Assembly: GCF_900111645.1 (NCBI RefSeq)
Contig: NZ_FOHQ01000003.1
Coordinates: 73,803-113,802, forward strand
Length of the DNA stretch: 40,000 bases
Source of the DNA: Methanococcoides vulcani
GTDB taxonomy: Archaea; Halobacteriota; Methanosarcinia; Methanosarcinales; Methanosarcinaceae
Direction: 5' to 3'
How positions within the stretch are numbered: position 1 is the stretch's first letter; every line of letters starts with the position of its first letter. The position numbers and the translations under genes were made by a program. A model generated the notes under the pieces. It was not told the DNA's origin. It worked only from the letters and a program-made list of their open reading frames with translations, and made no database searches. Below, piece by piece: positions 1-40,000 of the stretch.

Positions 1-3000
1 TATTGGATCCCCTCCAAGGTTGGATTCTATATATTTTCCATCCATTGCGTTGAGAACCTGCTGTACCTCATCCTCACTCTGACCAAGGTTGTAGGCATAT
101 TCCGTAGCATCTGATAGATAATCATCCATTGCAACTGAATTGTTACCAACACCAAGAACCTGTTCCTGAGCAAACGTGGAATTTAATCCCAGATTCAGAA
201 CAAGGTCGAGAAGCAACACTGGTGCAGTTTCGGATGTGTTGTACAGTGCGACTTCCTCCTTGAAATCATTTCCAAGCATGGAACATACCATCTCACTTAG
301 CTGTTCATCTTGCGGTGAAGTACCAAGGATATGCAAACCATATGGCATAGATGTGGTCCTTAGTTCCCTGAGAACATCATCAAGTTCATCCAGGAACTCT
401 TCCCTTGTCGACTCACCCTTGGAATGACTCATATTGACCCTTTCATCCAGATGCAATTCAAGTGTCAGGTTAACGATCTCGTTATAGCGTAACTCCTGCA
501 TATTCGGGTCACTGGAAAGAGCGTTATACTGACTTATCTTGTCGTTCAATTCGGTATAATTTCCATAACTTCCGGACATTACCACAGGTGGTATGAGGTG
601 ATCGATTATGATCGCATTACCTCTGCGTTTTGCCTGCATGCCTTCTCCCATACCATCCATTACGTATGGGTAGACGACAGGAATGTCACTGACCATGAGG
701 GCAGGCCACTCGTCCCTGAACAGACCGAATTCTTTTCCAGGCAACCATTCGACAGTACCATGTCTACCCATATTTACCATCACATCGGCATCAAACTCGT
801 TCTGCAACCATAGATAGAATGCGATGTACTGGTGGTGAGGTGGCAGGTCTCCTGAATGGTAGAGTGCATCATTGTCCTGTAACCAGCCTCTTGTAGGTTG
901 CGGGGCAAGGATCACATTGTCACTAACTTCTATTTTAGGTATAACGACGAAGCTGTTACCTGAACGATCTTCGTATATCATGACCTCTCCAGGAGCTTCA
1001 CCCCACATTTCAACTACTTCCTGCTTTCTTTCTTCAGGAAGCTCATCGAACCAACCATGATATGTTTCTTCAGGGATCAATGTCACTTTGCCTGTCTCGA
1101 CAAGGTCTTCCAGTTCTCCAGGTGCCCAGGTTCCAATATTTGTACCCTGCTTCACAAAGAGATCTACAAGTTCTGTTTCGTTAGGAATGCTTGAACTTTC
1201 TACATCATAACCTGAGTCGGCCATTCCTTTCAGAAGATTATTGATACTTGGGACGACTTCAAGGTATGAAGCACCTATGTTGTCTTTTCCTGCTCCATGG
1301 TTATAGTACAGGATAACTACTTTCTTGTCAGATTCGTTCTTTGAAGAAAGTTCTGTCTGTGCTTCAGCCCTGTCCACAAGCCAATCAATCTGACTATCAA
1401 CTGGAACGTAAATATCATTACCCTGGGAATCGACTTCTTCTGATGCGATCATAATCGGATCGATCCAGCCCCATGTCTCAGGTCTGTACATCCTCAGCAT
1501 ATAGGTGTTAGGCAGCGGGTTATTTGTAGCCTCCCACTCTTCCAGGTTCATGTAACCGTTGAGTACGGTGTTCATCACTGGTACACCCAGATCTTCTTTG
1601 TCGAAAGGTTGACTGCGATAAGTGCTTGAAAGTATCAGGTCGACTTTAGTTTCAGGAGTATGGTTGAAGAACGGGTCTACATAATTACTTCTTGAACCAT
1701 AGCATGGAATTACATTTATGCCTCTGGATTCGAAGTTTCTGATAAGCTCATCGAAAGGCATCAGGTCGTCTGGATAATAAGAACTGTAGAATAGTATACC
1801 TACAGTTGGTGCATTTTCATCAAAGGAATGATTGGTTCCCGTCCTGTTGCTATACCAGTCGAAATATTCTGTGGCACTGGATGTGAAATGGGACAATTCG
1901 GTCATGTCTGGATGATAAATGGCTTTTTCCAGACCGTCTGGACCTTTCACCTCAAGATCATCCCTGCCTCCATATTCCTTTGAAAGGAAGAAGATCATGT
2001 TATCAAAGTTTGAGGTATCCATAGCACCATATATCCAGTAATCCTGGAGGTAATCCCGCAGATCATCCTCGTCGGAAAAGACGGATGGTATGTATGGGAT
2101 ATTCTGGTTCAGGTGAGTATTATATCCTATTACTACCGTACCATTTGCTATTGCAGCATTAATCTCATCTTCGATCATAGATGCACTATCCGTGAACATG
2201 TTCACATATATGATGTCAGTATCACTGAGGTTTACGTCTTCTGTAAGTGTGGAAGGTAGATAATAGGATACAGTAATGTTGTAAGTCGAATTTTCATTAA
2301 TCCTGCTTACAAGTCCATCGAACTGTTGTTTATAGCTTTCATAACCAGTTATCAATGCAATATTGATGTGAGGACCATTTGCTGCAGCTCCTGACTCAGC
2401 ATATATCTTTTTAAGCAGAACAAGATCTGTACCAACTTTTGGAGATCCAGATTTACTTAGTGTAAGACCTGAAACTGTCGTTCTATCTAGGTATGCAAGT
2501 ATGGCATCGTGATAATTGCTCTGATTCTTGCGCATTGCAAACGTAATGTTCATAGGAGTGCCGTTTTCGACATTAAAATCACTTACATTTGTTAACCACA
2601 TACCACCCATTGCAGTACTGTATATAACACCCGATAAGCTGTAATCCCCGTTCGGCACGTTATCGAAAAGGTAGTAACCGGTTTCATTACTGGTTGTATT
2701 GTCAACGAACTCACCATTCTGGTCAGTTAGAACCAGATCTGTACCAACTTTTGGAGATCCAGATTTACTTAGTGTAAGACCTGAAACTGTCGTTCTATCT
2801 AGGTATGCAAGTATGGCATCGTGATCATTGCTTTCATTCTTGCGCATTGCAAACGTAATGTTCATAGCAGTGCCGTTTTCGACAGTGAATTCACTGACAT
2901 TTGTTAACCACATGCCACCCATTGCAGTACTGTATATAACACCTGATAAGCTGTAATCCCCGTTGGGGACGTTATCGAAAAGGTAGTAACCAGTATTATT

Positions 3001-4422
3001 ACTGGTTGTATTGTCAACAAACTCACCATTTTGGTCAGTTAATATGAGATCTGAACCAACTTTTGGAGAGCCTGATTTACTGAGTGTAAACCCTGAAACT
3101 GTCGTTCGGTCAATATATGAAAGTATTGCCTCGTGATCATTGCTCTCATTCTTGCGCATTGCAAACGTAATGTTCATAGGAGTGCCGTTTTCTACAGTAA
3201 ACTCACTAACATTAGTTAACCACATGCCACCCATTGCAGTGCTATATATAACACCTGATAACCTGTAATCACCATTTGGTACGTTATCGAAAAGGTAGTA
3301 ACCGGTTTCATTACTGGTTGCATTTCCAAATAACTTGAAAGTTGTAGTAAAAGTTGGAGTTTCTTCTGTTTCTTCTGGCTCTGTATTTTCATCTGTAAAT
3401 ACATTTTTAAGCAGAACGAGATTAGTACCAACTTTTGCAGACCCACTCTTGCTTACCGTCCTGCCTGAAACAGCAGTTCTATCCAGGTATGCAAGTATTG
3501 CCTCGTGATCATTGCTCTCATTCTTGCGCATTGCAAACGTAATGTTCACAGCAGTGCCGTTTTCTACAGTGAATTCACTGACATTTGTTAACCACATGCC
3601 ACCCATTGCAGTGCTATATATAACACCCGATAAGCTGTAATCCCCGTTGGGGACGTTATCGAAAAGGTAGTAACCGGTTTCATTGCTGGTTGTATTGTCA
3701 ACAAACTCACCATTTTGGTCAGTTAAAACAAGATTAGTACCAACTTTTGCAGACCCACTCTTGCTTACCGTCCTGCCTAAAACAGCAGTTCTATCCAGGT
3801 ATGCAAGTATTGCCTCGTGATCATTGCTTTCATTCTTGCGCATTGCAAACGTAATGTTCATAGGAGTGCCGTTTTCGACAGTGAACTCACTGACATTTGT
3901 TAACCACATGCCACCCATTGCAGTGCTATATATAACACCCGATAAGCTGTAATCCCCGTTGGGGACGTTATCGAAAAGGTAGTAACCGGTTTCATTGCTG
4001 GTTGTATTGTCAACGAACTCACCATTCTGGTCAGTTAAAACAAGATTAGTACCAACTTTTGCAGACCCACTCTTGCTTACCGTTCTGCCTGAAACAGCAG
4101 TTCTATCCAGGTATGCAAGTATAACATCGTGATCATTGCTCTCATTCTTGCGCATTGCAAACGTAATGTTCATAGCAGTGCCGTTTTCTACAGTAAAATC
4201 ACTGACATTCGTTAACCACATACCACCCATTGCAGTACTATATATTACTGAAGCCAGTCGGTAATTTCCATTCGGAACATCACTAAAACTAAAGTTCCCG
4301 TTCTCATCACTCGTCGTATTCGCAACGACTTCCATATTTTCATAATTTCCAGCCGATACCACTGGCATTGCAAGTGCCAGCAACAAAAGTATGCTTAAAG
4401 CTAATATGCCGCATTTTCTCAT
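1..4422 (-). CDS. Secreted CobN/Mg-chelatase-family large-subunit homologue with a signal peptide and six tandem carboxypeptidase-regulatory-like beta-sandwich repeats; 3' end runs off the window
   Basis: My own minus-strand translation from the ATG at 4422-4420 gives MRKCGILALSILLLLALAMPVVSAGNYEN..., followed by 6 units of about 104 aa (consensus ...NETGYYLFDNVPNGDYSLSGVIYSTAMGGMWLTNVSEFTVENGT.MNITFAMRKNES...). In the same frame (870 and 4422 are both 0 mod 3), 870 downward reads DALYHSGDLPPHHQYIAFYLWLQNEFDADVMVNMGRHGTVEWLPGKEF..., the hallmark CobN/ChlH motif. It is absent from the ORF track because there is no stop codon inside the window. Confidence 0.85.
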   Translation of the reverse strand, partial: MRKCGILALSILLLLALAMPVVSAGNYENMEVVANTTSDENGNFSFSDVPNGNYRLASVIYSTAMGGMWLTNVSDFTVENGTAMNITFAMRKNESNDHDVILAYLDRTAVSGRTVSKSGSAKVGTNLVLTDQNGEFVDNTTSNETGYYLFDNVPNGDYSLSGVIYSTAMGGMWLTNVSEFTVENGTPMNITFAMRKNESNDHEAILAYLDRTAVLGRTVSKSGSAKVGTNLVLTDQNGEFVDNTTSNETGYYLFDNVPNGDYSLSGVIYSTAMGGMWLTNVSEFTVENGTAVNITFAMRKNESNDHEAILAYLDRTAVSGRTVSKSGSAKVGTNLVLLKNVFTDENTEPEETEETPTFTTTFKLFGNATSNETGYYLFDNVPNGDYRLSGVIYSTAMGGMWLTNVSEFTVENGTPMNITFAMRKNESNDHEAILSYIDRTTVSGFTLSKSGSPKVGSDLILTDQNGEFVDNTTSNNTGYYLFDNVPNGDYSLSGVIYSTAMGGMWLTNVSEFTVENGTAMNITFAMRKNESNDHDAILAYLDRTTVSGLTLSKSGSPKVGTDLVLTDQNGEFVDNTTSNETGYYLFDNVPNGDYSLSGVIYSTAMGGMWLTNVSDFNVENGTPMNITFAMRKNQSNYHDAILAYLDRTTVSGLTLSKSGSPKVGTDLVLLKKIYAESGAAANGPHINIALITGYESYKQQFDGLVSRINENSTYNITVSYYLPSTLTEDVNLSDTDIIYVNMFTDSASMIEDEINAAIANGTVVIGYNTHLNQNIPYIPSVFSDEDDLRDYLQDYWIYGAMDTSNFDNMIFFLSKEYGGRDDLEVKGPDGLEKAIYHPDMTELSHFTSSATEYFDWYSNRTGTNHSFDENAPTVGILFYSSYYPDDLMPFDELIRNFESRGINVIPCYGSRSNYVDPFFNHTPETKVDLILSSTYRSQPFDKEDLGVPVMNTVLNGYMNLEEWEATNNPLPNTYMLRMYRPETWGWIDPIMIASEEVDSQGNDIYVPVDSQIDWLVDRAEAQTELSSKNESDKKVVILYYNHGAGKDNIGASYLEVVPSINNLLKGMADSGYDVESSSIPNETELVDLFVKQGTNIGTWAPGELEDLVETGKVTLIPEETYHGWFDELPEERKQEVVEMWGEAPGEVMIYEDRSGNSFVVIPKIEVSDNVILAPQPTRGWLQDNDALYHSGDLPPHHQYIAFYLWLQNEFDADVMVNMGRHGTVEWLPGKEFGLFRDEWPALMVSDIPVVYPYVMDGMGEGMQAKRRGNAIIIDHLIPPVVMSGSYGNYTELNDKISQYNALSSDPNMQELRYNEIVNLTLELHLDERVNMSHSKGESTREEFLDELDDVLRELRTTSMPYGLHILGTSPQDEQLSEMVCSMLGNDFKEEVALYNTSETAPVLLLDLVLNLGLNSTFAQEQVLGVGNNSVAMDDYLSDATEYAYNLGQSEDEVQQVLNAMDGKYIESNLGGDPI
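2413..4340. repeat. Six tandem coding repeats, period 312 bp (one unit is 372 bp due to a 60-bp acidic-linker insertion)
   Basis: The landmark GTTAACCACAT(A/G)CCACCCATTGCAGT recurs at 2591, 2903, 3215, 3587, 3899 and 4211, with spacings of 312, 312, 372, 312 and 312. Neighbouring units (for example 3421-3732 versus 3733-4044) differ at only a few positions by eye. The unit at the gene's 5' end is more diverged. Confidence 0.9.
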
Positions 4423-5207
4423 ATACCTACCACCAATAATGCAGTGCCTTCTGTCAATTAGTAGAGTTGACCGGATGGCTGCATTCAATTTATTAAGTTT
4501 TTTCAATTTCGTTGTTTTAAATTCACTTTAGATAATGTAAGTCAACTTGTTTTCAGCTTCAAAAAAAATTAACACATGTTTTATTTCCTTAGTATAGCCA
4601 GACGTTAATACCTCAAATTCAAGGTCGAGCATTTAGCTTCTATACATTCTGTAGCAGGAAATTTGGTCTGGTCAATTCCTTTATTGTATTAGTGACTCGA
4701 TTTTCTAAAGATGATTTTATGTATGCAATTATACTAACAAATAAAGTGTTATAAACTTTTATTTTATCATTATATAATTACAATTGAATGTTTGAGACCG
4801 ATTTATGTCTTGTATATTCTCATATGTAGAACAAATTATAGTATATAAATTTGCTGAATATGCAATTAATATTATCTTAAATACTAAGAATATATTTGCT
4901 ATTATCTGTCTTGATGCTTTTTTCTAAAGCCTACAATTATTTTGGAAAAACCAGTTTAAACTATTATTTTGAGAAAAACATACTATTTAATAAACACCAA
5001 TTTTATTTCGTATATTTTAATATATAAAAAACAGTATACAACACGCACAGTATGTATATGTAAATTGACCTTTTCGAACGAAAGTTCACATCCAAAAAAC
5101 AGTGCCTCTGCAAGCATTGTACTACAATATTCTTAAATAAAATAACTCAATTCTATCATCGTTCCTGATCAGTAGAAATAGATGATAAGGATCTTCGGAG
5201 CAATATT

Positions 5208-6434
5208 ATGAAAGATCGGTATGATGTGATCGTTGTAGGTGCAGGACCTGCTGGTTCAATAGCAGCAACCACTGCTGCCAGAAAAGGGCTTTCTGTTCTT
5301 CTTCTTGAAAAGCGACAGGAAATAGGTGCACCTGTAAGGTGTGCTGAAGGTGTAAGCAAAAAACGACTTCAACAGCATATTGAACCTGATGAAAAATGGA
5401 TCTGCTCTGAACTTAAAGGAGCCCATATCATATCTCCCAACGGGATTACTATAGCTATGTCTGAAGAGAATGCCGGGTCGGAAGTCGGTTATGTCCTTGA
5501 CAGAAAGATATTTGATCGTGCACTTACAGAGCAAAGTGTAGAAGCTGGTGCTGATGTGCTGGTAAAGGCCAGGGTAACCGGACTTGTCACTGAGGATGAT
5601 TCTATATGTGGCGTTCACCTGATGTATCATGGTGAAATGCATACGGTCCACTCCAGTATTGTCATTGGTGCAGATGGAGTTGAATCCAAGGTTGGTAGGT
5701 GGGCAGGCATCGATACATCCCTTAAGCCTTCACAGGTTGAAACATGTGCACAGTTTCTTGTAAGTGGTTCTGGTATAAATCAGGATTTCTGTTATTTTTA
5801 TATCGGAAACGAAGTTGCACCTGCAGGATATATCTGGTTGTTCCCTAAAGGTGGCGACGTTGCAAATGTAGGTATCGGTATACTTGGAAACAAGTCCGGT
5901 AGCAAGAGGCCGATAGATCTATTAACCGACTTTGTTGCAAAGAATATTCCTGAAGGCAGGATCATTGAACGAGTGGCTGGTGCAGTTCCTGCAAGTGGTC
6001 CTATTGAGAGGACCATTGCCAACGGATTGATGCTTGTAGGTGATGCTGCAAGACAGTCTGATCCCTTTACAGGCGGTGGTATCAGTAATGCCATGGATGC
6101 GGGAATGATGGCAGGTGAGGTTGCAGCAAAGGCTATTGAAGTCGGCGACGTTTCAGAGGATATTCTTCAGGAATATGAACTACTCTGGCGTGAGACCATC
6201 GGAAAGGATATTGGGAACAGCCTGATCGTGAAGGACACTTTCTTCAACCTGCCGGATGAGGATCTCAACAGTCTTGCTGAATCGGTAAGGGATGTTAATT
6301 TTGATAAGATGGATTTCATTGTGCTTGCATCAGCATTGTTCAAGAGTAACAAGAAACTTCTCTGGAACCTCAGGCCATTGTTTGCACAAAAGTTAAAGCA
6401 GAAGTTCTCTGCTAAAGGTATATTCAGGAAATGA
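5208..6434 (+). CDS. Geranylgeranyl reductase family flavoprotein (digeranylgeranylglycerophospholipid reductase-like)
   Basis: N-terminal FAD-binding motif [44 protein letters not shown]; length 408 aa, typical of archaeal GGR. Confidence 0.85.
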
Positions 6435-6490
6435 AGTTTGTTGTATTGTACAAAAGACTAATATCTAACTACTAACCATTCACAACTCTA

Positions 6491-7552
6491 ATGAGCCTTA
6501 CATTATGCCCGAAGTGTGGGGCAGAAACCAGAAGACTCTACAAAAACGTTTGTAGAAAATGCTTTTTAGAACAATTCACTTTAGCTGAGCTTCCGCTTGT
6601 CCTTCACACCAGAATATGCTCCAGGTGCAATGCACGATTTGACCGCAATAAATGGCGGGATGAAGGAGACCTTGAGGATATAGTCATAAGAACTGTCGAA
6701 GATGAGCTTTTTGTCCACGATGAAGCGGATAATGTTGAGATCTACATTAATCCCCGAGAGATGACTCCACATCTCTACAGGGTAAAAGTAGAAATTGATG
6801 CCATGGTCGAGGGAGAACCACTACATCAGGAGCTTAAGGCAGAGGTTCGCATAATACGTGAAGCCTGTGACAGGTGCAGCCGGATGGCAGGTGGCTATTT
6901 CGAGGCGATCCTGCAGATAAGGGCAGCCAACAGAATAGTGACTCCTGAAGAGATCGATGCCTGTAAGCTCATCTGTGCCAATATGGTCGAGAAATTATGG
7001 AAAAAAGGAGACCGCTTTGCGTTCATTACGGATTGCATTGATTCAAAGGATGGAGCTGATCTATATCTTGGTTCGGCAAATGCAGGCTGCCAGATATGCA
7101 AGGCCATCGTATCAGAAATTGGAGGGACCTTTTCGGAGTCTCCTACGCTTTACAGTCATAAAGACGGGAAAGACCTTTACAGAATTACTTTTTCCATGAG
7201 ATTACCTGAGTTCATGCCGGGTGACATAATTCTCTTCAAAGATAGTGTCATAGAAATAAGGAACTCCGGGAAGAACTCCAAAGGTATCTACCTTGCAAGT
7301 GGTGCTAGGTTCCTTGAAGAAACCGAAAAACTGAATGGTGCTATACGCATAGCCAACAGGGACGATGCAGTTGGTGCTGTTCTTGTGGCTGTGGAGGGCG
7401 ATGATATAATGGTCCTTGATCCTTCTACTTATCAAACTATAACATTGAAGAAACCCATGTTCTTCTCATCCGAGTCAGGCAGTGAGATCCCGGTGATCAG
7501 TACCGAGCAGGGACTTTTTGCTCTGCCGGAGGACAGTGCACACAAACTATAA
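6491..7552 (+). CDS. NMD3-family protein (archaeal homologue of the 60S export adaptor)
   Basis: N-terminal CxxC clusters (CPKCG...CRKCF...CSRCN...CDRCS) and a size of about 350 aa fit the archaeal NMD3 family. Confidence 0.75.
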   Translation: MSLTLCPKCGAETRRLYKNVCRKCFLEQFTLAELPLVLHTRICSRCNARFDRNKWRDEGDLEDIVIRTVEDELFVHDEADNVEIYINPREMTPHLYRVKVEIDAMVEGEPLHQELKAEVRIIREACDRCSRMAGGYFEAILQIRAANRIVTPEEIDACKLICANMVEKLWKKGDRFAFITDCIDSKDGADLYLGSANAGCQICKAIVSEIGGTFSESPTLYSHKDGKDLYRITFSMRLPEFMPGDIILFKDSVIEIRNSGKNSKGIYLASGARFLEETEKLNGAIRIANRDDAVGAVLVAVEGDDIMVLDPSTYQTITLKKPMFFSSESGSEIPVISTEQGLFALPEDSAHKL

Positions 7553-8717
7553 GGGGGCTATCTTTCTGGAGAACGTTCTTGTTTTAGGATACAGTAGCAG
7601 GAACATAGCCTGCTCGGCTACAAAAGCTGGCTACAATGTCTATGCCATCGATGCCTTCTGTGACATGGACCTGAAGGAAAATACAGTTGCATGTCAATCC
7701 CTTCTTACGGATGAATCCATTGATATCAAGAATATAGATAAAAAGACTATTCTGGAACTGATCGATAACTTTGATGTGTATCCTGATGCTGTAGTACTTG
7801 GCTCCGGTTTTGAAGAACTGGACCTGGGAGATCTGTCCTGTAAGATACTGAACAATGACCCTGTTACCATGAAACAGGTTTCTGACAAATCATTTCTTGC
7901 AAAAGAGCTCGAGTCTCTGGGAATCCTTCATCCTCGCTCGGGTAATGTGGAAGAAGCTGATGAGATAGGCTATCCCCTGATGGTAAAACCCAAGTGTGCA
8001 GGAGGGGGGCGTTTGAACCGGATAGCACACAATGAAGATGACCTGAATGCTATTATGGAGGAAATCCCTGAACTTGATCCGACATTGACATCCGGGGATA
8101 TCATGGTCCAGGAGTTCCTGTCAGGTTTCCCTGCAAGTGTTTCTCTCATAGCGGATGGATCCCGTGCAGTTCCTATAGCAGCCAACGAGCAGCTCATTGG
8201 TGTTCCCTGGCTTTCCGGTTTACCTTTTGCATACTGTGGCAATATAACACCCTACAGGACACCTTACACTCAACAGATGTATGAGATCTCTGAAAAGATC
8301 GCATCCGAATTTGGACTTATAGGTTCCAATGGTGTGGATTTCCTGCTGACCGATACAGGTCCTGTTGTAATAGAAGTAAATGCCCGATTGCAGGGAAGTC
8401 TGGATACTGTGGAAATGGCAACCGGTTTTAATCTCTTTGATCTTCATGTGCAATCCTTTGATGGCATCCTTCCGGAAGACATTCCTGATATCTGTCAATA
8501 TGCTATTCGGGCTGTATTGTATGCTGATAAAGCTGTAACTGTCGATGGATCATTTTATGAGATGATCAGGGCCGAATCCATTGCTGATATTCCTGCACCG
8601 GGATATCAGGCACTTCCCGATGATCCTGTTGCATCAATACTCGCTGCTGGTACAACCCGGGAAGATGTTATGGAAAAGGCATTGAACATAACATACAGGA
8701 TAAGGAAACTGCCTTAA
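7518..8717 (+). CDS. ATP-grasp superfamily carboligase-like protein (COG2232-type, specific function unknown)
   Basis: Contains GYPLMVKPKCAGGGRLN, a glycine-rich ATP-grasp loop context, and later SNGVDFLLTDTGPVVIEVNARLQGS, an ATP-grasp C-terminal motif. The ATG at 7518 overlaps the NMD3 gene by 35 nt and the true start is uncertain. Homology appears to begin near LENVLVLGYSS, around 7566. Confidence 0.7.
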   Translation: MLCRRTVHTNYKGAIFLENVLVLGYSSRNIACSATKAGYNVYAIDAFCDMDLKENTVACQSLLTDESIDIKNIDKKTILELIDNFDVYPDAVVLGSGFEELDLGDLSCKILNNDPVTMKQVSDKSFLAKELESLGILHPRSGNVEEADEIGYPLMVKPKCAGGGRLNRIAHNEDDLNAIMEEIPELDPTLTSGDIMVQEFLSGFPASVSLIADGSRAVPIAANEQLIGVPWLSGLPFAYCGNITPYRTPYTQQMYEISEKIASEFGLIGSNGVDFLLTDTGPVVIEVNARLQGSLDTVEMATGFNLFDLHVQSFDGILPEDIPDICQYAIRAVLYADKAVTVDGSFYEMIRAESIADIPAPGYQALPDDPVASILAAGTTREDVMEKALNITYRIRKLP

Positions 8718-8855
8718 GGCCGGATATATCTAGAGACATGAATCTTATGGCAGTTAGTTATGGATTAGCTATAAATAACAAAATACCCAAGAGTCCTATC
8801 CTTAAATTAATATTTATTCATACTATCTACTTATACACACTATCTTACTTGAAAG

Positions 8856-9368
8856 GTGATACTATTGACAGATTTAAATGATCCAGTCGTCCGAGGATAT
8901 CTGATACAATTGATGGGTGAAGAGGGGCTTGAGATGATCGAGAAGATGCCGGCGGAGGGCGAGGTCACTGACGAGCAGATCGCCGAAGCAACCGGTGTTA
9001 TGCTCAACATTGTCAGGAGAACACTTTTCATCATGAACGAGAACAAGCTTGCAATTTGCAGAAGGGAGCGTGATTCCAGCAGTGGTTGGCTTACTTACCT
9101 GTGGCAGCTCGATCTCAGTGACATCGAGTCCCATCTTGCAAAGGAAAAAAAGAAACTGTTCAAGAACCTTCAGTTACGTCTTGAATCTGAGGAAGACAAT
9201 GTATTCTACACCTGTCCTGAAGGATGTGTAAGGTTCCAGTTCAACGATGCCAGTGAATGTGAGTTCCTTTGTCCTGCATGCGGTGAGGACCTGATGTTCG
9301 AAGACAACTCACCCATGGTTGAAAAGCTCACCAAACGTCTTGATGAGCTAAAAACAAATAATTCATGA
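8856..9368 (+). CDS. tfe: Transcription factor E (TFE alpha, TFIIE-alpha homologue)
   Basis: Winged-helix N-terminus (VVRGYLIQLMGEEGLEMIEKM...VTDEQIAEATGVMLNIVRRTLFIMNENKL) plus a zinc ribbon (YTCPEGC...FLCPACGEDL). The start is GTG at 8856 or the in-frame TTG at 8865, following GAAAGGTGA. Confidence 0.85.
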   Translation: MILLTDLNDPVVRGYLIQLMGEEGLEMIEKMPAEGEVTDEQIAEATGVMLNIVRRTLFIMNENKLAICRRERDSSSGWLTYLWQLDLSDIESHLAKEKKKLFKNLQLRLESEEDNVFYTCPEGCVRFQFNDASECEFLCPACGEDLMFEDNSPMVEKLTKRLDELKTNNS

Positions 9369-9871
9369 TCTCACCTTCTGATGCCCTGGAATTGCTTGAG
9401 AAAGCAGGCTGTGCAGCGAACGTTATCCGTCATTGTCAGGTCGTTTCAAAAAAGGCAGTGGAAATTGCTGTTGCGTACAGGGGATCAGGTAAGGATATCG
9501 ATCTTGATATCGTGGAAGTGGGTGCCCTTCTTCATGATATTGGAAGATGTCGCACTCATGGAATAAGACACGCTCTGGAAGGGGTATCGATCGCAGAAGA
9601 TCTTGGTCTGGATCTCCGTCTTATACGTATTATAAGGAACCATATCGGTGCGGGTATAACCTGTCAGGAAGCTTCACTTCTGGGTCTTCCTGAGGATGAT
9701 TATCTTCCTGTGAGCATTGAGGAAAAGATAGTGGCTCATGCTGATAATCTTGTAATGGGAGAAGAAAGTGTGACCATTTCAAGGTGTATCCAGCGCATGA
9801 AGGACAGGGGAATGAGTGAAGAGGCAATTTCAAGGGTTCAGGATCTTGCGAATGAGGTTGGAATTTATTGA
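9365..9871 (+). CDS. HD/HDIG-domain metal-dependent phosphohydrolase
   Basis: LLHDIGR motif and downstream HIGAGI...AHADNL. Its ATG overlaps the tfe stop codon (ATGA), which suggests co-transcription. Confidence 0.8.
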   Translation: MISPSDALELLEKAGCAANVIRHCQVVSKKAVEIAVAYRGSGKDIDLDIVEVGALLHDIGRCRTHGIRHALEGVSIAEDLGLDLRLIRIIRNHIGAGITCQEASLLGLPEDDYLPVSIEEKIVAHADNLVMGEESVTISRCIQRMKDRGMSEEAISRVQDLANEVGIY

Positions 9872-10005
9872 CCTCTATGTTGTTATTTCAAAAATGACTA
9901 TGGATAAATTTATATATTAAAATCACTAAAGGGATGTTGTATTGCGGGAAGCAAAACACATTTTTACCTATTGATTTTCTCGTTTTTTACTATGAGGTAT
10001 AATTA

Positions 10006-10638
10006 ATGGATAATGATAAGCATTTAAAAGGCACAACTACTGTAGGTATAGTGTGCTCTGATGGAGTAGTCCTTGCTACTGAACAGAGAGCAACCATGGG
10101 GAATTTTATCGCCAGCAAGACTGCAAAGAAGATCTACCAGATCGATGACCTTGTGGGAATGACCACAGCAGGCTCTGTAGGCGATGCACAGCAGATCGTA
10201 CGTGTCATTAGTGTAGAATCCAAGCTTTTCAAGATGCGCAGGCAGGAGTCAGTTACCATTAAAGGTATTGCGACACTTCTCTCTAATTTGTTGAGCGGAC
10301 AGAGATATTATCCACTTATGGTCCAGTTGCTTATTGGCGGATTTGACAAGAACGGACCCGCAGTCTATTCACTGGATGCACTTGGAGGCAAGATCGAAGA
10401 GACAAAAGCAGTGTCAACAGGTTCAGGTTCTCCAATGGCATATGGTGTTCTTGAAGACCGCTATAAGGATGACATGACCGTAGAAGAAGGAGTTGACCTT
10501 GCAATACGTGCTCTTCACAATGCAATGAAGAGAGATTCCGCTTCCGGAGAAGGCATTGACGTCGTTGTGATCACAAAGGACAAGTATGAAAGACTTGATC
10601 AGGAAGAGGTTAAGGAAAAACGTAAAGCTTTATATTGA
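10006..10638 (+). CDS. psmB: Proteasome subunit beta
   Basis: Propeptide followed by [27 protein letters not shown], with the active-site Thr after G|TTT; 210 aa. Confidence 0.95.
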
Positions 10639-10741
10639 TTTTATGAAGATCAGATCCGTTCTTACGGTTTTGATCGAATTTTAATATATTTTTTTTAAAT
10701 TTTAACATTTTTTGACTTTTTTGAAATAGGAAGGCTATTTA

Positions 10742-12652
10742 ATGGCAATAGAAGATGTACTATCTGACCTAAAAAAGAAAATAGAAGAAAAGGTCCCTGA
10801 TGGAACGACCATCACCAGTGTTGAGTTCGAGGGGCCACAGCTTGTTGTTTATACTGAAAATCCTAAAAATTTTGCAGACAATGGTCATATCGTGAGGAAC
10901 CTTGCAAAAACTCTTCGAACAAGGATAGTCGTTCGTCCGGACCCTAAGGTCTTAGTTCCTCCAGAGGATGCTATCGAAAAGATAAAAGATACCGTTCCAA
11001 AAGATTCCATTCTAACTAATTTTCACTTTGATCCTGATGTGGGAGAAGTGGTCATAGAAGCGGAGAAGCCCGGACTTGTGATAGGTAAGCATGGAGAGAC
11101 GCTCCGTGAGATCACAAAGAAGATCGGCTGGACACCAAAGGTTGTCCGCACGCCGCCTATCAAATCCCGAACTGTTAACAACATCAGGGAATTTATGCGA
11201 ACCAATCACAAGGACCGTAAAGAGATCCTTAAGACCGTTGGGCGCAATATTCACAGGGAATGCACATCAAAGGATAAGTGGGTAAGGGTCACATCATTGG
11301 GAGGTTGTAAAGAGGTAGGAAGAAGTTGCTTCCTTTTATCAACCCCTGAGTCAAAGGTCATGATTGATTGTGGTGTGAACGTCGGTTCAGACGATAACAT
11401 GACCCCTTATCTCTATTTGCCTGAGGTACAGCCACTTAACCAGATCGATGCTGTCGTACTGACACATGCTCACCTTGATCATCAGGGACTTGTTCCTCTC
11501 CTTTACAAATATGGCTATGAAGGTCCTATTTACTGCACATCACCTACAAGGGACATGATGGTGCTCTTACAGCTGGATTATATCGATGTGGCTGCAAAGG
11601 ATGGTAAAAGGATACCTTATGAATCTTCAAATGTGCGTGACGGACTTAAGCACACCATTGCACTTGGTTTTGAAGAGGTTACCGACATTGCACCTGATAT
11701 CAAGCTCACATTCCATAATGCCGGCCATATCATTGGTTCAGCAATATCACATTTCCATATTGGTGATGGTCTTCACAATGTTGTTATCACCGGTGACTAC
11801 AAGTACGGTCCTACAAGGCTCTTTGACCCGGCTGTCAACAAGTTCCCGCGTGTTGAGACCGTCATAACCGAATCTACCTATGGTGCATCCTCGGCAATAC
11901 AGCCATCCCTTAAAGAAGCTGAGAAGAACCTTCAGCAGATCGTCAAAAGGACCATTGCCAACAATGGTATTGTACTGATCCCTGCGTTTGCTGTTGGAAG
12001 AAGTCAGGAAGTCATGATAGTTCTTGAAGATGCTATCAGGAAAGGTATAATTGACGACATTCCTGTCTATCTTGATGGTATGATATGGGAAGCTACAGCC
12101 ATTCATGCGACCTATCCGGAATACCTGAACAATAACCTCAGGAAACTCATCTTCCAGAAGGGGCAGAACCCGTTCCTTGCAGAATGCTTCAAGCCGGTAG
12201 ATTCCCATGATCTGCGAAAGAAGATCATTAATGATCCACACCCATGTGTGATCCTCGCAACCTCTGGTATGATGAATGCAGGCCCCGTTATGGAATATTT
12301 CAAGGCATTTGCACCTGATCCTAACAACACACTTGTGTTCGTCGGTTATCAGGCAGATGGTACACTTGGAAGACGTATCCAGAAAGGCTGGAAGGAGATC
12401 CCGCTCTCATCCAAGAACGGAGCAGAGGTCGTCCAGATGAATATGGATGTGCAGGTAGTCGATGGTTTCTCAGGACACTCCGACAGAAAACAGCTGATGG
12501 ATTTCATTAAGAAGATGAAGCCACAGCCAGAGCGTGTTTTCACTGAGCACGGTGATGAACGTTCCTGTATCGATCTTGCAAGTTCATTGCACAAGAAATA
12601 TCGCCTCGAAACGAGAGCACTTACAAACCTTGAGACTGTAAGGCTTGTTTGA
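10742..12652 (+). CDS. aCPSF1-type beta-CASP ribonuclease (KH domains + metallo-beta-lactamase + beta-CASP; FttA-like)
   Basis: 636 aa. KH-like motif [18 protein letters not shown] motif [10 protein letters not shown], and a C-terminal HSDRKQL / EHGDE motif typical of CPSF73/aCPSF1. Confidence 0.93.
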
Positions 12653-12673
12653 AGCGGATGATATCAAAAAGAT

Positions 12674-13351
12674 TTACCTGAGCGGTTCCAGATCTGCCAG
12701 AAATTTCAGCAATTGGCTGTGATCCTGGAATATCTGGTCTGCTCTTTTAAGTTTTTCAGTATCCACATAGGTTGAAACTGCCACACAGTGAATTCCGGCA
12801 TTCTTTGCAGAATCTACGCCAAGTGGTGCGTTCTCAATAACAAGGCAGTTCTCTTTTTCGACTTCAAGTATTTTCATAGCTTTCAGGTAAGGTTCAGGGT
12901 GCGGTTTCCCATTGGTGACATCAGCACCTGAGATTGTCACCTCGAAGATGTCCGGATAGAACTCATTGATCATACTGTCCACGATCGGGCGATCGGAACC
13001 GGAAACCACGGCAAGATGGAAGTGGCTTTTAAGGGTCTTCAGTAGATCATACATGCCGTCAAAAGGAGCAATTTTCTTATTTTTTAAGAACAGTTCACGT
13101 TTTCGAACCCGAAGCTTTTCGATAATTTCCGGGTCTGCTTCAAGGCCAGCTTTTTTGAATATGAGCTTGATGACGCCTACGTGGTTAGAACCTTCAATAT
13201 CATAGATATCCTGCCTGACAATATCAATACCAACTTCAGAGAATGTGCGTACCCAGGCATCAGCATGACATGGCATAGAATCCATAAGGACTCCATCAGC
13301 ATCAAATATCAGTGAATTGAACATGCATTTAAATTCCGGCTGATATGACAT
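12674..13351 (-). CDS. HAD-superfamily hydrolase (beta-phosphoglucomutase-like subfamily IA)
   Basis: FDADGVLMDS (the DxDG nucleophile motif), VVSGS, and GKPHPEPY...ENAPLGVDSAKNAG. The real start may be the internal MFNSLIFDADG. Confidence 0.8.
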   Translation of the reverse strand: MSYQPEFKCMFNSLIFDADGVLMDSMPCHADAWVRTFSEVGIDIVRQDIYDIEGSNHVGVIKLIFKKAGLEADPEIIEKLRVRKRELFLKNKKIAPFDGMYDLLKTLKSHFHLAVVSGSDRPIVDSMINEFYPDIFEVTISGADVTNGKPHPEPYLKAMKILEVEKENCLVIENAPLGVDSAKNAGIHCVAVSTYVDTEKLKRADQIFQDHSQLLKFLADLEPLR

Positions 13352-13449
13352 AAAGATTACCTGTTCGGTCTTCCTTTTAATGGTTTATATAACGGTTTTC
13401 GAAAGGATTAATAACTATACGAGCCCATTTTATTAATGAGGTGAAATGT

Positions 13450-13575
13450 ATGTCAAAGTATCACAAACGCGAGTCAGAACGTAAGGGTGAAAAGAAGGTC
13501 GAAATTCTGGAAGACAAATTAATACACGAAAACCTCGAGGATCTCAAAGGAGAAGGCGGTGAAATACTAGATTGA
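13450..13575 (+). CDS. Possible 41-aa highly charged mini-protein, translationally coupled to the SAMP-like gene
   Basis: My own translation is MSKYHKRESERKGEKKVEILEDKLIHENLEDLKGEGGEILD. GAGGTGA lies a few nt upstream of the ATG at 13450. Its TGA (13573-13575) overlaps the TTG start (13572) of the next ORF. It is below the ORF-track length cutoff and has no recognisable family. Confidence 0.35.
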   Translation: MSKYHKRESERKGEKKVEILEDKLIHENLEDLKGEGGEILD

Positions 13576-13784
13576 GTCCACAAGTAGAAGTAAAGATCTT
13601 CCCTGAAAGTCCGGAAGGACAGATCATAGATGTTCCCGATGGAGCAACCTATGAAGATCTGTTGAAAATTCTGGACATAAATCAGGAGCTAGTAATATTA
13701 TTAAATAACGGTCAGGCTGTTCCCATTGATGGAACAGTCGATGCCGGAACAATAACTATTCTTAGAGCGATATCAGGTGGCTGA
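13572..13784 (+). CDS. Ubiquitin-like beta-grasp protein of the MoaD/ThiS/SAMP family (C-terminal Gly-Gly)
   Basis: 70 aa ending ...ITILRAISGG-stop. The size and C-terminal diglycine are typical of ThiS/MoaD/SAMP. Confidence 0.75.
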   Translation: MSPQVEVKIFPESPEGQIIDVPDGATYEDLLKILDINQELVILLNNGQAVPIDGTVDAGTITILRAISGG

Positions 13785-13975
13785 TATAATCGTATAATAT
13801 GATACAGCACAGTAATATGATTCAGTATAATATTTACTGCGATGTAATTTTACGATACAGTTACACGATATATTGATACAATATATTAATGCGACATATG
13901 GTCACATAAATCAAAAAAGCAAAGCTAGTTTGATGCTTCTTTCTTACAACCAACGAGCACGCCTGACAAAAAAAA

Positions 13976-13998
13976 CCCGGATGGATCTAGATCCGGGG
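13976..13998. terminator. Putative bidirectional terminator hairpin between convergent genes
   Basis: The sequence AAAAAAAA-CCCGGAT-GGATCTAG-ATCCGGG-GGTTCTTTATTT has 7-bp perfect arms (CCCGGAT/ATCCGGG). An A-run lies on one side and a T-rich run on the other. It sits 5 nt from the regulator's stop codon. Confidence 0.45.
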
Positions 13999-14003
13999 GT
14001 TCT

Positions 14004-14378
14004 TTATTTGGCAAGAGTTTTCAGTTTGTTGATTATGCGTATTCTTGCTTCGTTTTCCTCACGGATCTTTTGTTCATAATGTTTAATGATCTTTCCAAAA
14101 GGCGTTGTTAAAGAATAGATCTTTGTAGGCCTTCCTTTTCCGGTCACTTTTTCATTATGGACTGATATCCAGGAGTTCTCTCTCATTTCTCTCATTGCAA
14201 CACTGACTTCGGGTTGACGAAGACCTGTGCTCATTTCTATTTCCTGTGAAGAGGCTTCCTTCACATTTGATAGATATGCAATGGTCGTAGCAAGATTCCG
14301 TGTCATTCCAAGACTTTTGAGAGACTCAACGATCTCCTCGTTGGATTCACCCAATTGCTTTCCACCAAAGCTTATCAT
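14004..14378 (-). CDS. Winged-helix (ArsR/MarR-like) transcriptional regulator
   Basis: ASSQEIEMSTGLRQPEVSVAMREMRENSWISVHNEKVTGKGRPTKIYSL gives an HTH + wing pattern. I prefer the start at MISFGG (14378) because GGTGGTGA lies 3-4 nt upstream. The track ORF extends to 14435. Confidence 0.7.
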   Translation of the reverse strand: MISFGGKQLGESNEEIVESLKSLGMTRNLATTIAYLSNVKEASSQEIEMSTGLRQPEVSVAMREMRENSWISVHNEKVTGKGRPTKIYSLTTPFGKIIKHYEQKIREENEARIRIINKLKTLAK

Positions 14379-14628
14379 GTTCACCACCGTACCACTATTG
14401 TAGAGTAAATACTGTAGAGTATTTTCTACCCCCAATTAAAGATGTGTCATTATTATATTTAAACTGTGTGTGACGAATTAGGCAATTCTACATGTATTAT
14501 ATAAAATTGAATATGCTTCTCCTATATGTATAATCTCTAAAGATCGATCTTCAAAATCATCCCGGAATTCGTATAGAAGAACTACTATGGGGGAGTTAGT
14601 ATGGAAATCTTAGAGTAAGATTAATGAG

Positions 14629-15810
14629 TCAGTAATTGGTCAACAATACCAACTTTTCCCCAACGATCTCCAGAATACTTTCCCTCATTTTCTCAAAGCT
14701 GTCAAATCTTGCACGATCATTGTCATCGAAAAGTTTGTTGCGTATCAGTTTTCCGATAATATCATCCCATCCTGGTTCAAGTTGCAGGACCTGAGAGCCC
14801 GGATAAAAGTGTGCAGTGTGCGAAAAACCATCGGGATCACCGTCGGTAATACCAATAACAGGAACATGCAACCTGTAGAGAATATCACCGGCTATTGCGG
14901 TCGTATCATCGCCCACAGTGATCGCACATTTACATCCGTCAGCAAGTTCTATGGATCGCTCTGCTATGTGATCTATCAAAGTCGCCATAAAGGAAGAGTT
15001 GCTTTCATGGATCAGGGTATGGCATCTTTTAGGACCGGTACCAACTTCAGGCAAACTTCGCCTTATTGCACCTGTCTTAACCCAGGCTGTCCTGATATCA
15101 AGCGGTTCCATGGATTCGTACATGTGCAGTTTCTCAAGTCCATGCTCTTTTATTATACCGCCCTCTAATCCGGTTACAAAACCGTTTTCCACCACAATTG
15201 AAACATCATCAGACGTGGCTTTACCAATGACGAATCCTTCTATCATGATAAGCTCGCCAGCATGAACTCCCCGTATCTTTCTCATGGTCTTTGTGCCCAC
15301 AGTCGAGATCTGCACGTCTCCGTGATCCTGACCTTCAGTAACTGGCATTCCAAGCAGATCTCCCATTTTTGTTGCGAGATCGTAACCTCCATCATTCCAG
15401 TAGATCACACTGCCATCTTCACAGCCCGGGCTTTCTATCTGTATGATGGGCTTGAGGTTCCTGTCCGAAAGCCTGGACATGACAATACTGCCAAATTCAA
15501 GCCCGTTACCTGCTGTTTTCCCATGGTTGAGCAGGCAAACGGCATCACAGGAGCCAAGAAGAGAATCGATAGCATTACTGGGTTTAAGGCTTTCCTTGAT
15601 GTCTATACAGTCTTCCATGAGCGCATCCATGACTGCGATCTTTCCCATTGTGCCACCAAGCTTCGCAGTGACCTCTCCCATACCTGAGAGCATCTCCAGT
15701 ATATGTTTTGCATGACCGGAATCGATCACTTCAGGCCCGTGGATAACAACCCCTATCTTCATAGTCAATACTTTGTAATGGACCTTATTTTTGGTTTTCG
15801 ATGCTATCAT
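14629..15810 (-). CDS. Conserved archaeal two-domain protein of unknown function (possibly DUF2117-like; the C-terminal part has a Toprim-like motif pattern)
   Basis: 393-aa ORF. MKIGVVIHGPEVIDSGHAKHILE begins at residue 17, so 15762 is an alternative start. The C-terminal ITVGDDTTAIAGDIL...VPVIGITDGDPDG resembles the (E)G..D.....TD.D..G Toprim/RNase M5 layout. The family assignment is from memory only. Confidence 0.6.
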   Translation of the reverse strand: MIASKTKNKVHYKVLTMKIGVVIHGPEVIDSGHAKHILEMLSGMGEVTAKLGGTMGKIAVMDALMEDCIDIKESLKPSNAIDSLLGSCDAVCLLNHGKTAGNGLEFGSIVMSRLSDRNLKPIIQIESPGCEDGSVIYWNDGGYDLATKMGDLLGMPVTEGQDHGDVQISTVGTKTMRKIRGVHAGELIMIEGFVIGKATSDDVSIVVENGFVTGLEGGIIKEHGLEKLHMYESMEPLDIRTAWVKTGAIRRSLPEVGTGPKRCHTLIHESNSSFMATLIDHIAERSIELADGCKCAITVGDDTTAIAGDILYRLHVPVIGITDGDPDGFSHTAHFYPGSQVLQLEPGWDDIIGKLIRNKLFDDNDRARFDSFEKMRESILEIVGEKLVLLTNY

Positions 15811-16126
15811 AAAATAATCAAATCAATACATTTATATTCAATGTAAGCGAACCTAAATTAGGCAAAAGTCGAATAATTATTATAAACTATAAATCCATCC
15901 CCTCTAAACTTCCGTCATAGACTTTTGCCTTTCACATAATCTTCTTGATATCAATTTTTGATATCTGTTTTGCCACTTCACAACAAAGGCTTCCAGCTCA
16001 TGCTTTTGAGCTGGTTGAGTCAGGCTTCTTGATCTTAAAATGTTTTTACAGAAACGTTTAAGTCATTTTTAAAAATAAAAAAAGATGTGGATAGGAACAT
16101 CTACATGAATTACTACCTTTTTATCT

Positions 16127-17713
16127 TTATTTCCTGTAACAAAGTTCTAAATGTTCCTCGGATGGAGGCTTTGTGGCAAAGCTGACAACTACTGCAACTA
16201 TCATTGCAATAGGGGTTGCCACAAGGATAGGATCGACAACTGTCCATGTTCCTGTCAGCAATGTGTCCATGCCGAAGATCGCCTTTGATATACCGAGAGG
16301 GACTGCTTCCTTTGCATGGACGAATGTAAGCCAGAACAGGCTGCTTACAGTACCTACCAGCAGACTTGCGATAGCACCTTCCTTTGTCATTCTCTTCCAG
16401 AACAATGCACCGATGTACATAGGAAGGAATGCTGCTGCACATAATCCAAAGAAGATCGCTGTTGCTCTTGCAATGATACTTATTGGAAGTATGTAGGCAA
16501 GGATGACACTTACAAGAATAGTTACTGCAATACCAAGCCTTGTTATGTTCACTGTATTTCCGATATCCCCTTTCTTAATGAACTCACGGTAAAAGTCATG
16601 TCCGATAGCCGTTCCCATTGTGTGGAACTGTGAGCTCAGCGTTGACATTGCAGCTGCAAGCAGTGTCAGCATGAGCAGGACAACGAACAATTCCGGCATG
16701 GCACCATTGATATATTCCGGCATAATGAGGTCAGTGTTTCCTTTTGCTGCTGCTACTGCAATAAGTCCCTGTGTCTTCTGGAAATAGACATTTGAGAGGG
16801 CTCCTACAGTAAAAGCCACACCGGTCATCATAAGGATGAATGGTCCGCCTACGAAGACAGCACGATTTAATGCCTTGTCGTTCTCAACTGTCATAAACCT
16901 GACAGCAAGCTGAGGTTGTGCCAGTACACCGATCCCAACTCCAAGAACGAGAGTTGATACCAGCGTCCACCAGATGGGCGTACCAAAAGCCGGCATCGCT
17001 GTCCATCCAAGATGACCTCCCGCAGCAAGGGATTCAGGAACAAGGTTTGACATGCCTGTGAGTGCCTCGTGTGCTGCAGTGACACCTCCGAGCTTGACAT
17101 ATGTCAGTGCAAGCAGGATTATCATGCCAATGAACATGAAAGCACCCTGCAATGCATCAGTATACATCACAGCGATAAGTCCACCTGTAATGACGTAAGC
17201 TGCTACAATGATCGTAAGGATAAGAACTGCAATATCGTAGTTCACACCAAGGGTTGTTTCAAGAAAACGTGCTCCGCCAATGAGAACTATCCCTGCATAT
17301 AGAGGCATGAATACGCCGATGAGGGCTCCGGAAAATCCCTGGATGAACCGGGACTGGAAACGTTTTCCAAGCAATTCCGGGAATGTGACAGCATTGAGAC
17401 GGGCACCAATGCTTCTTGTTCGTTTTCCAAATATGACAAAAGCGATGAAGATACCGACAATGATGTTCATCACTGCAAGCCAGAGAAGACCCATGCCAAG
17501 GGCACCTGCAGCACCGCCAAATCCGACGATCGCAGATGTACTGATAAATGTCGCACCATAGGAAAGTGCAAGAATATAAGGATGTATCGTTCGCCCGGCT
17601 ACCATGTAGTCATCGATCTGCTTTGTTTTCTTGTATCCTAATAATCCCAGATAGAAGATTATCATTAGATAGATAAGTACAATAACTCCGAGCAGGGGTG
17701 TGCTAACTGTCAT
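16127..17713 (-). CDS. Sodium:solute symporter family (SSF) transporter
   Basis: 528 aa and polytopic (about 13 hydrophobic segments). N-terminal YMVAGR, then GATFISTSAIVGFGG... typical of SSF/PutP/PanF-like carriers. Confidence 0.85.
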   Translation of the reverse strand: MTVSTPLLGVIVLIYLMIIFYLGLLGYKKTKQIDDYMVAGRTIHPYILALSYGATFISTSAIVGFGGAAGALGMGLLWLAVMNIIVGIFIAFVIFGKRTRSIGARLNAVTFPELLGKRFQSRFIQGFSGALIGVFMPLYAGIVLIGGARFLETTLGVNYDIAVLILTIIVAAYVITGGLIAVMYTDALQGAFMFIGMIILLALTYVKLGGVTAAHEALTGMSNLVPESLAAGGHLGWTAMPAFGTPIWWTLVSTLVLGVGIGVLAQPQLAVRFMTVENDKALNRAVFVGGPFILMMTGVAFTVGALSNVYFQKTQGLIAVAAAKGNTDLIMPEYINGAMPELFVVLLMLTLLAAAMSTLSSQFHTMGTAIGHDFYREFIKKGDIGNTVNITRLGIAVTILVSVILAYILPISIIARATAIFFGLCAAAFLPMYIGALFWKRMTKEGAIASLLVGTVSSLFWLTFVHAKEAVPLGISKAIFGMDTLLTGTWTVVDPILVATPIAMIVAVVVSFATKPPSEEHLELCYRK

Positions 17714-17832
17714 TAAAAGTCCTCCTGCTCTTCTTCATTCCATTTCAAAAGACCATAAACCATACAACCAAGAGCGCTTACAATGCAAAGTACGTAGGCG
17801 ATCCAGATCTGGGGGTCATCTATTCCTAACAT
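17713..17832 (-). CDS. Symporter small accessory membrane protein (39 aa)
   Basis: My own translation is MLGIDDPQIWIAYVLCIVSALGCMVYGLLKWNEEEQEDF, with a single TM helix. Its stop overlaps the symporter ATG (TAATG). It is below the ORF-track cutoff. The layout matches the small subunits commonly found upstream of SSF genes. Confidence 0.65.
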   Translation of the reverse strand: MLGIDDPQIWIAYVLCIVSALGCMVYGLLKWNEEEQEDF

Positions 17833-18081
17833 AATTATCACCACGTTTTTTTCAAAAATGTATAAATCATGTCACTCGTTAACACGAACAATACTTTAAG
17901 GTTTCGTATGATACAAGTATATTTTATAAGTCATTGGGCACATGTTGGCACAAATGTGCACATATATACTTTAGATGAAGTCTAATAAAAATATCAAAAG
18001 TAGTACGGATAAATGTTGGAATTAAATGAAATGAAAATGATTTAAAAATAAAAGAGTGAATGCGCTGAGCTGAATAACAAC

Positions 18082-18906
18082 TCAGGCATGATCATGTACC
18101 CAGAAGTTACCGTCAACTGTTATCTCTTTCTTCCATATGGGCACTTCTGACTTTACCCTTTCAAGGGTCTCGGCAAGTGCAGCGAAAAGCTGCTGTCTGT
18201 GTCCTGCTGCTACGACAATGTACACAATATCCTCCAGAGGCATTATACTGCCGACCTTGTGATGGATAAGTACATCTATAATACCTTCCTGCTGCATGAT
18301 CTCTTCGCGGATCTTACGGATGCTTGCATCAGCAGCCTTTTCATAACTTTCAAACTCGAGCTGGCTGGTCCGGAAGTCCTCATTGTCCACACGGACTATT
18401 CCGGTAAAGCTTCCTATACCGCCTACCTTTTCAATCCCAGGAGTCTCTTTTATCTGCTTGATCAGAAGATCAAGTGTCACATGGTCAGGCTGTTCCTTTA
18501 TCAGTTCCACAACCTCGTCAAGATCCCAGTCAGACCTTGCAGGCAGCTTTGCAACCACATTCTGGACATCCTCATCCATATATCCCAGTACTATCTTCGC
18601 AATAGGGCTGTCCTTTGCACCTTCGACCACAGCGAAGTCCATACCTGCATCTGCAAGAGCATCGATGGCCTTTTCAATAGAAGGATCACGCTGGATGGAA
18701 ACAAGTTCGCTGTTGGTGACCGCTGTGACCATATCAGCACCGGAATCAAAATGTTTGCCGGTATCAGTGTTCGGATCATCAAGCCTATGGTCAAGCATCA
18801 TTTTGGCCGTTCCCACACGTCCAAGCTTTGAAAGTTCCTGAACCAGCCTTGTAACAAGGGTCGTTTTTCCTGTGTTCTTGTAGCCTATTACTGAGATGAC
18901 TTTCAT
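18082..18906 (-). CDS. MobB (Mo-cofactor guanylyltransferase accessory GTPase) fused to MoaE (molybdopterin synthase catalytic subunit)
   Basis: The N-terminus MKVISVIGYKNTGKTTLVTRLV has a P-loop and is MobB-like. The C-terminus GSFTGIVR...VLIHHKVGSIMPLEDIVYIVVAAGHRQQLFAAL...VPIWKKE is MoaE-like. Confidence 0.8.
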   Translation of the reverse strand: MKVISVIGYKNTGKTTLVTRLVQELSKLGRVGTAKMMLDHRLDDPNTDTGKHFDSGADMVTAVTNSELVSIQRDPSIEKAIDALADAGMDFAVVEGAKDSPIAKIVLGYMDEDVQNVVAKLPARSDWDLDEVVELIKEQPDHVTLDLLIKQIKETPGIEKVGGIGSFTGIVRVDNEDFRTSQLEFESYEKAADASIRKIREEIMQQEGIIDVLIHHKVGSIMPLEDIVYIVVAAGHRQQLFAALAETLERVKSEVPIWKKEITVDGNFWVHDHA

Positions 18907-19084
18907 GGTCTTTCTGTATTTTCAGCTCACTATATAAGTACGTTGGATTATGGAAATACAAATAGAAATGGAATCGGAAAAGTAAATGAAAACGAAAAGT
19001 GAAAAAGGATATTCCTTATAAAAATATTAATCAACAACTTAAATCTCGTCTACTTTATATTAATCCTCTATATTATAGGGCTTC

Positions 19085-19774
19085 ATGTGTGCTCACAAAG
19101 TACGGATACATGATATGCCTGAAGAGGAACGACCAAGGGAACGTTTATTGAAATACGGCCCAGGCTCACTATCAAATACAGAGTTGCTGTCAATTATCCT
19201 TCGCACAGGCTCAAAAGACGAGAATGTCCTGAACATGTGTGCGCGTATATTTTCTGAATACAACCTGAAGCAGCTCAGCCAGGCAAACATAAGCCAGCTA
19301 ACAAATATGCGTGGTATTGGTCCAGCAAAGGCCACACAGATAGCTGCTGTTTTTGAACTTGCAAGAAAACTGGAGGTCTTCATGGATGATCCTAAAAGGA
19401 AGATACGATCTGCCGGTGATGTCTATTCACTGCTCTATCCAAAACACAGGGAGCTCAAAAAGGAAATGCTCACTGCCCTCTATCTTGATACAAAGAACCA
19501 GATCCTTCGTGAGGAGGTAGTTTCTGTAGGCAGCCTGAATGCAAATATCGTCCATCCGCGTGAGGTGTTCAAGTCAGCACTAATGGAGTCCTCGGCATCG
19601 GTCATATTGACACATAATCACCCTTCAGGTGACCCGTCACCAAGCAGGGAGGACATAGCTGTTACTGAGAAGCTTGTTGAGGGCGGGAAGATCCTCGGGA
19701 TCAATGTGCTTGATCATGTGATAATCGGGGATGGGAGATATGTCAGTCTGAAAGAGGAAGGATTCATCAATTGA
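19085..19774 (+). CDS. radC: RadC-like JAB/MPN-domain protein (UPF0758)
   Basis: ERPRERLLKYGPGSLSNTELLSIILRTG, a helix-hairpin-helix (MRGIGPAKATQI) and the JAMM motif HNHPSGDPSPSREDI. Confidence 0.85.
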   Translation: MCAHKVRIHDMPEEERPRERLLKYGPGSLSNTELLSIILRTGSKDENVLNMCARIFSEYNLKQLSQANISQLTNMRGIGPAKATQIAAVFELARKLEVFMDDPKRKIRSAGDVYSLLYPKHRELKKEMLTALYLDTKNQILREEVVSVGSLNANIVHPREVFKSALMESSASVILTHNHPSGDPSPSREDIAVTEKLVEGGKILGINVLDHVIIGDGRYVSLKEEGFIN

Positions 19775-19854
19775 TATGGAATTTGGGTGTTATGTTTGAC
19801 TGCCTGTTCTATTTGACAAAACTTTTAAACCATTGCCTGTAATTATCCATTCAG

Positions 19855-20763
19855 ATGAAAGAAGTAGAACTTACAGACCCCTATACTATACCTTACAGGG
19901 GCATATATGCAGTCTGCGATGAAGAGAATAAGAACGCAGAGATCATTGAGCATACCAATTGCTATAGTGGGGCTGCATGGTCACGTTTTCATTATGCGAG
20001 ATCTCCCCTGATACAGCAGGCACGTGCTGTGGGGAACATGACCCGCTATCTCGTGAACACTGGAGCGTGTGACCTTTCACTCAAGGCATCTGTGGCTGCT
20101 GCAGGGATCGAATCTGTAGTGGTCGAAGACGATGAGGTGTCCATAACCTATGCCGGTCTTGGCGGCGGCGGTGTGGGAGCTACGAAATGCAGGGCACTTG
20201 CACAGGGAGTGCTACGCTACAATGTGAGTGAATCAGGTGGTGGAAGAGCTGCCAAAGGCACTATTGTAGTTCCAAGGCGTGAGCGTGTCCTTATCGGTAT
20301 CGATGATACTGATACAAAGGAAGAGGGTGCCACATGGTCCATGACACACAACATAGCAATGGCGCTTAACTGCAATGAATCCGTTTATCTTTCACATTCA
20401 CTTGTACAGCTCTTCCCGGTATCGGCAAAGACGCAGAACTGTGTTTCCACAGTGCTTGAGTTCGGCTGTGTCAGCAAGGAAGCAAAGCAGGAGCTTCTGG
20501 AAGACCTGAAGGCTGCACTTCTCAAATACAGTGTGTCCGATGAGACCGGAATGGTCGTATTATCCTCATTTGAAGCCTCCAGGATGGAGGAATATAGCAC
20601 CCTGTGCCGCAGTGGTGAGCTTACTAAAGACTTTGCCATGCAGTATGCACGGGACAACGGTGTCGATGTCTGGCTTGATGGCAATGGAGTCATTGGTGCT
20701 CTTGCATCACTTGCGTGGTTCGCACGACCTGACGAATCAGTAGACCTGGAAGCAAAGTTATGA
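19855..20763 (+). CDS. Protein with a TiaS-N-terminal-like (DUF1743-type) domain; possibly 'methanogenesis marker protein 11'
   Basis: VLIGIDDTDTKEEGATWSMTHN resembles the IGIDDTDS...CTT motif at the N-terminus of archaeal TiaS. About 300 aa. The marker-11 name is a recollection and is not verified. Confidence 0.55.
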   Translation: MKEVELTDPYTIPYRGIYAVCDEENKNAEIIEHTNCYSGAAWSRFHYARSPLIQQARAVGNMTRYLVNTGACDLSLKASVAAAGIESVVVEDDEVSITYAGLGGGGVGATKCRALAQGVLRYNVSESGGGRAAKGTIVVPRRERVLIGIDDTDTKEEGATWSMTHNIAMALNCNESVYLSHSLVQLFPVSAKTQNCVSTVLEFGCVSKEAKQELLEDLKAALLKYSVSDETGMVVLSSFEASRMEEYSTLCRSGELTKDFAMQYARDNGVDVWLDGNGVIGALASLAWFARPDESVDLEAKL

Positions 20764-22316
20764 ACAGAACTGACAGGGAGGTCGGAACTTCAGAAATTAC
20801 CGGGCTGGAAGCTCTTTATTTTGCATTGATTGACAGCAAGGTGGAGATGGTCACGGGAGTTGCCGGATTTCCTGTTACTGCCGTAATGGAATATTTCGAG
20901 AAGAATCTCGGTTCTGACATTCCCACACTGTGGATGACGAATGAGAAGGTCGCCCTCGAAGCAGCACTTGGTGCTTCGGTTTCAGGCAAGAGGTCCTTGG
21001 TCCTCACAAAGCATGTGGGTATGAACGTCCTTTCCGACCCCCTTGTTACAGCTGTTACTCACACCATTGGTGCCGGGGTAGTGATTGTTGCCGGAGATGA
21101 TCCGGGGGTCAGAGCATCCCAGAACGAGCAGGATTCACGATGGTACGGTGAGGTGGCAGAGGTTGCTGTATTCGACCCCTCCGGCCCGGATGCTGCATAC
21201 GGGTCACTTGTCAGGGCATTCGAACTTTCTGAAAGAACAAAAACGCCGGTCATAGTCAGGATAACGGATCGTCTGGAAAAAGCCACAGGTCCTGTCACAA
21301 GATCCGATGACATTAAAGCAGAGACCGAAGCTACATTTGACAGGTCTATCTGGAAGCTGACAATGCGTGGTAAGCATCAGCATTTTCACATAAATGTACA
21401 GCCATTGCTTGTGGATGAAGCAGAGAGCAGTTCACTGAACCGATCTGTTAGATCAGGCAGATCAAGCAAAACAGATAAAGTAGGAATAATTTCTTCCGGC
21501 TATCCTTCTTTACTTGTAGATGAGCTATTATCCGAAAGGCAGCTTGAGGTTTCACATCTTTCACTTAATGTTGTATCTCCTCTTCCTGTCAGGAAATTGA
21601 GAGATTTCATATCCGATCACGAAAAAGTTCTTGTTATTGAGGAAAGTGAAGCCTTTATCGAATCCCACATCAGTATCTGTGAGAATGTGCTGGGAAAGAT
21701 GAGCGGGCATCTCCCATATGGTCGCATTGAAAAAGAACAGATCGGTTTTGCGATCGAGAACATCGATAAAGATAAGGTAACTGAATATACTTTTATTGAG
21801 ACCATTGAGGAAAGGGGTTCACGTTCTTTGTGCGAGGACTGTCTTTTCCTGCCGGTCTATAGAATGCTTCATGATCTGGATATTTTCATAGCAGGTGATA
21901 TGGGCTGCTCCATACGCAGTGCCCCTGCGCCCCTTGAAGCCGTTGATGTCGGATTTGCACTTGGTGCTGCTATTTCCACAGCTATAGGTTTCGATAAGAA
22001 GTCCGTTGCTGTTATAGGCGACTTCGGACTTTCACATTCCGGAATTATAGGTCTGATAAATGCTGTCGAGAACGAACGTGATGTACTGGTACTGGTACTG
22101 GACAACAGGACAGCAGCAATGACAGGTGGACAATCCACGCCTGATCTTACAGATGCTGTAAAAGCACTTTGTGATGATGTCACTGTCTTTGAGTTCAATG
22201 ATCCAGAAATTGCTGGTAGCAGGATAAAGGAACTTGAAAGTCTTGTAAGGAATAAGCTCGCAGTAAAGGGTGTTTCGGTAATCTATGTAAGGGCTGAATG
22301 TGTTTTGTATAAGTGA
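20760..22316 (+). CDS. Indolepyruvate:ferredoxin oxidoreductase alpha-subunit-like TPP enzyme, lacking the ferredoxin domain
   Basis: NEKVALEAALGASVSGKRSLVLTKHVGMNVLSDPL...VAGDDPGVRASQNEQDSRWY and GDMGC...IGDFGLSHSGIIGLINAV...LDNRTAAMTGGQ match IorA motifs. I see no CxxCxxCxxxCP motif in the 518 aa. The ATG overlaps the upstream stop codon (ATGA). Confidence 0.75.
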   Translation: MNRTDREVGTSEITGLEALYFALIDSKVEMVTGVAGFPVTAVMEYFEKNLGSDIPTLWMTNEKVALEAALGASVSGKRSLVLTKHVGMNVLSDPLVTAVTHTIGAGVVIVAGDDPGVRASQNEQDSRWYGEVAEVAVFDPSGPDAAYGSLVRAFELSERTKTPVIVRITDRLEKATGPVTRSDDIKAETEATFDRSIWKLTMRGKHQHFHINVQPLLVDEAESSSLNRSVRSGRSSKTDKVGIISSGYPSLLVDELLSERQLEVSHLSLNVVSPLPVRKLRDFISDHEKVLVIEESEAFIESHISICENVLGKMSGHLPYGRIEKEQIGFAIENIDKDKVTEYTFIETIEERGSRSLCEDCLFLPVYRMLHDLDIFIAGDMGCSIRSAPAPLEAVDVGFALGAAISTAIGFDKKSVAVIGDFGLSHSGIIGLINAVENERDVLVLVLDNRTAAMTGGQSTPDLTDAVKALCDDVTVFEFNDPEIAGSRIKELESLVRNKLAVKGVSVIYVRAECVLYK

Positions 22317-22340
22317 AGAATGGGATATGGGGAATTTGGA

Positions 22341-22432
22341 CGGCTTTTTGTGGGTTCGAATCTTACCCCCCGCACAATACTTCGGGGATATAGGGAAAGT
22401 ACGAAAAGGCAACTCCTAAAACTTTCTAACTA
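22341..22432 (+). repeat. Copy A (shorter, partly deleted) of a hairpin-bearing intergenic repeat
   Basis: The perfect 27-bp core CCCCGCACAATACTTCGGGGATATAGG at 22368-22394 is identical to 25602-25628. The flanks are similar: GGCTTTTTGTGG / AATCT..TACC on the left and (G/T)AA(A)GTA(C)GAAAA..AACTCC.AAACTTT on the right. The copy starts 25 nt after the IorA-like stop codon. Confidence 0.8.
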
Positions 22433-22688
22433 TACCCTTCTAGTAAGGCCGTCTACTTACGGCTTATTTTAAGTAAGTCTTGAGAAGGAAAATTGTCTTT
22501 TTTTAATTTATTAAAACGCAATCAGTAAGCACATTTTATGCAAAATATTTATATGCTAAAAATGCATATTACATATGTACATTTCTATCAAATTATTCAG
22601 CTAATTATCTGTAAGATTCAAAAAAAATAGTATTGAAATCGATGCATTAGTTTAGCTGATTATTTGGACTAATGGAAGGTAATCTACA

Positions 22689-23885
22689 ATGAAAATGCTA
22701 CTTCTAAACGGCCATGGAATCAACATGCGGGTTGATGCTGCTAAACTCCATATCAGGGATGGAAGATTTTCAACCACTGAAGATCCTCAAGAGTATGTGT
22801 TCTCTCCCAAGAGGATGGATGTTGATAGTATCATTGTTTATGGTAGAAGTGGATCTCTGAGCCTTGAGGCTATCAGATGGTTGGTCAAACACAATGTACA
22901 GATTACAATTCTCAATTGGGATGGAAAACTGTTGACAACAATGCTTCCTTCTGAAAGTACCAATGTTAAGACAAAGTTTGCCCAGTACCACGCTTATGAA
23001 GATCAGGATACAAGAGTAAAGCTTGCAAGGAAGTTCATTGAAGCCAAGTTCTCTAAATCTGAAGCTGTTCTTGATTATCTGCAGCAAAGGTATCCTGAGA
23101 TTGAGTACGATTTTACTGATGACAAAGCCAGACTTGAGAAAGCCAAATCCATAAGGGAAATACTTGGTGTTGAAGGTGGAGTTGCCTGGAAATACTGGAA
23201 TGAGTATGCCAAAGCTGTTCCTGAACAGTATGATTTCAAGGCAAGAACTGATAATTACAGAAGGGCAAACGGAGCAGGCGACAAAGTCAATGTGATGCTT
23301 AACTATGGGTATGCATTGCTTGAATCTGAGTGCCTGAGAGTCATTAATTCAGTTGGTCTTGATGCTCATGTTGGTTTCCTTCATGAGATGAATCAGAGCA
23401 AGTACAGTCTGGCTTATGATTTCCAAGAGCTGTTCAGGTTTATTGTTGATCTCGCTGTAATGAACCTGATTGAAAAGGGAGCTATGGATAACAAGGATTT
23501 TGTCAGGACTGAGAGCTTTTCTTTGAGGTTAAGACCAACTGGAGCAAGGAAGGTTACTGAAGAGTTTAATTCTGTGATGAATAGCAAAGTCGAGTATAGG
23601 AAAAAGAATAGTTCTTGGGGATCTGTCCTGTTGCTCAAAGCAAGGGAACTAAGCCATCATCTTGTTGGAAAGAGAAAAGCTGTTGAGTTCATGAATCCTT
23701 CTTATAAGATTGAAAGACATGATTCTGATTTATTGAGGAAGAAGATCATTGATATGCCTTATACTGAATGGAAGAAGATGGGTTTCTCTAAGGGTACATT
23801 GCATTACATGAAACAGAATGCTAGAAGTGATAAGCCGTTTACACTCAATGCTCATGTTAGGGAAAGGTTGGAAGGATGGGAATAA
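22689..23885 (+). CDS. cas1: Stand-alone Cas1 integrase (casposase-like, with a C-terminal HTH extension)
   Basis: The Cas1 fold signature runs throughout: N-terminal LLLNGHGINMRVDAAKLHI, then GVEGGVAWKYWNEY (catalytic Glu), NVMLNYGYALLESE and GLDAHVGFLHEMNQSKYSLAYDFQELFR (catalytic His and Asp). The C-terminal MPYTEWKKMGFSKGTLHYMKQN looks like an HTH, as in casposases. No cas2, cas4, array or polB lies nearby. Confidence 0.9.
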   Translation: MKMLLLNGHGINMRVDAAKLHIRDGRFSTTEDPQEYVFSPKRMDVDSIIVYGRSGSLSLEAIRWLVKHNVQITILNWDGKLLTTMLPSESTNVKTKFAQYHAYEDQDTRVKLARKFIEAKFSKSEAVLDYLQQRYPEIEYDFTDDKARLEKAKSIREILGVEGGVAWKYWNEYAKAVPEQYDFKARTDNYRRANGAGDKVNVMLNYGYALLESECLRVINSVGLDAHVGFLHEMNQSKYSLAYDFQELFRFIVDLAVMNLIEKGAMDNKDFVRTESFSLRLRPTGARKVTEEFNSVMNSKVEYRKKNSSWGSVLLLKARELSHHLVGKRKAVEFMNPSYKIERHDSDLLRKKIIDMPYTEWKKMGFSKGTLHYMKQNARSDKPFTLNAHVRERLEGWE

Positions 23886-23989
23886 AAAGGATGAGTAGCA
23901 AAATTATTTATAAGTAAAGGATTGTATCAAAAATGAATTAATTAAAAGCAAAAATTTCTAACTTGTCACAAAAAGAGCAAGGTGTAATC

Positions 23990-25537
23990 GTGAAAACAGT
24001 AATGTTCATATTCCTTCTTGTCCTCTTTTTACCTTTATCTAGTGCACAAGGTCTCGATTTTGACTCAGAAAGATCTCCTCTATTAAGGGATAACAATTCC
24101 CCAATAATTCAAGATGTTTATGGATCTTATGTTTTGACTAATAACACAAGTTTTAGTGGTAAAATAAAGGATTTCAAAGATTCCAATGTCGCTTTTAATT
24201 TTACATTTAACTTTACTTCAGGTAGTCAATCGATAAAAATACAAGACAAGATCATTAATCCAGAATCTTCTTTTTTTTTCAGGTTGGATTACGTTGTTTC
24301 ACCTGAAGTTCATATGATTGAAGCTTTTAGTTTTAACTTAGGCCTATGGCCAGAAAGACTAACAAGTCCAACTCTGTCAACTCTATCAACAGGCCCTCTT
24401 GCTGTTTATAATGAGGATAAGGTTTTAATTTTTCCTACACTACCCAATTCAAGTAACTACTTAGTATGGAAAAATAATGGGTCAACAATTATCTCAATAA
24501 TTACTACTCCTAAAAAAGAGCAAGATTCTTTACATCTTGATATTATGTACTTAGATAAGGAGACAGAAACCTATCGCAATGAAGTTACTAATTTAGGTTT
24601 TTTAGATGAAAAAATTGATGTTTTGTTATATGAACCAACTTCTGCTATACGTGACATTTCACTACACTACGAAAATGGCACTTCCCAAGAAATAGACTTT
24701 TCTGATCCAGAAGATGTTGTTAAGTGGAGTTTTGAGAATGTAATTGTCAAAAATGGAAGTGCACAATGGGGATCTCCTTATTTCACCTACAATCAGTTTA
24801 GTAGTACAAATGAAACATTTGAAAGTATTAGTTTCGATGAAGCTTTGAAGTTGAATTCTTCAGAATGGTTGTATGATGGAAAACAATTTTTTAGAATATT
24901 TGAAGGGAATATAGAAGAAGTCACTGTTGATTATTCAATAGATGGAATTTTTCACTATATACTTGTAACTCAAAGCCAAATTGTACCAAAAATTGTTATC
25001 GAATGTAAAGACAAAGAGATTAACCAATTATCTTTAAAATATAACCAATCTGGAACCACAAAAATTGAAACGATAAACGCTAATGATGATAAAATTATTT
25101 TTAATGAACCACTATTGCTTGAAGGTTCTTCTTTTTATTTTCCATTTGACAGCTATCAATCTAAAATTTATGCCATAAATCCACCATCACTTAAAGAAAA
25201 AAAAAGTGAGTTGCCTTTCGTAGATGGTTCCCGCTTTGAAGGCGATGCACATTTTAAGAGAGATAAAATTGAATTTGAAATGACAAGCCGTAAAGATATT
25301 AAATGCCAATATTGGTTAAGCTTATTATTTTTTTCCATATCATTTACTTTGTTACTATTTTGGGAAAATAACACTAACGACAATAGAAAAAAAATACTCG
25401 AAATTATTTCTATTATTTTTGTTTTTATTGGTAATCAAACATTTTTGGTTAGTATCGGCACGATTCTTTTTTTGATCATAGCCGTCTTTATAGTTTTTTT
25501 GAAGCGTAAACCATTTTTCAAAAACTGTTGTGCATAA
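23990..25537 (+). CDS. Orphan secreted, probably N-glycosylated protein with a C-terminal double-TM anchor (unknown function)
   Basis: Signal peptide (M)KTVMFIFLLVLFLPLSSAQG. I prefer the GTG start at 23990, preceded by AAGGTG; the track uses the TTG at 23963. There are many NxS/T sequons. The C-terminal hydrophobic helices are YWLSLLFFSISFTLLLF and ILEIISIIFVFIG...ILFLIIAVFIVFL. The gene is very AT-rich compared with its neighbours. Confidence 0.7.
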   Translation: MKTVMFIFLLVLFLPLSSAQGLDFDSERSPLLRDNNSPIIQDVYGSYVLTNNTSFSGKIKDFKDSNVAFNFTFNFTSGSQSIKIQDKIINPESSFFFRLDYVVSPEVHMIEAFSFNLGLWPERLTSPTLSTLSTGPLAVYNEDKVLIFPTLPNSSNYLVWKNNGSTIISIITTPKKEQDSLHLDIMYLDKETETYRNEVTNLGFLDEKIDVLLYEPTSAIRDISLHYENGTSQEIDFSDPEDVVKWSFENVIVKNGSAQWGSPYFTYNQFSSTNETFESISFDEALKLNSSEWLYDGKQFFRIFEGNIEEVTVDYSIDGIFHYILVTQSQIVPKIVIECKDKEINQLSLKYNQSGTTKIETINANDDKIIFNEPLLLEGSSFYFPFDSYQSKIYAINPPSLKEKKSELPFVDGSRFEGDAHFKRDKIEFEMTSRKDIKCQYWLSLLFFSISFTLLLFWENNTNDNRKKILEIISIIFVFIGNQTFLVSIGTILFLIIAVFIVFLKRKPFFKNCCA

Positions 25538-25547
25538 TATAAAAAAT

Positions 25548-25665
25548 GGGTTTTGTGGACTCTTTACACAAGCCCGTACAAAAAATCTGGGTTACCTATA
25601 TCCCCGCACAATACTTCGGGGATATAGGTAAGTAGAAAAAACCGAACTCCCAAACTTTTTGTATG
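25548..25665 (+). repeat. Copy B (full-length) of the hairpin-bearing repeat
   Basis: A 15-bp perfect stem, TTACCTATATCCCCG (25592-25606) paired with CGGGGATATAGGTAA (25617-25631), encloses the loop CACAATACTT. An upstream mini-hairpin is TTGTG-GACTCTTTA-CACAA. The copy starts 11 nt after the stop of the preceding ORF. Confidence 0.8.
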
Positions 25666-25824
25666 TTAGATTTTTGTGTAAAATGAATATGATCTGTGCT
25701 TAAAATTAGTAACAGTTATTACTGATCCAATTTCTAAAAAAAGTATTAATAGTTTGAAAAACCACTTTTAAATATAGATAAAATTCGGTATGTATCTTTT
25801 TAATTATTTGGTGGGGGTGAGGAA

Positions 25825-27063
25825 ATGAGAATTAAAAAGAATATGATGATTTGTTTTGGAATGGTTTTAGTATTAATGACCATTGGAACAGCAACAGCAG
25901 GCACGATCACAGTGAACAACAGCACAGGACCAGTAGCAGATTATACCTCGATTCAGGATGCTGTAGATGTCGCAACTAATGGGGATACAATCCTTGTTTA
26001 CCCAGGAACGTATGTCGAAAACGTGGATGTAAACAAAGAATTGACCATTATCGCAGAATCCGGACCTGATGTTACCACTGTCCAGTGTGTTCCGGGGATG
26101 GACGATTACGTCTTCCATGCTGGAAATTTAACCGAAAATGTTAATGTGACCATCAACGGCTTTAATGTAACAGGTGGTAGAGGGATAGGTTTTTCAGAAT
26201 CCTTACACAGCGAGCTGAGAAATAACATTATATCGGACGGGGGAATTTTTGCTGGTGGTAGCGACATTACCGTGATCAATAACACCGTAATTTCGAAAGG
26301 AATAATATTATACGATAGTGAAGGTATTTTAGAGAATAATGAAGTGTTTTCTTGCTCTGGTACTGGAATAACTATTGAAGGTCAGGCAGACGGCACCTTG
26401 GTTAACAACACTATATATGAGAATGGTGTAGGAATTAGGATATGGGACTTTGGCAGCGGCGATATTTACAACAACACCATATATAGGAATGAAGTTGGAA
26501 TCAAGATATATGGGAATTCCTACGGAAAGATAGCTAACAACTATTTCAACAACACGATGAATGCTCAGATTGATGTACCTTATCTCGGCATATACATCAC
26601 CTGGAACACCACCAAAACAGCAGGTGCAAATATCATTGGTGGTCCTTTCCTTGGCGGAAACTACTGGGCACATCCGAATGGCACAGGTTTCAGCCAGATT
26701 GGTGAAGATTTAGATGGGGATGGGATCTGCGATTCACCATATATAATTGATGGGAACAACACCGACTACCTGCCATTGTATTTACCAACACCTGTTGATA
26801 AAATGGAAGCTCTCAAAGAATATGTGAATGGTCTGGATGGAGAGGTTGCAGATTCTACCAAACATGTTCTCAATGTAAAACTCGACGGTGTAATCAAAAA
26901 TCTTGACAAAGGAAATAACGATAATGCCATCAAAAAACTTGAGAATTTCATTAAATTTGTTGATATAAAGGAAAGGCAAGGTAAGTTAGGAACTGAGCAA
27001 GCTGAATACCTAATCAATGAAGCAAATTCTATCATTGAGATGATACAGAATTCAGAAGGGTAA
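25825..27063 (+). CDS. Secreted right-handed parallel beta-helix (PbH1/NosD-like) repeat protein with a C-terminal helical domain
   Basis: Signal peptide MMICFGMVLVLMTIGTATA. Contains GTITVNNSTG...SIQDAVDVATNGDTILVYPGTYVENV and repeated NN.I..N..GI units. GDGICDSPYIIDGNNTDYLPL is typical of archaeal NosD-like surface proteins. Confidence 0.8.
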   Translation: MRIKKNMMICFGMVLVLMTIGTATAGTITVNNSTGPVADYTSIQDAVDVATNGDTILVYPGTYVENVDVNKELTIIAESGPDVTTVQCVPGMDDYVFHAGNLTENVNVTINGFNVTGGRGIGFSESLHSELRNNIISDGGIFAGGSDITVINNTVISKGIILYDSEGILENNEVFSCSGTGITIEGQADGTLVNNTIYENGVGIRIWDFGSGDIYNNTIYRNEVGIKIYGNSYGKIANNYFNNTMNAQIDVPYLGIYITWNTTKTAGANIIGGPFLGGNYWAHPNGTGFSQIGEDLDGDGICDSPYIIDGNNTDYLPLYLPTPVDKMEALKEYVNGLDGEVADSTKHVLNVKLDGVIKNLDKGNNDNAIKKLENFIKFVDIKERQGKLGTEQAEYLINEANSIIEMIQNSEG

Positions 27064-27109
27064 TATAACCCTTCTTAATTTTTTGATAAACTGATCTGAT
27101 TAAAAATCA

Positions 27110-27213
27110 TCAACAGCATTCTCCCCAGTTCTCCAACCTCTCCTTTACATGAGCATTGAGAGTAAACGACTTATCGCTCTGGCTTTAAGTTTCATAACCC
27201 TCAATTTGATACT
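27110..27213 (-). pseudogene. 3'-terminal remnant of a second cas1 (casposase-like) gene, in inverted orientation
   Basis: The reverse complement reads ...NSKYQIEGYET*SQSDKSFTLNAHVKERLENWGECC*, against FSKGTLHYMKQNARSDKPFTLNAHVRERLEGWE* in the intact Cas1. About 40 of 46 nt are identical over GATAAG.CGTTTAC.CTCAATGCTCATGT.A.GGA.AGGTTGGA. There is an internal stop and roughly the N-terminal 370 codons are missing. Confidence 0.75.
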
Positions 27214-27325
27214 TAGAATTTAGCAACATTAAAATCAACATCATCCGGTTGATTTTAAGTATGCTAAATAGTTACCTTATTATTTCCCTTGTTTCCTAAC
27301 AAATTAGATCCGAAACTTAGTTCCT

Positions 27326-28222
27326 TTAGCTAATTGGCGGAAAGTCAGAGAGTTGTTCTAAATCTGTAAGGACGATTTGGGGTTTATACTTATATTTTTT
27401 GACTTTCCCGCTAACATAAACATAACCTCGCCCATGCTTGGCATAACGCTTTTCAATAAGTTGGAGCAGGGGGGCTGCTTCTTCACCATCTACGTTTGGT
27501 ATCCACAAATTGAATTTGTGATGCTTTGAACCTGCGTAGATCAGTGCTCCACCACCAGTCCATTTATTTATTCCAGATTGAAGATCGCAAAATACCGTGG
27601 CGAATTCTTCATTTTCAGCTGTTTTTTTGATGGTTTCATAGTCAAGTCTTACAGAAAGAACGCCTGCATCAACACCAATTTCACGATAATCTTCGATGAC
27701 GGATGCTCGAAGCGACCACCAAGGTAACAAGGTAGTGTAGTCACGAGACAGTCCACCGCAATTGGTTTCCGGATTCCATATTTGAAGATTGTTAGCCTGT
27801 GCTTCCGCTTCCGCAATCATAAATTCCTCATGATACAATCTTGACCTGCCATACTTAACAAAGTATGGGCTCCATCCTTCTTTAACAAGTTTTAGATTAT
27901 AATTTTCATCGCCTTTATGGACGTAGCACAACAGGCGGTTATAGTTTCCGCGATGCTTGGCTAAGCAGACATGCTCAGGGTCATCGGTGTCAAATTCGAT
28001 GCTAACCTGAACAAATCCTCCTCCTGGTGAAGTGAAATACTCTTTTGCCATTTCAGTTGCTGCCTTCCCTGCTTTTGTAACAGGTTTTGAACCCCCTGAA
28101 TAGCTTTCCTCGGTATCAACATCGATAAGTCTCAGAGTTTCTTCTTCCCCTTTAATCAGTACCTTAATAGTGTCCCCATCTACTACTTTTGTCACTTGAA
28201 GGTTTTCAATTCGTGTTCCCAT
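27326..28222 (-). CDS. Staphylococcal-nuclease (thermonuclease/SNase) fold protein with an uncharacterised C-terminal domain of about 150 aa
   Basis: VVDGDTIKV...LRLIDVDTEES...HRGNYNRLLCYVH...NLKLVKEGWSPYF...AEAEAQANNLQIW follows the order of the SNase motifs (DGDT, RL.G.D.PE, YGR.L.YV, LV..G.A, A...A...G.W). I prefer the start at MGTRIEN (28222), preceded by GGGGGAG; the track ORF starts at 28240. Confidence 0.75.
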   Translation of the reverse strand: MGTRIENLQVTKVVDGDTIKVLIKGEEETLRLIDVDTEESYSGGSKPVTKAGKAATEMAKEYFTSPGGGFVQVSIEFDTDDPEHVCLAKHRGNYNRLLCYVHKGDENYNLKLVKEGWSPYFVKYGRSRLYHEEFMIAEAEAQANNLQIWNPETNCGGLSRDYTTLLPWWSLRASVIEDYREIGVDAGVLSVRLDYETIKKTAENEEFATVFCDLQSGINKWTGGGALIYAGSKHHKFNLWIPNVDGEEAAPLLQLIEKRYAKHGRGYVYVSGKVKKYKYKPQIVLTDLEQLSDFPPIS

Positions 28223-28772
28223 TTTGTCTCCCCCATTCACTCATTTTAGACAATGTCTTGCGGATAAAAGAAGTTCGCTAATGGATAAATTTGAATGAAG
28301 CATGGCGAAGCCTTTTATCCGCTGTTAAGCGACAATTTTGGCGGCAAAAATAGTTTAACCCCCCACTATTGTCCGCATCATATCTAATTTCAATGATCGG
28401 GATCATGTCTTCCCTATCACACTAGACATATACATATAAAAATTTATAGTATATATCAGTAGTTTATTATAATTTTATGCGATAGATATAGCATTATAAA
28501 CATAGCATAATTTTATACCATTCATATAATTATTTTTTTAATAGATAAAAATAGAAATTTATTAAATAGATTAAATTTGGAGTGTGGTGATTAGCAAGAC
28601 AACATCTTTCCAATTGTTAAAAAGAATGGAGAATTCCGATAAACCTCCCCAACAGAAGCAAAATTTATAAGCAAATGTTATAATTTTATATTAGATCCTT
28701 AAAGAGCTTTGCTTTTAAAGAAGACATTCATTTGATTGTGGAATGGGTTAGAAGGAAGCGAACAATATTGAT

Positions 28773-28934
28773 ATGCAGGAGCTTGAAGGAAATGCGGTTG
28801 AAACCTATCTTGATATCAAGAAGGTTCATGAATGAGTGCTTGTTCTGACTCCTGATGATGTTAGGGAGATGGGAATCGAACACAGGAGTACGTTGAAGAG
28901 GATCAAAGATAAAATAAAAAATGATGTTCGATAA
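28773..28934 (+). pseudogene. Decayed short ORF with an in-frame TGA, encoding an HTH-like segment
   Basis: MQELEGNAVETYLDIKKVHE-TGA(28833)-VLVLTPDDVREMGIEHRSTLKRIKDKIKNDVR-stop. The pattern ..(D/E)(V/W)(R/K)(E/K)MG(I/F)....TL(K/H)(R/Y)(I/M)K resembles the C-terminal HTH of the Cas1 at 22689. The assignment is weak. Confidence 0.3.
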
Positions 28935-28952
28935 GGTTCAAAGAACCTTATC
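28930..28952. terminator. Putative terminator hairpin downstream of phoU
   Basis: GATAAGGTTC-AAA-GAACCTTATC is a perfect 10-bp stem lying 6 nt from the phoU stop codon. On the minus strand it is followed by a T-rich run (CATCATTTTTTATTTTATC). Confidence 0.55.
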
Positions 28953-28957
28953 AGTTT

Positions 28958-29608
28958 TCAGTTCAAATTTAGTCTCTGGTTCGTTACCATATAGACGACA
29001 CTTTCACAGATGTTGCATGCATGATCTGCAATACGTTCCAGATACCTGAGAACAAATATCAGATCTACTGCATTTGGAATAAGGATCGCATCATCTATCA
29101 TCATTTTAACCATCTTTTCCCATGTGGAATAGAACAATTTATCTACCTTTTCATCCTCTGCAGCGGTCGCTTTTGCAAGTTCGGCATCTCCTTCCGCGTA
29201 GGCTTTGATAGAATTGCTGAGCATATTCTGGGCGATAGATGCAATGGTAGTTATTTCGGACAATGGAATGGTATGTTCTACTTCGATCTTCTTGACGATC
29301 TCTGCAATATTGACCGCAAAATCGCTCATTCTCTCAAGGTCGATCGCGATCTTGTACGAAGCTGTGATCAGGCGGAGGTCACCGGCCATTGGCTGCTGAA
29401 GGGCTAACAGGTGTGCTGTAGACTTTTCAACGTCATACTCGTAATTATCAACGGCTGTATCCATTTCAATGACCTTTTCTGAGAGCTCAATATCAAGGGT
29501 TTCCAGAGCCTGTATTGAACTGGCCAGCATTTCCCCGGATACCTTCCCCATCTCTTCTATCTCTGATTTTAAGTAATCAAGCCGCTCAACGTATCTTTCT
29601 CTCACCAT
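28958..29608 (-). CDS. phoU: Phosphate uptake regulator PhoU
   Basis: 216 aa with two PhoU repeats (..D..VD......A.LLALQQPMAGDLR and ..RYLERIADHACNI). It is the last gene of the pst operon. Confidence 0.9.
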   Translation of the reverse strand: MVRERYVERLDYLKSEIEEMGKVSGEMLASSIQALETLDIELSEKVIEMDTAVDNYEYDVEKSTAHLLALQQPMAGDLRLITASYKIAIDLERMSDFAVNIAEIVKKIEVEHTIPLSEITTIASIAQNMLSNSIKAYAEGDAELAKATAAEDEKVDKLFYSTWEKMVKMMIDDAILIPNAVDLIFVLRYLERIADHACNICESVVYMVTNQRLNLN

Positions 29609-29612
29609 AAGA

Positions 29613-30380
29613 TCACCCGAACCTTCCTGTAATATAATCCTCTGTACTCTTTACCTGTGGATTCTCAAATATATTCTTTGTCTTTCCGAACTCGATCAGT
29701 TCCCCGAGAAGGAAAAAGGCAGTATGGTCAGAAATACGAGCTGCCTGTTGCATATTATGTGTTACGATCACAATAGTGTAATCTTTTTTAAGCTCAAGGA
29801 TCAGGTCCTCTATCTTGGAAGTGGATATAGGGTCAAGAGCACTGCATGGTTCGTCGAACAGGATTATTTCAGGTTTGACAGCAAGTGTTCTTGCAATGCA
29901 CAATCTTTGCTGTTGTCCCCCACTAAGTGAAAATGCCTGGTCTCCAAGTCTTTCCTGAACCTCTCCCATAAGGGCAGCATCTTCGAGTGCCTTGTGTACC
30001 CTTTCATTGGTCTCTGATTTTGAACAGCCATGTATCTTCGGACCATAGGCAATATTATCATAGATGGACATGGGGAAAGGGTTTGGCTTCTGGAAGACCA
30101 TTCCGACCTTTTTCCTCAGGTCAACGACATCTACATTTTTATCATAGATGTTCTCATCATCAACAAGTACCTCCCCATCTATCCTGCATGATTTTACCAG
30201 GTCGTTCATACGGTTCAGGCATCTGAGGAATGTGGATTTTCCACAGCCTGAAGGACCTATCAATGCAGTAACGCTTTTCTCCGGTATGTCAAGTGAAATG
30301 TCTTTAAGCGCGTGTTTTTCACCGTACCAGAGATTAAGATCTTTAATATTGATATTCGTATTAATTTCATTTTTAGACAT
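29613..30380 (-). CDS. pstB: Phosphate ABC transporter ATP-binding protein PstB
   Basis: [18 protein letters not shown], Walker [10 protein letters not shown], signature [13 protein letters not shown] and Walker B ILFDEP. Confidence 0.95.
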
Positions 30381-30402
30381 AGGATCATCCTTGAATTCTC
30401 TT

Positions 30403-31263
30403 TTACCTGTTCAATTTGTTCCGGTAATGTCTTCTTATTACTACTGCAATGCTGTTCATGAAAACAACTATCAAGAGCAGTATCAGTGCTGTTCCATACT
30501 GGATCGGACGTGTCTGTGTTATACTTGTACCTGAGGTTGCCAGTACGAAAAGGTGGTATGGTAATGCCATGAACTGGGAGAACACCGAATCCGGTATTCT
30601 TGGCAGGAAGTATGCGGCTCCTGTAAGCAGGATTGGTGCTGTTTCGCCTGCAACCCTGCCGATGCTCAGGATTATACCTGTCATCATTCCGGGAATTGCT
30701 GCAGGAAGTATGACCTTTCTTGTGGTCTGCCATTTGGTAACACCAAGTGCGAGGGAAGCTTCCCTGTATTCCTGTGGTACTGTCATCAATGCTTCTTTGC
30801 TCGCACGAATGATCACGGGCAAAATGAGCAAAGCCAATGTCAAAGAAGCCGACAGGAGAGAAGCTCCAAATCCGAAGTATTTGACGAACAATGCCAGTCC
30901 GAAAAGACCGAACACCACTGATGGTGTACCTGCAAGATTATTGATCGCCATCTCAATGGCCCAGGAAACACGTCCCGGAGTTGAATATTCATTCAGGTAA
31001 ACTGCCGAGAGTATGCCAAGAGAGATTGCGAAGGCCATTGAAAGTCCGATCAGCATGAGACTTCCCACAATTGCCGGATAAATGCCTCCTTCGGTCATTC
31101 TTTTCATTGGCATCTGGGTTATGAAATCAAGGCTGAGCACGCTGTAGCCGTTCATAACAATGTAGATCACAAGGATGGATACGAAAGCGAGAACAATTGC
31201 CATACAGAGCTTCAGCGTGGCAAATGCCAGTTTCTCGGAGGTCTTTGGTCGAAGTAACATCAA
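30403..31263 (-). CDS. pstA: Phosphate ABC transporter permease PstA
   Basis: It is the second permease in the operon order. EAA-type loop [25 protein letters not shown]; overlaps pstC by 4 nt. Confidence 0.9.
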
Positions 31264-32153
31264 ACTCCCTCCTGAAGCCTGTATTTCTTCTTAACACTGT
31301 CAGCGATAAGATTGATTATGAACGTTATTAGGAAAAGCACAGATCCGACTGCGAACAGCGCATGGAAATGTTCACTTCCCTGTGGGACTTCTCCCATTTC
31401 AAGTGCAATGGTTGCGGTCATGGTCCTTACGGGATCGAAAAGTCCTTCGGGGATCCCGGGTATGATCGCAGTGTTTCCTGTTACCATCATGACGGTCATG
31501 GTCTCTCCGATCGCCCTACCTATACCAAGCATAACGGCTGCGGAAATACCTGACAATGCTGCCGGCAATACTACCCTGTAAATGGTCTGCCACTTGGTAC
31601 TTCCAAGGGCAAGGGAACCTTCCTTGAGTGCAGCGGGCACTGAATTTATAGCATCCTCTGATACTGATATGATGGTAGGTAGCGCCATCATTCCGAGCAT
31701 GATAGAACCGGCCAGTGCGGTCTGTCCTGTGGGGAGGTCTAATAGATCCTGTAGCAATGGGACTACTATTACAAGGCCGAAGAAACCATAAACAACTGAA
31801 GGTATACCTGCGAGGATCTCTACAAATGGTTTGATCAGCTGTGCCACTTTAGGGTCTGCAAGTTCTGATATATATACCGCGGAAGCAATGCCAAGAGGTA
31901 CTGAGAGAAGGATGGCTCCAGCTGTTACGATCAGTGATCCTGTTAATAATGGCAATAATCCGAATTTTGCTGGCGATGACGATGGATACCATGAACTTCC
32001 GGTTATGAACGAAATGATGGAATGATCACCGAACAAAAGGAATCCTTCCCTGAAAAGGAAAAAACAAAGAAGGAAAAGAGCTACAACTGTAACTCCACTT
32101 ACCATTAAGAGAGTGGATTCAATTGCTTTTTCCTTCTTTTTTCTATGCAACAT
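31260..32153 (-). CDS. pstC: Phosphate ABC transporter permease PstC
   Basis: It is the first permease after pstS. Contains EGSLALGSTKWQTIYRVVLPAALSG. Confidence 0.9.
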   Translation of the reverse strand: MLHRKKKEKAIESTLLMVSGVTVVALFLLCFFLFREGFLLFGDHSIISFITGSSWYPSSSPAKFGLLPLLTGSLIVTAGAILLSVPLGIASAVYISELADPKVAQLIKPFVEILAGIPSVVYGFFGLVIVVPLLQDLLDLPTGQTALAGSIMLGMMALPTIISVSEDAINSVPAALKEGSLALGSTKWQTIYRVVLPAALSGISAAVMLGIGRAIGETMTVMMVTGNTAIIPGIPEGLFDPVRTMTATIALEMGEVPQGSEHFHALFAVGSVLFLITFIINLIADSVKKKYRLQEGV

Positions 32154-32190
32154 AAGTCATCCCTTAATCCTTAGAGGATCGTAAAAAAGA

Positions 32191-33069
32191 TCAAGCAGGG
32201 AAGTATCCTACTTCAAAGATCGTTTCTTCTCCGGTCTCACTTGAGACGAACTCGATGAACTCAAGTGCAAGGCCTGTTGGTTCACCGTCGGTGTAGAAGT
32301 AAAGTGGTCTTGCAAGTGGATATTCACCGGAAAGGATGTTCTCGGATGTTGGTTCTTCAGCACCACTGCCCTTGTCGACTGCAAGTGCCTTTACGGTCTC
32401 GTCAAGGTAAGCAACACCGACATAGCCGATAGCGTTCTGGTTCTGTGATACAGTCTGGGTGATTGCTCCTGTTGATGGATTGATAAGTGCATCAGCCCTG
32501 TATTCATTGCCTTCCATTACTTCGTCCTTGAAGTATTCGTATGTACCGGAACTGCTGTCACGTGAGAGGACGACTATTTCACGGTCTTCGCCACCAACTT
32601 CATTCCAGTTGGAGATGTCTCCTACATAGATCGCTTTGAGCTGTTCGAATGTCAGATCAGATACAGGGTTTTCCGGGTTTACTACAATAGAGATACCATC
32701 CCATGCAATTGTCTGCTGTATAGGATCGACACCATTTGTCTGTGCATTCTCGATCTCTGATCCTTTCATTGCTCTTGATGCCATTGCGATGTCAACTTCG
32801 CCATCAATGAGTGCTGCAATACCGACACCTGACCCCCCTCCGATGATGGATATTGTGCTTTCAGGGTTTTCTATCATGAATTCCTCGGCTTCTGCCTGTG
32901 CAAGTGGAAGAACGGTATCCGATCCCTTGATAATAATTGACTGCATTTCTTCACTACCGGAATCAGTAGTGTCATTACCCACACACCCTGCTCCGAAAAG
33001 AGCAAGTGAAGTGACCAGCAAAAGCGTGATCATATATGACATTGATTTCTTGGACATTGGTTTTTTCAC
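32191..33069 (-). CDS. pstS: Phosphate-binding protein PstS (lipobox-type signal peptide)
   Basis: Signal and lipobox LVTSLALFGAGC. IIKGSDTVLPLAQAEAEEF...GGGSGVGIAAL...SRDSSSGTYEYF is typical of PstS family 2 / PBP. Confidence 0.9.
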   Translation of the reverse strand: MKKPMSKKSMSYMITLLLVTSLALFGAGCVGNDTTDSGSEEMQSIIIKGSDTVLPLAQAEAEEFMIENPESTISIIGGGSGVGIAALIDGEVDIAMASRAMKGSEIENAQTNGVDPIQQTIAWDGISIVVNPENPVSDLTFEQLKAIYVGDISNWNEVGGEDREIVVLSRDSSSGTYEYFKDEVMEGNEYRADALINPSTGAITQTVSQNQNAIGYVGVAYLDETVKALAVDKGSGAEEPTSENILSGEYPLARPLYFYTDGEPTGLALEFIEFVSSETGEETIFEVGYFPA

Positions 33070-33392
33070 CTTATTGAACTAAAGTGGTTTTTGTTTTCAG
33101 ATCTGAATTCTAATGTCTCGACCTGTAAGGAAGGAAATAAGGTGAATCGTATATAGTATTTCTCTGTATATTCTATATTTCAATATATAATGCTCAATAT
33201 CTTATATATTAATATATATTCTATATATTTTAGAAAATTTGATCGAATCGTTCAGTCTTTACTTGTACAAGAATAGGATAACGACGAAAGCTAAAACAAC
33301 AAAGAACAGTTTTATAATACATAAAAAAGTAAATCCCAACGTTGACTTCATCATGATCTAAATTTCATAATTTTCAAAAGGAGCTCCGATCT

Positions 33393-34763
33393 ATGACTGA
33401 TATCCTTATTAAGAACACAAAGGTCTTCTACAACAACTTTTTGCAGCCAGGAGAAGTATTGATCAACAATGGAAAGATCGAGCGTATTGCAAAGGATATC
33501 ACCGGAGCTGACCCGGACCTTCTGATCGATGCTAAAGGAGCACTGACCATACCTGCAGGCATAGATGCGCACGTGCACTTCAGGGAGCCGGGTATGATAA
33601 AGAAGGAAGACTGGCACACTGGTTCATGCTCGGCAGCAGCAGGCGGAATTACTACTGTTATAGAGCATCCGAATACCATACCTCCGACTGTTGGTAAATC
33701 CTCTTTTAAGGAAAAGCTGAAACTGGCAAATCGCAAGTCTGTAATTGATTTTGGTATCAATGGCGGTGTAACACAGAACCTTGAATCCCTTTCATTGCTC
33801 TGGGAGCTTGGAGTGACATCATTTGGCGAGATATTCATGGCAGAATCCACTGGTGGGCTGAACATAAACGAAGAGGATTTCTCGCAGGCACTCGGGATCA
33901 TTAAAGAGCTTGATGCGGTGGCCTGCATTCATGCCGAAGATGAGAACATCCGCCTGGAAAATGAAAAACTGCTTAAGAATGACCTTTCCCCGTCATCACA
34001 TTCACGAATACGTTCAAACCTCTGTGAAGGATATGCTGTCGAGAAAGCACTTGAAGTAATTGCAGAAAAGGGTACAAGATCACACTTCTGTCATATCAGC
34101 ACACTTGAGGCGCTGGGGCTTATCCGTAAGGAAAAATATGTTGCAGCAGCAGAGAACCGCGAGCATACTGTTACCTGTGAAGTCGCCCCGCACCATCTGT
34201 TCTTATCTACAAGGGACTGGGACAAGCTGGGAACTTTTGGAAAGATGAACCCGCCACTGCGTGACCGCAGAAACGTGAAAGCGCTTATGAACGCGGTCAA
34301 TGATGGAACTGTGAATGCTATAGCTTCAGACCATGCACCACATTCTGAATTCGATAAGGACCTTGATATCAGGAGTGCACCATCAGGTGTTCCGGGAGTC
34401 GAGACGCTTATGCCGCTCATGCTCATGGCGGTCAAGAAGAACATTCTTCCGATCGGCAGGATGATCGAGGTCACAAGCAGGAACCCTGCGCATATATTTG
34501 GCCTTGATACACACCACTCAAAGGGAGTTTTTGCGGAAGGGTATGATGCAGACCTGATCATTGTTGATACACGCAGTGCAACTCCTATTAAAGCTGACAA
34601 GCTTCACAGTAAAGCCGGCTGGACTCCATTTGAAGGCATGGATGCCATCTTCCCGATGACCACGATCGCCAGGGGTGAAGTTGTCTGGGAAAATGAGGTC
34701 ATTGCTGAAAAAGGACGTGGCAAGTTCCTTGAAGGACGTGGCTACCCTAAAGAAGAGCAATGA
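33393..34763 (+). CDS. pyrC: Dihydroorotase
   Basis: Amidohydrolase motifs GIDAHVHFREPG, ...IHAED..., ...HISTLE... and ASDHAPH; 456 aa. Confidence 0.88.
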   Translation: MTDILIKNTKVFYNNFLQPGEVLINNGKIERIAKDITGADPDLLIDAKGALTIPAGIDAHVHFREPGMIKKEDWHTGSCSAAAGGITTVIEHPNTIPPTVGKSSFKEKLKLANRKSVIDFGINGGVTQNLESLSLLWELGVTSFGEIFMAESTGGLNINEEDFSQALGIIKELDAVACIHAEDENIRLENEKLLKNDLSPSSHSRIRSNLCEGYAVEKALEVIAEKGTRSHFCHISTLEALGLIRKEKYVAAAENREHTVTCEVAPHHLFLSTRDWDKLGTFGKMNPPLRDRRNVKALMNAVNDGTVNAIASDHAPHSEFDKDLDIRSAPSGVPGVETLMPLMLMAVKKNILPIGRMIEVTSRNPAHIFGLDTHHSKGVFAEGYDADLIIVDTRSATPIKADKLHSKAGWTPFEGMDAIFPMTTIARGEVVWENEVIAEKGRGKFLEGRGYPKEEQ

Positions 34764-34831
34764 TGGACATAATATTCATATCTGTGGACACATGAAGTAA
34801 GCCTTAAATATATAGTCTTCAATCTACGTTT

Positions 34832-35734
34832 ATGGCAAGAAACAAGTTCCCTGTTCACACAACATTAAGTTCTGACGCTATTAAGATACTTGAAAGGTAT
34901 GAGAAGGAACTTGGAGCCAAGAACCTTGTACTTGAAAAGGCGCTGATGTCCCTTGATAGTAGCAAGTTCAAATCCAAGATCGATACGAACAATATCGAGA
35001 AGGCTATCAAAAGGGTCAATACTGGTGTTGTCGGGCTTGATGACATGCTTGAAGGCGGTATTCCTGAAGGATTTACAGTTGTTGTGACAGGTCCTCCGGG
35101 AACAGGTAAAACTACCCTTTGCATGCAGTTTTTGATGGAAGGCATCAAGAACGATGAGAAATGCCTCTTTTTCTCCTTTGAAGAAAGGATACAGCAATTA
35201 ATTCAGCATTTCATGCGATTTGGCTGGGATATTGGCAAGCATATCGACGATGGCTACCTTGAGGTGTTCGGCATGTCAATGTTGTCATTTGAGGAGATCG
35301 GTGAGATTATAGAGGCGTATAAGCCACGACGGATCGTTTTCGATTCCCTGAACATGTTCACTGATCCTGCTGAGTTCAGGAAATCCCTGGAATGGCGTAC
35401 ATTACATAAGATGCTTAAGACAAAAAATATCACTTCTTTCCTTGTAACTGAAAAAGAGTTCGGAATTGAGACCAAGTCATATGACACATATGATTTCCTT
35501 GGGGATGGGATAATCTTCCTTGATAAGATGCAGGCAAATGAGGTCGAAGCAAATCTGACCCCTGTTATGGCTGTCCAGAAAATGAGAGCTACCCGCGTGG
35601 ACGCTTCCCCGCAACCGTTCAGGTTCACAGATAAGGGTATTTCAAAGTACAGGACCGTAAACCTTACAGCCAGCAAGCTTCAGGAGAGGATGAACATGCA
35701 TCAGAATTCTTCTTCAAACGAACCAGGATATTAA
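34832..35734 (+). CDS. KaiC-like / RecA-superfamily ATPase (single domain) with an N-terminal extension of about 60 aa
   Basis: RVNTGVVGLDDMLEGGIPEGFTVVVTGPPGTGKTTLCMQFLMEG (Walker A) and IVFDSL (Walker B), the usual KaiC/RadA-paralogue layout. Confidence 0.8.
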   Translation: MARNKFPVHTTLSSDAIKILERYEKELGAKNLVLEKALMSLDSSKFKSKIDTNNIEKAIKRVNTGVVGLDDMLEGGIPEGFTVVVTGPPGTGKTTLCMQFLMEGIKNDEKCLFFSFEERIQQLIQHFMRFGWDIGKHIDDGYLEVFGMSMLSFEEIGEIIEAYKPRRIVFDSLNMFTDPAEFRKSLEWRTLHKMLKTKNITSFLVTEKEFGIETKSYDTYDFLGDGIIFLDKMQANEVEANLTPVMAVQKMRATRVDASPQPFRFTDKGISKYRTVNLTASKLQERMNMHQNSSSNEPGY

Positions 35735-36427
35735 TGCTGCAACTATTGCTGTCACATATACTGCTTTAAAGCTTCCAACCCCGCCAAGGTTGATGAAAGC
35801 ACTTCCTTTATTCTCTTTATCGAACATCAGAAGTCCGGTGATATTTCCCAGAAGGATACCACCAATACCTGATACGAATACAACGGTAGCTGCATTCTCC
35901 GGTGCAAAGATCAATGCGAAAGGCACTGCTATGAGTCCGATGTAATCCGGCATCACAATGCCAATGCCGTTGACAAAATCAGAGAGAAGTGTTGCAGCTA
36001 CTATCATGATCAGCATGATCTCAAGCCCTACAAAGTCAGGCTGGAAGACGATCAGGAATAGCATTACAGCAAAAGGAACTATGAAGCCCCCGAGGTTGAG
36101 GGTAATGACCGTATTAAATGCCAGCTTCATGCTGGATGAGATATCTTTTACCAGAGGTACTGAATAGACCTCTTCCAATGTTGCTGCATCCCTTTGAAGA
36201 TCCTGTGTTTTCTTTGTTCTGATCGTACTGACAGGGAGCTCAATATTAGCACCAAGAAGCATGAGAACCAGTATGATGAAAAGCGGATAAGAAGATATTA
36301 TCCCTAACGAAAGCTCCTGCTGATAACACAGGACCGCCATAGGCAAAAGCATGAATCCAAAGATCAAAAACATGCGAATCTCTGATTTATTGATATATCC
36401 TCTCATTGTTCTCATTAACAAGAGCAC
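35714..36427 (-). CDS. Polytopic integral membrane protein of unknown function (possibly DUF1614/COG4089-like)
   Basis: 237-aa hydrophobic ORF. Its 3' end overlaps the convergent KaiC-like gene by 21 nt. The family name is a recollection only. Confidence 0.6.
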   Translation of the reverse strand: MLLLMRTMRGYINKSEIRMFLIFGFMLLPMAVLCYQQELSLGIISSYPLFIILVLMLLGANIELPVSTIRTKKTQDLQRDAATLEEVYSVPLVKDISSSMKLAFNTVITLNLGGFIVPFAVMLFLIVFQPDFVGLEIMLIMIVAATLLSDFVNGIGIVMPDYIGLIAVPFALIFAPENAATVVFVSGIGGILLGNITGLLMFDKENKGSAFINLGGVGSFKAVYVTAIVAALISWFV

Positions 36428-36529
36428 GGTTTTAGTTATTAAATATTTCTAAAGGATATTCAATTAAAAAGCAAAAAAGCATATCTATGAGCCAGATAAA
36501 TATTCCCTCTTAAAAGCAGGAATATCATA

Positions 36530-36712
36530 ATGAAAGAACAATTGATGAAAGAACTAACGTGGTTTGCTGTTCTTTTGATTGCATTTTTGGGTTTAGTGAC
36601 GATCCTGTCACAAGAAAATAGCGGGATGGATATCTGGTCTTACGTCATAGTAACAACTGCTTTTACAGTTGTCTGGTTCATTAAGAGTTATTTTTTCAAA
36701 ACGTTTGGATAA
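36530..36712 (+). CDS. Possible small two-TM membrane protein
   Basis: MKEQLMKELTWFAVLLIAFLGLVTIL...IWSYVIVTTAFTVVWFI. No recognisable family and only a weak RBS. Confidence 0.35.
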   Translation: MKEQLMKELTWFAVLLIAFLGLVTILSQENSGMDIWSYVIVTTAFTVVWFIKSYFFKTFG

Positions 36713-36904
36713 CTGGTAAATGTTGGTTTCTGTCATGGATGGATCAGAACTAATATGGTCTTGTTTATGATACTCAAGACTGCTTAAAACAAAATTTGAT
36801 CTAAAAATTAATCCAAAAATAGATCGTGCGATCATGATAGAAATATTCTATCTAATCGCACATTTCACTTTGATCTTTATGAAAATATTATTATTCACAT
36901 CCAC

Positions 36905-37063
36905 TTAGTATTTTTTAGGTGGTCTGTGGCTCTGGAAGCATTCCCTGCAGTATACCGGTCTGTTTGGGTCCGGTACGAAAGGCACTTCTGTTTCCTGACC
37001 GCAGTCAGCACATTTTGCTTTGTGCATCTCTCTTGGTCCGTTGTTGAAACCTCTTCTTTCCAT
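36905..37063 (-). CDS. CxxC-x17-CxxC zinc-ribbon mini-protein (52 aa)
   Basis: My own translation is MERRGFNNGPREMHKAKCADCGQETEVPFVPDPNRPVYCRECFQSHRPPKKY. AAAGGGAGGAAAACAAATG provides a strong SD. It is below the ORF-track cutoff, and the listed plus-strand ORF 36926-37144 is its antisense shadow. It matches the small CxxC_CxxC family known from Methanosarcinales and bacteria. Confidence 0.75.
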   Translation of the reverse strand: MERRGFNNGPREMHKAKCADCGQETEVPFVPDPNRPVYCRECFQSHRPPKKY

Positions 37064-37556
37064 TTGTTTTCCTCCCTTTATATTTTATACCAATTCGATC
37101 CAAAAAGCCGCACTTGGGAATCTATTATTCTTGGGAGGTCTTGATGAACTAGTTGACTAATGCCACTCATGGTCTGACCAGATATATCACTGTTGGTTTT
37201 CAGATATCTGAAAACAATGGTAAGGCAGTAAAACGTTGAGCTGCTTTTCGAATGATCCTCAAAAGGGTGTTTATGAACTATTTATTGATCATGGATCTGA
37301 GAAGATCAAGGATGATCCCGGCATTTCAAATCGTTAAGCAGGCTCAGGCATTTACTGATGTGGTAATTATCACTTAGTTTGTGTGATTTTGCTTAATTTG
37401 TTTTATGTGACTGAATACAAACCTTATTAAAGATAGAGGACATTATACTCAATGAGTTTTTTTAAAGGTTTATGATAATTGGTAATGATTTATTTTCATT
37501 TTGTGAATGGATGACAAATGTTCATTCATTTTGTTATATTTGTTATGGGAGCTATA

Positions 37557-37760
37557 ATGTCCGATAAACCAAAATGTGCTTTTTACGGTGAAACTAATGA
37601 TGTTCATGCTTTGATCAGTTGTGTTATTAGAGCATTGGATAAAGCTGATATGAATAAAGAGAAACTTGAATACATCAGGAAGATCAATCATGAGGGGAAT
37701 ATGTTCGATTCAGCTATTAAAACGTCAAGTGATTATGTGGAATTTGTTGAAATTGAATAA
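37557..37760 (+). CDS. Hypothetical small protein (67 aa)
   Basis: MSDKPKCAFYGETNDVHALISCVIRALDKADMNKEKLEYIRKINHEG.... GGGAG lies 5 nt upstream of this ATG. The track ORF starts earlier, at 37518. No family recognised. Confidence 0.4.
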   Translation: MSDKPKCAFYGETNDVHALISCVIRALDKADMNKEKLEYIRKINHEGNMFDSAIKTSSDYVEFVEIE

Positions 37761-37874
37761 ATTCAAATATTTATTTTCAGGATATCTACTACCCTGATTT
37801 ATGCACAAGGTACAAAAATAACCTTCAAAATTCCCCTTTCCGGAATTTAATAGAACGAAACTTCTCACTAATTC

Positions 37875-38345
37875 TCAAAAATAACGTTTCGTTTTTGATA
37901 TCAGGAAGTCCGATATTATATGGATCTCCATTGACAGACACATCCCTGCTGTGGCTGCTAGAATGAACCTTAAAGGGATCTTGTACAGATCAACACCTAT
38001 AAGCAGCAGCAAAACTGCCACTATCAATGCAAGGTTAATCACAATGGAAAGGGGTCCGATGACAGGATTATGAGAAAATCCCCTGTGTTTGAATATAACC
38101 TTGTAGGGCCACCAGAGGATCTTGAACATCTTCCATCTTTTGTAGGGTTTGCTTTCGATATCAAGGTCCGGGCTAAGGAAGAATGTTGCAAACAGATAAG
38201 ATATAGAAAAGACCGATATCCTGTAAATATCCAGATATCCGACAGCCATCTCATTTTCCTTCCATATCGTAAGATAGGAAAGGCCTGCCAGTATAACTAT
38301 CAGCACTGCAATGTTTATCTTGTCATGTGTTTTTGCGTCTGGCAT
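37875..38345 (-). CDS. Membrane-bound metal-binding protein (DUF2227 / YdjM-like)
   Basis: MPDAKTHDKINIAVLIVI...FKHRGFSHNPVIGP... with 4 TM segments. The His-rich motif pattern fits the YdjM/DUF2227 family (from memory). Confidence 0.6.
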   Translation of the reverse strand: MPDAKTHDKINIAVLIVILAGLSYLTIWKENEMAVGYLDIYRISVFSISYLFATFFLSPDLDIESKPYKRWKMFKILWWPYKVIFKHRGFSHNPVIGPLSIVINLALIVAVLLLLIGVDLYKIPLRFILAATAGMCLSMEIHIISDFLISKTKRYF

Positions 38346-38505
38346 TGTTCATTCGTTTCCTTGATTTGAATTTTGATCTTTAATGATGTGGGTGATATTA
38401 TATCTTCGCATCATAGTACTGTTTCCATATCAGGAAACAAAAATGTTTCTGGGAAACATGCCTTTAGTTCAGGTCAAAATCTGATGTAAAACAGGGTTTC
38501 TGTGT

Positions 38506-38946
38506 TTACAGTAACCCCATCCAAAGTAAAATAGCGGCAAATACTCCGATCAGAATCAAGAAAACCAATATAAAAAGAATGTAATCTGCACGATCTGCTT
38601 TTTTGAATGGTATCTCAGCTGCATTCATTTTTTTTGAGGTGGTGTAAGCATCATAAACTCCATATATACATATTATTAGTCCCGGGATAAGAAAAGTAAC
38701 CCATCCAACAACAACACCTACTAATATTCCAATTCCTTTTCTAAGTTCACCGTTGTAAACTTGTCCTAAACCACTGAATAAAAGGGATAAAACAGCTGCT
38801 AATCCAGGATCCTTGGGAGATTGTAATGTTGGATCTCGTGTGCCAGTGGGAACTCCACATTTTGGGCACATTGCAGCTTTTTCATCAATCTCTGCTCTAC
38901 AATTTGAACAAAACGTCATTGGCTTTCCCATTAGTAAATCTTGCAC
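38506..38946 (-). CDS. Zinc-ribbon domain membrane protein (TM2-like C-terminal region)
   Basis: CSNCRAEIDEKAAMCPKCG ribbon followed by AAVLSLLFSGLGQVYNGELRKGIGILVG... and 3 TM helices. The start is ambiguous (GTG at 38946 or an internal ATG). Confidence 0.65.
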   Translation of the reverse strand: MQDLLMGKPMTFCSNCRAEIDEKAAMCPKCGVPTGTRDPTLQSPKDPGLAAVLSLLFSGLGQVYNGELRKGIGILVGVVVGWVTFLIPGLIICIYGVYDAYTTSKKMNAAEIPFKKADRADYILFILVFLILIGVFAAILLWMGLL

Positions 38947-39070
38947 AGTTCAATAACTTCTACTATTAAATAGAAACTATTTATAATGTTTGTTTTTAAG
39001 AATCACACTATAGCAATCTTATTCACTGTACAGATTTGAGAAGGTATTTTGAAAAAAGAATGGGGTCTTT

Positions 39071-40000
39071 TTACATATCCCTGTTATCAATGACCCTCTT
39101 GCTCTTCTTCTCACTGCGGGGGAGTTCTCCCATTCCGACGCATTCCACATCTACACTGATACCTATAAAGTCCCTGAAGGCTTTATACAGTACTTTTGCA
39201 GCTCCTGAATTTATTCCAGGGTCATTTGCACCATCGATCTCGACCCTGAAGAGCATTGAATCCCTGCCCTGTTTCCTTTCAAGAACTATCTGGTATTCGC
39301 TGCTGACGCCTTCGACCCTCTGTATGACATCCTCGATCTGGCCGGGATAGACGTTGACACCTTTGATCTTTATCCTGTCATCGGTACGTCCTAGCAAACG
39401 GTCTATGCGAGGGAAGGGGCAGCCACATTTGCAGGGTTCGGGGATGATGCGTGTAAGGTCCCTTGTCCTGTAGCGTATAAGGGGTGCACCTTCCTTTGTA
39501 AGAGTTGTTATGACAAGCTCCCCAAGGGTTCCATCGGGCAACCTCTCTTCTGTGACAGGGTCTATGATCTCAAAGAGCAGGTGGTCTGACCAGTAGTGAA
39601 GACCATCATGCATGGAGCAATCTATGGCAACACCGGGTCCGTATATCTCGGTGAGACCGAAGATGTCAAAGCTCTCGATCCCGAGCTCATCCTCGATACG
39701 GGACCTCATCTTAGGGCTCCAGCGCTCGGAACCTATGATCCCGACCTTCAGGTTGATATTGTTCCTCAAGCCTCTTTTGTTGATCTCCTCTGCAAGGAGG
39801 AGGGCGTAGGATGAGGTGCTTGCAAGTGCTGTGGACTTGAGGTCGAGCAGCATCTGCAACTGTTTTTCTGTATTTCCCGGTCCTGTTGGAACTGCCATTG
39901 CCCCGAGAAGCTCGGCACCTGCCTGAAAACCTATGCCTGCGGTCCAAAGTCCGTATCCGGGTGTGATCTGTATCCTGTCATTTCTGGTAAGACCTGCCAT
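39071..40000 (-). CDS. Phenylacetate-CoA ligase family (PaaK / coenzyme F390 synthetase-like) adenylating enzyme; 5' end outside the window
   Basis: AGLTRNDRIQITPGYGLWTAGIGFQAGAELLGAMAVPTGPGNTEKQ...SSYALLLAEE...FGLTEIYGPGVA...IRYRTRDL...GRTDDRIKIKGVNVYPGQIE are classic PaaK motifs. The Met at 40000 is internal to the family, so the gene is truncated by the window edge. Confidence 0.85.
   Translation of the reverse strand: MAGLTRNDRIQITPGYGLWTAGIGFQAGAELLGAMAVPTGPGNTEKQLQMLLDLKSTALASTSSYALLLAEEINKRGLRNNINLKVGIIGSERWSPKMRSRIEDELGIESFDIFGLTEIYGPGVAIDCSMHDGLHYWSDHLLFEIIDPVTEERLPDGTLGELVITTLTKEGAPLIRYRTRDLTRIIPEPCKCGCPFPRIDRLLGRTDDRIKIKGVNVYPGQIEDVIQRVEGVSSEYQIVLERKQGRDSMLFRVEIDGANDPGINSGAAKVLYKAFRDFIGISVDVECVGMGELPRSEKKSKRVIDNRDM

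Follow-up and report, generated by a model that had tools for sequence, protein, structure and literature searches.

The region downstream of an IorA-like gene in Methanococcoides vulcani is very probably an integration hotspot for family-2 casposons, and the hairpin-bearing repeats found there are best read, with the same high confidence, as ordinary casposon ends at which two casposons lie back to back. We analyzed a 40-kb stretch of contig NZ_FOHQ01000003.1 (the window) and show here the anatomy of this locus, its homology to the characterized ends, target and enzyme of the Methanosarcina mazei casposons, and its recurrence in relatives. The locus is a tandem array, in which one terminal inverted repeat (TIR) ends at position 25604, a target site duplication (TSD) occupies 25605–25618, and the next TIR starts at 25619, with casposon genes or gene fragments on both sides. 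The repeats are not a new type of boundary; this arrangement is already described in related methanogens.

The direct repeat and its target site

A perfect 27-bp core, CCCCGCACAATACTTCGGGGATATAGG, occurs exactly twice in the window, at 22368–22394 (copy A) and 25602–25628 (copy B) on the same strand, just as the initial annotation had reported; the number of matches expected by chance is 0. The open reading frames that precede the copies, one IorA-like and one of 524 residues, end at 22316 and 25537, respectively, in agreement with the placement behind stop codons described earlier. Similarity had also been claimed on both sides of the core. On the right it holds, the two copies being alike for ≈31 nt at ≈80% identity with small gaps, a score equaled by 0.35% of shuffles. 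On the left it does not: the similarity is marginal, with a best local match of 8 nt and an equal score in ≈4% of shuffles, and at p ≈ 0.04 we take homology of the left flanks to be mostly chance. The core itself consists of CCC, the TSD, and the first 10 nt of a TIR, and its rightward extension comprises two related TIR variants.

The TSD, CGCACAATACTTCG, lies at 22371–22384 and again at 25605–25618, both on the plus strand, with identity at 14 of 14 positions. Its length of 14 bp and its CGCA start obey the rule for the M. mazei family-2 casposons MetMaz-C1 and MetMaz1FA1A3-C2 (PMC4779613, PMC6977970). In copy A, the order is host flank, TSD, and left TIR. The flank (22349–22370, plus strand) resembles the T-arm and acceptor portion of a tRNA-Leu 3′ end, reading GTGGG-TTCGAAT-CTTAC-CCCCC and running on into CGCA, and it agrees at 16 of 22 positions with the stretch that precedes the TSD in targ40, the minimal M. 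mazei target, which is the joint-best match in the window. The other 16/22 match, at 28886 on the minus strand, falls inside a PolB-like fragment without CGCA or a TIR and was set aside as chance. The M. mazei casposons likewise have a tRNA-Leu T-arm/acceptor-like sequence before their target, and the region upstream of the TSD is required there for integration in vitro (Hickman 2020, PMC6977970). The M. vulcani flank is presumably the leader-like recognition sequence of the casposase target.

Whereas an intact tRNA-Leu gene serves in M. mazei, the flank here is an intergenic tRNA-like fragment that resembles the M. mazei intergenic site IR1. An intact tRNA gene at copy A is ruled out by ARAGORN, which detected no tRNA in the window and, in the related loci L003 to L008, none except an unrelated tRNA-Val in L005; the flank is merely tRNA-like. 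Similar tRNA-Leu-like flanks adjoin casposon junctions in eight loci (L003, L005, L006, L007, L010, L012, L014, and L018). In three other Methanococcoides genomes (L006, L007, and L008), the flank itself is conserved after the stop codon of the IorA-like gene. Copy A is not the decayed hairpin, stripped of TATAT and of a 25-bp block, that had been suggested: its left side is this host flank, an altogether different sequence, and it shows no significant fold (z = −0.3).

Direct repeats that bracket a small set of genes and a tRNA-like flank are both typical of integrative elements, and they would suit attL/attR or attC-like boundaries left by an integron integrase or by a site-specific recombinase of the tyrosine or serine class. 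We consider such an origin highly improbable. Among the ORFs between 18 and 30 kb, none had an integrase or recombinase domain, the identical block is exactly the 14-bp TSD plus termini matching the experimentally defined casposase substrate, and the arms of the copy B hairpin are casposon TIRs that occur in relatives as inverted pairs 8–10 kb apart. The likeness to att and attC sites or to the hairpins of single-strand transposons seen in the initial annotation gives way to a TSD joined to a casposon TIR.

The reading of the repeats as casposon ends can be compared with strain NM1, which carries the copy A flank and, at the equivalent site, the same TSD 14-mer, together with a TIR that resembles the right-hand part of copy B, and which is without the unit between the repeats, hereafter element 1. 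This comparison places the boundaries of element 1 exactly at the TSD. It also bears out the earlier proposal that the repeats delimit a cas1-containing mobile unit, as the junction in a relative lacking that unit coincides with the repeat. A truly empty site was not encountered, all four Methanococcoides genomes examined carrying a casposon end at this locus.

Ends, genes, and origin of element 1

Element 1 is a PolB-less casposon derivative of 3,220 bp (22385–25604, plus strand) that consists of a casposase gene and a single cargo ORF between two TIRs, enclosed by the perfect 14-bp TSD. The left TIR (22385–22428, plus strand) begins GGGATATAGGGAAAGTACGAAAAGGCAACTCC and agrees with the M. mazei LE31 end at 12 of its first 14 nt; the same variant lies ≈300 nt upstream of cas1 in loci L007 (position 9684) and L004 (position 9609). 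The right TIR (25548–25604), read on the minus strand, begins GGGATATAGGTAACCCAGATTTTTTGTACGGGCTTGTGTAAAG and matches LE31 at all 14 of its first 14 nt. It shares a GTACGGGCTTGTGTAA stretch with the TIR of the M. methylutens casposon (L003), with ≈91 nt aligned at 76% identity. Both ends of element 1, read from 22385 on the plus strand and from 25604 on the minus strand, carry GGGATATAGG.AA and are alike at 12 of 13 nt; beyond ≈13 nt they diverge, the inner parts belonging to different TIR variants. Exact matches to the terminus motif GGGATATAGG are confined to three positions in the 40-kb window, all of them at junctions.

These features place the unit within known casposon biology, the frame that the initial annotation had chosen, and reverse its view that the repeats do not fit canonical casposons. 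The M. mazei family-2 casposons have the terminal sequences GGGATATAGGTAA... and ...TATATCCC-3′, their crystallized end is 5′-TATATCCC (Hickman 2020, PMC6977970), and the CGCA-initiated TSD and the TIRs ending in ...TATATCCC-3′ observed here are canonical for that family. The casposase gene (22689–23885, plus strand) is intact and encodes a family-2 Cas1 homologue of 398 residues (Pfam Cas_Cas1, 8.5e-66) with the motif stretches GVEG, HVGFLHE, and AYDFQE. Its product aligns with the M. mazei casposase 6OPM without gaps over the full 398 residues, including the C-terminal HTH region (E = 5.6e-190). Element 1 thus combines a Cas1-family casposase bearing a C-terminal HTH, TIRs at both ends, a 14-bp CGCA TSD, and a tRNA-Leu-like flank, all hallmarks of family-2 casposons, and lacks one other, a PolB gene inside the element.

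The cargo ORF (23963–25537, plus strand; ≈31% GC) encodes 524 residues with a hydrophobic N terminus and C terminus; the N terminus is signal-peptide-like, and the protein has many N-x-S/T sequons. It had no match in Pfam, NCBIfam, or PADLOC, and at the DNA level it resembled none of the other casposon loci compared. No PolB similarity was detected within 22385–25604, and PolB remnants lie only outside element 1, at 28752–28922 and 37185–37342. Since it contains no PolB, element 1 is a derivative and not a complete, self-synthesizing casposon. It differs from the M. mazei casposons (≈8–10 kb) in being 3.2 kb long, in lacking HNH and other core genes besides PolB, and in having TIRs that agree over only ≈13 nt. 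Its size, 3,220 bp with an intact casposase gene and no PolB, is the one mildly unusual feature of the locus.

Relatives of the casposase at 85–92% identity reside in 8–10-kb PolB-containing casposons with the same TIRs and perfect 14-bp TSDs. Among the Cas1 relatives examined in metagenomes and two further genomes, PolB adjoins cas1 in most cases, and element 1 did not turn up a second time. Another cas1 element without PolB and bounded by TIRs, 5.8 kb long (L010), is present in the M. vulcani genome; no casposon PolB of M. vulcani appeared among the top PolB homologues.

There is an appreciable chance, although somewhat below even, that the casposon ends are real and that element 1 never moved as a 3.2-kb unit, its PolB module having been deleted internally or the whole having arisen as a recombination chimera, with the repeat as a by-product of rearrangement. 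The different TIR variants at the two ends point in that direction, as does the prevalence of PolB beside cas1 in most close relatives. Fragments of cas1 and PolB are strewn over both this locus and its M. methylutens counterpart, and the order flank, TIR, 300 nt, and cas1 is co-linear between the two at ≈85% identity. The M. methylutens TSD differs at 7 of 14 positions, and this co-linearity with a differing TSD means that, instead of having inserted recently, the left part may date far back or have come in by recombination. Against a rearrangement stand the perfect TSD and the polymorphism with NM1 falling exactly at it. Recombination alone would not yield a perfect TSD pair, which argues against a chimera and is compatible with internal deletion. 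Moreover, PolB-less mini-casposons transpose in vivo in M. mazei (Gehlert 2023, PMC10359463).

Conversely, element 1 may be a natural minimal casposon, still mobile with just a casposase, a single cargo gene, and functional termini of 13 nt; lacking PolB, it would either do without a dedicated polymerase or rely on one provided in trans. We regard this as rather unlikely. If it were so, casposons could propagate in nature without PolB, and the set of Cas1 with a repeat, a 14-bp unit, and a repeat would represent a present-day counterpart of the intermediate that has been proposed to link casposons to the CRISPR adaptation module.

Element 2 and the hairpin junction

In copy B, the right TIR of element 1 is followed by the second TSD copy and then by the TIR of a second, decayed casposon, element 2, so that outward-facing termini flank the TSD that both elements share. 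The TIR of element 2 (25619–25662, plus strand) begins GGGATATAGGTAAGTAGAAAAAACCGAACTCCC, lies in inverted orientation, and agrees with LE31 at 13 of the first 14 nt and at 25 of 31 overall; this variant also precedes a NosD-like ORF in L010. Behind it lies a cargo gene with a Pfam match to NosD/beta-helix/FIMAH domains (25825–27063, plus strand). Along its whole length, its product shares 36% identity with a 477-residue ORF that neighbors a TIR of this type in L010, and its FIMAH end is homologous to a gene fragment immediately downstream of cas1 in L007. A 3′-terminal fragment of a second casposase gene follows (27125–27195, minus strand), covering residues 378–397 (tblastn, 75% identity, E = 1.7e-5); it is 83% identical by blastn to 23808–23872 in inverted orientation and co-linear with the end of a minus-strand cas1 in NM1. 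Farther on, a fragment of a casposon PolB C terminus (28752–28922, plus strand; residues ≈816–871) shows 48% identity by tblastn to the M. burtonii casposon PolB, the match scoring E = 9e-10 when the whole window was searched and E = 5e-11 in the subregion. It is probably the far remnant of element 2. The gene order of this debris is that of an inverted casposon. A distal TIR and TSD closing element 2 were not found in the window with up to three mismatches allowed.

The copy B hairpin (25592–25631), with a perfect 15-bp stem (25592–25606 paired with 25617–25631) and a 10-nt loop, is present as first described and folds as DNA at −15.2 kcal/mol (z = −5.4). Each of the facing TIR tips contributes 13 nt to it, and the TSD supplies the rest, its self-complementary CG...CG ends pairing and its middle forming the loop. 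Two elements that share one TSD necessarily produce both the direct repeat and the hairpin. Back-to-back palindromes of TIR, TSD, and TIR recur in at least seven other Methanosarcinales loci (L003, L004, L005, L010, L014, L015, and L018), where the arms are conserved and the loop sequences vary.

A strong hairpin just past a stop codon could also be an IS200/IS605-like subterminal structure, a REP/MITE sequence, or a terminator that stands beside cas1 by coincidence, an explanation that we judge very improbable. No TnpA or TnpB gene was found, copy B alone folds, Rfam at gathering thresholds returned no match to a known RNA family, and every related hairpin found sits at a casposon junction. 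Scattered copies, which the initial annotation had named as a sign of a generic repeat, are likewise missing: besides the two copies in the window, a scan for the 20-nt hairpin core in 185,579 species genomes gave one unrelated exact match by chance, in a Dependentiae MAG. The source genome is absent from that collection, so the scan says little about copy number within M. vulcani.

A proto-CRISPR array with an immunity function, in which casposon ends would act as repeats and the insert as a spacer, is the most improbable reading weighed here, for all that Cas1 is adjacent, the repeat is palindromic, and a casposon-to-CRISPR hypothesis exists in the literature. CRISPR arrays have at least three regular repeats with spacers of 25–70 bp, whereas here there are two copies, separated by 3,234 bp, and what they enclose is the transposon itself. 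No tandem array and no cas2 or effector gene was found in the window, and the repeated unit is a TSD plus a TIR, not a processed repeat. Of the resemblance to CRISPR repeats raised by the initial annotation, what survives is the general analogy between casposons and CRISPR, which is already in the literature.

Probable repeated integration at one site

Taking the repeats as casposon ends, we infer that element 2 was already in place when element 1 inserted into its left TSD. If the casposase, a Cas1-like integrase, acts as its M. mazei homologue does, it would recognize the tRNA-Leu-3′-end-like sequence together with the 14-bp CGCA site. It would then attach the 3′-OH ends of the element (...TATATCCC-3′) to the two target strands at points separated by 14 bp, which gap repair would duplicate. 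Because integration leaves both the flank and the TSD copy on the upstream side intact, the site would be reusable, and its reuse would produce a tandem. The outcome would be the present layout of flank, TSD, element 1, TSD, and an inverted, largely deleted element 2 reduced to its TIR, the NosD-like gene, a cas1 stub, and a PolB stub; the hairpin would be the right TIR tip of element 1 facing the TIR tip of element 2 across their shared TSD. An oligonucleotide substrate for the M. vulcani casposase would be expected to end in ...CCTATATCCC-3′.

Tandem casposons that share one TSD are known from Methanosarcina sp. 2.H.T.1A.3 and 2.H.A.1B.4 (Krupovic 2016, PMC4779613), and a ≈3-kb PolB-less mini-casposon has entered the left TSD of MetMaz-C1 in vivo to form a tandem (Gehlert 2023, PMC10359463). 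As in the published tandems, one of the two elements here is inactivated; unlike in those, the second is inverted and reduced to fragments. The experimental tandem resembles ours in the ≈3-kb PolB-less element lodged in the left TSD of a resident casposon, but the mini-casposon carried no casposase, whereas element 1 is natural and has an intact one of its own. Within the same genus, M. burtonii also has multiple adjacent casposons, MetBur-C1 to C3 (Krupovic 2014, PMC4046053), which are partly decayed and whose Cas1 proteins are 85–87% identical to the one here. The 2014 and 2016 papers report no TIRs or TSDs for them (PMC4046053, PMC4779613); in our sequence comparison, one M. burtonii element has paired TIRs of 31 nt and a TSD that is perfect over its 14 bp. 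A more distant parallel, drawn in the casposon papers themselves, is Tn7 at attTn7 and the tandem Tn7-like islands, where integration is site-specific downstream of a conserved gene and reuse of one site builds an island of partly dead elements. Tn7 differs in its unrelated transposase, its 5-bp TSD, and its target-recognition protein.

As a natural case of casposons integrating repeatedly at one target site, the locus is of textbook quality, although of modest value. It carries the rules known from M. mazei, namely the GGGATATAGG terminus, the 14-bp CGCA TSD, and the tRNA-Leu-like leader, over to Methanococcoides, and it marks the site downstream of the IorA-like gene as an old integration hotspot in that genus. 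With its intact casposase and perfect TSDs, the 3.2-kb PolB-less derivative could serve as a natural substrate for asking whether casposons need PolB.

Structure of the repeat and the element junctions

The repeat that the initial annotation described on both sides of cas1 and one cargo gene is real: its 27-bp core, CCCCGCACAATACTTCGGGGATATAGG, occurs exactly twice on the same strand, at 22368-22394 (copy A) and 25602-25628 (copy B), against a chance expectation of zero. Rightward, the copies remain similar for ≈31 nt beyond the core at ≈80% identity, a score equaled by 0.35% of shuffles; the similarity also proposed on the left is marginal, with a best local match of 8 nt that ≈4% of shuffles equal. 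Copy B contains the 15-bp perfect stem and 10-nt loop at 25592-25631 and folds as DNA at -15.2 kcal/mol (z = -5.4); copy A folds no better than shuffles (z = -0.3). The ORF positions also hold, with the IorA-like ORF ending at 22316, cas1 at 22689-23885, and a 524-aa ORF at 23963-25537.

We derived the anatomy of the region (window record GCA_900773955.1, contig CAAGSJ010000005.1) by mapping all GGGATATAG-like sites and their neighbors in the window and related loci. Host flank (...GTGGGTTCGAATCTTACCCCC) ends at 22370 and is followed by a target-site duplication (TSD), CGCACAATACTTCG, at 22371-22384. The left terminal inverted repeat (TIR) of element 1, GGGATATAGGGAAAGTACGAAAAGGCAACTCC, starts at 22385, and its right TIR (...GTACAAAAAATCTGGGTTACCTATATCCC) ends at 25604, with cas1 and then the 524-aa ORF between the two. 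The second TSD copy, again CGCACAATACTTCG, occupies 25605-25618, and the TIR of a second element, GGGATATAGGTAAGTAGAAAAAACCGAACTCCC, starts at 25619. Read against this map, the 27-bp core breaks down into CCC, the 14-bp TSD, and the outermost 10 nt of a TIR; copy A takes its CCC from the last bases of the host flank, copy B from those of a TIR. To the right of the core, the copies resemble each other because the TIRs there are related variants. The hairpin consists of 13 nt of each facing TIR tip plus 2 bp from the TSD, which lengthens the stem because CG stands at either end of the duplication; its central part forms the 10-nt loop. The terminus GGGATATAGG occurs exactly three times in 40 kb, each time at one of these junctions.

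Because this arrangement is the canonical casposon pattern in tandem, the suggested departure from that pattern was mistaken. Readings of the repeat as att or attC sites or as single-strand transposon hairpins were rejected: there is no recombinase or integrase gene for the former and no TnpA gene for the latter, and TSD plus TIR explain the core fully. Copy number, with two copies in the window and one unrelated hit across 185,579 species genomes, and context rule out a dispersed REP/MITE or terminator element, and geometry rules out a CRISPR-like array.

Comparison with known casposons

The window Cas1 shares 85-92% identity with Cas1 of M. methylutens, M. burtonii, and other Methanosarcinales, and aligns without gaps over its full length to the crystallized M. 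mazei casposase 6OPM (E=5.6e-190). Related cas1 genes belong to elements of 8-10 kb that also encode a family B polymerase (PolB), for which an inverted-repeat search returned TIR pairs in M. burtonii (GGGGATATAGGTAAGTCTGTTTTTTTGTACG / CGTACAAAAAAATCAAGTTACCTATATCCCC, 8.4 kb apart) and M. methylutens (GGGGATATAGTTAAC...GTGTACGGGCTTGTGTAA, 9.5 kb apart). Both sides of the copy B loop are casposon TIR sequences of these two species. TIR-TSD-TIR palindromes with conserved arms and differing loops recur at a second M. vulcani locus (L010), in M. methylutens (L003, L004), in M. burtonii (L005), and on metagenomic contigs (L014, L015, L018), and perfect 14-bp TSDs surround full-length elements in L003, L005, L014, and L018.

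One M. burtonii DSM 6242 casposon (CP000300.1, approximately 565958-574390; TIR pair at L005 3817-3846 / 12220-12249) has clear 31-nt TIRs that are 87% complementary and a perfect 14-bp TSD, CGACTTGTTATGAG. Whereas MetBur casposons were described as lacking identifiable TIRs or TSDs in 2014 (PMC4046053) and 2016 (PMC4779613), this element shows both.

In M. mazei, the TSDs of family-2 casposons are 14 bp long and always begin at the 5' end with CGCA; these elements insert at the 3' end of a tRNA-Leu gene or at intergenic sites with similar TSDs (Krupovic et al. 2016, PMC4779613). For this system, Hickman et al. 2020 (PMC6977970) worked with the end LE31, GGGATATAGGTAACTCAAAAAAACGCAACGC, with 5'-TATATCCC for the crystallized ends, and with the target CGTGCGTTCGAATCGCACCTCT|CGCACTTTTTTTAA, which they showed to need CGCA, the preceding 4 bp, and part of the upstream tRNA sequence. 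Over the first 14 nt, the three window ends are identical to LE31 at 14, 13, and 12 positions. Compared with the 22-nt stretch preceding the TSD in M. mazei, positions 22349-22370 are identical at 16 sites, joint-best in the window; the other 16/22 site lacks CGCA and a TIR. The left side of copy A, previously read as a decayed hairpin arm, is thus a leader-like flank resembling a tRNA-Leu 3' end. No tRNA genes or Rfam families were found in the window.

Composition of the two elements and their surroundings

Element 1 (22385-25604; 3,220 bp) carries an intact casposase, one AT-rich cargo ORF, a perfect TSD, and functional-looking termini; the 524-aa cargo protein looks secreted or membrane-anchored. 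No PolB was found within it, so one defining feature of a self-synthesizing casposon is missing, and element 1 is best called a PolB-less derivative, short of a complete self-synthesizing casposon. Its left module (TIR, ≈300 nt, cas1) also occurs at two places in M. methylutens with ≈85% identity; past the outermost 13 nt, the left and right ends of element 1 belong to different TIR variants. Element 1 could be either a transposed 3.2-kb unit or a deletion or recombination product. None of the best 120 PolB homologues was attributed to an M. vulcani casposon, a negative result of little weight.

The M. vulcani genome contains another element that is bounded by TIRs and lacks PolB, ≈5.8 kb long (L010 9483-15320, contig CAAGSJ010000003.1). 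It encodes HNH, a Cas1 truncated to 336 aa, and a NosD-repeat protein of 1193 aa; its TSD is imperfect (10/14), it has a back-to-back TIR palindrome of its own, and a tRNA-like flank adjoins its far end.

The gene order of element 2 is that of an inverted, heavily deleted casposon. The first gene right of 25619 encodes a NosD/beta-helix/FIMAH protein, 36% identical to the ORF that adjoins a TIR of this variant in L010; the FIMAH end of the gene has a homologue in a fragment just downstream of cas1 in the M. methylutens locus L007. A 60-70 nt cas1 3' stub (27125-27195, minus strand) and a PolB C-terminal stub (28752-28922, plus strand) follow; no distal TIR or TSD of element 2 is left. Within this debris lies an SNase-like nuclease gene (27326-28240, minus strand), which weakly matches the PADLOC candidate defense model SNc+LTD (1e-14); none of the other casposon loci examined has a counterpart of it. 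Between it and the PolB stub, a 99-nt IS-related fragment (28626-28724) is 83% identical to the flanks of both DDE transposase (IS) copies in M. burtonii (L005 2261-2359, 3636-3734), and is probably an IS end or MITE-like fragment.

Outside 22.3-28.9 kb, the window is ordinary chromosome, including genes for geranylgeranyl reductase, NMD3, a proteasome subunit, FttA, MoaE/MobB, RadC, and TiaS and a pst/phoU operon. In an ORF-less, low-GC region past pst/phoU, 8 kb away from the island, we observed a cas1-like DNA fragment (36720-36779, plus strand; 77% identity to 23368-23428) together with part of a PolB gene (37185-37342, plus strand; approximately aa 729-771, 77% DNA identity to the M. burtonii casposon PolB), suggesting that another casposon left remains here or that the island was split by a rearrangement. 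A 312-bp tandem repeat forms two arrays at 2417-4245, each with ≈2.7-2.9 copies at 90-95% identity. Since no ORF of at least 100 aa is listed in the first 5.2 kb, the repeats are possibly part of a long ORF running off the window start.

The site downstream of the IorA-like gene

Methanococcoides sp. NM1, M. methylutens, and M. burtonii all keep the flank directly 3' of the stop codon of the IorA-like gene, and all three have a 14-mer of the CGCA type and then a casposon terminus next to it, which makes the site an old integration hotspot; no truly empty site was seen among the four Methanococcoides genomes examined. In NM1, the closest relative (93% identity in the flank), the copy A flank and an identical 14-mer precede a TIR whose sequence follows copy B, on its right side, over 24 nt, with a minus-strand cas1 3' end ≈1.7 kb beyond, as in element 2. 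By this layout, NM1 shows the state without element 1. The boundary role proposed for the repeat is borne out by this comparison, in which the difference between the window and NM1 maps exactly to the TSD.

At the orthologous site in M. methylutens (CP199767.1, approximately 603-636 kb; L004/L007) is an island of >20 kb. Besides two full-length copies of cas1 and at least two fragments of it, the island contains a PolB as well as protease and methyltransferase genes. The tRNA-Leu-like flank and CGCA module is duplicated in tandem at L007 9549-9683 and L018 3140-3275, with a short or decayed solo TIR between copies and no intact tRNA nearby.

Tandem casposons have been published for Methanosarcina (2016, PMC4779613) and reproduced experimentally (2023, PMC10359463); in the latter work, a PolB-less mini-casposon of ≈3 kb entered the left TSD of the resident M. 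mazei casposon in vivo, giving exactly the kind of tandem found here. The M. vulcani instance thus belongs to an already published kind and is mildly interesting as a PolB-less, casposase-only element, and the locus past the IorA-like gene appears to collect casposons repeatedly across the genus.

Follow-up and report, generated by a model that had tools for sequence, protein, structure and literature searches.

An intact casposase gene in a probable casposon graveyard at a re-used integration site in Methanococcoides vulcani

The cas1 gene at 22689-23885 of the 40,000-nucleotide stretch of Methanococcoides vulcani DNA analysed here (the window, to which all positions refer) very probably encodes a casposase within a casposon 'graveyard', at a site-specific hotspot that has been re-used 3′ of an IorA-like gene. 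What remains is a casposon that has decayed or become non-autonomous, with its casposase unusually well preserved. An earlier note on this DNA had described the gene as stand-alone and offered three readings: a non-autonomous or decayed casposon, a new minimal Cas1-driven element, or a domesticated Cas1. The gene does not stand alone, as it lies inside casposon termini and target-site duplications (TSDs), in tandem with a second decayed casposon that retains 3′ stubs of its family-B DNA polymerase (PolB) and cas1 genes, at a hotspot common to four Methanococcoides genomes. Of the three readings, the first is the best supported. The earlier note overlooked the two stubs, the termini with their duplications, and a T-loop-like motif at the target.

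Results

The cas1 gene encodes a predicted family-2 casposase

22689-23885, + strand: intact family-2 casposase gene with a Cas1 domain and a C-terminal HTH, from profile matches and alignment to the Methanosarcina mazei casposase

The open reading frame begins with ATG and runs intact through 398 amino acids, as the earlier note had it, and the protein matches Pfam Cas_Cas1 (E 8.5e-66) and TIGR00287 (E 1.3e-66, residues 18-330). It aligns without gaps over its full length of 398 residues with the M. mazei casposase (PDB 6OPM; 67% identity, E 5.6e-190), and E162, H232, E247, R191, and R192 of that enzyme are all kept. The motifs GVEGG (E162), GFLHE (H232), and YDFQE are present. The Glu and His previously assigned to the active site from these motifs stand, while the structure paper on the M. 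mazei casposase identifies the third catalytic residue as E247, the Glu of YDFQE rather than its Asp. The proposed additional HTH is also borne out: the C-terminal extension (residues ~331-398) lines up gap-free with the HTH region of the M. mazei enzyme, residues 342-398 among them, and in that enzyme the HTH is essential (PMC6977970). The closest relatives of the protein are Methanococcoides Cas1 proteins with 85-92% identity, which adjoin PolB within TIR/TSD-bounded elements; the gene for the top relative (92% identity) lies 2 kb from a PolB gene. Casposases are the integrases, of Cas1 type, that casposon transposons encode, and the sequence of this protein places it in family 2 of them. 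With all of its catalytic and DNA-contact residues in place, the essential HTH retained, and a dN/dS near 0.09, the predicted casposase is probably still a functional integrase.

The gene is publicly annotated as 'CRISPR-associated endonuclease Cas1', and its strong matches to generic Cas1 models would also suit a Cas1 of CRISPR adaptation whose array and cas operon lie beyond the window. This reading is effectively refuted. The best CRISPR Cas1 structure matches at only 8e-36 and lacks the C-terminal HTH, compared with the full-length identity to a biochemically proven casposase, and every subtype-specific NCBIfam Cas1 model scores far under its cut-off (e.g. I-B, 153.8 vs 304.1). The casposase-like assignment is thus upheld, with the nearest relatives residing in PolB-bearing elements. 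No cas2, cas4, or array occurs within 22 kb upstream or 16 kb downstream: cas2, cas4, and effector domains are absent from all window ORFs of at least 100 amino acids, no small ORF within the island described below is plausible as cas2 or cas4, and TRF and repeat searches of the 40-kb window gave no tandem or CRISPR-like repeat array, in agreement with the earlier note. An Rfam scan of the window gave no match, and ARAGORN found no tRNA gene in it.

The casposon partner genes are missing or truncated. There is no intact polB in the window, and none between the TIRs at 22385 and 25604; the earlier claim that PolB is missing holds for an intact gene but not for complete absence, as a stub with a stop codon remains at 28752-28931. 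Queries with p110 (HNH-like), p213, p294 (HEAT-like), and HNH138 gave no tblastn match in the window. M. vulcani apparently lacks an intact casposon PolB, on the basis of a protein-database listing rather than a whole-genome scan: its proteins are absent from the best 120 PolB relatives, among which six other Methanococcoides strains appear. Since no intact casposon PolB is detectable in M. vulcani, the unit that carries cas1 is at best non-autonomous.

Two casposon-derived units form a low-GC island

22350-28904, no strand: whole casposon-derived island, defined by low GC and by the limits of backbone homology to related loci L022 and L023
22350-22367, + strand: T-loop-like, target-proximal motif GTGGGTTCGAATCTTACC directly 5′ of the target, of a motif class common to related loci
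22371-22384, + strand: TSD copy 1, CGCACAATACTTCG, 14 bp with CGCA at its start, identical to 25605-25618
22385-22416, + strand: left TIR, subtype 'B2', GGGATATAGGGAAAGTACGAAAAGGCAACTCC, resembling the published MetMaz-C1 TIR GGGATATAGGTAACTCAAAAAAACGCAACGC
22500-22688, + strand: promoter/5′ leader of ~190 nt, near-invariant and specific to TIR-adjacent cas1 copies, from an alignment of five B2-linked copies
23963-25537, + strand: ORF524, orphan cargo gene, low in GC, its product with an N-terminus like a signal peptide and C-terminal segments that are hydrophobic, from the ORF list
25565-25604, - strand: right TIR, subtype 'A', reading inward GGGATATAGGTAACCCAGATTTTTTGTACGGGCTTGTGTAA, with core GTACGGGCTTGTGTAA as in both TIRs of locus L003
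25605-25618, + strand: TSD copy 2, CGCACAATACTTCG, identical to 22371-22384

The island of ~6.5 kb lies between a host IorA-like gene (20760-22316) and the phoU/pst operon (28958 onward). Its GC content is 0.31-0.40, compared with 0.43-0.51 in the flanks, and backbone homology to L022 and L023 ends at ~22319 and restarts at 28905. Within it, two casposon-derived units stand in tandem. The first (22385-25604, 3.2 kb) has the order TIR-cas1-ORF524-TIR. In M. mazei, the casposase joins the 3′-OH ends of the element (TIR GGGATATAGG...) to a 14-bp target that begins with CGCA and to ~30 bp of upstream tRNA-like sequence, and integration duplicates the 14-bp target (PMC6977970). The casposon termini in the island likewise begin GGGATATAGG..., with a TIR consensus of GGGATATAGGNAA. 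The 14-bp TSD around the first unit is perfect, and the exact repeat reaches 27 nt when TIR bases are counted; for a 24-nt junction string the window has exactly two occurrences, versus 0.00 expected by chance. The two ends of the unit are inverted repeats at 13 of their terminal 15 nt and match the published MetMaz-C1 terminus. Beyond ~14 nt the two subtypes differ: at TIR positions 16-45, 5 of 30 nt are identical, compared with 17-23 of 30 in complete elements. The subtype A core GTACGGGCTTGTGTAA is that of both TIRs in the PolB-bearing L003 casposon.

At this target, as at more than 10 related sites, a T-loop-like sequence GGTTCGAATC with an acceptor-like sequence CCCCCGCA lies 5′ of the TSD, their likeness to tRNA being judged by eye. 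The T-loop-like motif class precedes the proximal TSD in L003, L005-L009, L013, L017, L020, and L022. By analogy, this motif may stand in for the ~30 bp of tRNA-Leu sequence on which the M. mazei casposase depends upstream of its target. It was rejected as a real tRNA: ARAGORN found none in the window or in L002-L004, the 5′ acceptor strand is absent, and a sensitive Rfam scan gave no partial tRNA match at the motif.

Two other readings of the repeats were discarded. A 58-nt direct repeat with a hairpin-like core was considered as an att site or MITE-like intergenic repeat, and was rejected on comparison with L003, where the non-palindromic loop has the same orientation at both ends and identifies the core as a TSD; the palindromic look comes from two abutting TIRs. 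The 3′ end of cas1 and its inverted copy at 27119-27178 were considered as the TIRs of an element, but most of cas1 would then fall outside it.

The ~190-nt leader 5′ of cas1 is far more conserved than synonymous sites among the five TIR-adjacent copies. It has no homology to canonical casposons, which have their p294 gene at that position. An inverted repeat of 8 bp (TCAGCTAA…TTAGCTGA), with one compensatory pair and too little variation to judge, was the sole feature found in a search for RNA structure. ORF524 has no Pfam, NCBIfam, or PADLOC match, and no relatives in 22 related loci or in a metagenome scan.

25619-25650, + strand: TIR, subtype 'B', of a second, older remnant, homologous to junctions in L002
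25825-27063, + strand: NosD/beta-helix and FIMAH secreted protein, cargo of the second casposon, from domain matches
27119-27215, - strand: decayed 3′ stub of a second casposase gene (…GYET, stop, SQSDKSFTLNAHVKERLENWGE), from an inverted repeat, direct reading, and blastn
27326-28240, - strand: SNase-like nuclease gene in place of the deleted casposon core of remnant 2 (Pfam SNase; PADLOC SNc+LTD, 1e-14)
28752-28931, + strand: 3′ stub of a casposon family-B DNA polymerase gene (KEANNIDMQELEG…stop…LTPDDVREMGIEHRSTLKRIKDKI), from tblastn and translation

The second unit, from 25619 to about 28931, lies in flipped orientation and is what decay has left of a canonical casposon: a cargo gene and the 3′ stubs of cas1 and PolB. 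The cas1 stub forms an inverted repeat with 23826-23885 (80% identity) and matches many cas1 3′ ends by blastn. The PolB stub comprises 60 codons with an in-frame stop and a truncated end, and is 46% identical to the C-terminus of the L003 PolB (1.7e-12, tblastn). The two stubs are divergent, the right orientation for a flipped canonical element. NosD/FIMAH paralogues of the cargo gene also adjoin casposon ends in L002 and L022. The SNase-like gene has an NCBIfam thermonuclease-like match under the cut-off, and no counterpart in the other loci.

The hotspot is occupied in four Methanococcoides genomes

Six loci keep the canonical order <-PolB <-p110(HNH-like) <-p213 | p294(HEAT-like)-> Cas1->. 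Five elements are complete, with the T-loop-like motif, TSD, and TIR at the proximal end and a TIR with an identical TSD at the distal end, and the pair of ends in the window has the same anatomy. The motif, TSD, and TIR are also found 3′ of the IorA-like gene in M. methylutens, AM1, and M. burtonii, so that this site is occupied in four genomes; a search for an empty target site in the relatives found none truly empty, with at least a solo TIR in all four.

M. methylutens has an orthologous PolB-less cas1 at the corresponding position, and window positions 22345-23882 align with L022 positions 11644-13183 at 85%. The right-hand partner of the M. methylutens gene is different. The comparison across orthologues that the earlier note proposed gave, against M. 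methylutens, a dN/dS of 0.089 and a dS of 0.64 for cas1, the latter similar to the flanking genes (0.40-0.65); this pairwise dN/dS averages a history that possibly includes time in complete casposons and imports by gene conversion, and a value of 0.089 leaves selection after PolB loss unproved. At the IorA-like site of AM1 and M. burtonii, cas1 is lost or fragmented. All four complete TIR-adjacent cas1 copies are intact, and the TIR-leader-cas1 module occurs at different loci in both orientations. The M. vulcani cas1 is a mosaic and its tree is discordant: its 5′ end and the sequence upstream of it group with the TIR-adjacent ('B2') copies, and positions 23161-23260 are 94-98% identical to L003 and L005a versus ~83% for the B2 copies. 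Selection and/or gene conversion appear to have preserved the casposase from a time before M. vulcani and M. methylutens split.

Published casposons include tandem arrays, solo TIRs, and the CGCA motif. Repeated use of one target builds such arrays, and the first unit probably lost its polB, HNH, and HTH genes by homologous recombination, or by deletion and gene conversion, among co-resident casposon copies. Recombination or deletion between tandem copies is the most likely route of PolB loss, given the mismatched TIR subtypes and the mosaic cas1; the exact history of deletion and recombination cannot be reconstructed. No matched B2/B2 TIR pair was found in the loci, nor by a metagenome pattern scan (0 matches), so 'TIR-leader-cas1', instead of arising by deletion, might be how the left end ordinarily looks in a casposon subfamily that has yet to be sampled. 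A parental A-type casposon with ORF524 was likewise not found in the loci or the metagenome scan.

Discussion

The 3.2-kb TIR-cas1-ORF524-TIR unit could in principle be a self-mobile minimal casposon without PolB, moved by cut-and-paste with its own casposase and host repair or replication. Its perfect TSDs within the 27-nt exact repeat, the terminal 13 nt that match the casposon terminus at both ends, and an intact casposase with its HTH all fit such an element. Furthermore, artificial mini-casposons with only TSDs and TIRs translocate in M. mazei, where excision depends on the casposase (PMC10359463), and that enzyme is reported to accept varied end substrates. However, a native PolB-bearing casposon was still in the host during the M. 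mazei experiment, and in a tandem array all junctions should show identical TSDs regardless of the intervening sequence. The end subtypes diverge beyond ~14 nt, unlike those of every complete element, neither the unit nor ORF524 has a further copy in the 22 related loci or the metagenome scan, and the orthologous cas1 of M. methylutens has another right-hand partner. Self-mobility seems unlikely, and the 'new minimal Cas1-driven element' of the earlier note is not supported.

It is similarly improbable that the casposase has been domesticated, as a resident host gene beside an attachment site with a role other than moving its own element. Such a role might be, for example, the control or capture of incoming casposons or DNA, which would resemble the proposed first step from casposons to a CRISPR adaptation module. 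What speaks for domestication is the positional orthology under strong constraint (dN/dS 0.089, with a dS like that of the flanking housekeeping genes), the leader conserved far above synonymous sites, the intactness of 4/4 complete TIR-adjacent copies, the apparent lack of an intact PolB in M. vulcani, and the position of cas1 next to a leader-like motif and repeated TSD/TIR units. Its loss or fragmentation at the matching site in AM1 and M. burtonii indicates, however, that the gene is dispensable, and it continues to exchange sequence with ordinary casposon copies. The module also sits at other loci in both orientations, like a mobile element, the full transposase features are retained, including TIR-adjacent placement, and no partner genes are conserved with cas1. 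Orthology and the leader lend the suggestion of domestication some weight, which the gene losses and the sequence exchange reduce. A broader proposal, which we consider doubtful, is that a casposase stripped of PolB and the other casposon genes has persisted with its strongly conserved leader next to the attachment site, in several Methanococcoides species and since before these separated. It would then be a resident integrase under host-level purifying selection, either servicing PolB-less elements or co-opted. A decayed or non-autonomous casposon in a graveyard at a re-used hotspot remains our preferred reading.

The CRISPR adaptation machinery has been proposed to descend from casposons, in a standard scenario that requires one of them to have lost its polymerase and become fixed beside its target. 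Most of the biology of this locus is known, with the exception of a casposase that, in two species, has outlived the polymerase it works with. The published surveys consulted cover complete casposons, tandem arrays, and solo TIRs, and none of them reports an intact casposase surviving without PolB. The M. vulcani gene combines constraint of a housekeeping-like degree with positional orthology in two species and a conserved leader common to five copies. If its retention reflects function, the locus offers a tractable natural system, in a cultivable methanogen and with a close structural homologue, for asking what a casposase does without self-synthesis and whether mobility needs PolB. Were the resident-integrase reading true, it would be a living example of the postulated 'immobilised casposon next to its duplicated target' stage in the origin of CRISPR adaptation. 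If retention reflects only slow decay and gene conversion, it is another casposon remnant. The comparison also provides definitions of TIRs and TSDs for Methanococcoides casposons, features reported as undetectable in the original M. burtonii analysis.

Comparison with known systems

The locus most resembles the family 2 casposons of Methanosarcinales, typified by MetMaz-C1 of M. mazei Go1. The casposases share the active site, R191/R192, and the C-terminal HTH at 67% gap-free identity, and the loci share a TIR terminus of the form GGGATATAGG(T/G)AA…A-run…GCAAC, a 14-bp TSD starting with CGCA, sequence 5′ of the target that by eye resembles a tRNA 3′ end, and tandem re-use of the target in either orientation with solo TIRs and remnants. 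In contrast, the M. vulcani unit lacks the PolB, HNH, and HTH/HEAT genes and has two TIR subtypes, its cas1 is joined to the left TIR by a conserved leader of 300 nt instead of following p294, and there is no intact tRNA at its target. MetBur-C1 to C3 of M. burtonii come from the same genus, and their casposases and PolBs are of the lineages seen here (78-87% identity). Krupovic et al. (2014, 2016) described these elements as probably inactive and their core genes as fragmented, and no TIRs or TSDs could be found for them, whereas clear TIRs and TSDs are seen in M. vulcani and the five complete Methanococcoides casposons. The MetBur elements also differ in keeping polB.

Engineered mini-casposons (TSD-TIR-cargo-TIR-TSD) that translocate in M. 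mazei (NAR 2023, PMC10359463) are, like the M. vulcani unit, small (2-3 kb) and without PolB, with casposon TIRs and TSDs, and in tandem at the original target. They are synthetic, carry no casposase, and were moved in trans by a host that has a complete casposon, whereas the M. vulcani unit is natural, has its own casposase and mismatched TIR subtypes, and resides in a genome with no detectable intact PolB. The CRISPR-Cas adaptation module shares the Cas1 fold, the catalytic triad, integration beside a leader-like sequence, and target duplication. The M. vulcani locus differs from it in having neither Cas2 nor a repeat-spacer array, in the essential extra HTH of a Cas1 that falls under the subtype cut-offs, and in a duplication of 14 bp rather than 25-50 bp.

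A family-2 casposase gene in an ordinary chromosomal setting

The open reading frame at 22689-23885 (+) begins with ATG and encodes 398 amino acids, exactly as the earlier note had it. Residues ~18-330 hit Pfam Cas_Cas1 at 8.5e-66 and the generic cas1 model of NCBIfam at 1.3e-66, with scores far under all CRISPR subtype-specific NCBIfam cut-offs. Its closest homologues are full-length proteins of other Methanococcoides (85-92% identity), followed by those of Methanolobus, Methanosarcina, and Methanoregula, and a family-B polymerase gene lies 2 kb from the closest relative (92%) and 5.5 kb from another (88%). The top solved structure is the M. mazei casposase-DNA complex (6OPM; E 5.6e-190), whose protein aligns at 67% identity without gaps over all 398 residues, and therefore residue numbers transfer directly. 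The published active site of the M. mazei enzyme (E162/H232/E247) and its base-contacting R191/R192 are all conserved. Of the Glu, His, and Asp proposed for the active site in the earlier note, the first two stand, but the third residue is the Glu of YDFQE, E247. The extra C-terminal HTH recognized there spans ~60 residues and is included in the gap-free alignment; this domain defines family-2 casposases, and its deletion abolished integration in M. mazei (PMC6977970). CRISPR Cas1 structures match at best at 8e-36, without the C-terminal tail. By these comparisons, the protein is a family-2 casposase and not a CRISPR Cas1.

Tandem-repeat and repeat searches of the 40-kb window detected no CRISPR-like array, Pfam scans of 29 other window ORFs detected no cas2, cas4, effector, or intact PolB domains, and no small ORFs able to hide cas2 were found around cas1. 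These searches bear out the earlier report that CRISPR components are absent, and a CRISPR role for the protein is effectively refuted. The parallel claim that no PolB was in reach holds for an intact gene but not for a 3' stub at 28752-28931. No Rfam family or tRNA was found in the window, and its other scanned ORFs, which include those for proteasome, TFE, FttA, NMD3, DUF2117, and the pst operon, are what one expects of an ordinary stretch of archaeal chromosome. An island at about 22350-28904 has 31-40% GC, compared with 43-51% in its flanks. At the window's edge, 1-4527 (-) is a single ORF of at least 1,509 aa that runs off the window start, in which a CobN/Mg-chelatase domain (6e-173) is preceded by CarboxypepD_reg/SdrD-B/Ig-like repeats; these repeats correspond to 312-bp tandem repeats in the DNA, arranged in two runs (2417-4245), whose copies are 90-95% identical.

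Casposon termini enclose cas1

The cas1 gene and the following ORF lie between two direct copies of a 58-nt repeat (22368-22425 and 25602-25659) whose core is exact over 27 nt. In L003, a PolB-bearing casposon of M. methylutens, the best inverted repeat belongs to this sequence class and has its arms 9.5 kb apart. The anatomy of the ends was resolved by putting every copy in uniform orientation. A core of 14 bp, which starts with CGCA, is not palindromic at its centre and points the same way at the two ends of an element, and is therefore the target-site duplication (TSD); the TIRs are the inverted GGGATATAGG(T/G)AA…A-run… sequences flanking it. Five complete PolB-bearing elements (L003, L005-L008) measure 8.6-11.4 kb from a proximal site, comprising a T-loop-like GGTTCGAATC motif, TSD, and TIR, to a distal site, comprising a TIR and a TSD identical to the proximal one. 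The upstream motif is tRNA-like by eye only, and an Rfam scan gave no partial tRNA match. Two loci (L006 1049-1154 and L017 13966-14090) have a tandem pair of proximal sites at a spacing of 86-105 nt, each site a T-loop-like motif, TSD, and ~50-nt solo TIR, so that the leader-like motif is duplicated along with the solo TIR in a short repeat-like array of target units.

In the window, a 24-nt junction string occurs exactly twice, with 0.00 occurrences expected by chance. The cas1 gene, described in the earlier note as stand-alone, is thus enclosed by casposon TIRs and identical TSDs, with a second unit alongside.

Features of the two adjoining units in the window
22371-22384 and 25605-25618: 14-bp CGCA-type TSD, CGCACAATACTTCG
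22385-25604: unit 1 (3.2 kb), with TIR, ~300-nt leader, cas1, ORF524, and TIR
25619-25650: opening TIR of unit 2, directly after the second TSD
25825-27063: NosD/FIMAH secreted protein gene, in unit 2
27119-27215 (-): cas1 3' stub, reading …SDKSFTLNAHVKERLENWGE, stop upstream
27326-28240 (-): SNase-like gene, in unit 2
28752-28931 (+): PolB C-terminal stub, KEANNIDMQELEG…*…LTPDDVREMGIEHRSTLKRIKDKI

The stub at 28752-28931 is not the similar HTH of Cas1, because its GKEANNID segment is PolB-specific. A canonical Methanococcoides casposon reads TIR, ~1-1.6 kb, leftward PolB, p110 (HNH-like), and p213, rightward p294 (HEAT-like) and Cas1, cargo, and TIR. Unit 2 has this layout flipped; the core is gone or has been replaced, and the far end is cut short against phoU. 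Backbone homology to host sequence of Methanococcoides strain AM1 restarts at 28905. The SNase-like gene matches the PADLOC candidate defence family C3a212 ('SNc+LTD', 1e-14) and is absent from every related locus compared, and so may be defence-type cargo or a later insertion. NosD/beta-helix and FIMAH secreted proteins, one a giant of 1,193 aa, are also encoded in the second M. vulcani locus (L002 7781-9208 and 11532-15113) and in M. methylutens (L022 13218-13613). Their genes are repeatedly convergent with cas1 3' ends and adjoin casposon termini, and look like a recurrent Methanococcoides casposon cargo family.

Unit 1 is chimeric

In each of the five complete casposons, the two TIRs agree over ~40 nt, with 17-23 identities in the 30 positions 16-45. 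Those of unit 1 match in the terminal ~14 nt only, with 5 of 30 identical beyond; the left end is of subtype B2 (…GAAAAGGCAACTCC) and the right end of subtype A (…GTACGGGCTTGTGTAA), like L003. No B2-type TIR pair was found in the loci compared or in a metagenome pattern scan. The cas1 gene is itself a mosaic. The 250 nt upstream and its first ~100 nt are 80-96% identical to other B2-linked copies, while canonical copies are unrelated upstream because p294 occupies that position; 23161-23260 is 94-98% identical to canonical L003/L005a, versus ~83% to B2-linked copies. Homology of all cas1 copies stops at the stop codon. In a distance tree, the window's Cas1 falls with L003/L005a and its positional orthologue with other B2-linked copies.

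Short 3' remnants of cas1 and PolB recur in most related loci. In L003, the M. methylutens casposon closest to the window's cas1, PolB (5152-7806, -) has four in-frame TGA stops and cas1, TIRs, and TSDs are intact, so PolB seems to decay before the casposase there too. Unit 1 would have lost PolB through recombination, deletion, and gene conversion between co-resident, co-oriented casposon copies. Its origin by transposition of a purpose-built mini element is disfavoured by the chimeric ends and mosaic cas1; the identical TSDs are no counter-argument, because every tandem-array junction carries the same duplicated target. ORF524 (23963-25537, +; 31% GC) encodes a protein whose N-terminus resembles a signal peptide and whose C-terminal part has hydrophobic segments. 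It gave no Pfam, NCBIfam, or PADLOC match and no relative in 22 loci or a metagenome scan, and as it is an orphan the parental right-hand element of unit 1 was not identified.

A shared hotspot and a constrained casposase

The gene preceding unit 1 (20760-22316, +), annotated as indolepyruvate ferredoxin oxidoreductase alpha, scores 305 against an NCBIfam IOR_alpha cut-off of 651, has no adjacent iorB, and lies beside TiaS throughout Methanococcoides, with its 3' flank a casposon hotspot. Three other genomes yielded an orthologue of this IorA-like gene, and in all three a T-loop-like motif, CGCA-type TSD, and TIR follow immediately.

Contents of the hotspot in other Methanococcoides
M. methylutens: B2 subtype TIR
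AM1: degenerate A2 subtype TIR, then inverted cas1 fragments only
M. burtonii: solo A-type TIR, then IS66 element

M. methylutens is collinear with the window through host gene, target, TIR, leader, and an intact 401-aa cas1 (22345-23882 aligns to L022 11644-13183 at 85% identity). That cas1 opens an island of at least 20 kb with a second intact cas1 and an intact PolB of divergent lineage (901 aa, ~54% identical to others). The two intact cas1 copies of this genome (CP199767; L022/L004) cluster together and have private leader variants in common, which suggests intragenomic gene conversion.

Between the positional orthologues in the window and M. methylutens, dN/dS is 0.089 and dS 0.64. Flanking housekeeping genes have dS of 0.40-0.65 in four of five cases and dN/dS of 0.04-0.12 in all five, so the comparison across orthologues proposed in the earlier note places Cas1 within their range; against PolB-linked copies, dN/dS is 0.07-0.14. 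All these values are pairwise and confounded by gene conversion. Across five TIR-adjacent cas1 copies, which come from four genomes, the ~190 nt that immediately precede the ATG (22500-22688) hardly vary, far less than synonymous sites, and may be a regulatory leader or protein-binding site. One compensatory change is seen in an 8-bp inverted repeat within them (TCAGCTAA … TTAGCTGA), variation too small to judge structure.

Six other Methanococcoides strains are among the 120 best PolB homologues, with M. vulcani not among the matches listed. The Cas1 homologue search, by contrast, did list M. vulcani, with both of its Cas1 proteins; the second is truncated (336 aa, aligning to residues 38-374) and lies beside an HNH gene. 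The window's cas1 is therefore probably the sole intact casposase gene of M. vulcani, whose genome would lack an intact casposon polymerase. The second gene belongs to another PolB-less unit (L002 9481-15337), with the HNH gene and a giant NosD protein, bounded by TIRs that differ in subtype and by diverged TSDs; L002 also has cas1 stubs at 6843-6944 and 7602-7685.

Interpretation and relation to known casposons

We consider it highly probable that the window holds an intact and probably active family-2 casposase in a recombined, PolB-less casposon derivative, part of a tandem array at a conserved, site-specific target. Of the options raised in the earlier note, a non-autonomous or decayed casposon is best supported, by the TIRs and TSDs, the second decayed unit, the mosaic cas1, and the shared hotspot. 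Synthetic mini-casposons have moved in vivo (PMC10359463), but with mismatched TIR subtypes and no second copy in 22 loci or the metagenome scan, it is improbable that the 3.2-kb unit 1 is self-mobile. Domestication, or a resident-integrase function, would fit the positional orthology with M. methylutens, the strong constraint on Cas1, and the conserved leader, but two relatives have lost the gene from this site and it still exchanges sequence with ordinary casposons, which makes this reading equally doubtful.

The CGCA-type TSD, the TIR, and, as judged by eye, the tRNA-like upstream motif of the Methanococcoides elements match features of M. mazei casposons, for which a 14-bp TSD starting CGCA, a requirement for ~30 bp of upstream tRNA-Leu sequence (PMC6977970), and the MetMaz-C1 TIR 5'-GGGATATAGGTAACTCAAAAAAACGCAACGC are published. 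Also on record for M. mazei are casposons in tandem arrays where one target is re-used, solo TIRs, and a target, 'tLEU2', that resembles part of a tRNA-Leu. Earlier publications already cover the casposon families, their CGCA targets and tandem arrays, solo TIRs, and inactive elements of Methanococcoides, and TIRs and TSDs were reported as undetectable in M. burtonii casposons. Clear TIR and TSD definitions for Methanococcoides casposons appear to be new, as does the recurrent TIR-leader-cas1 arrangement, in which the casposase would outlive PolB under strong constraint.
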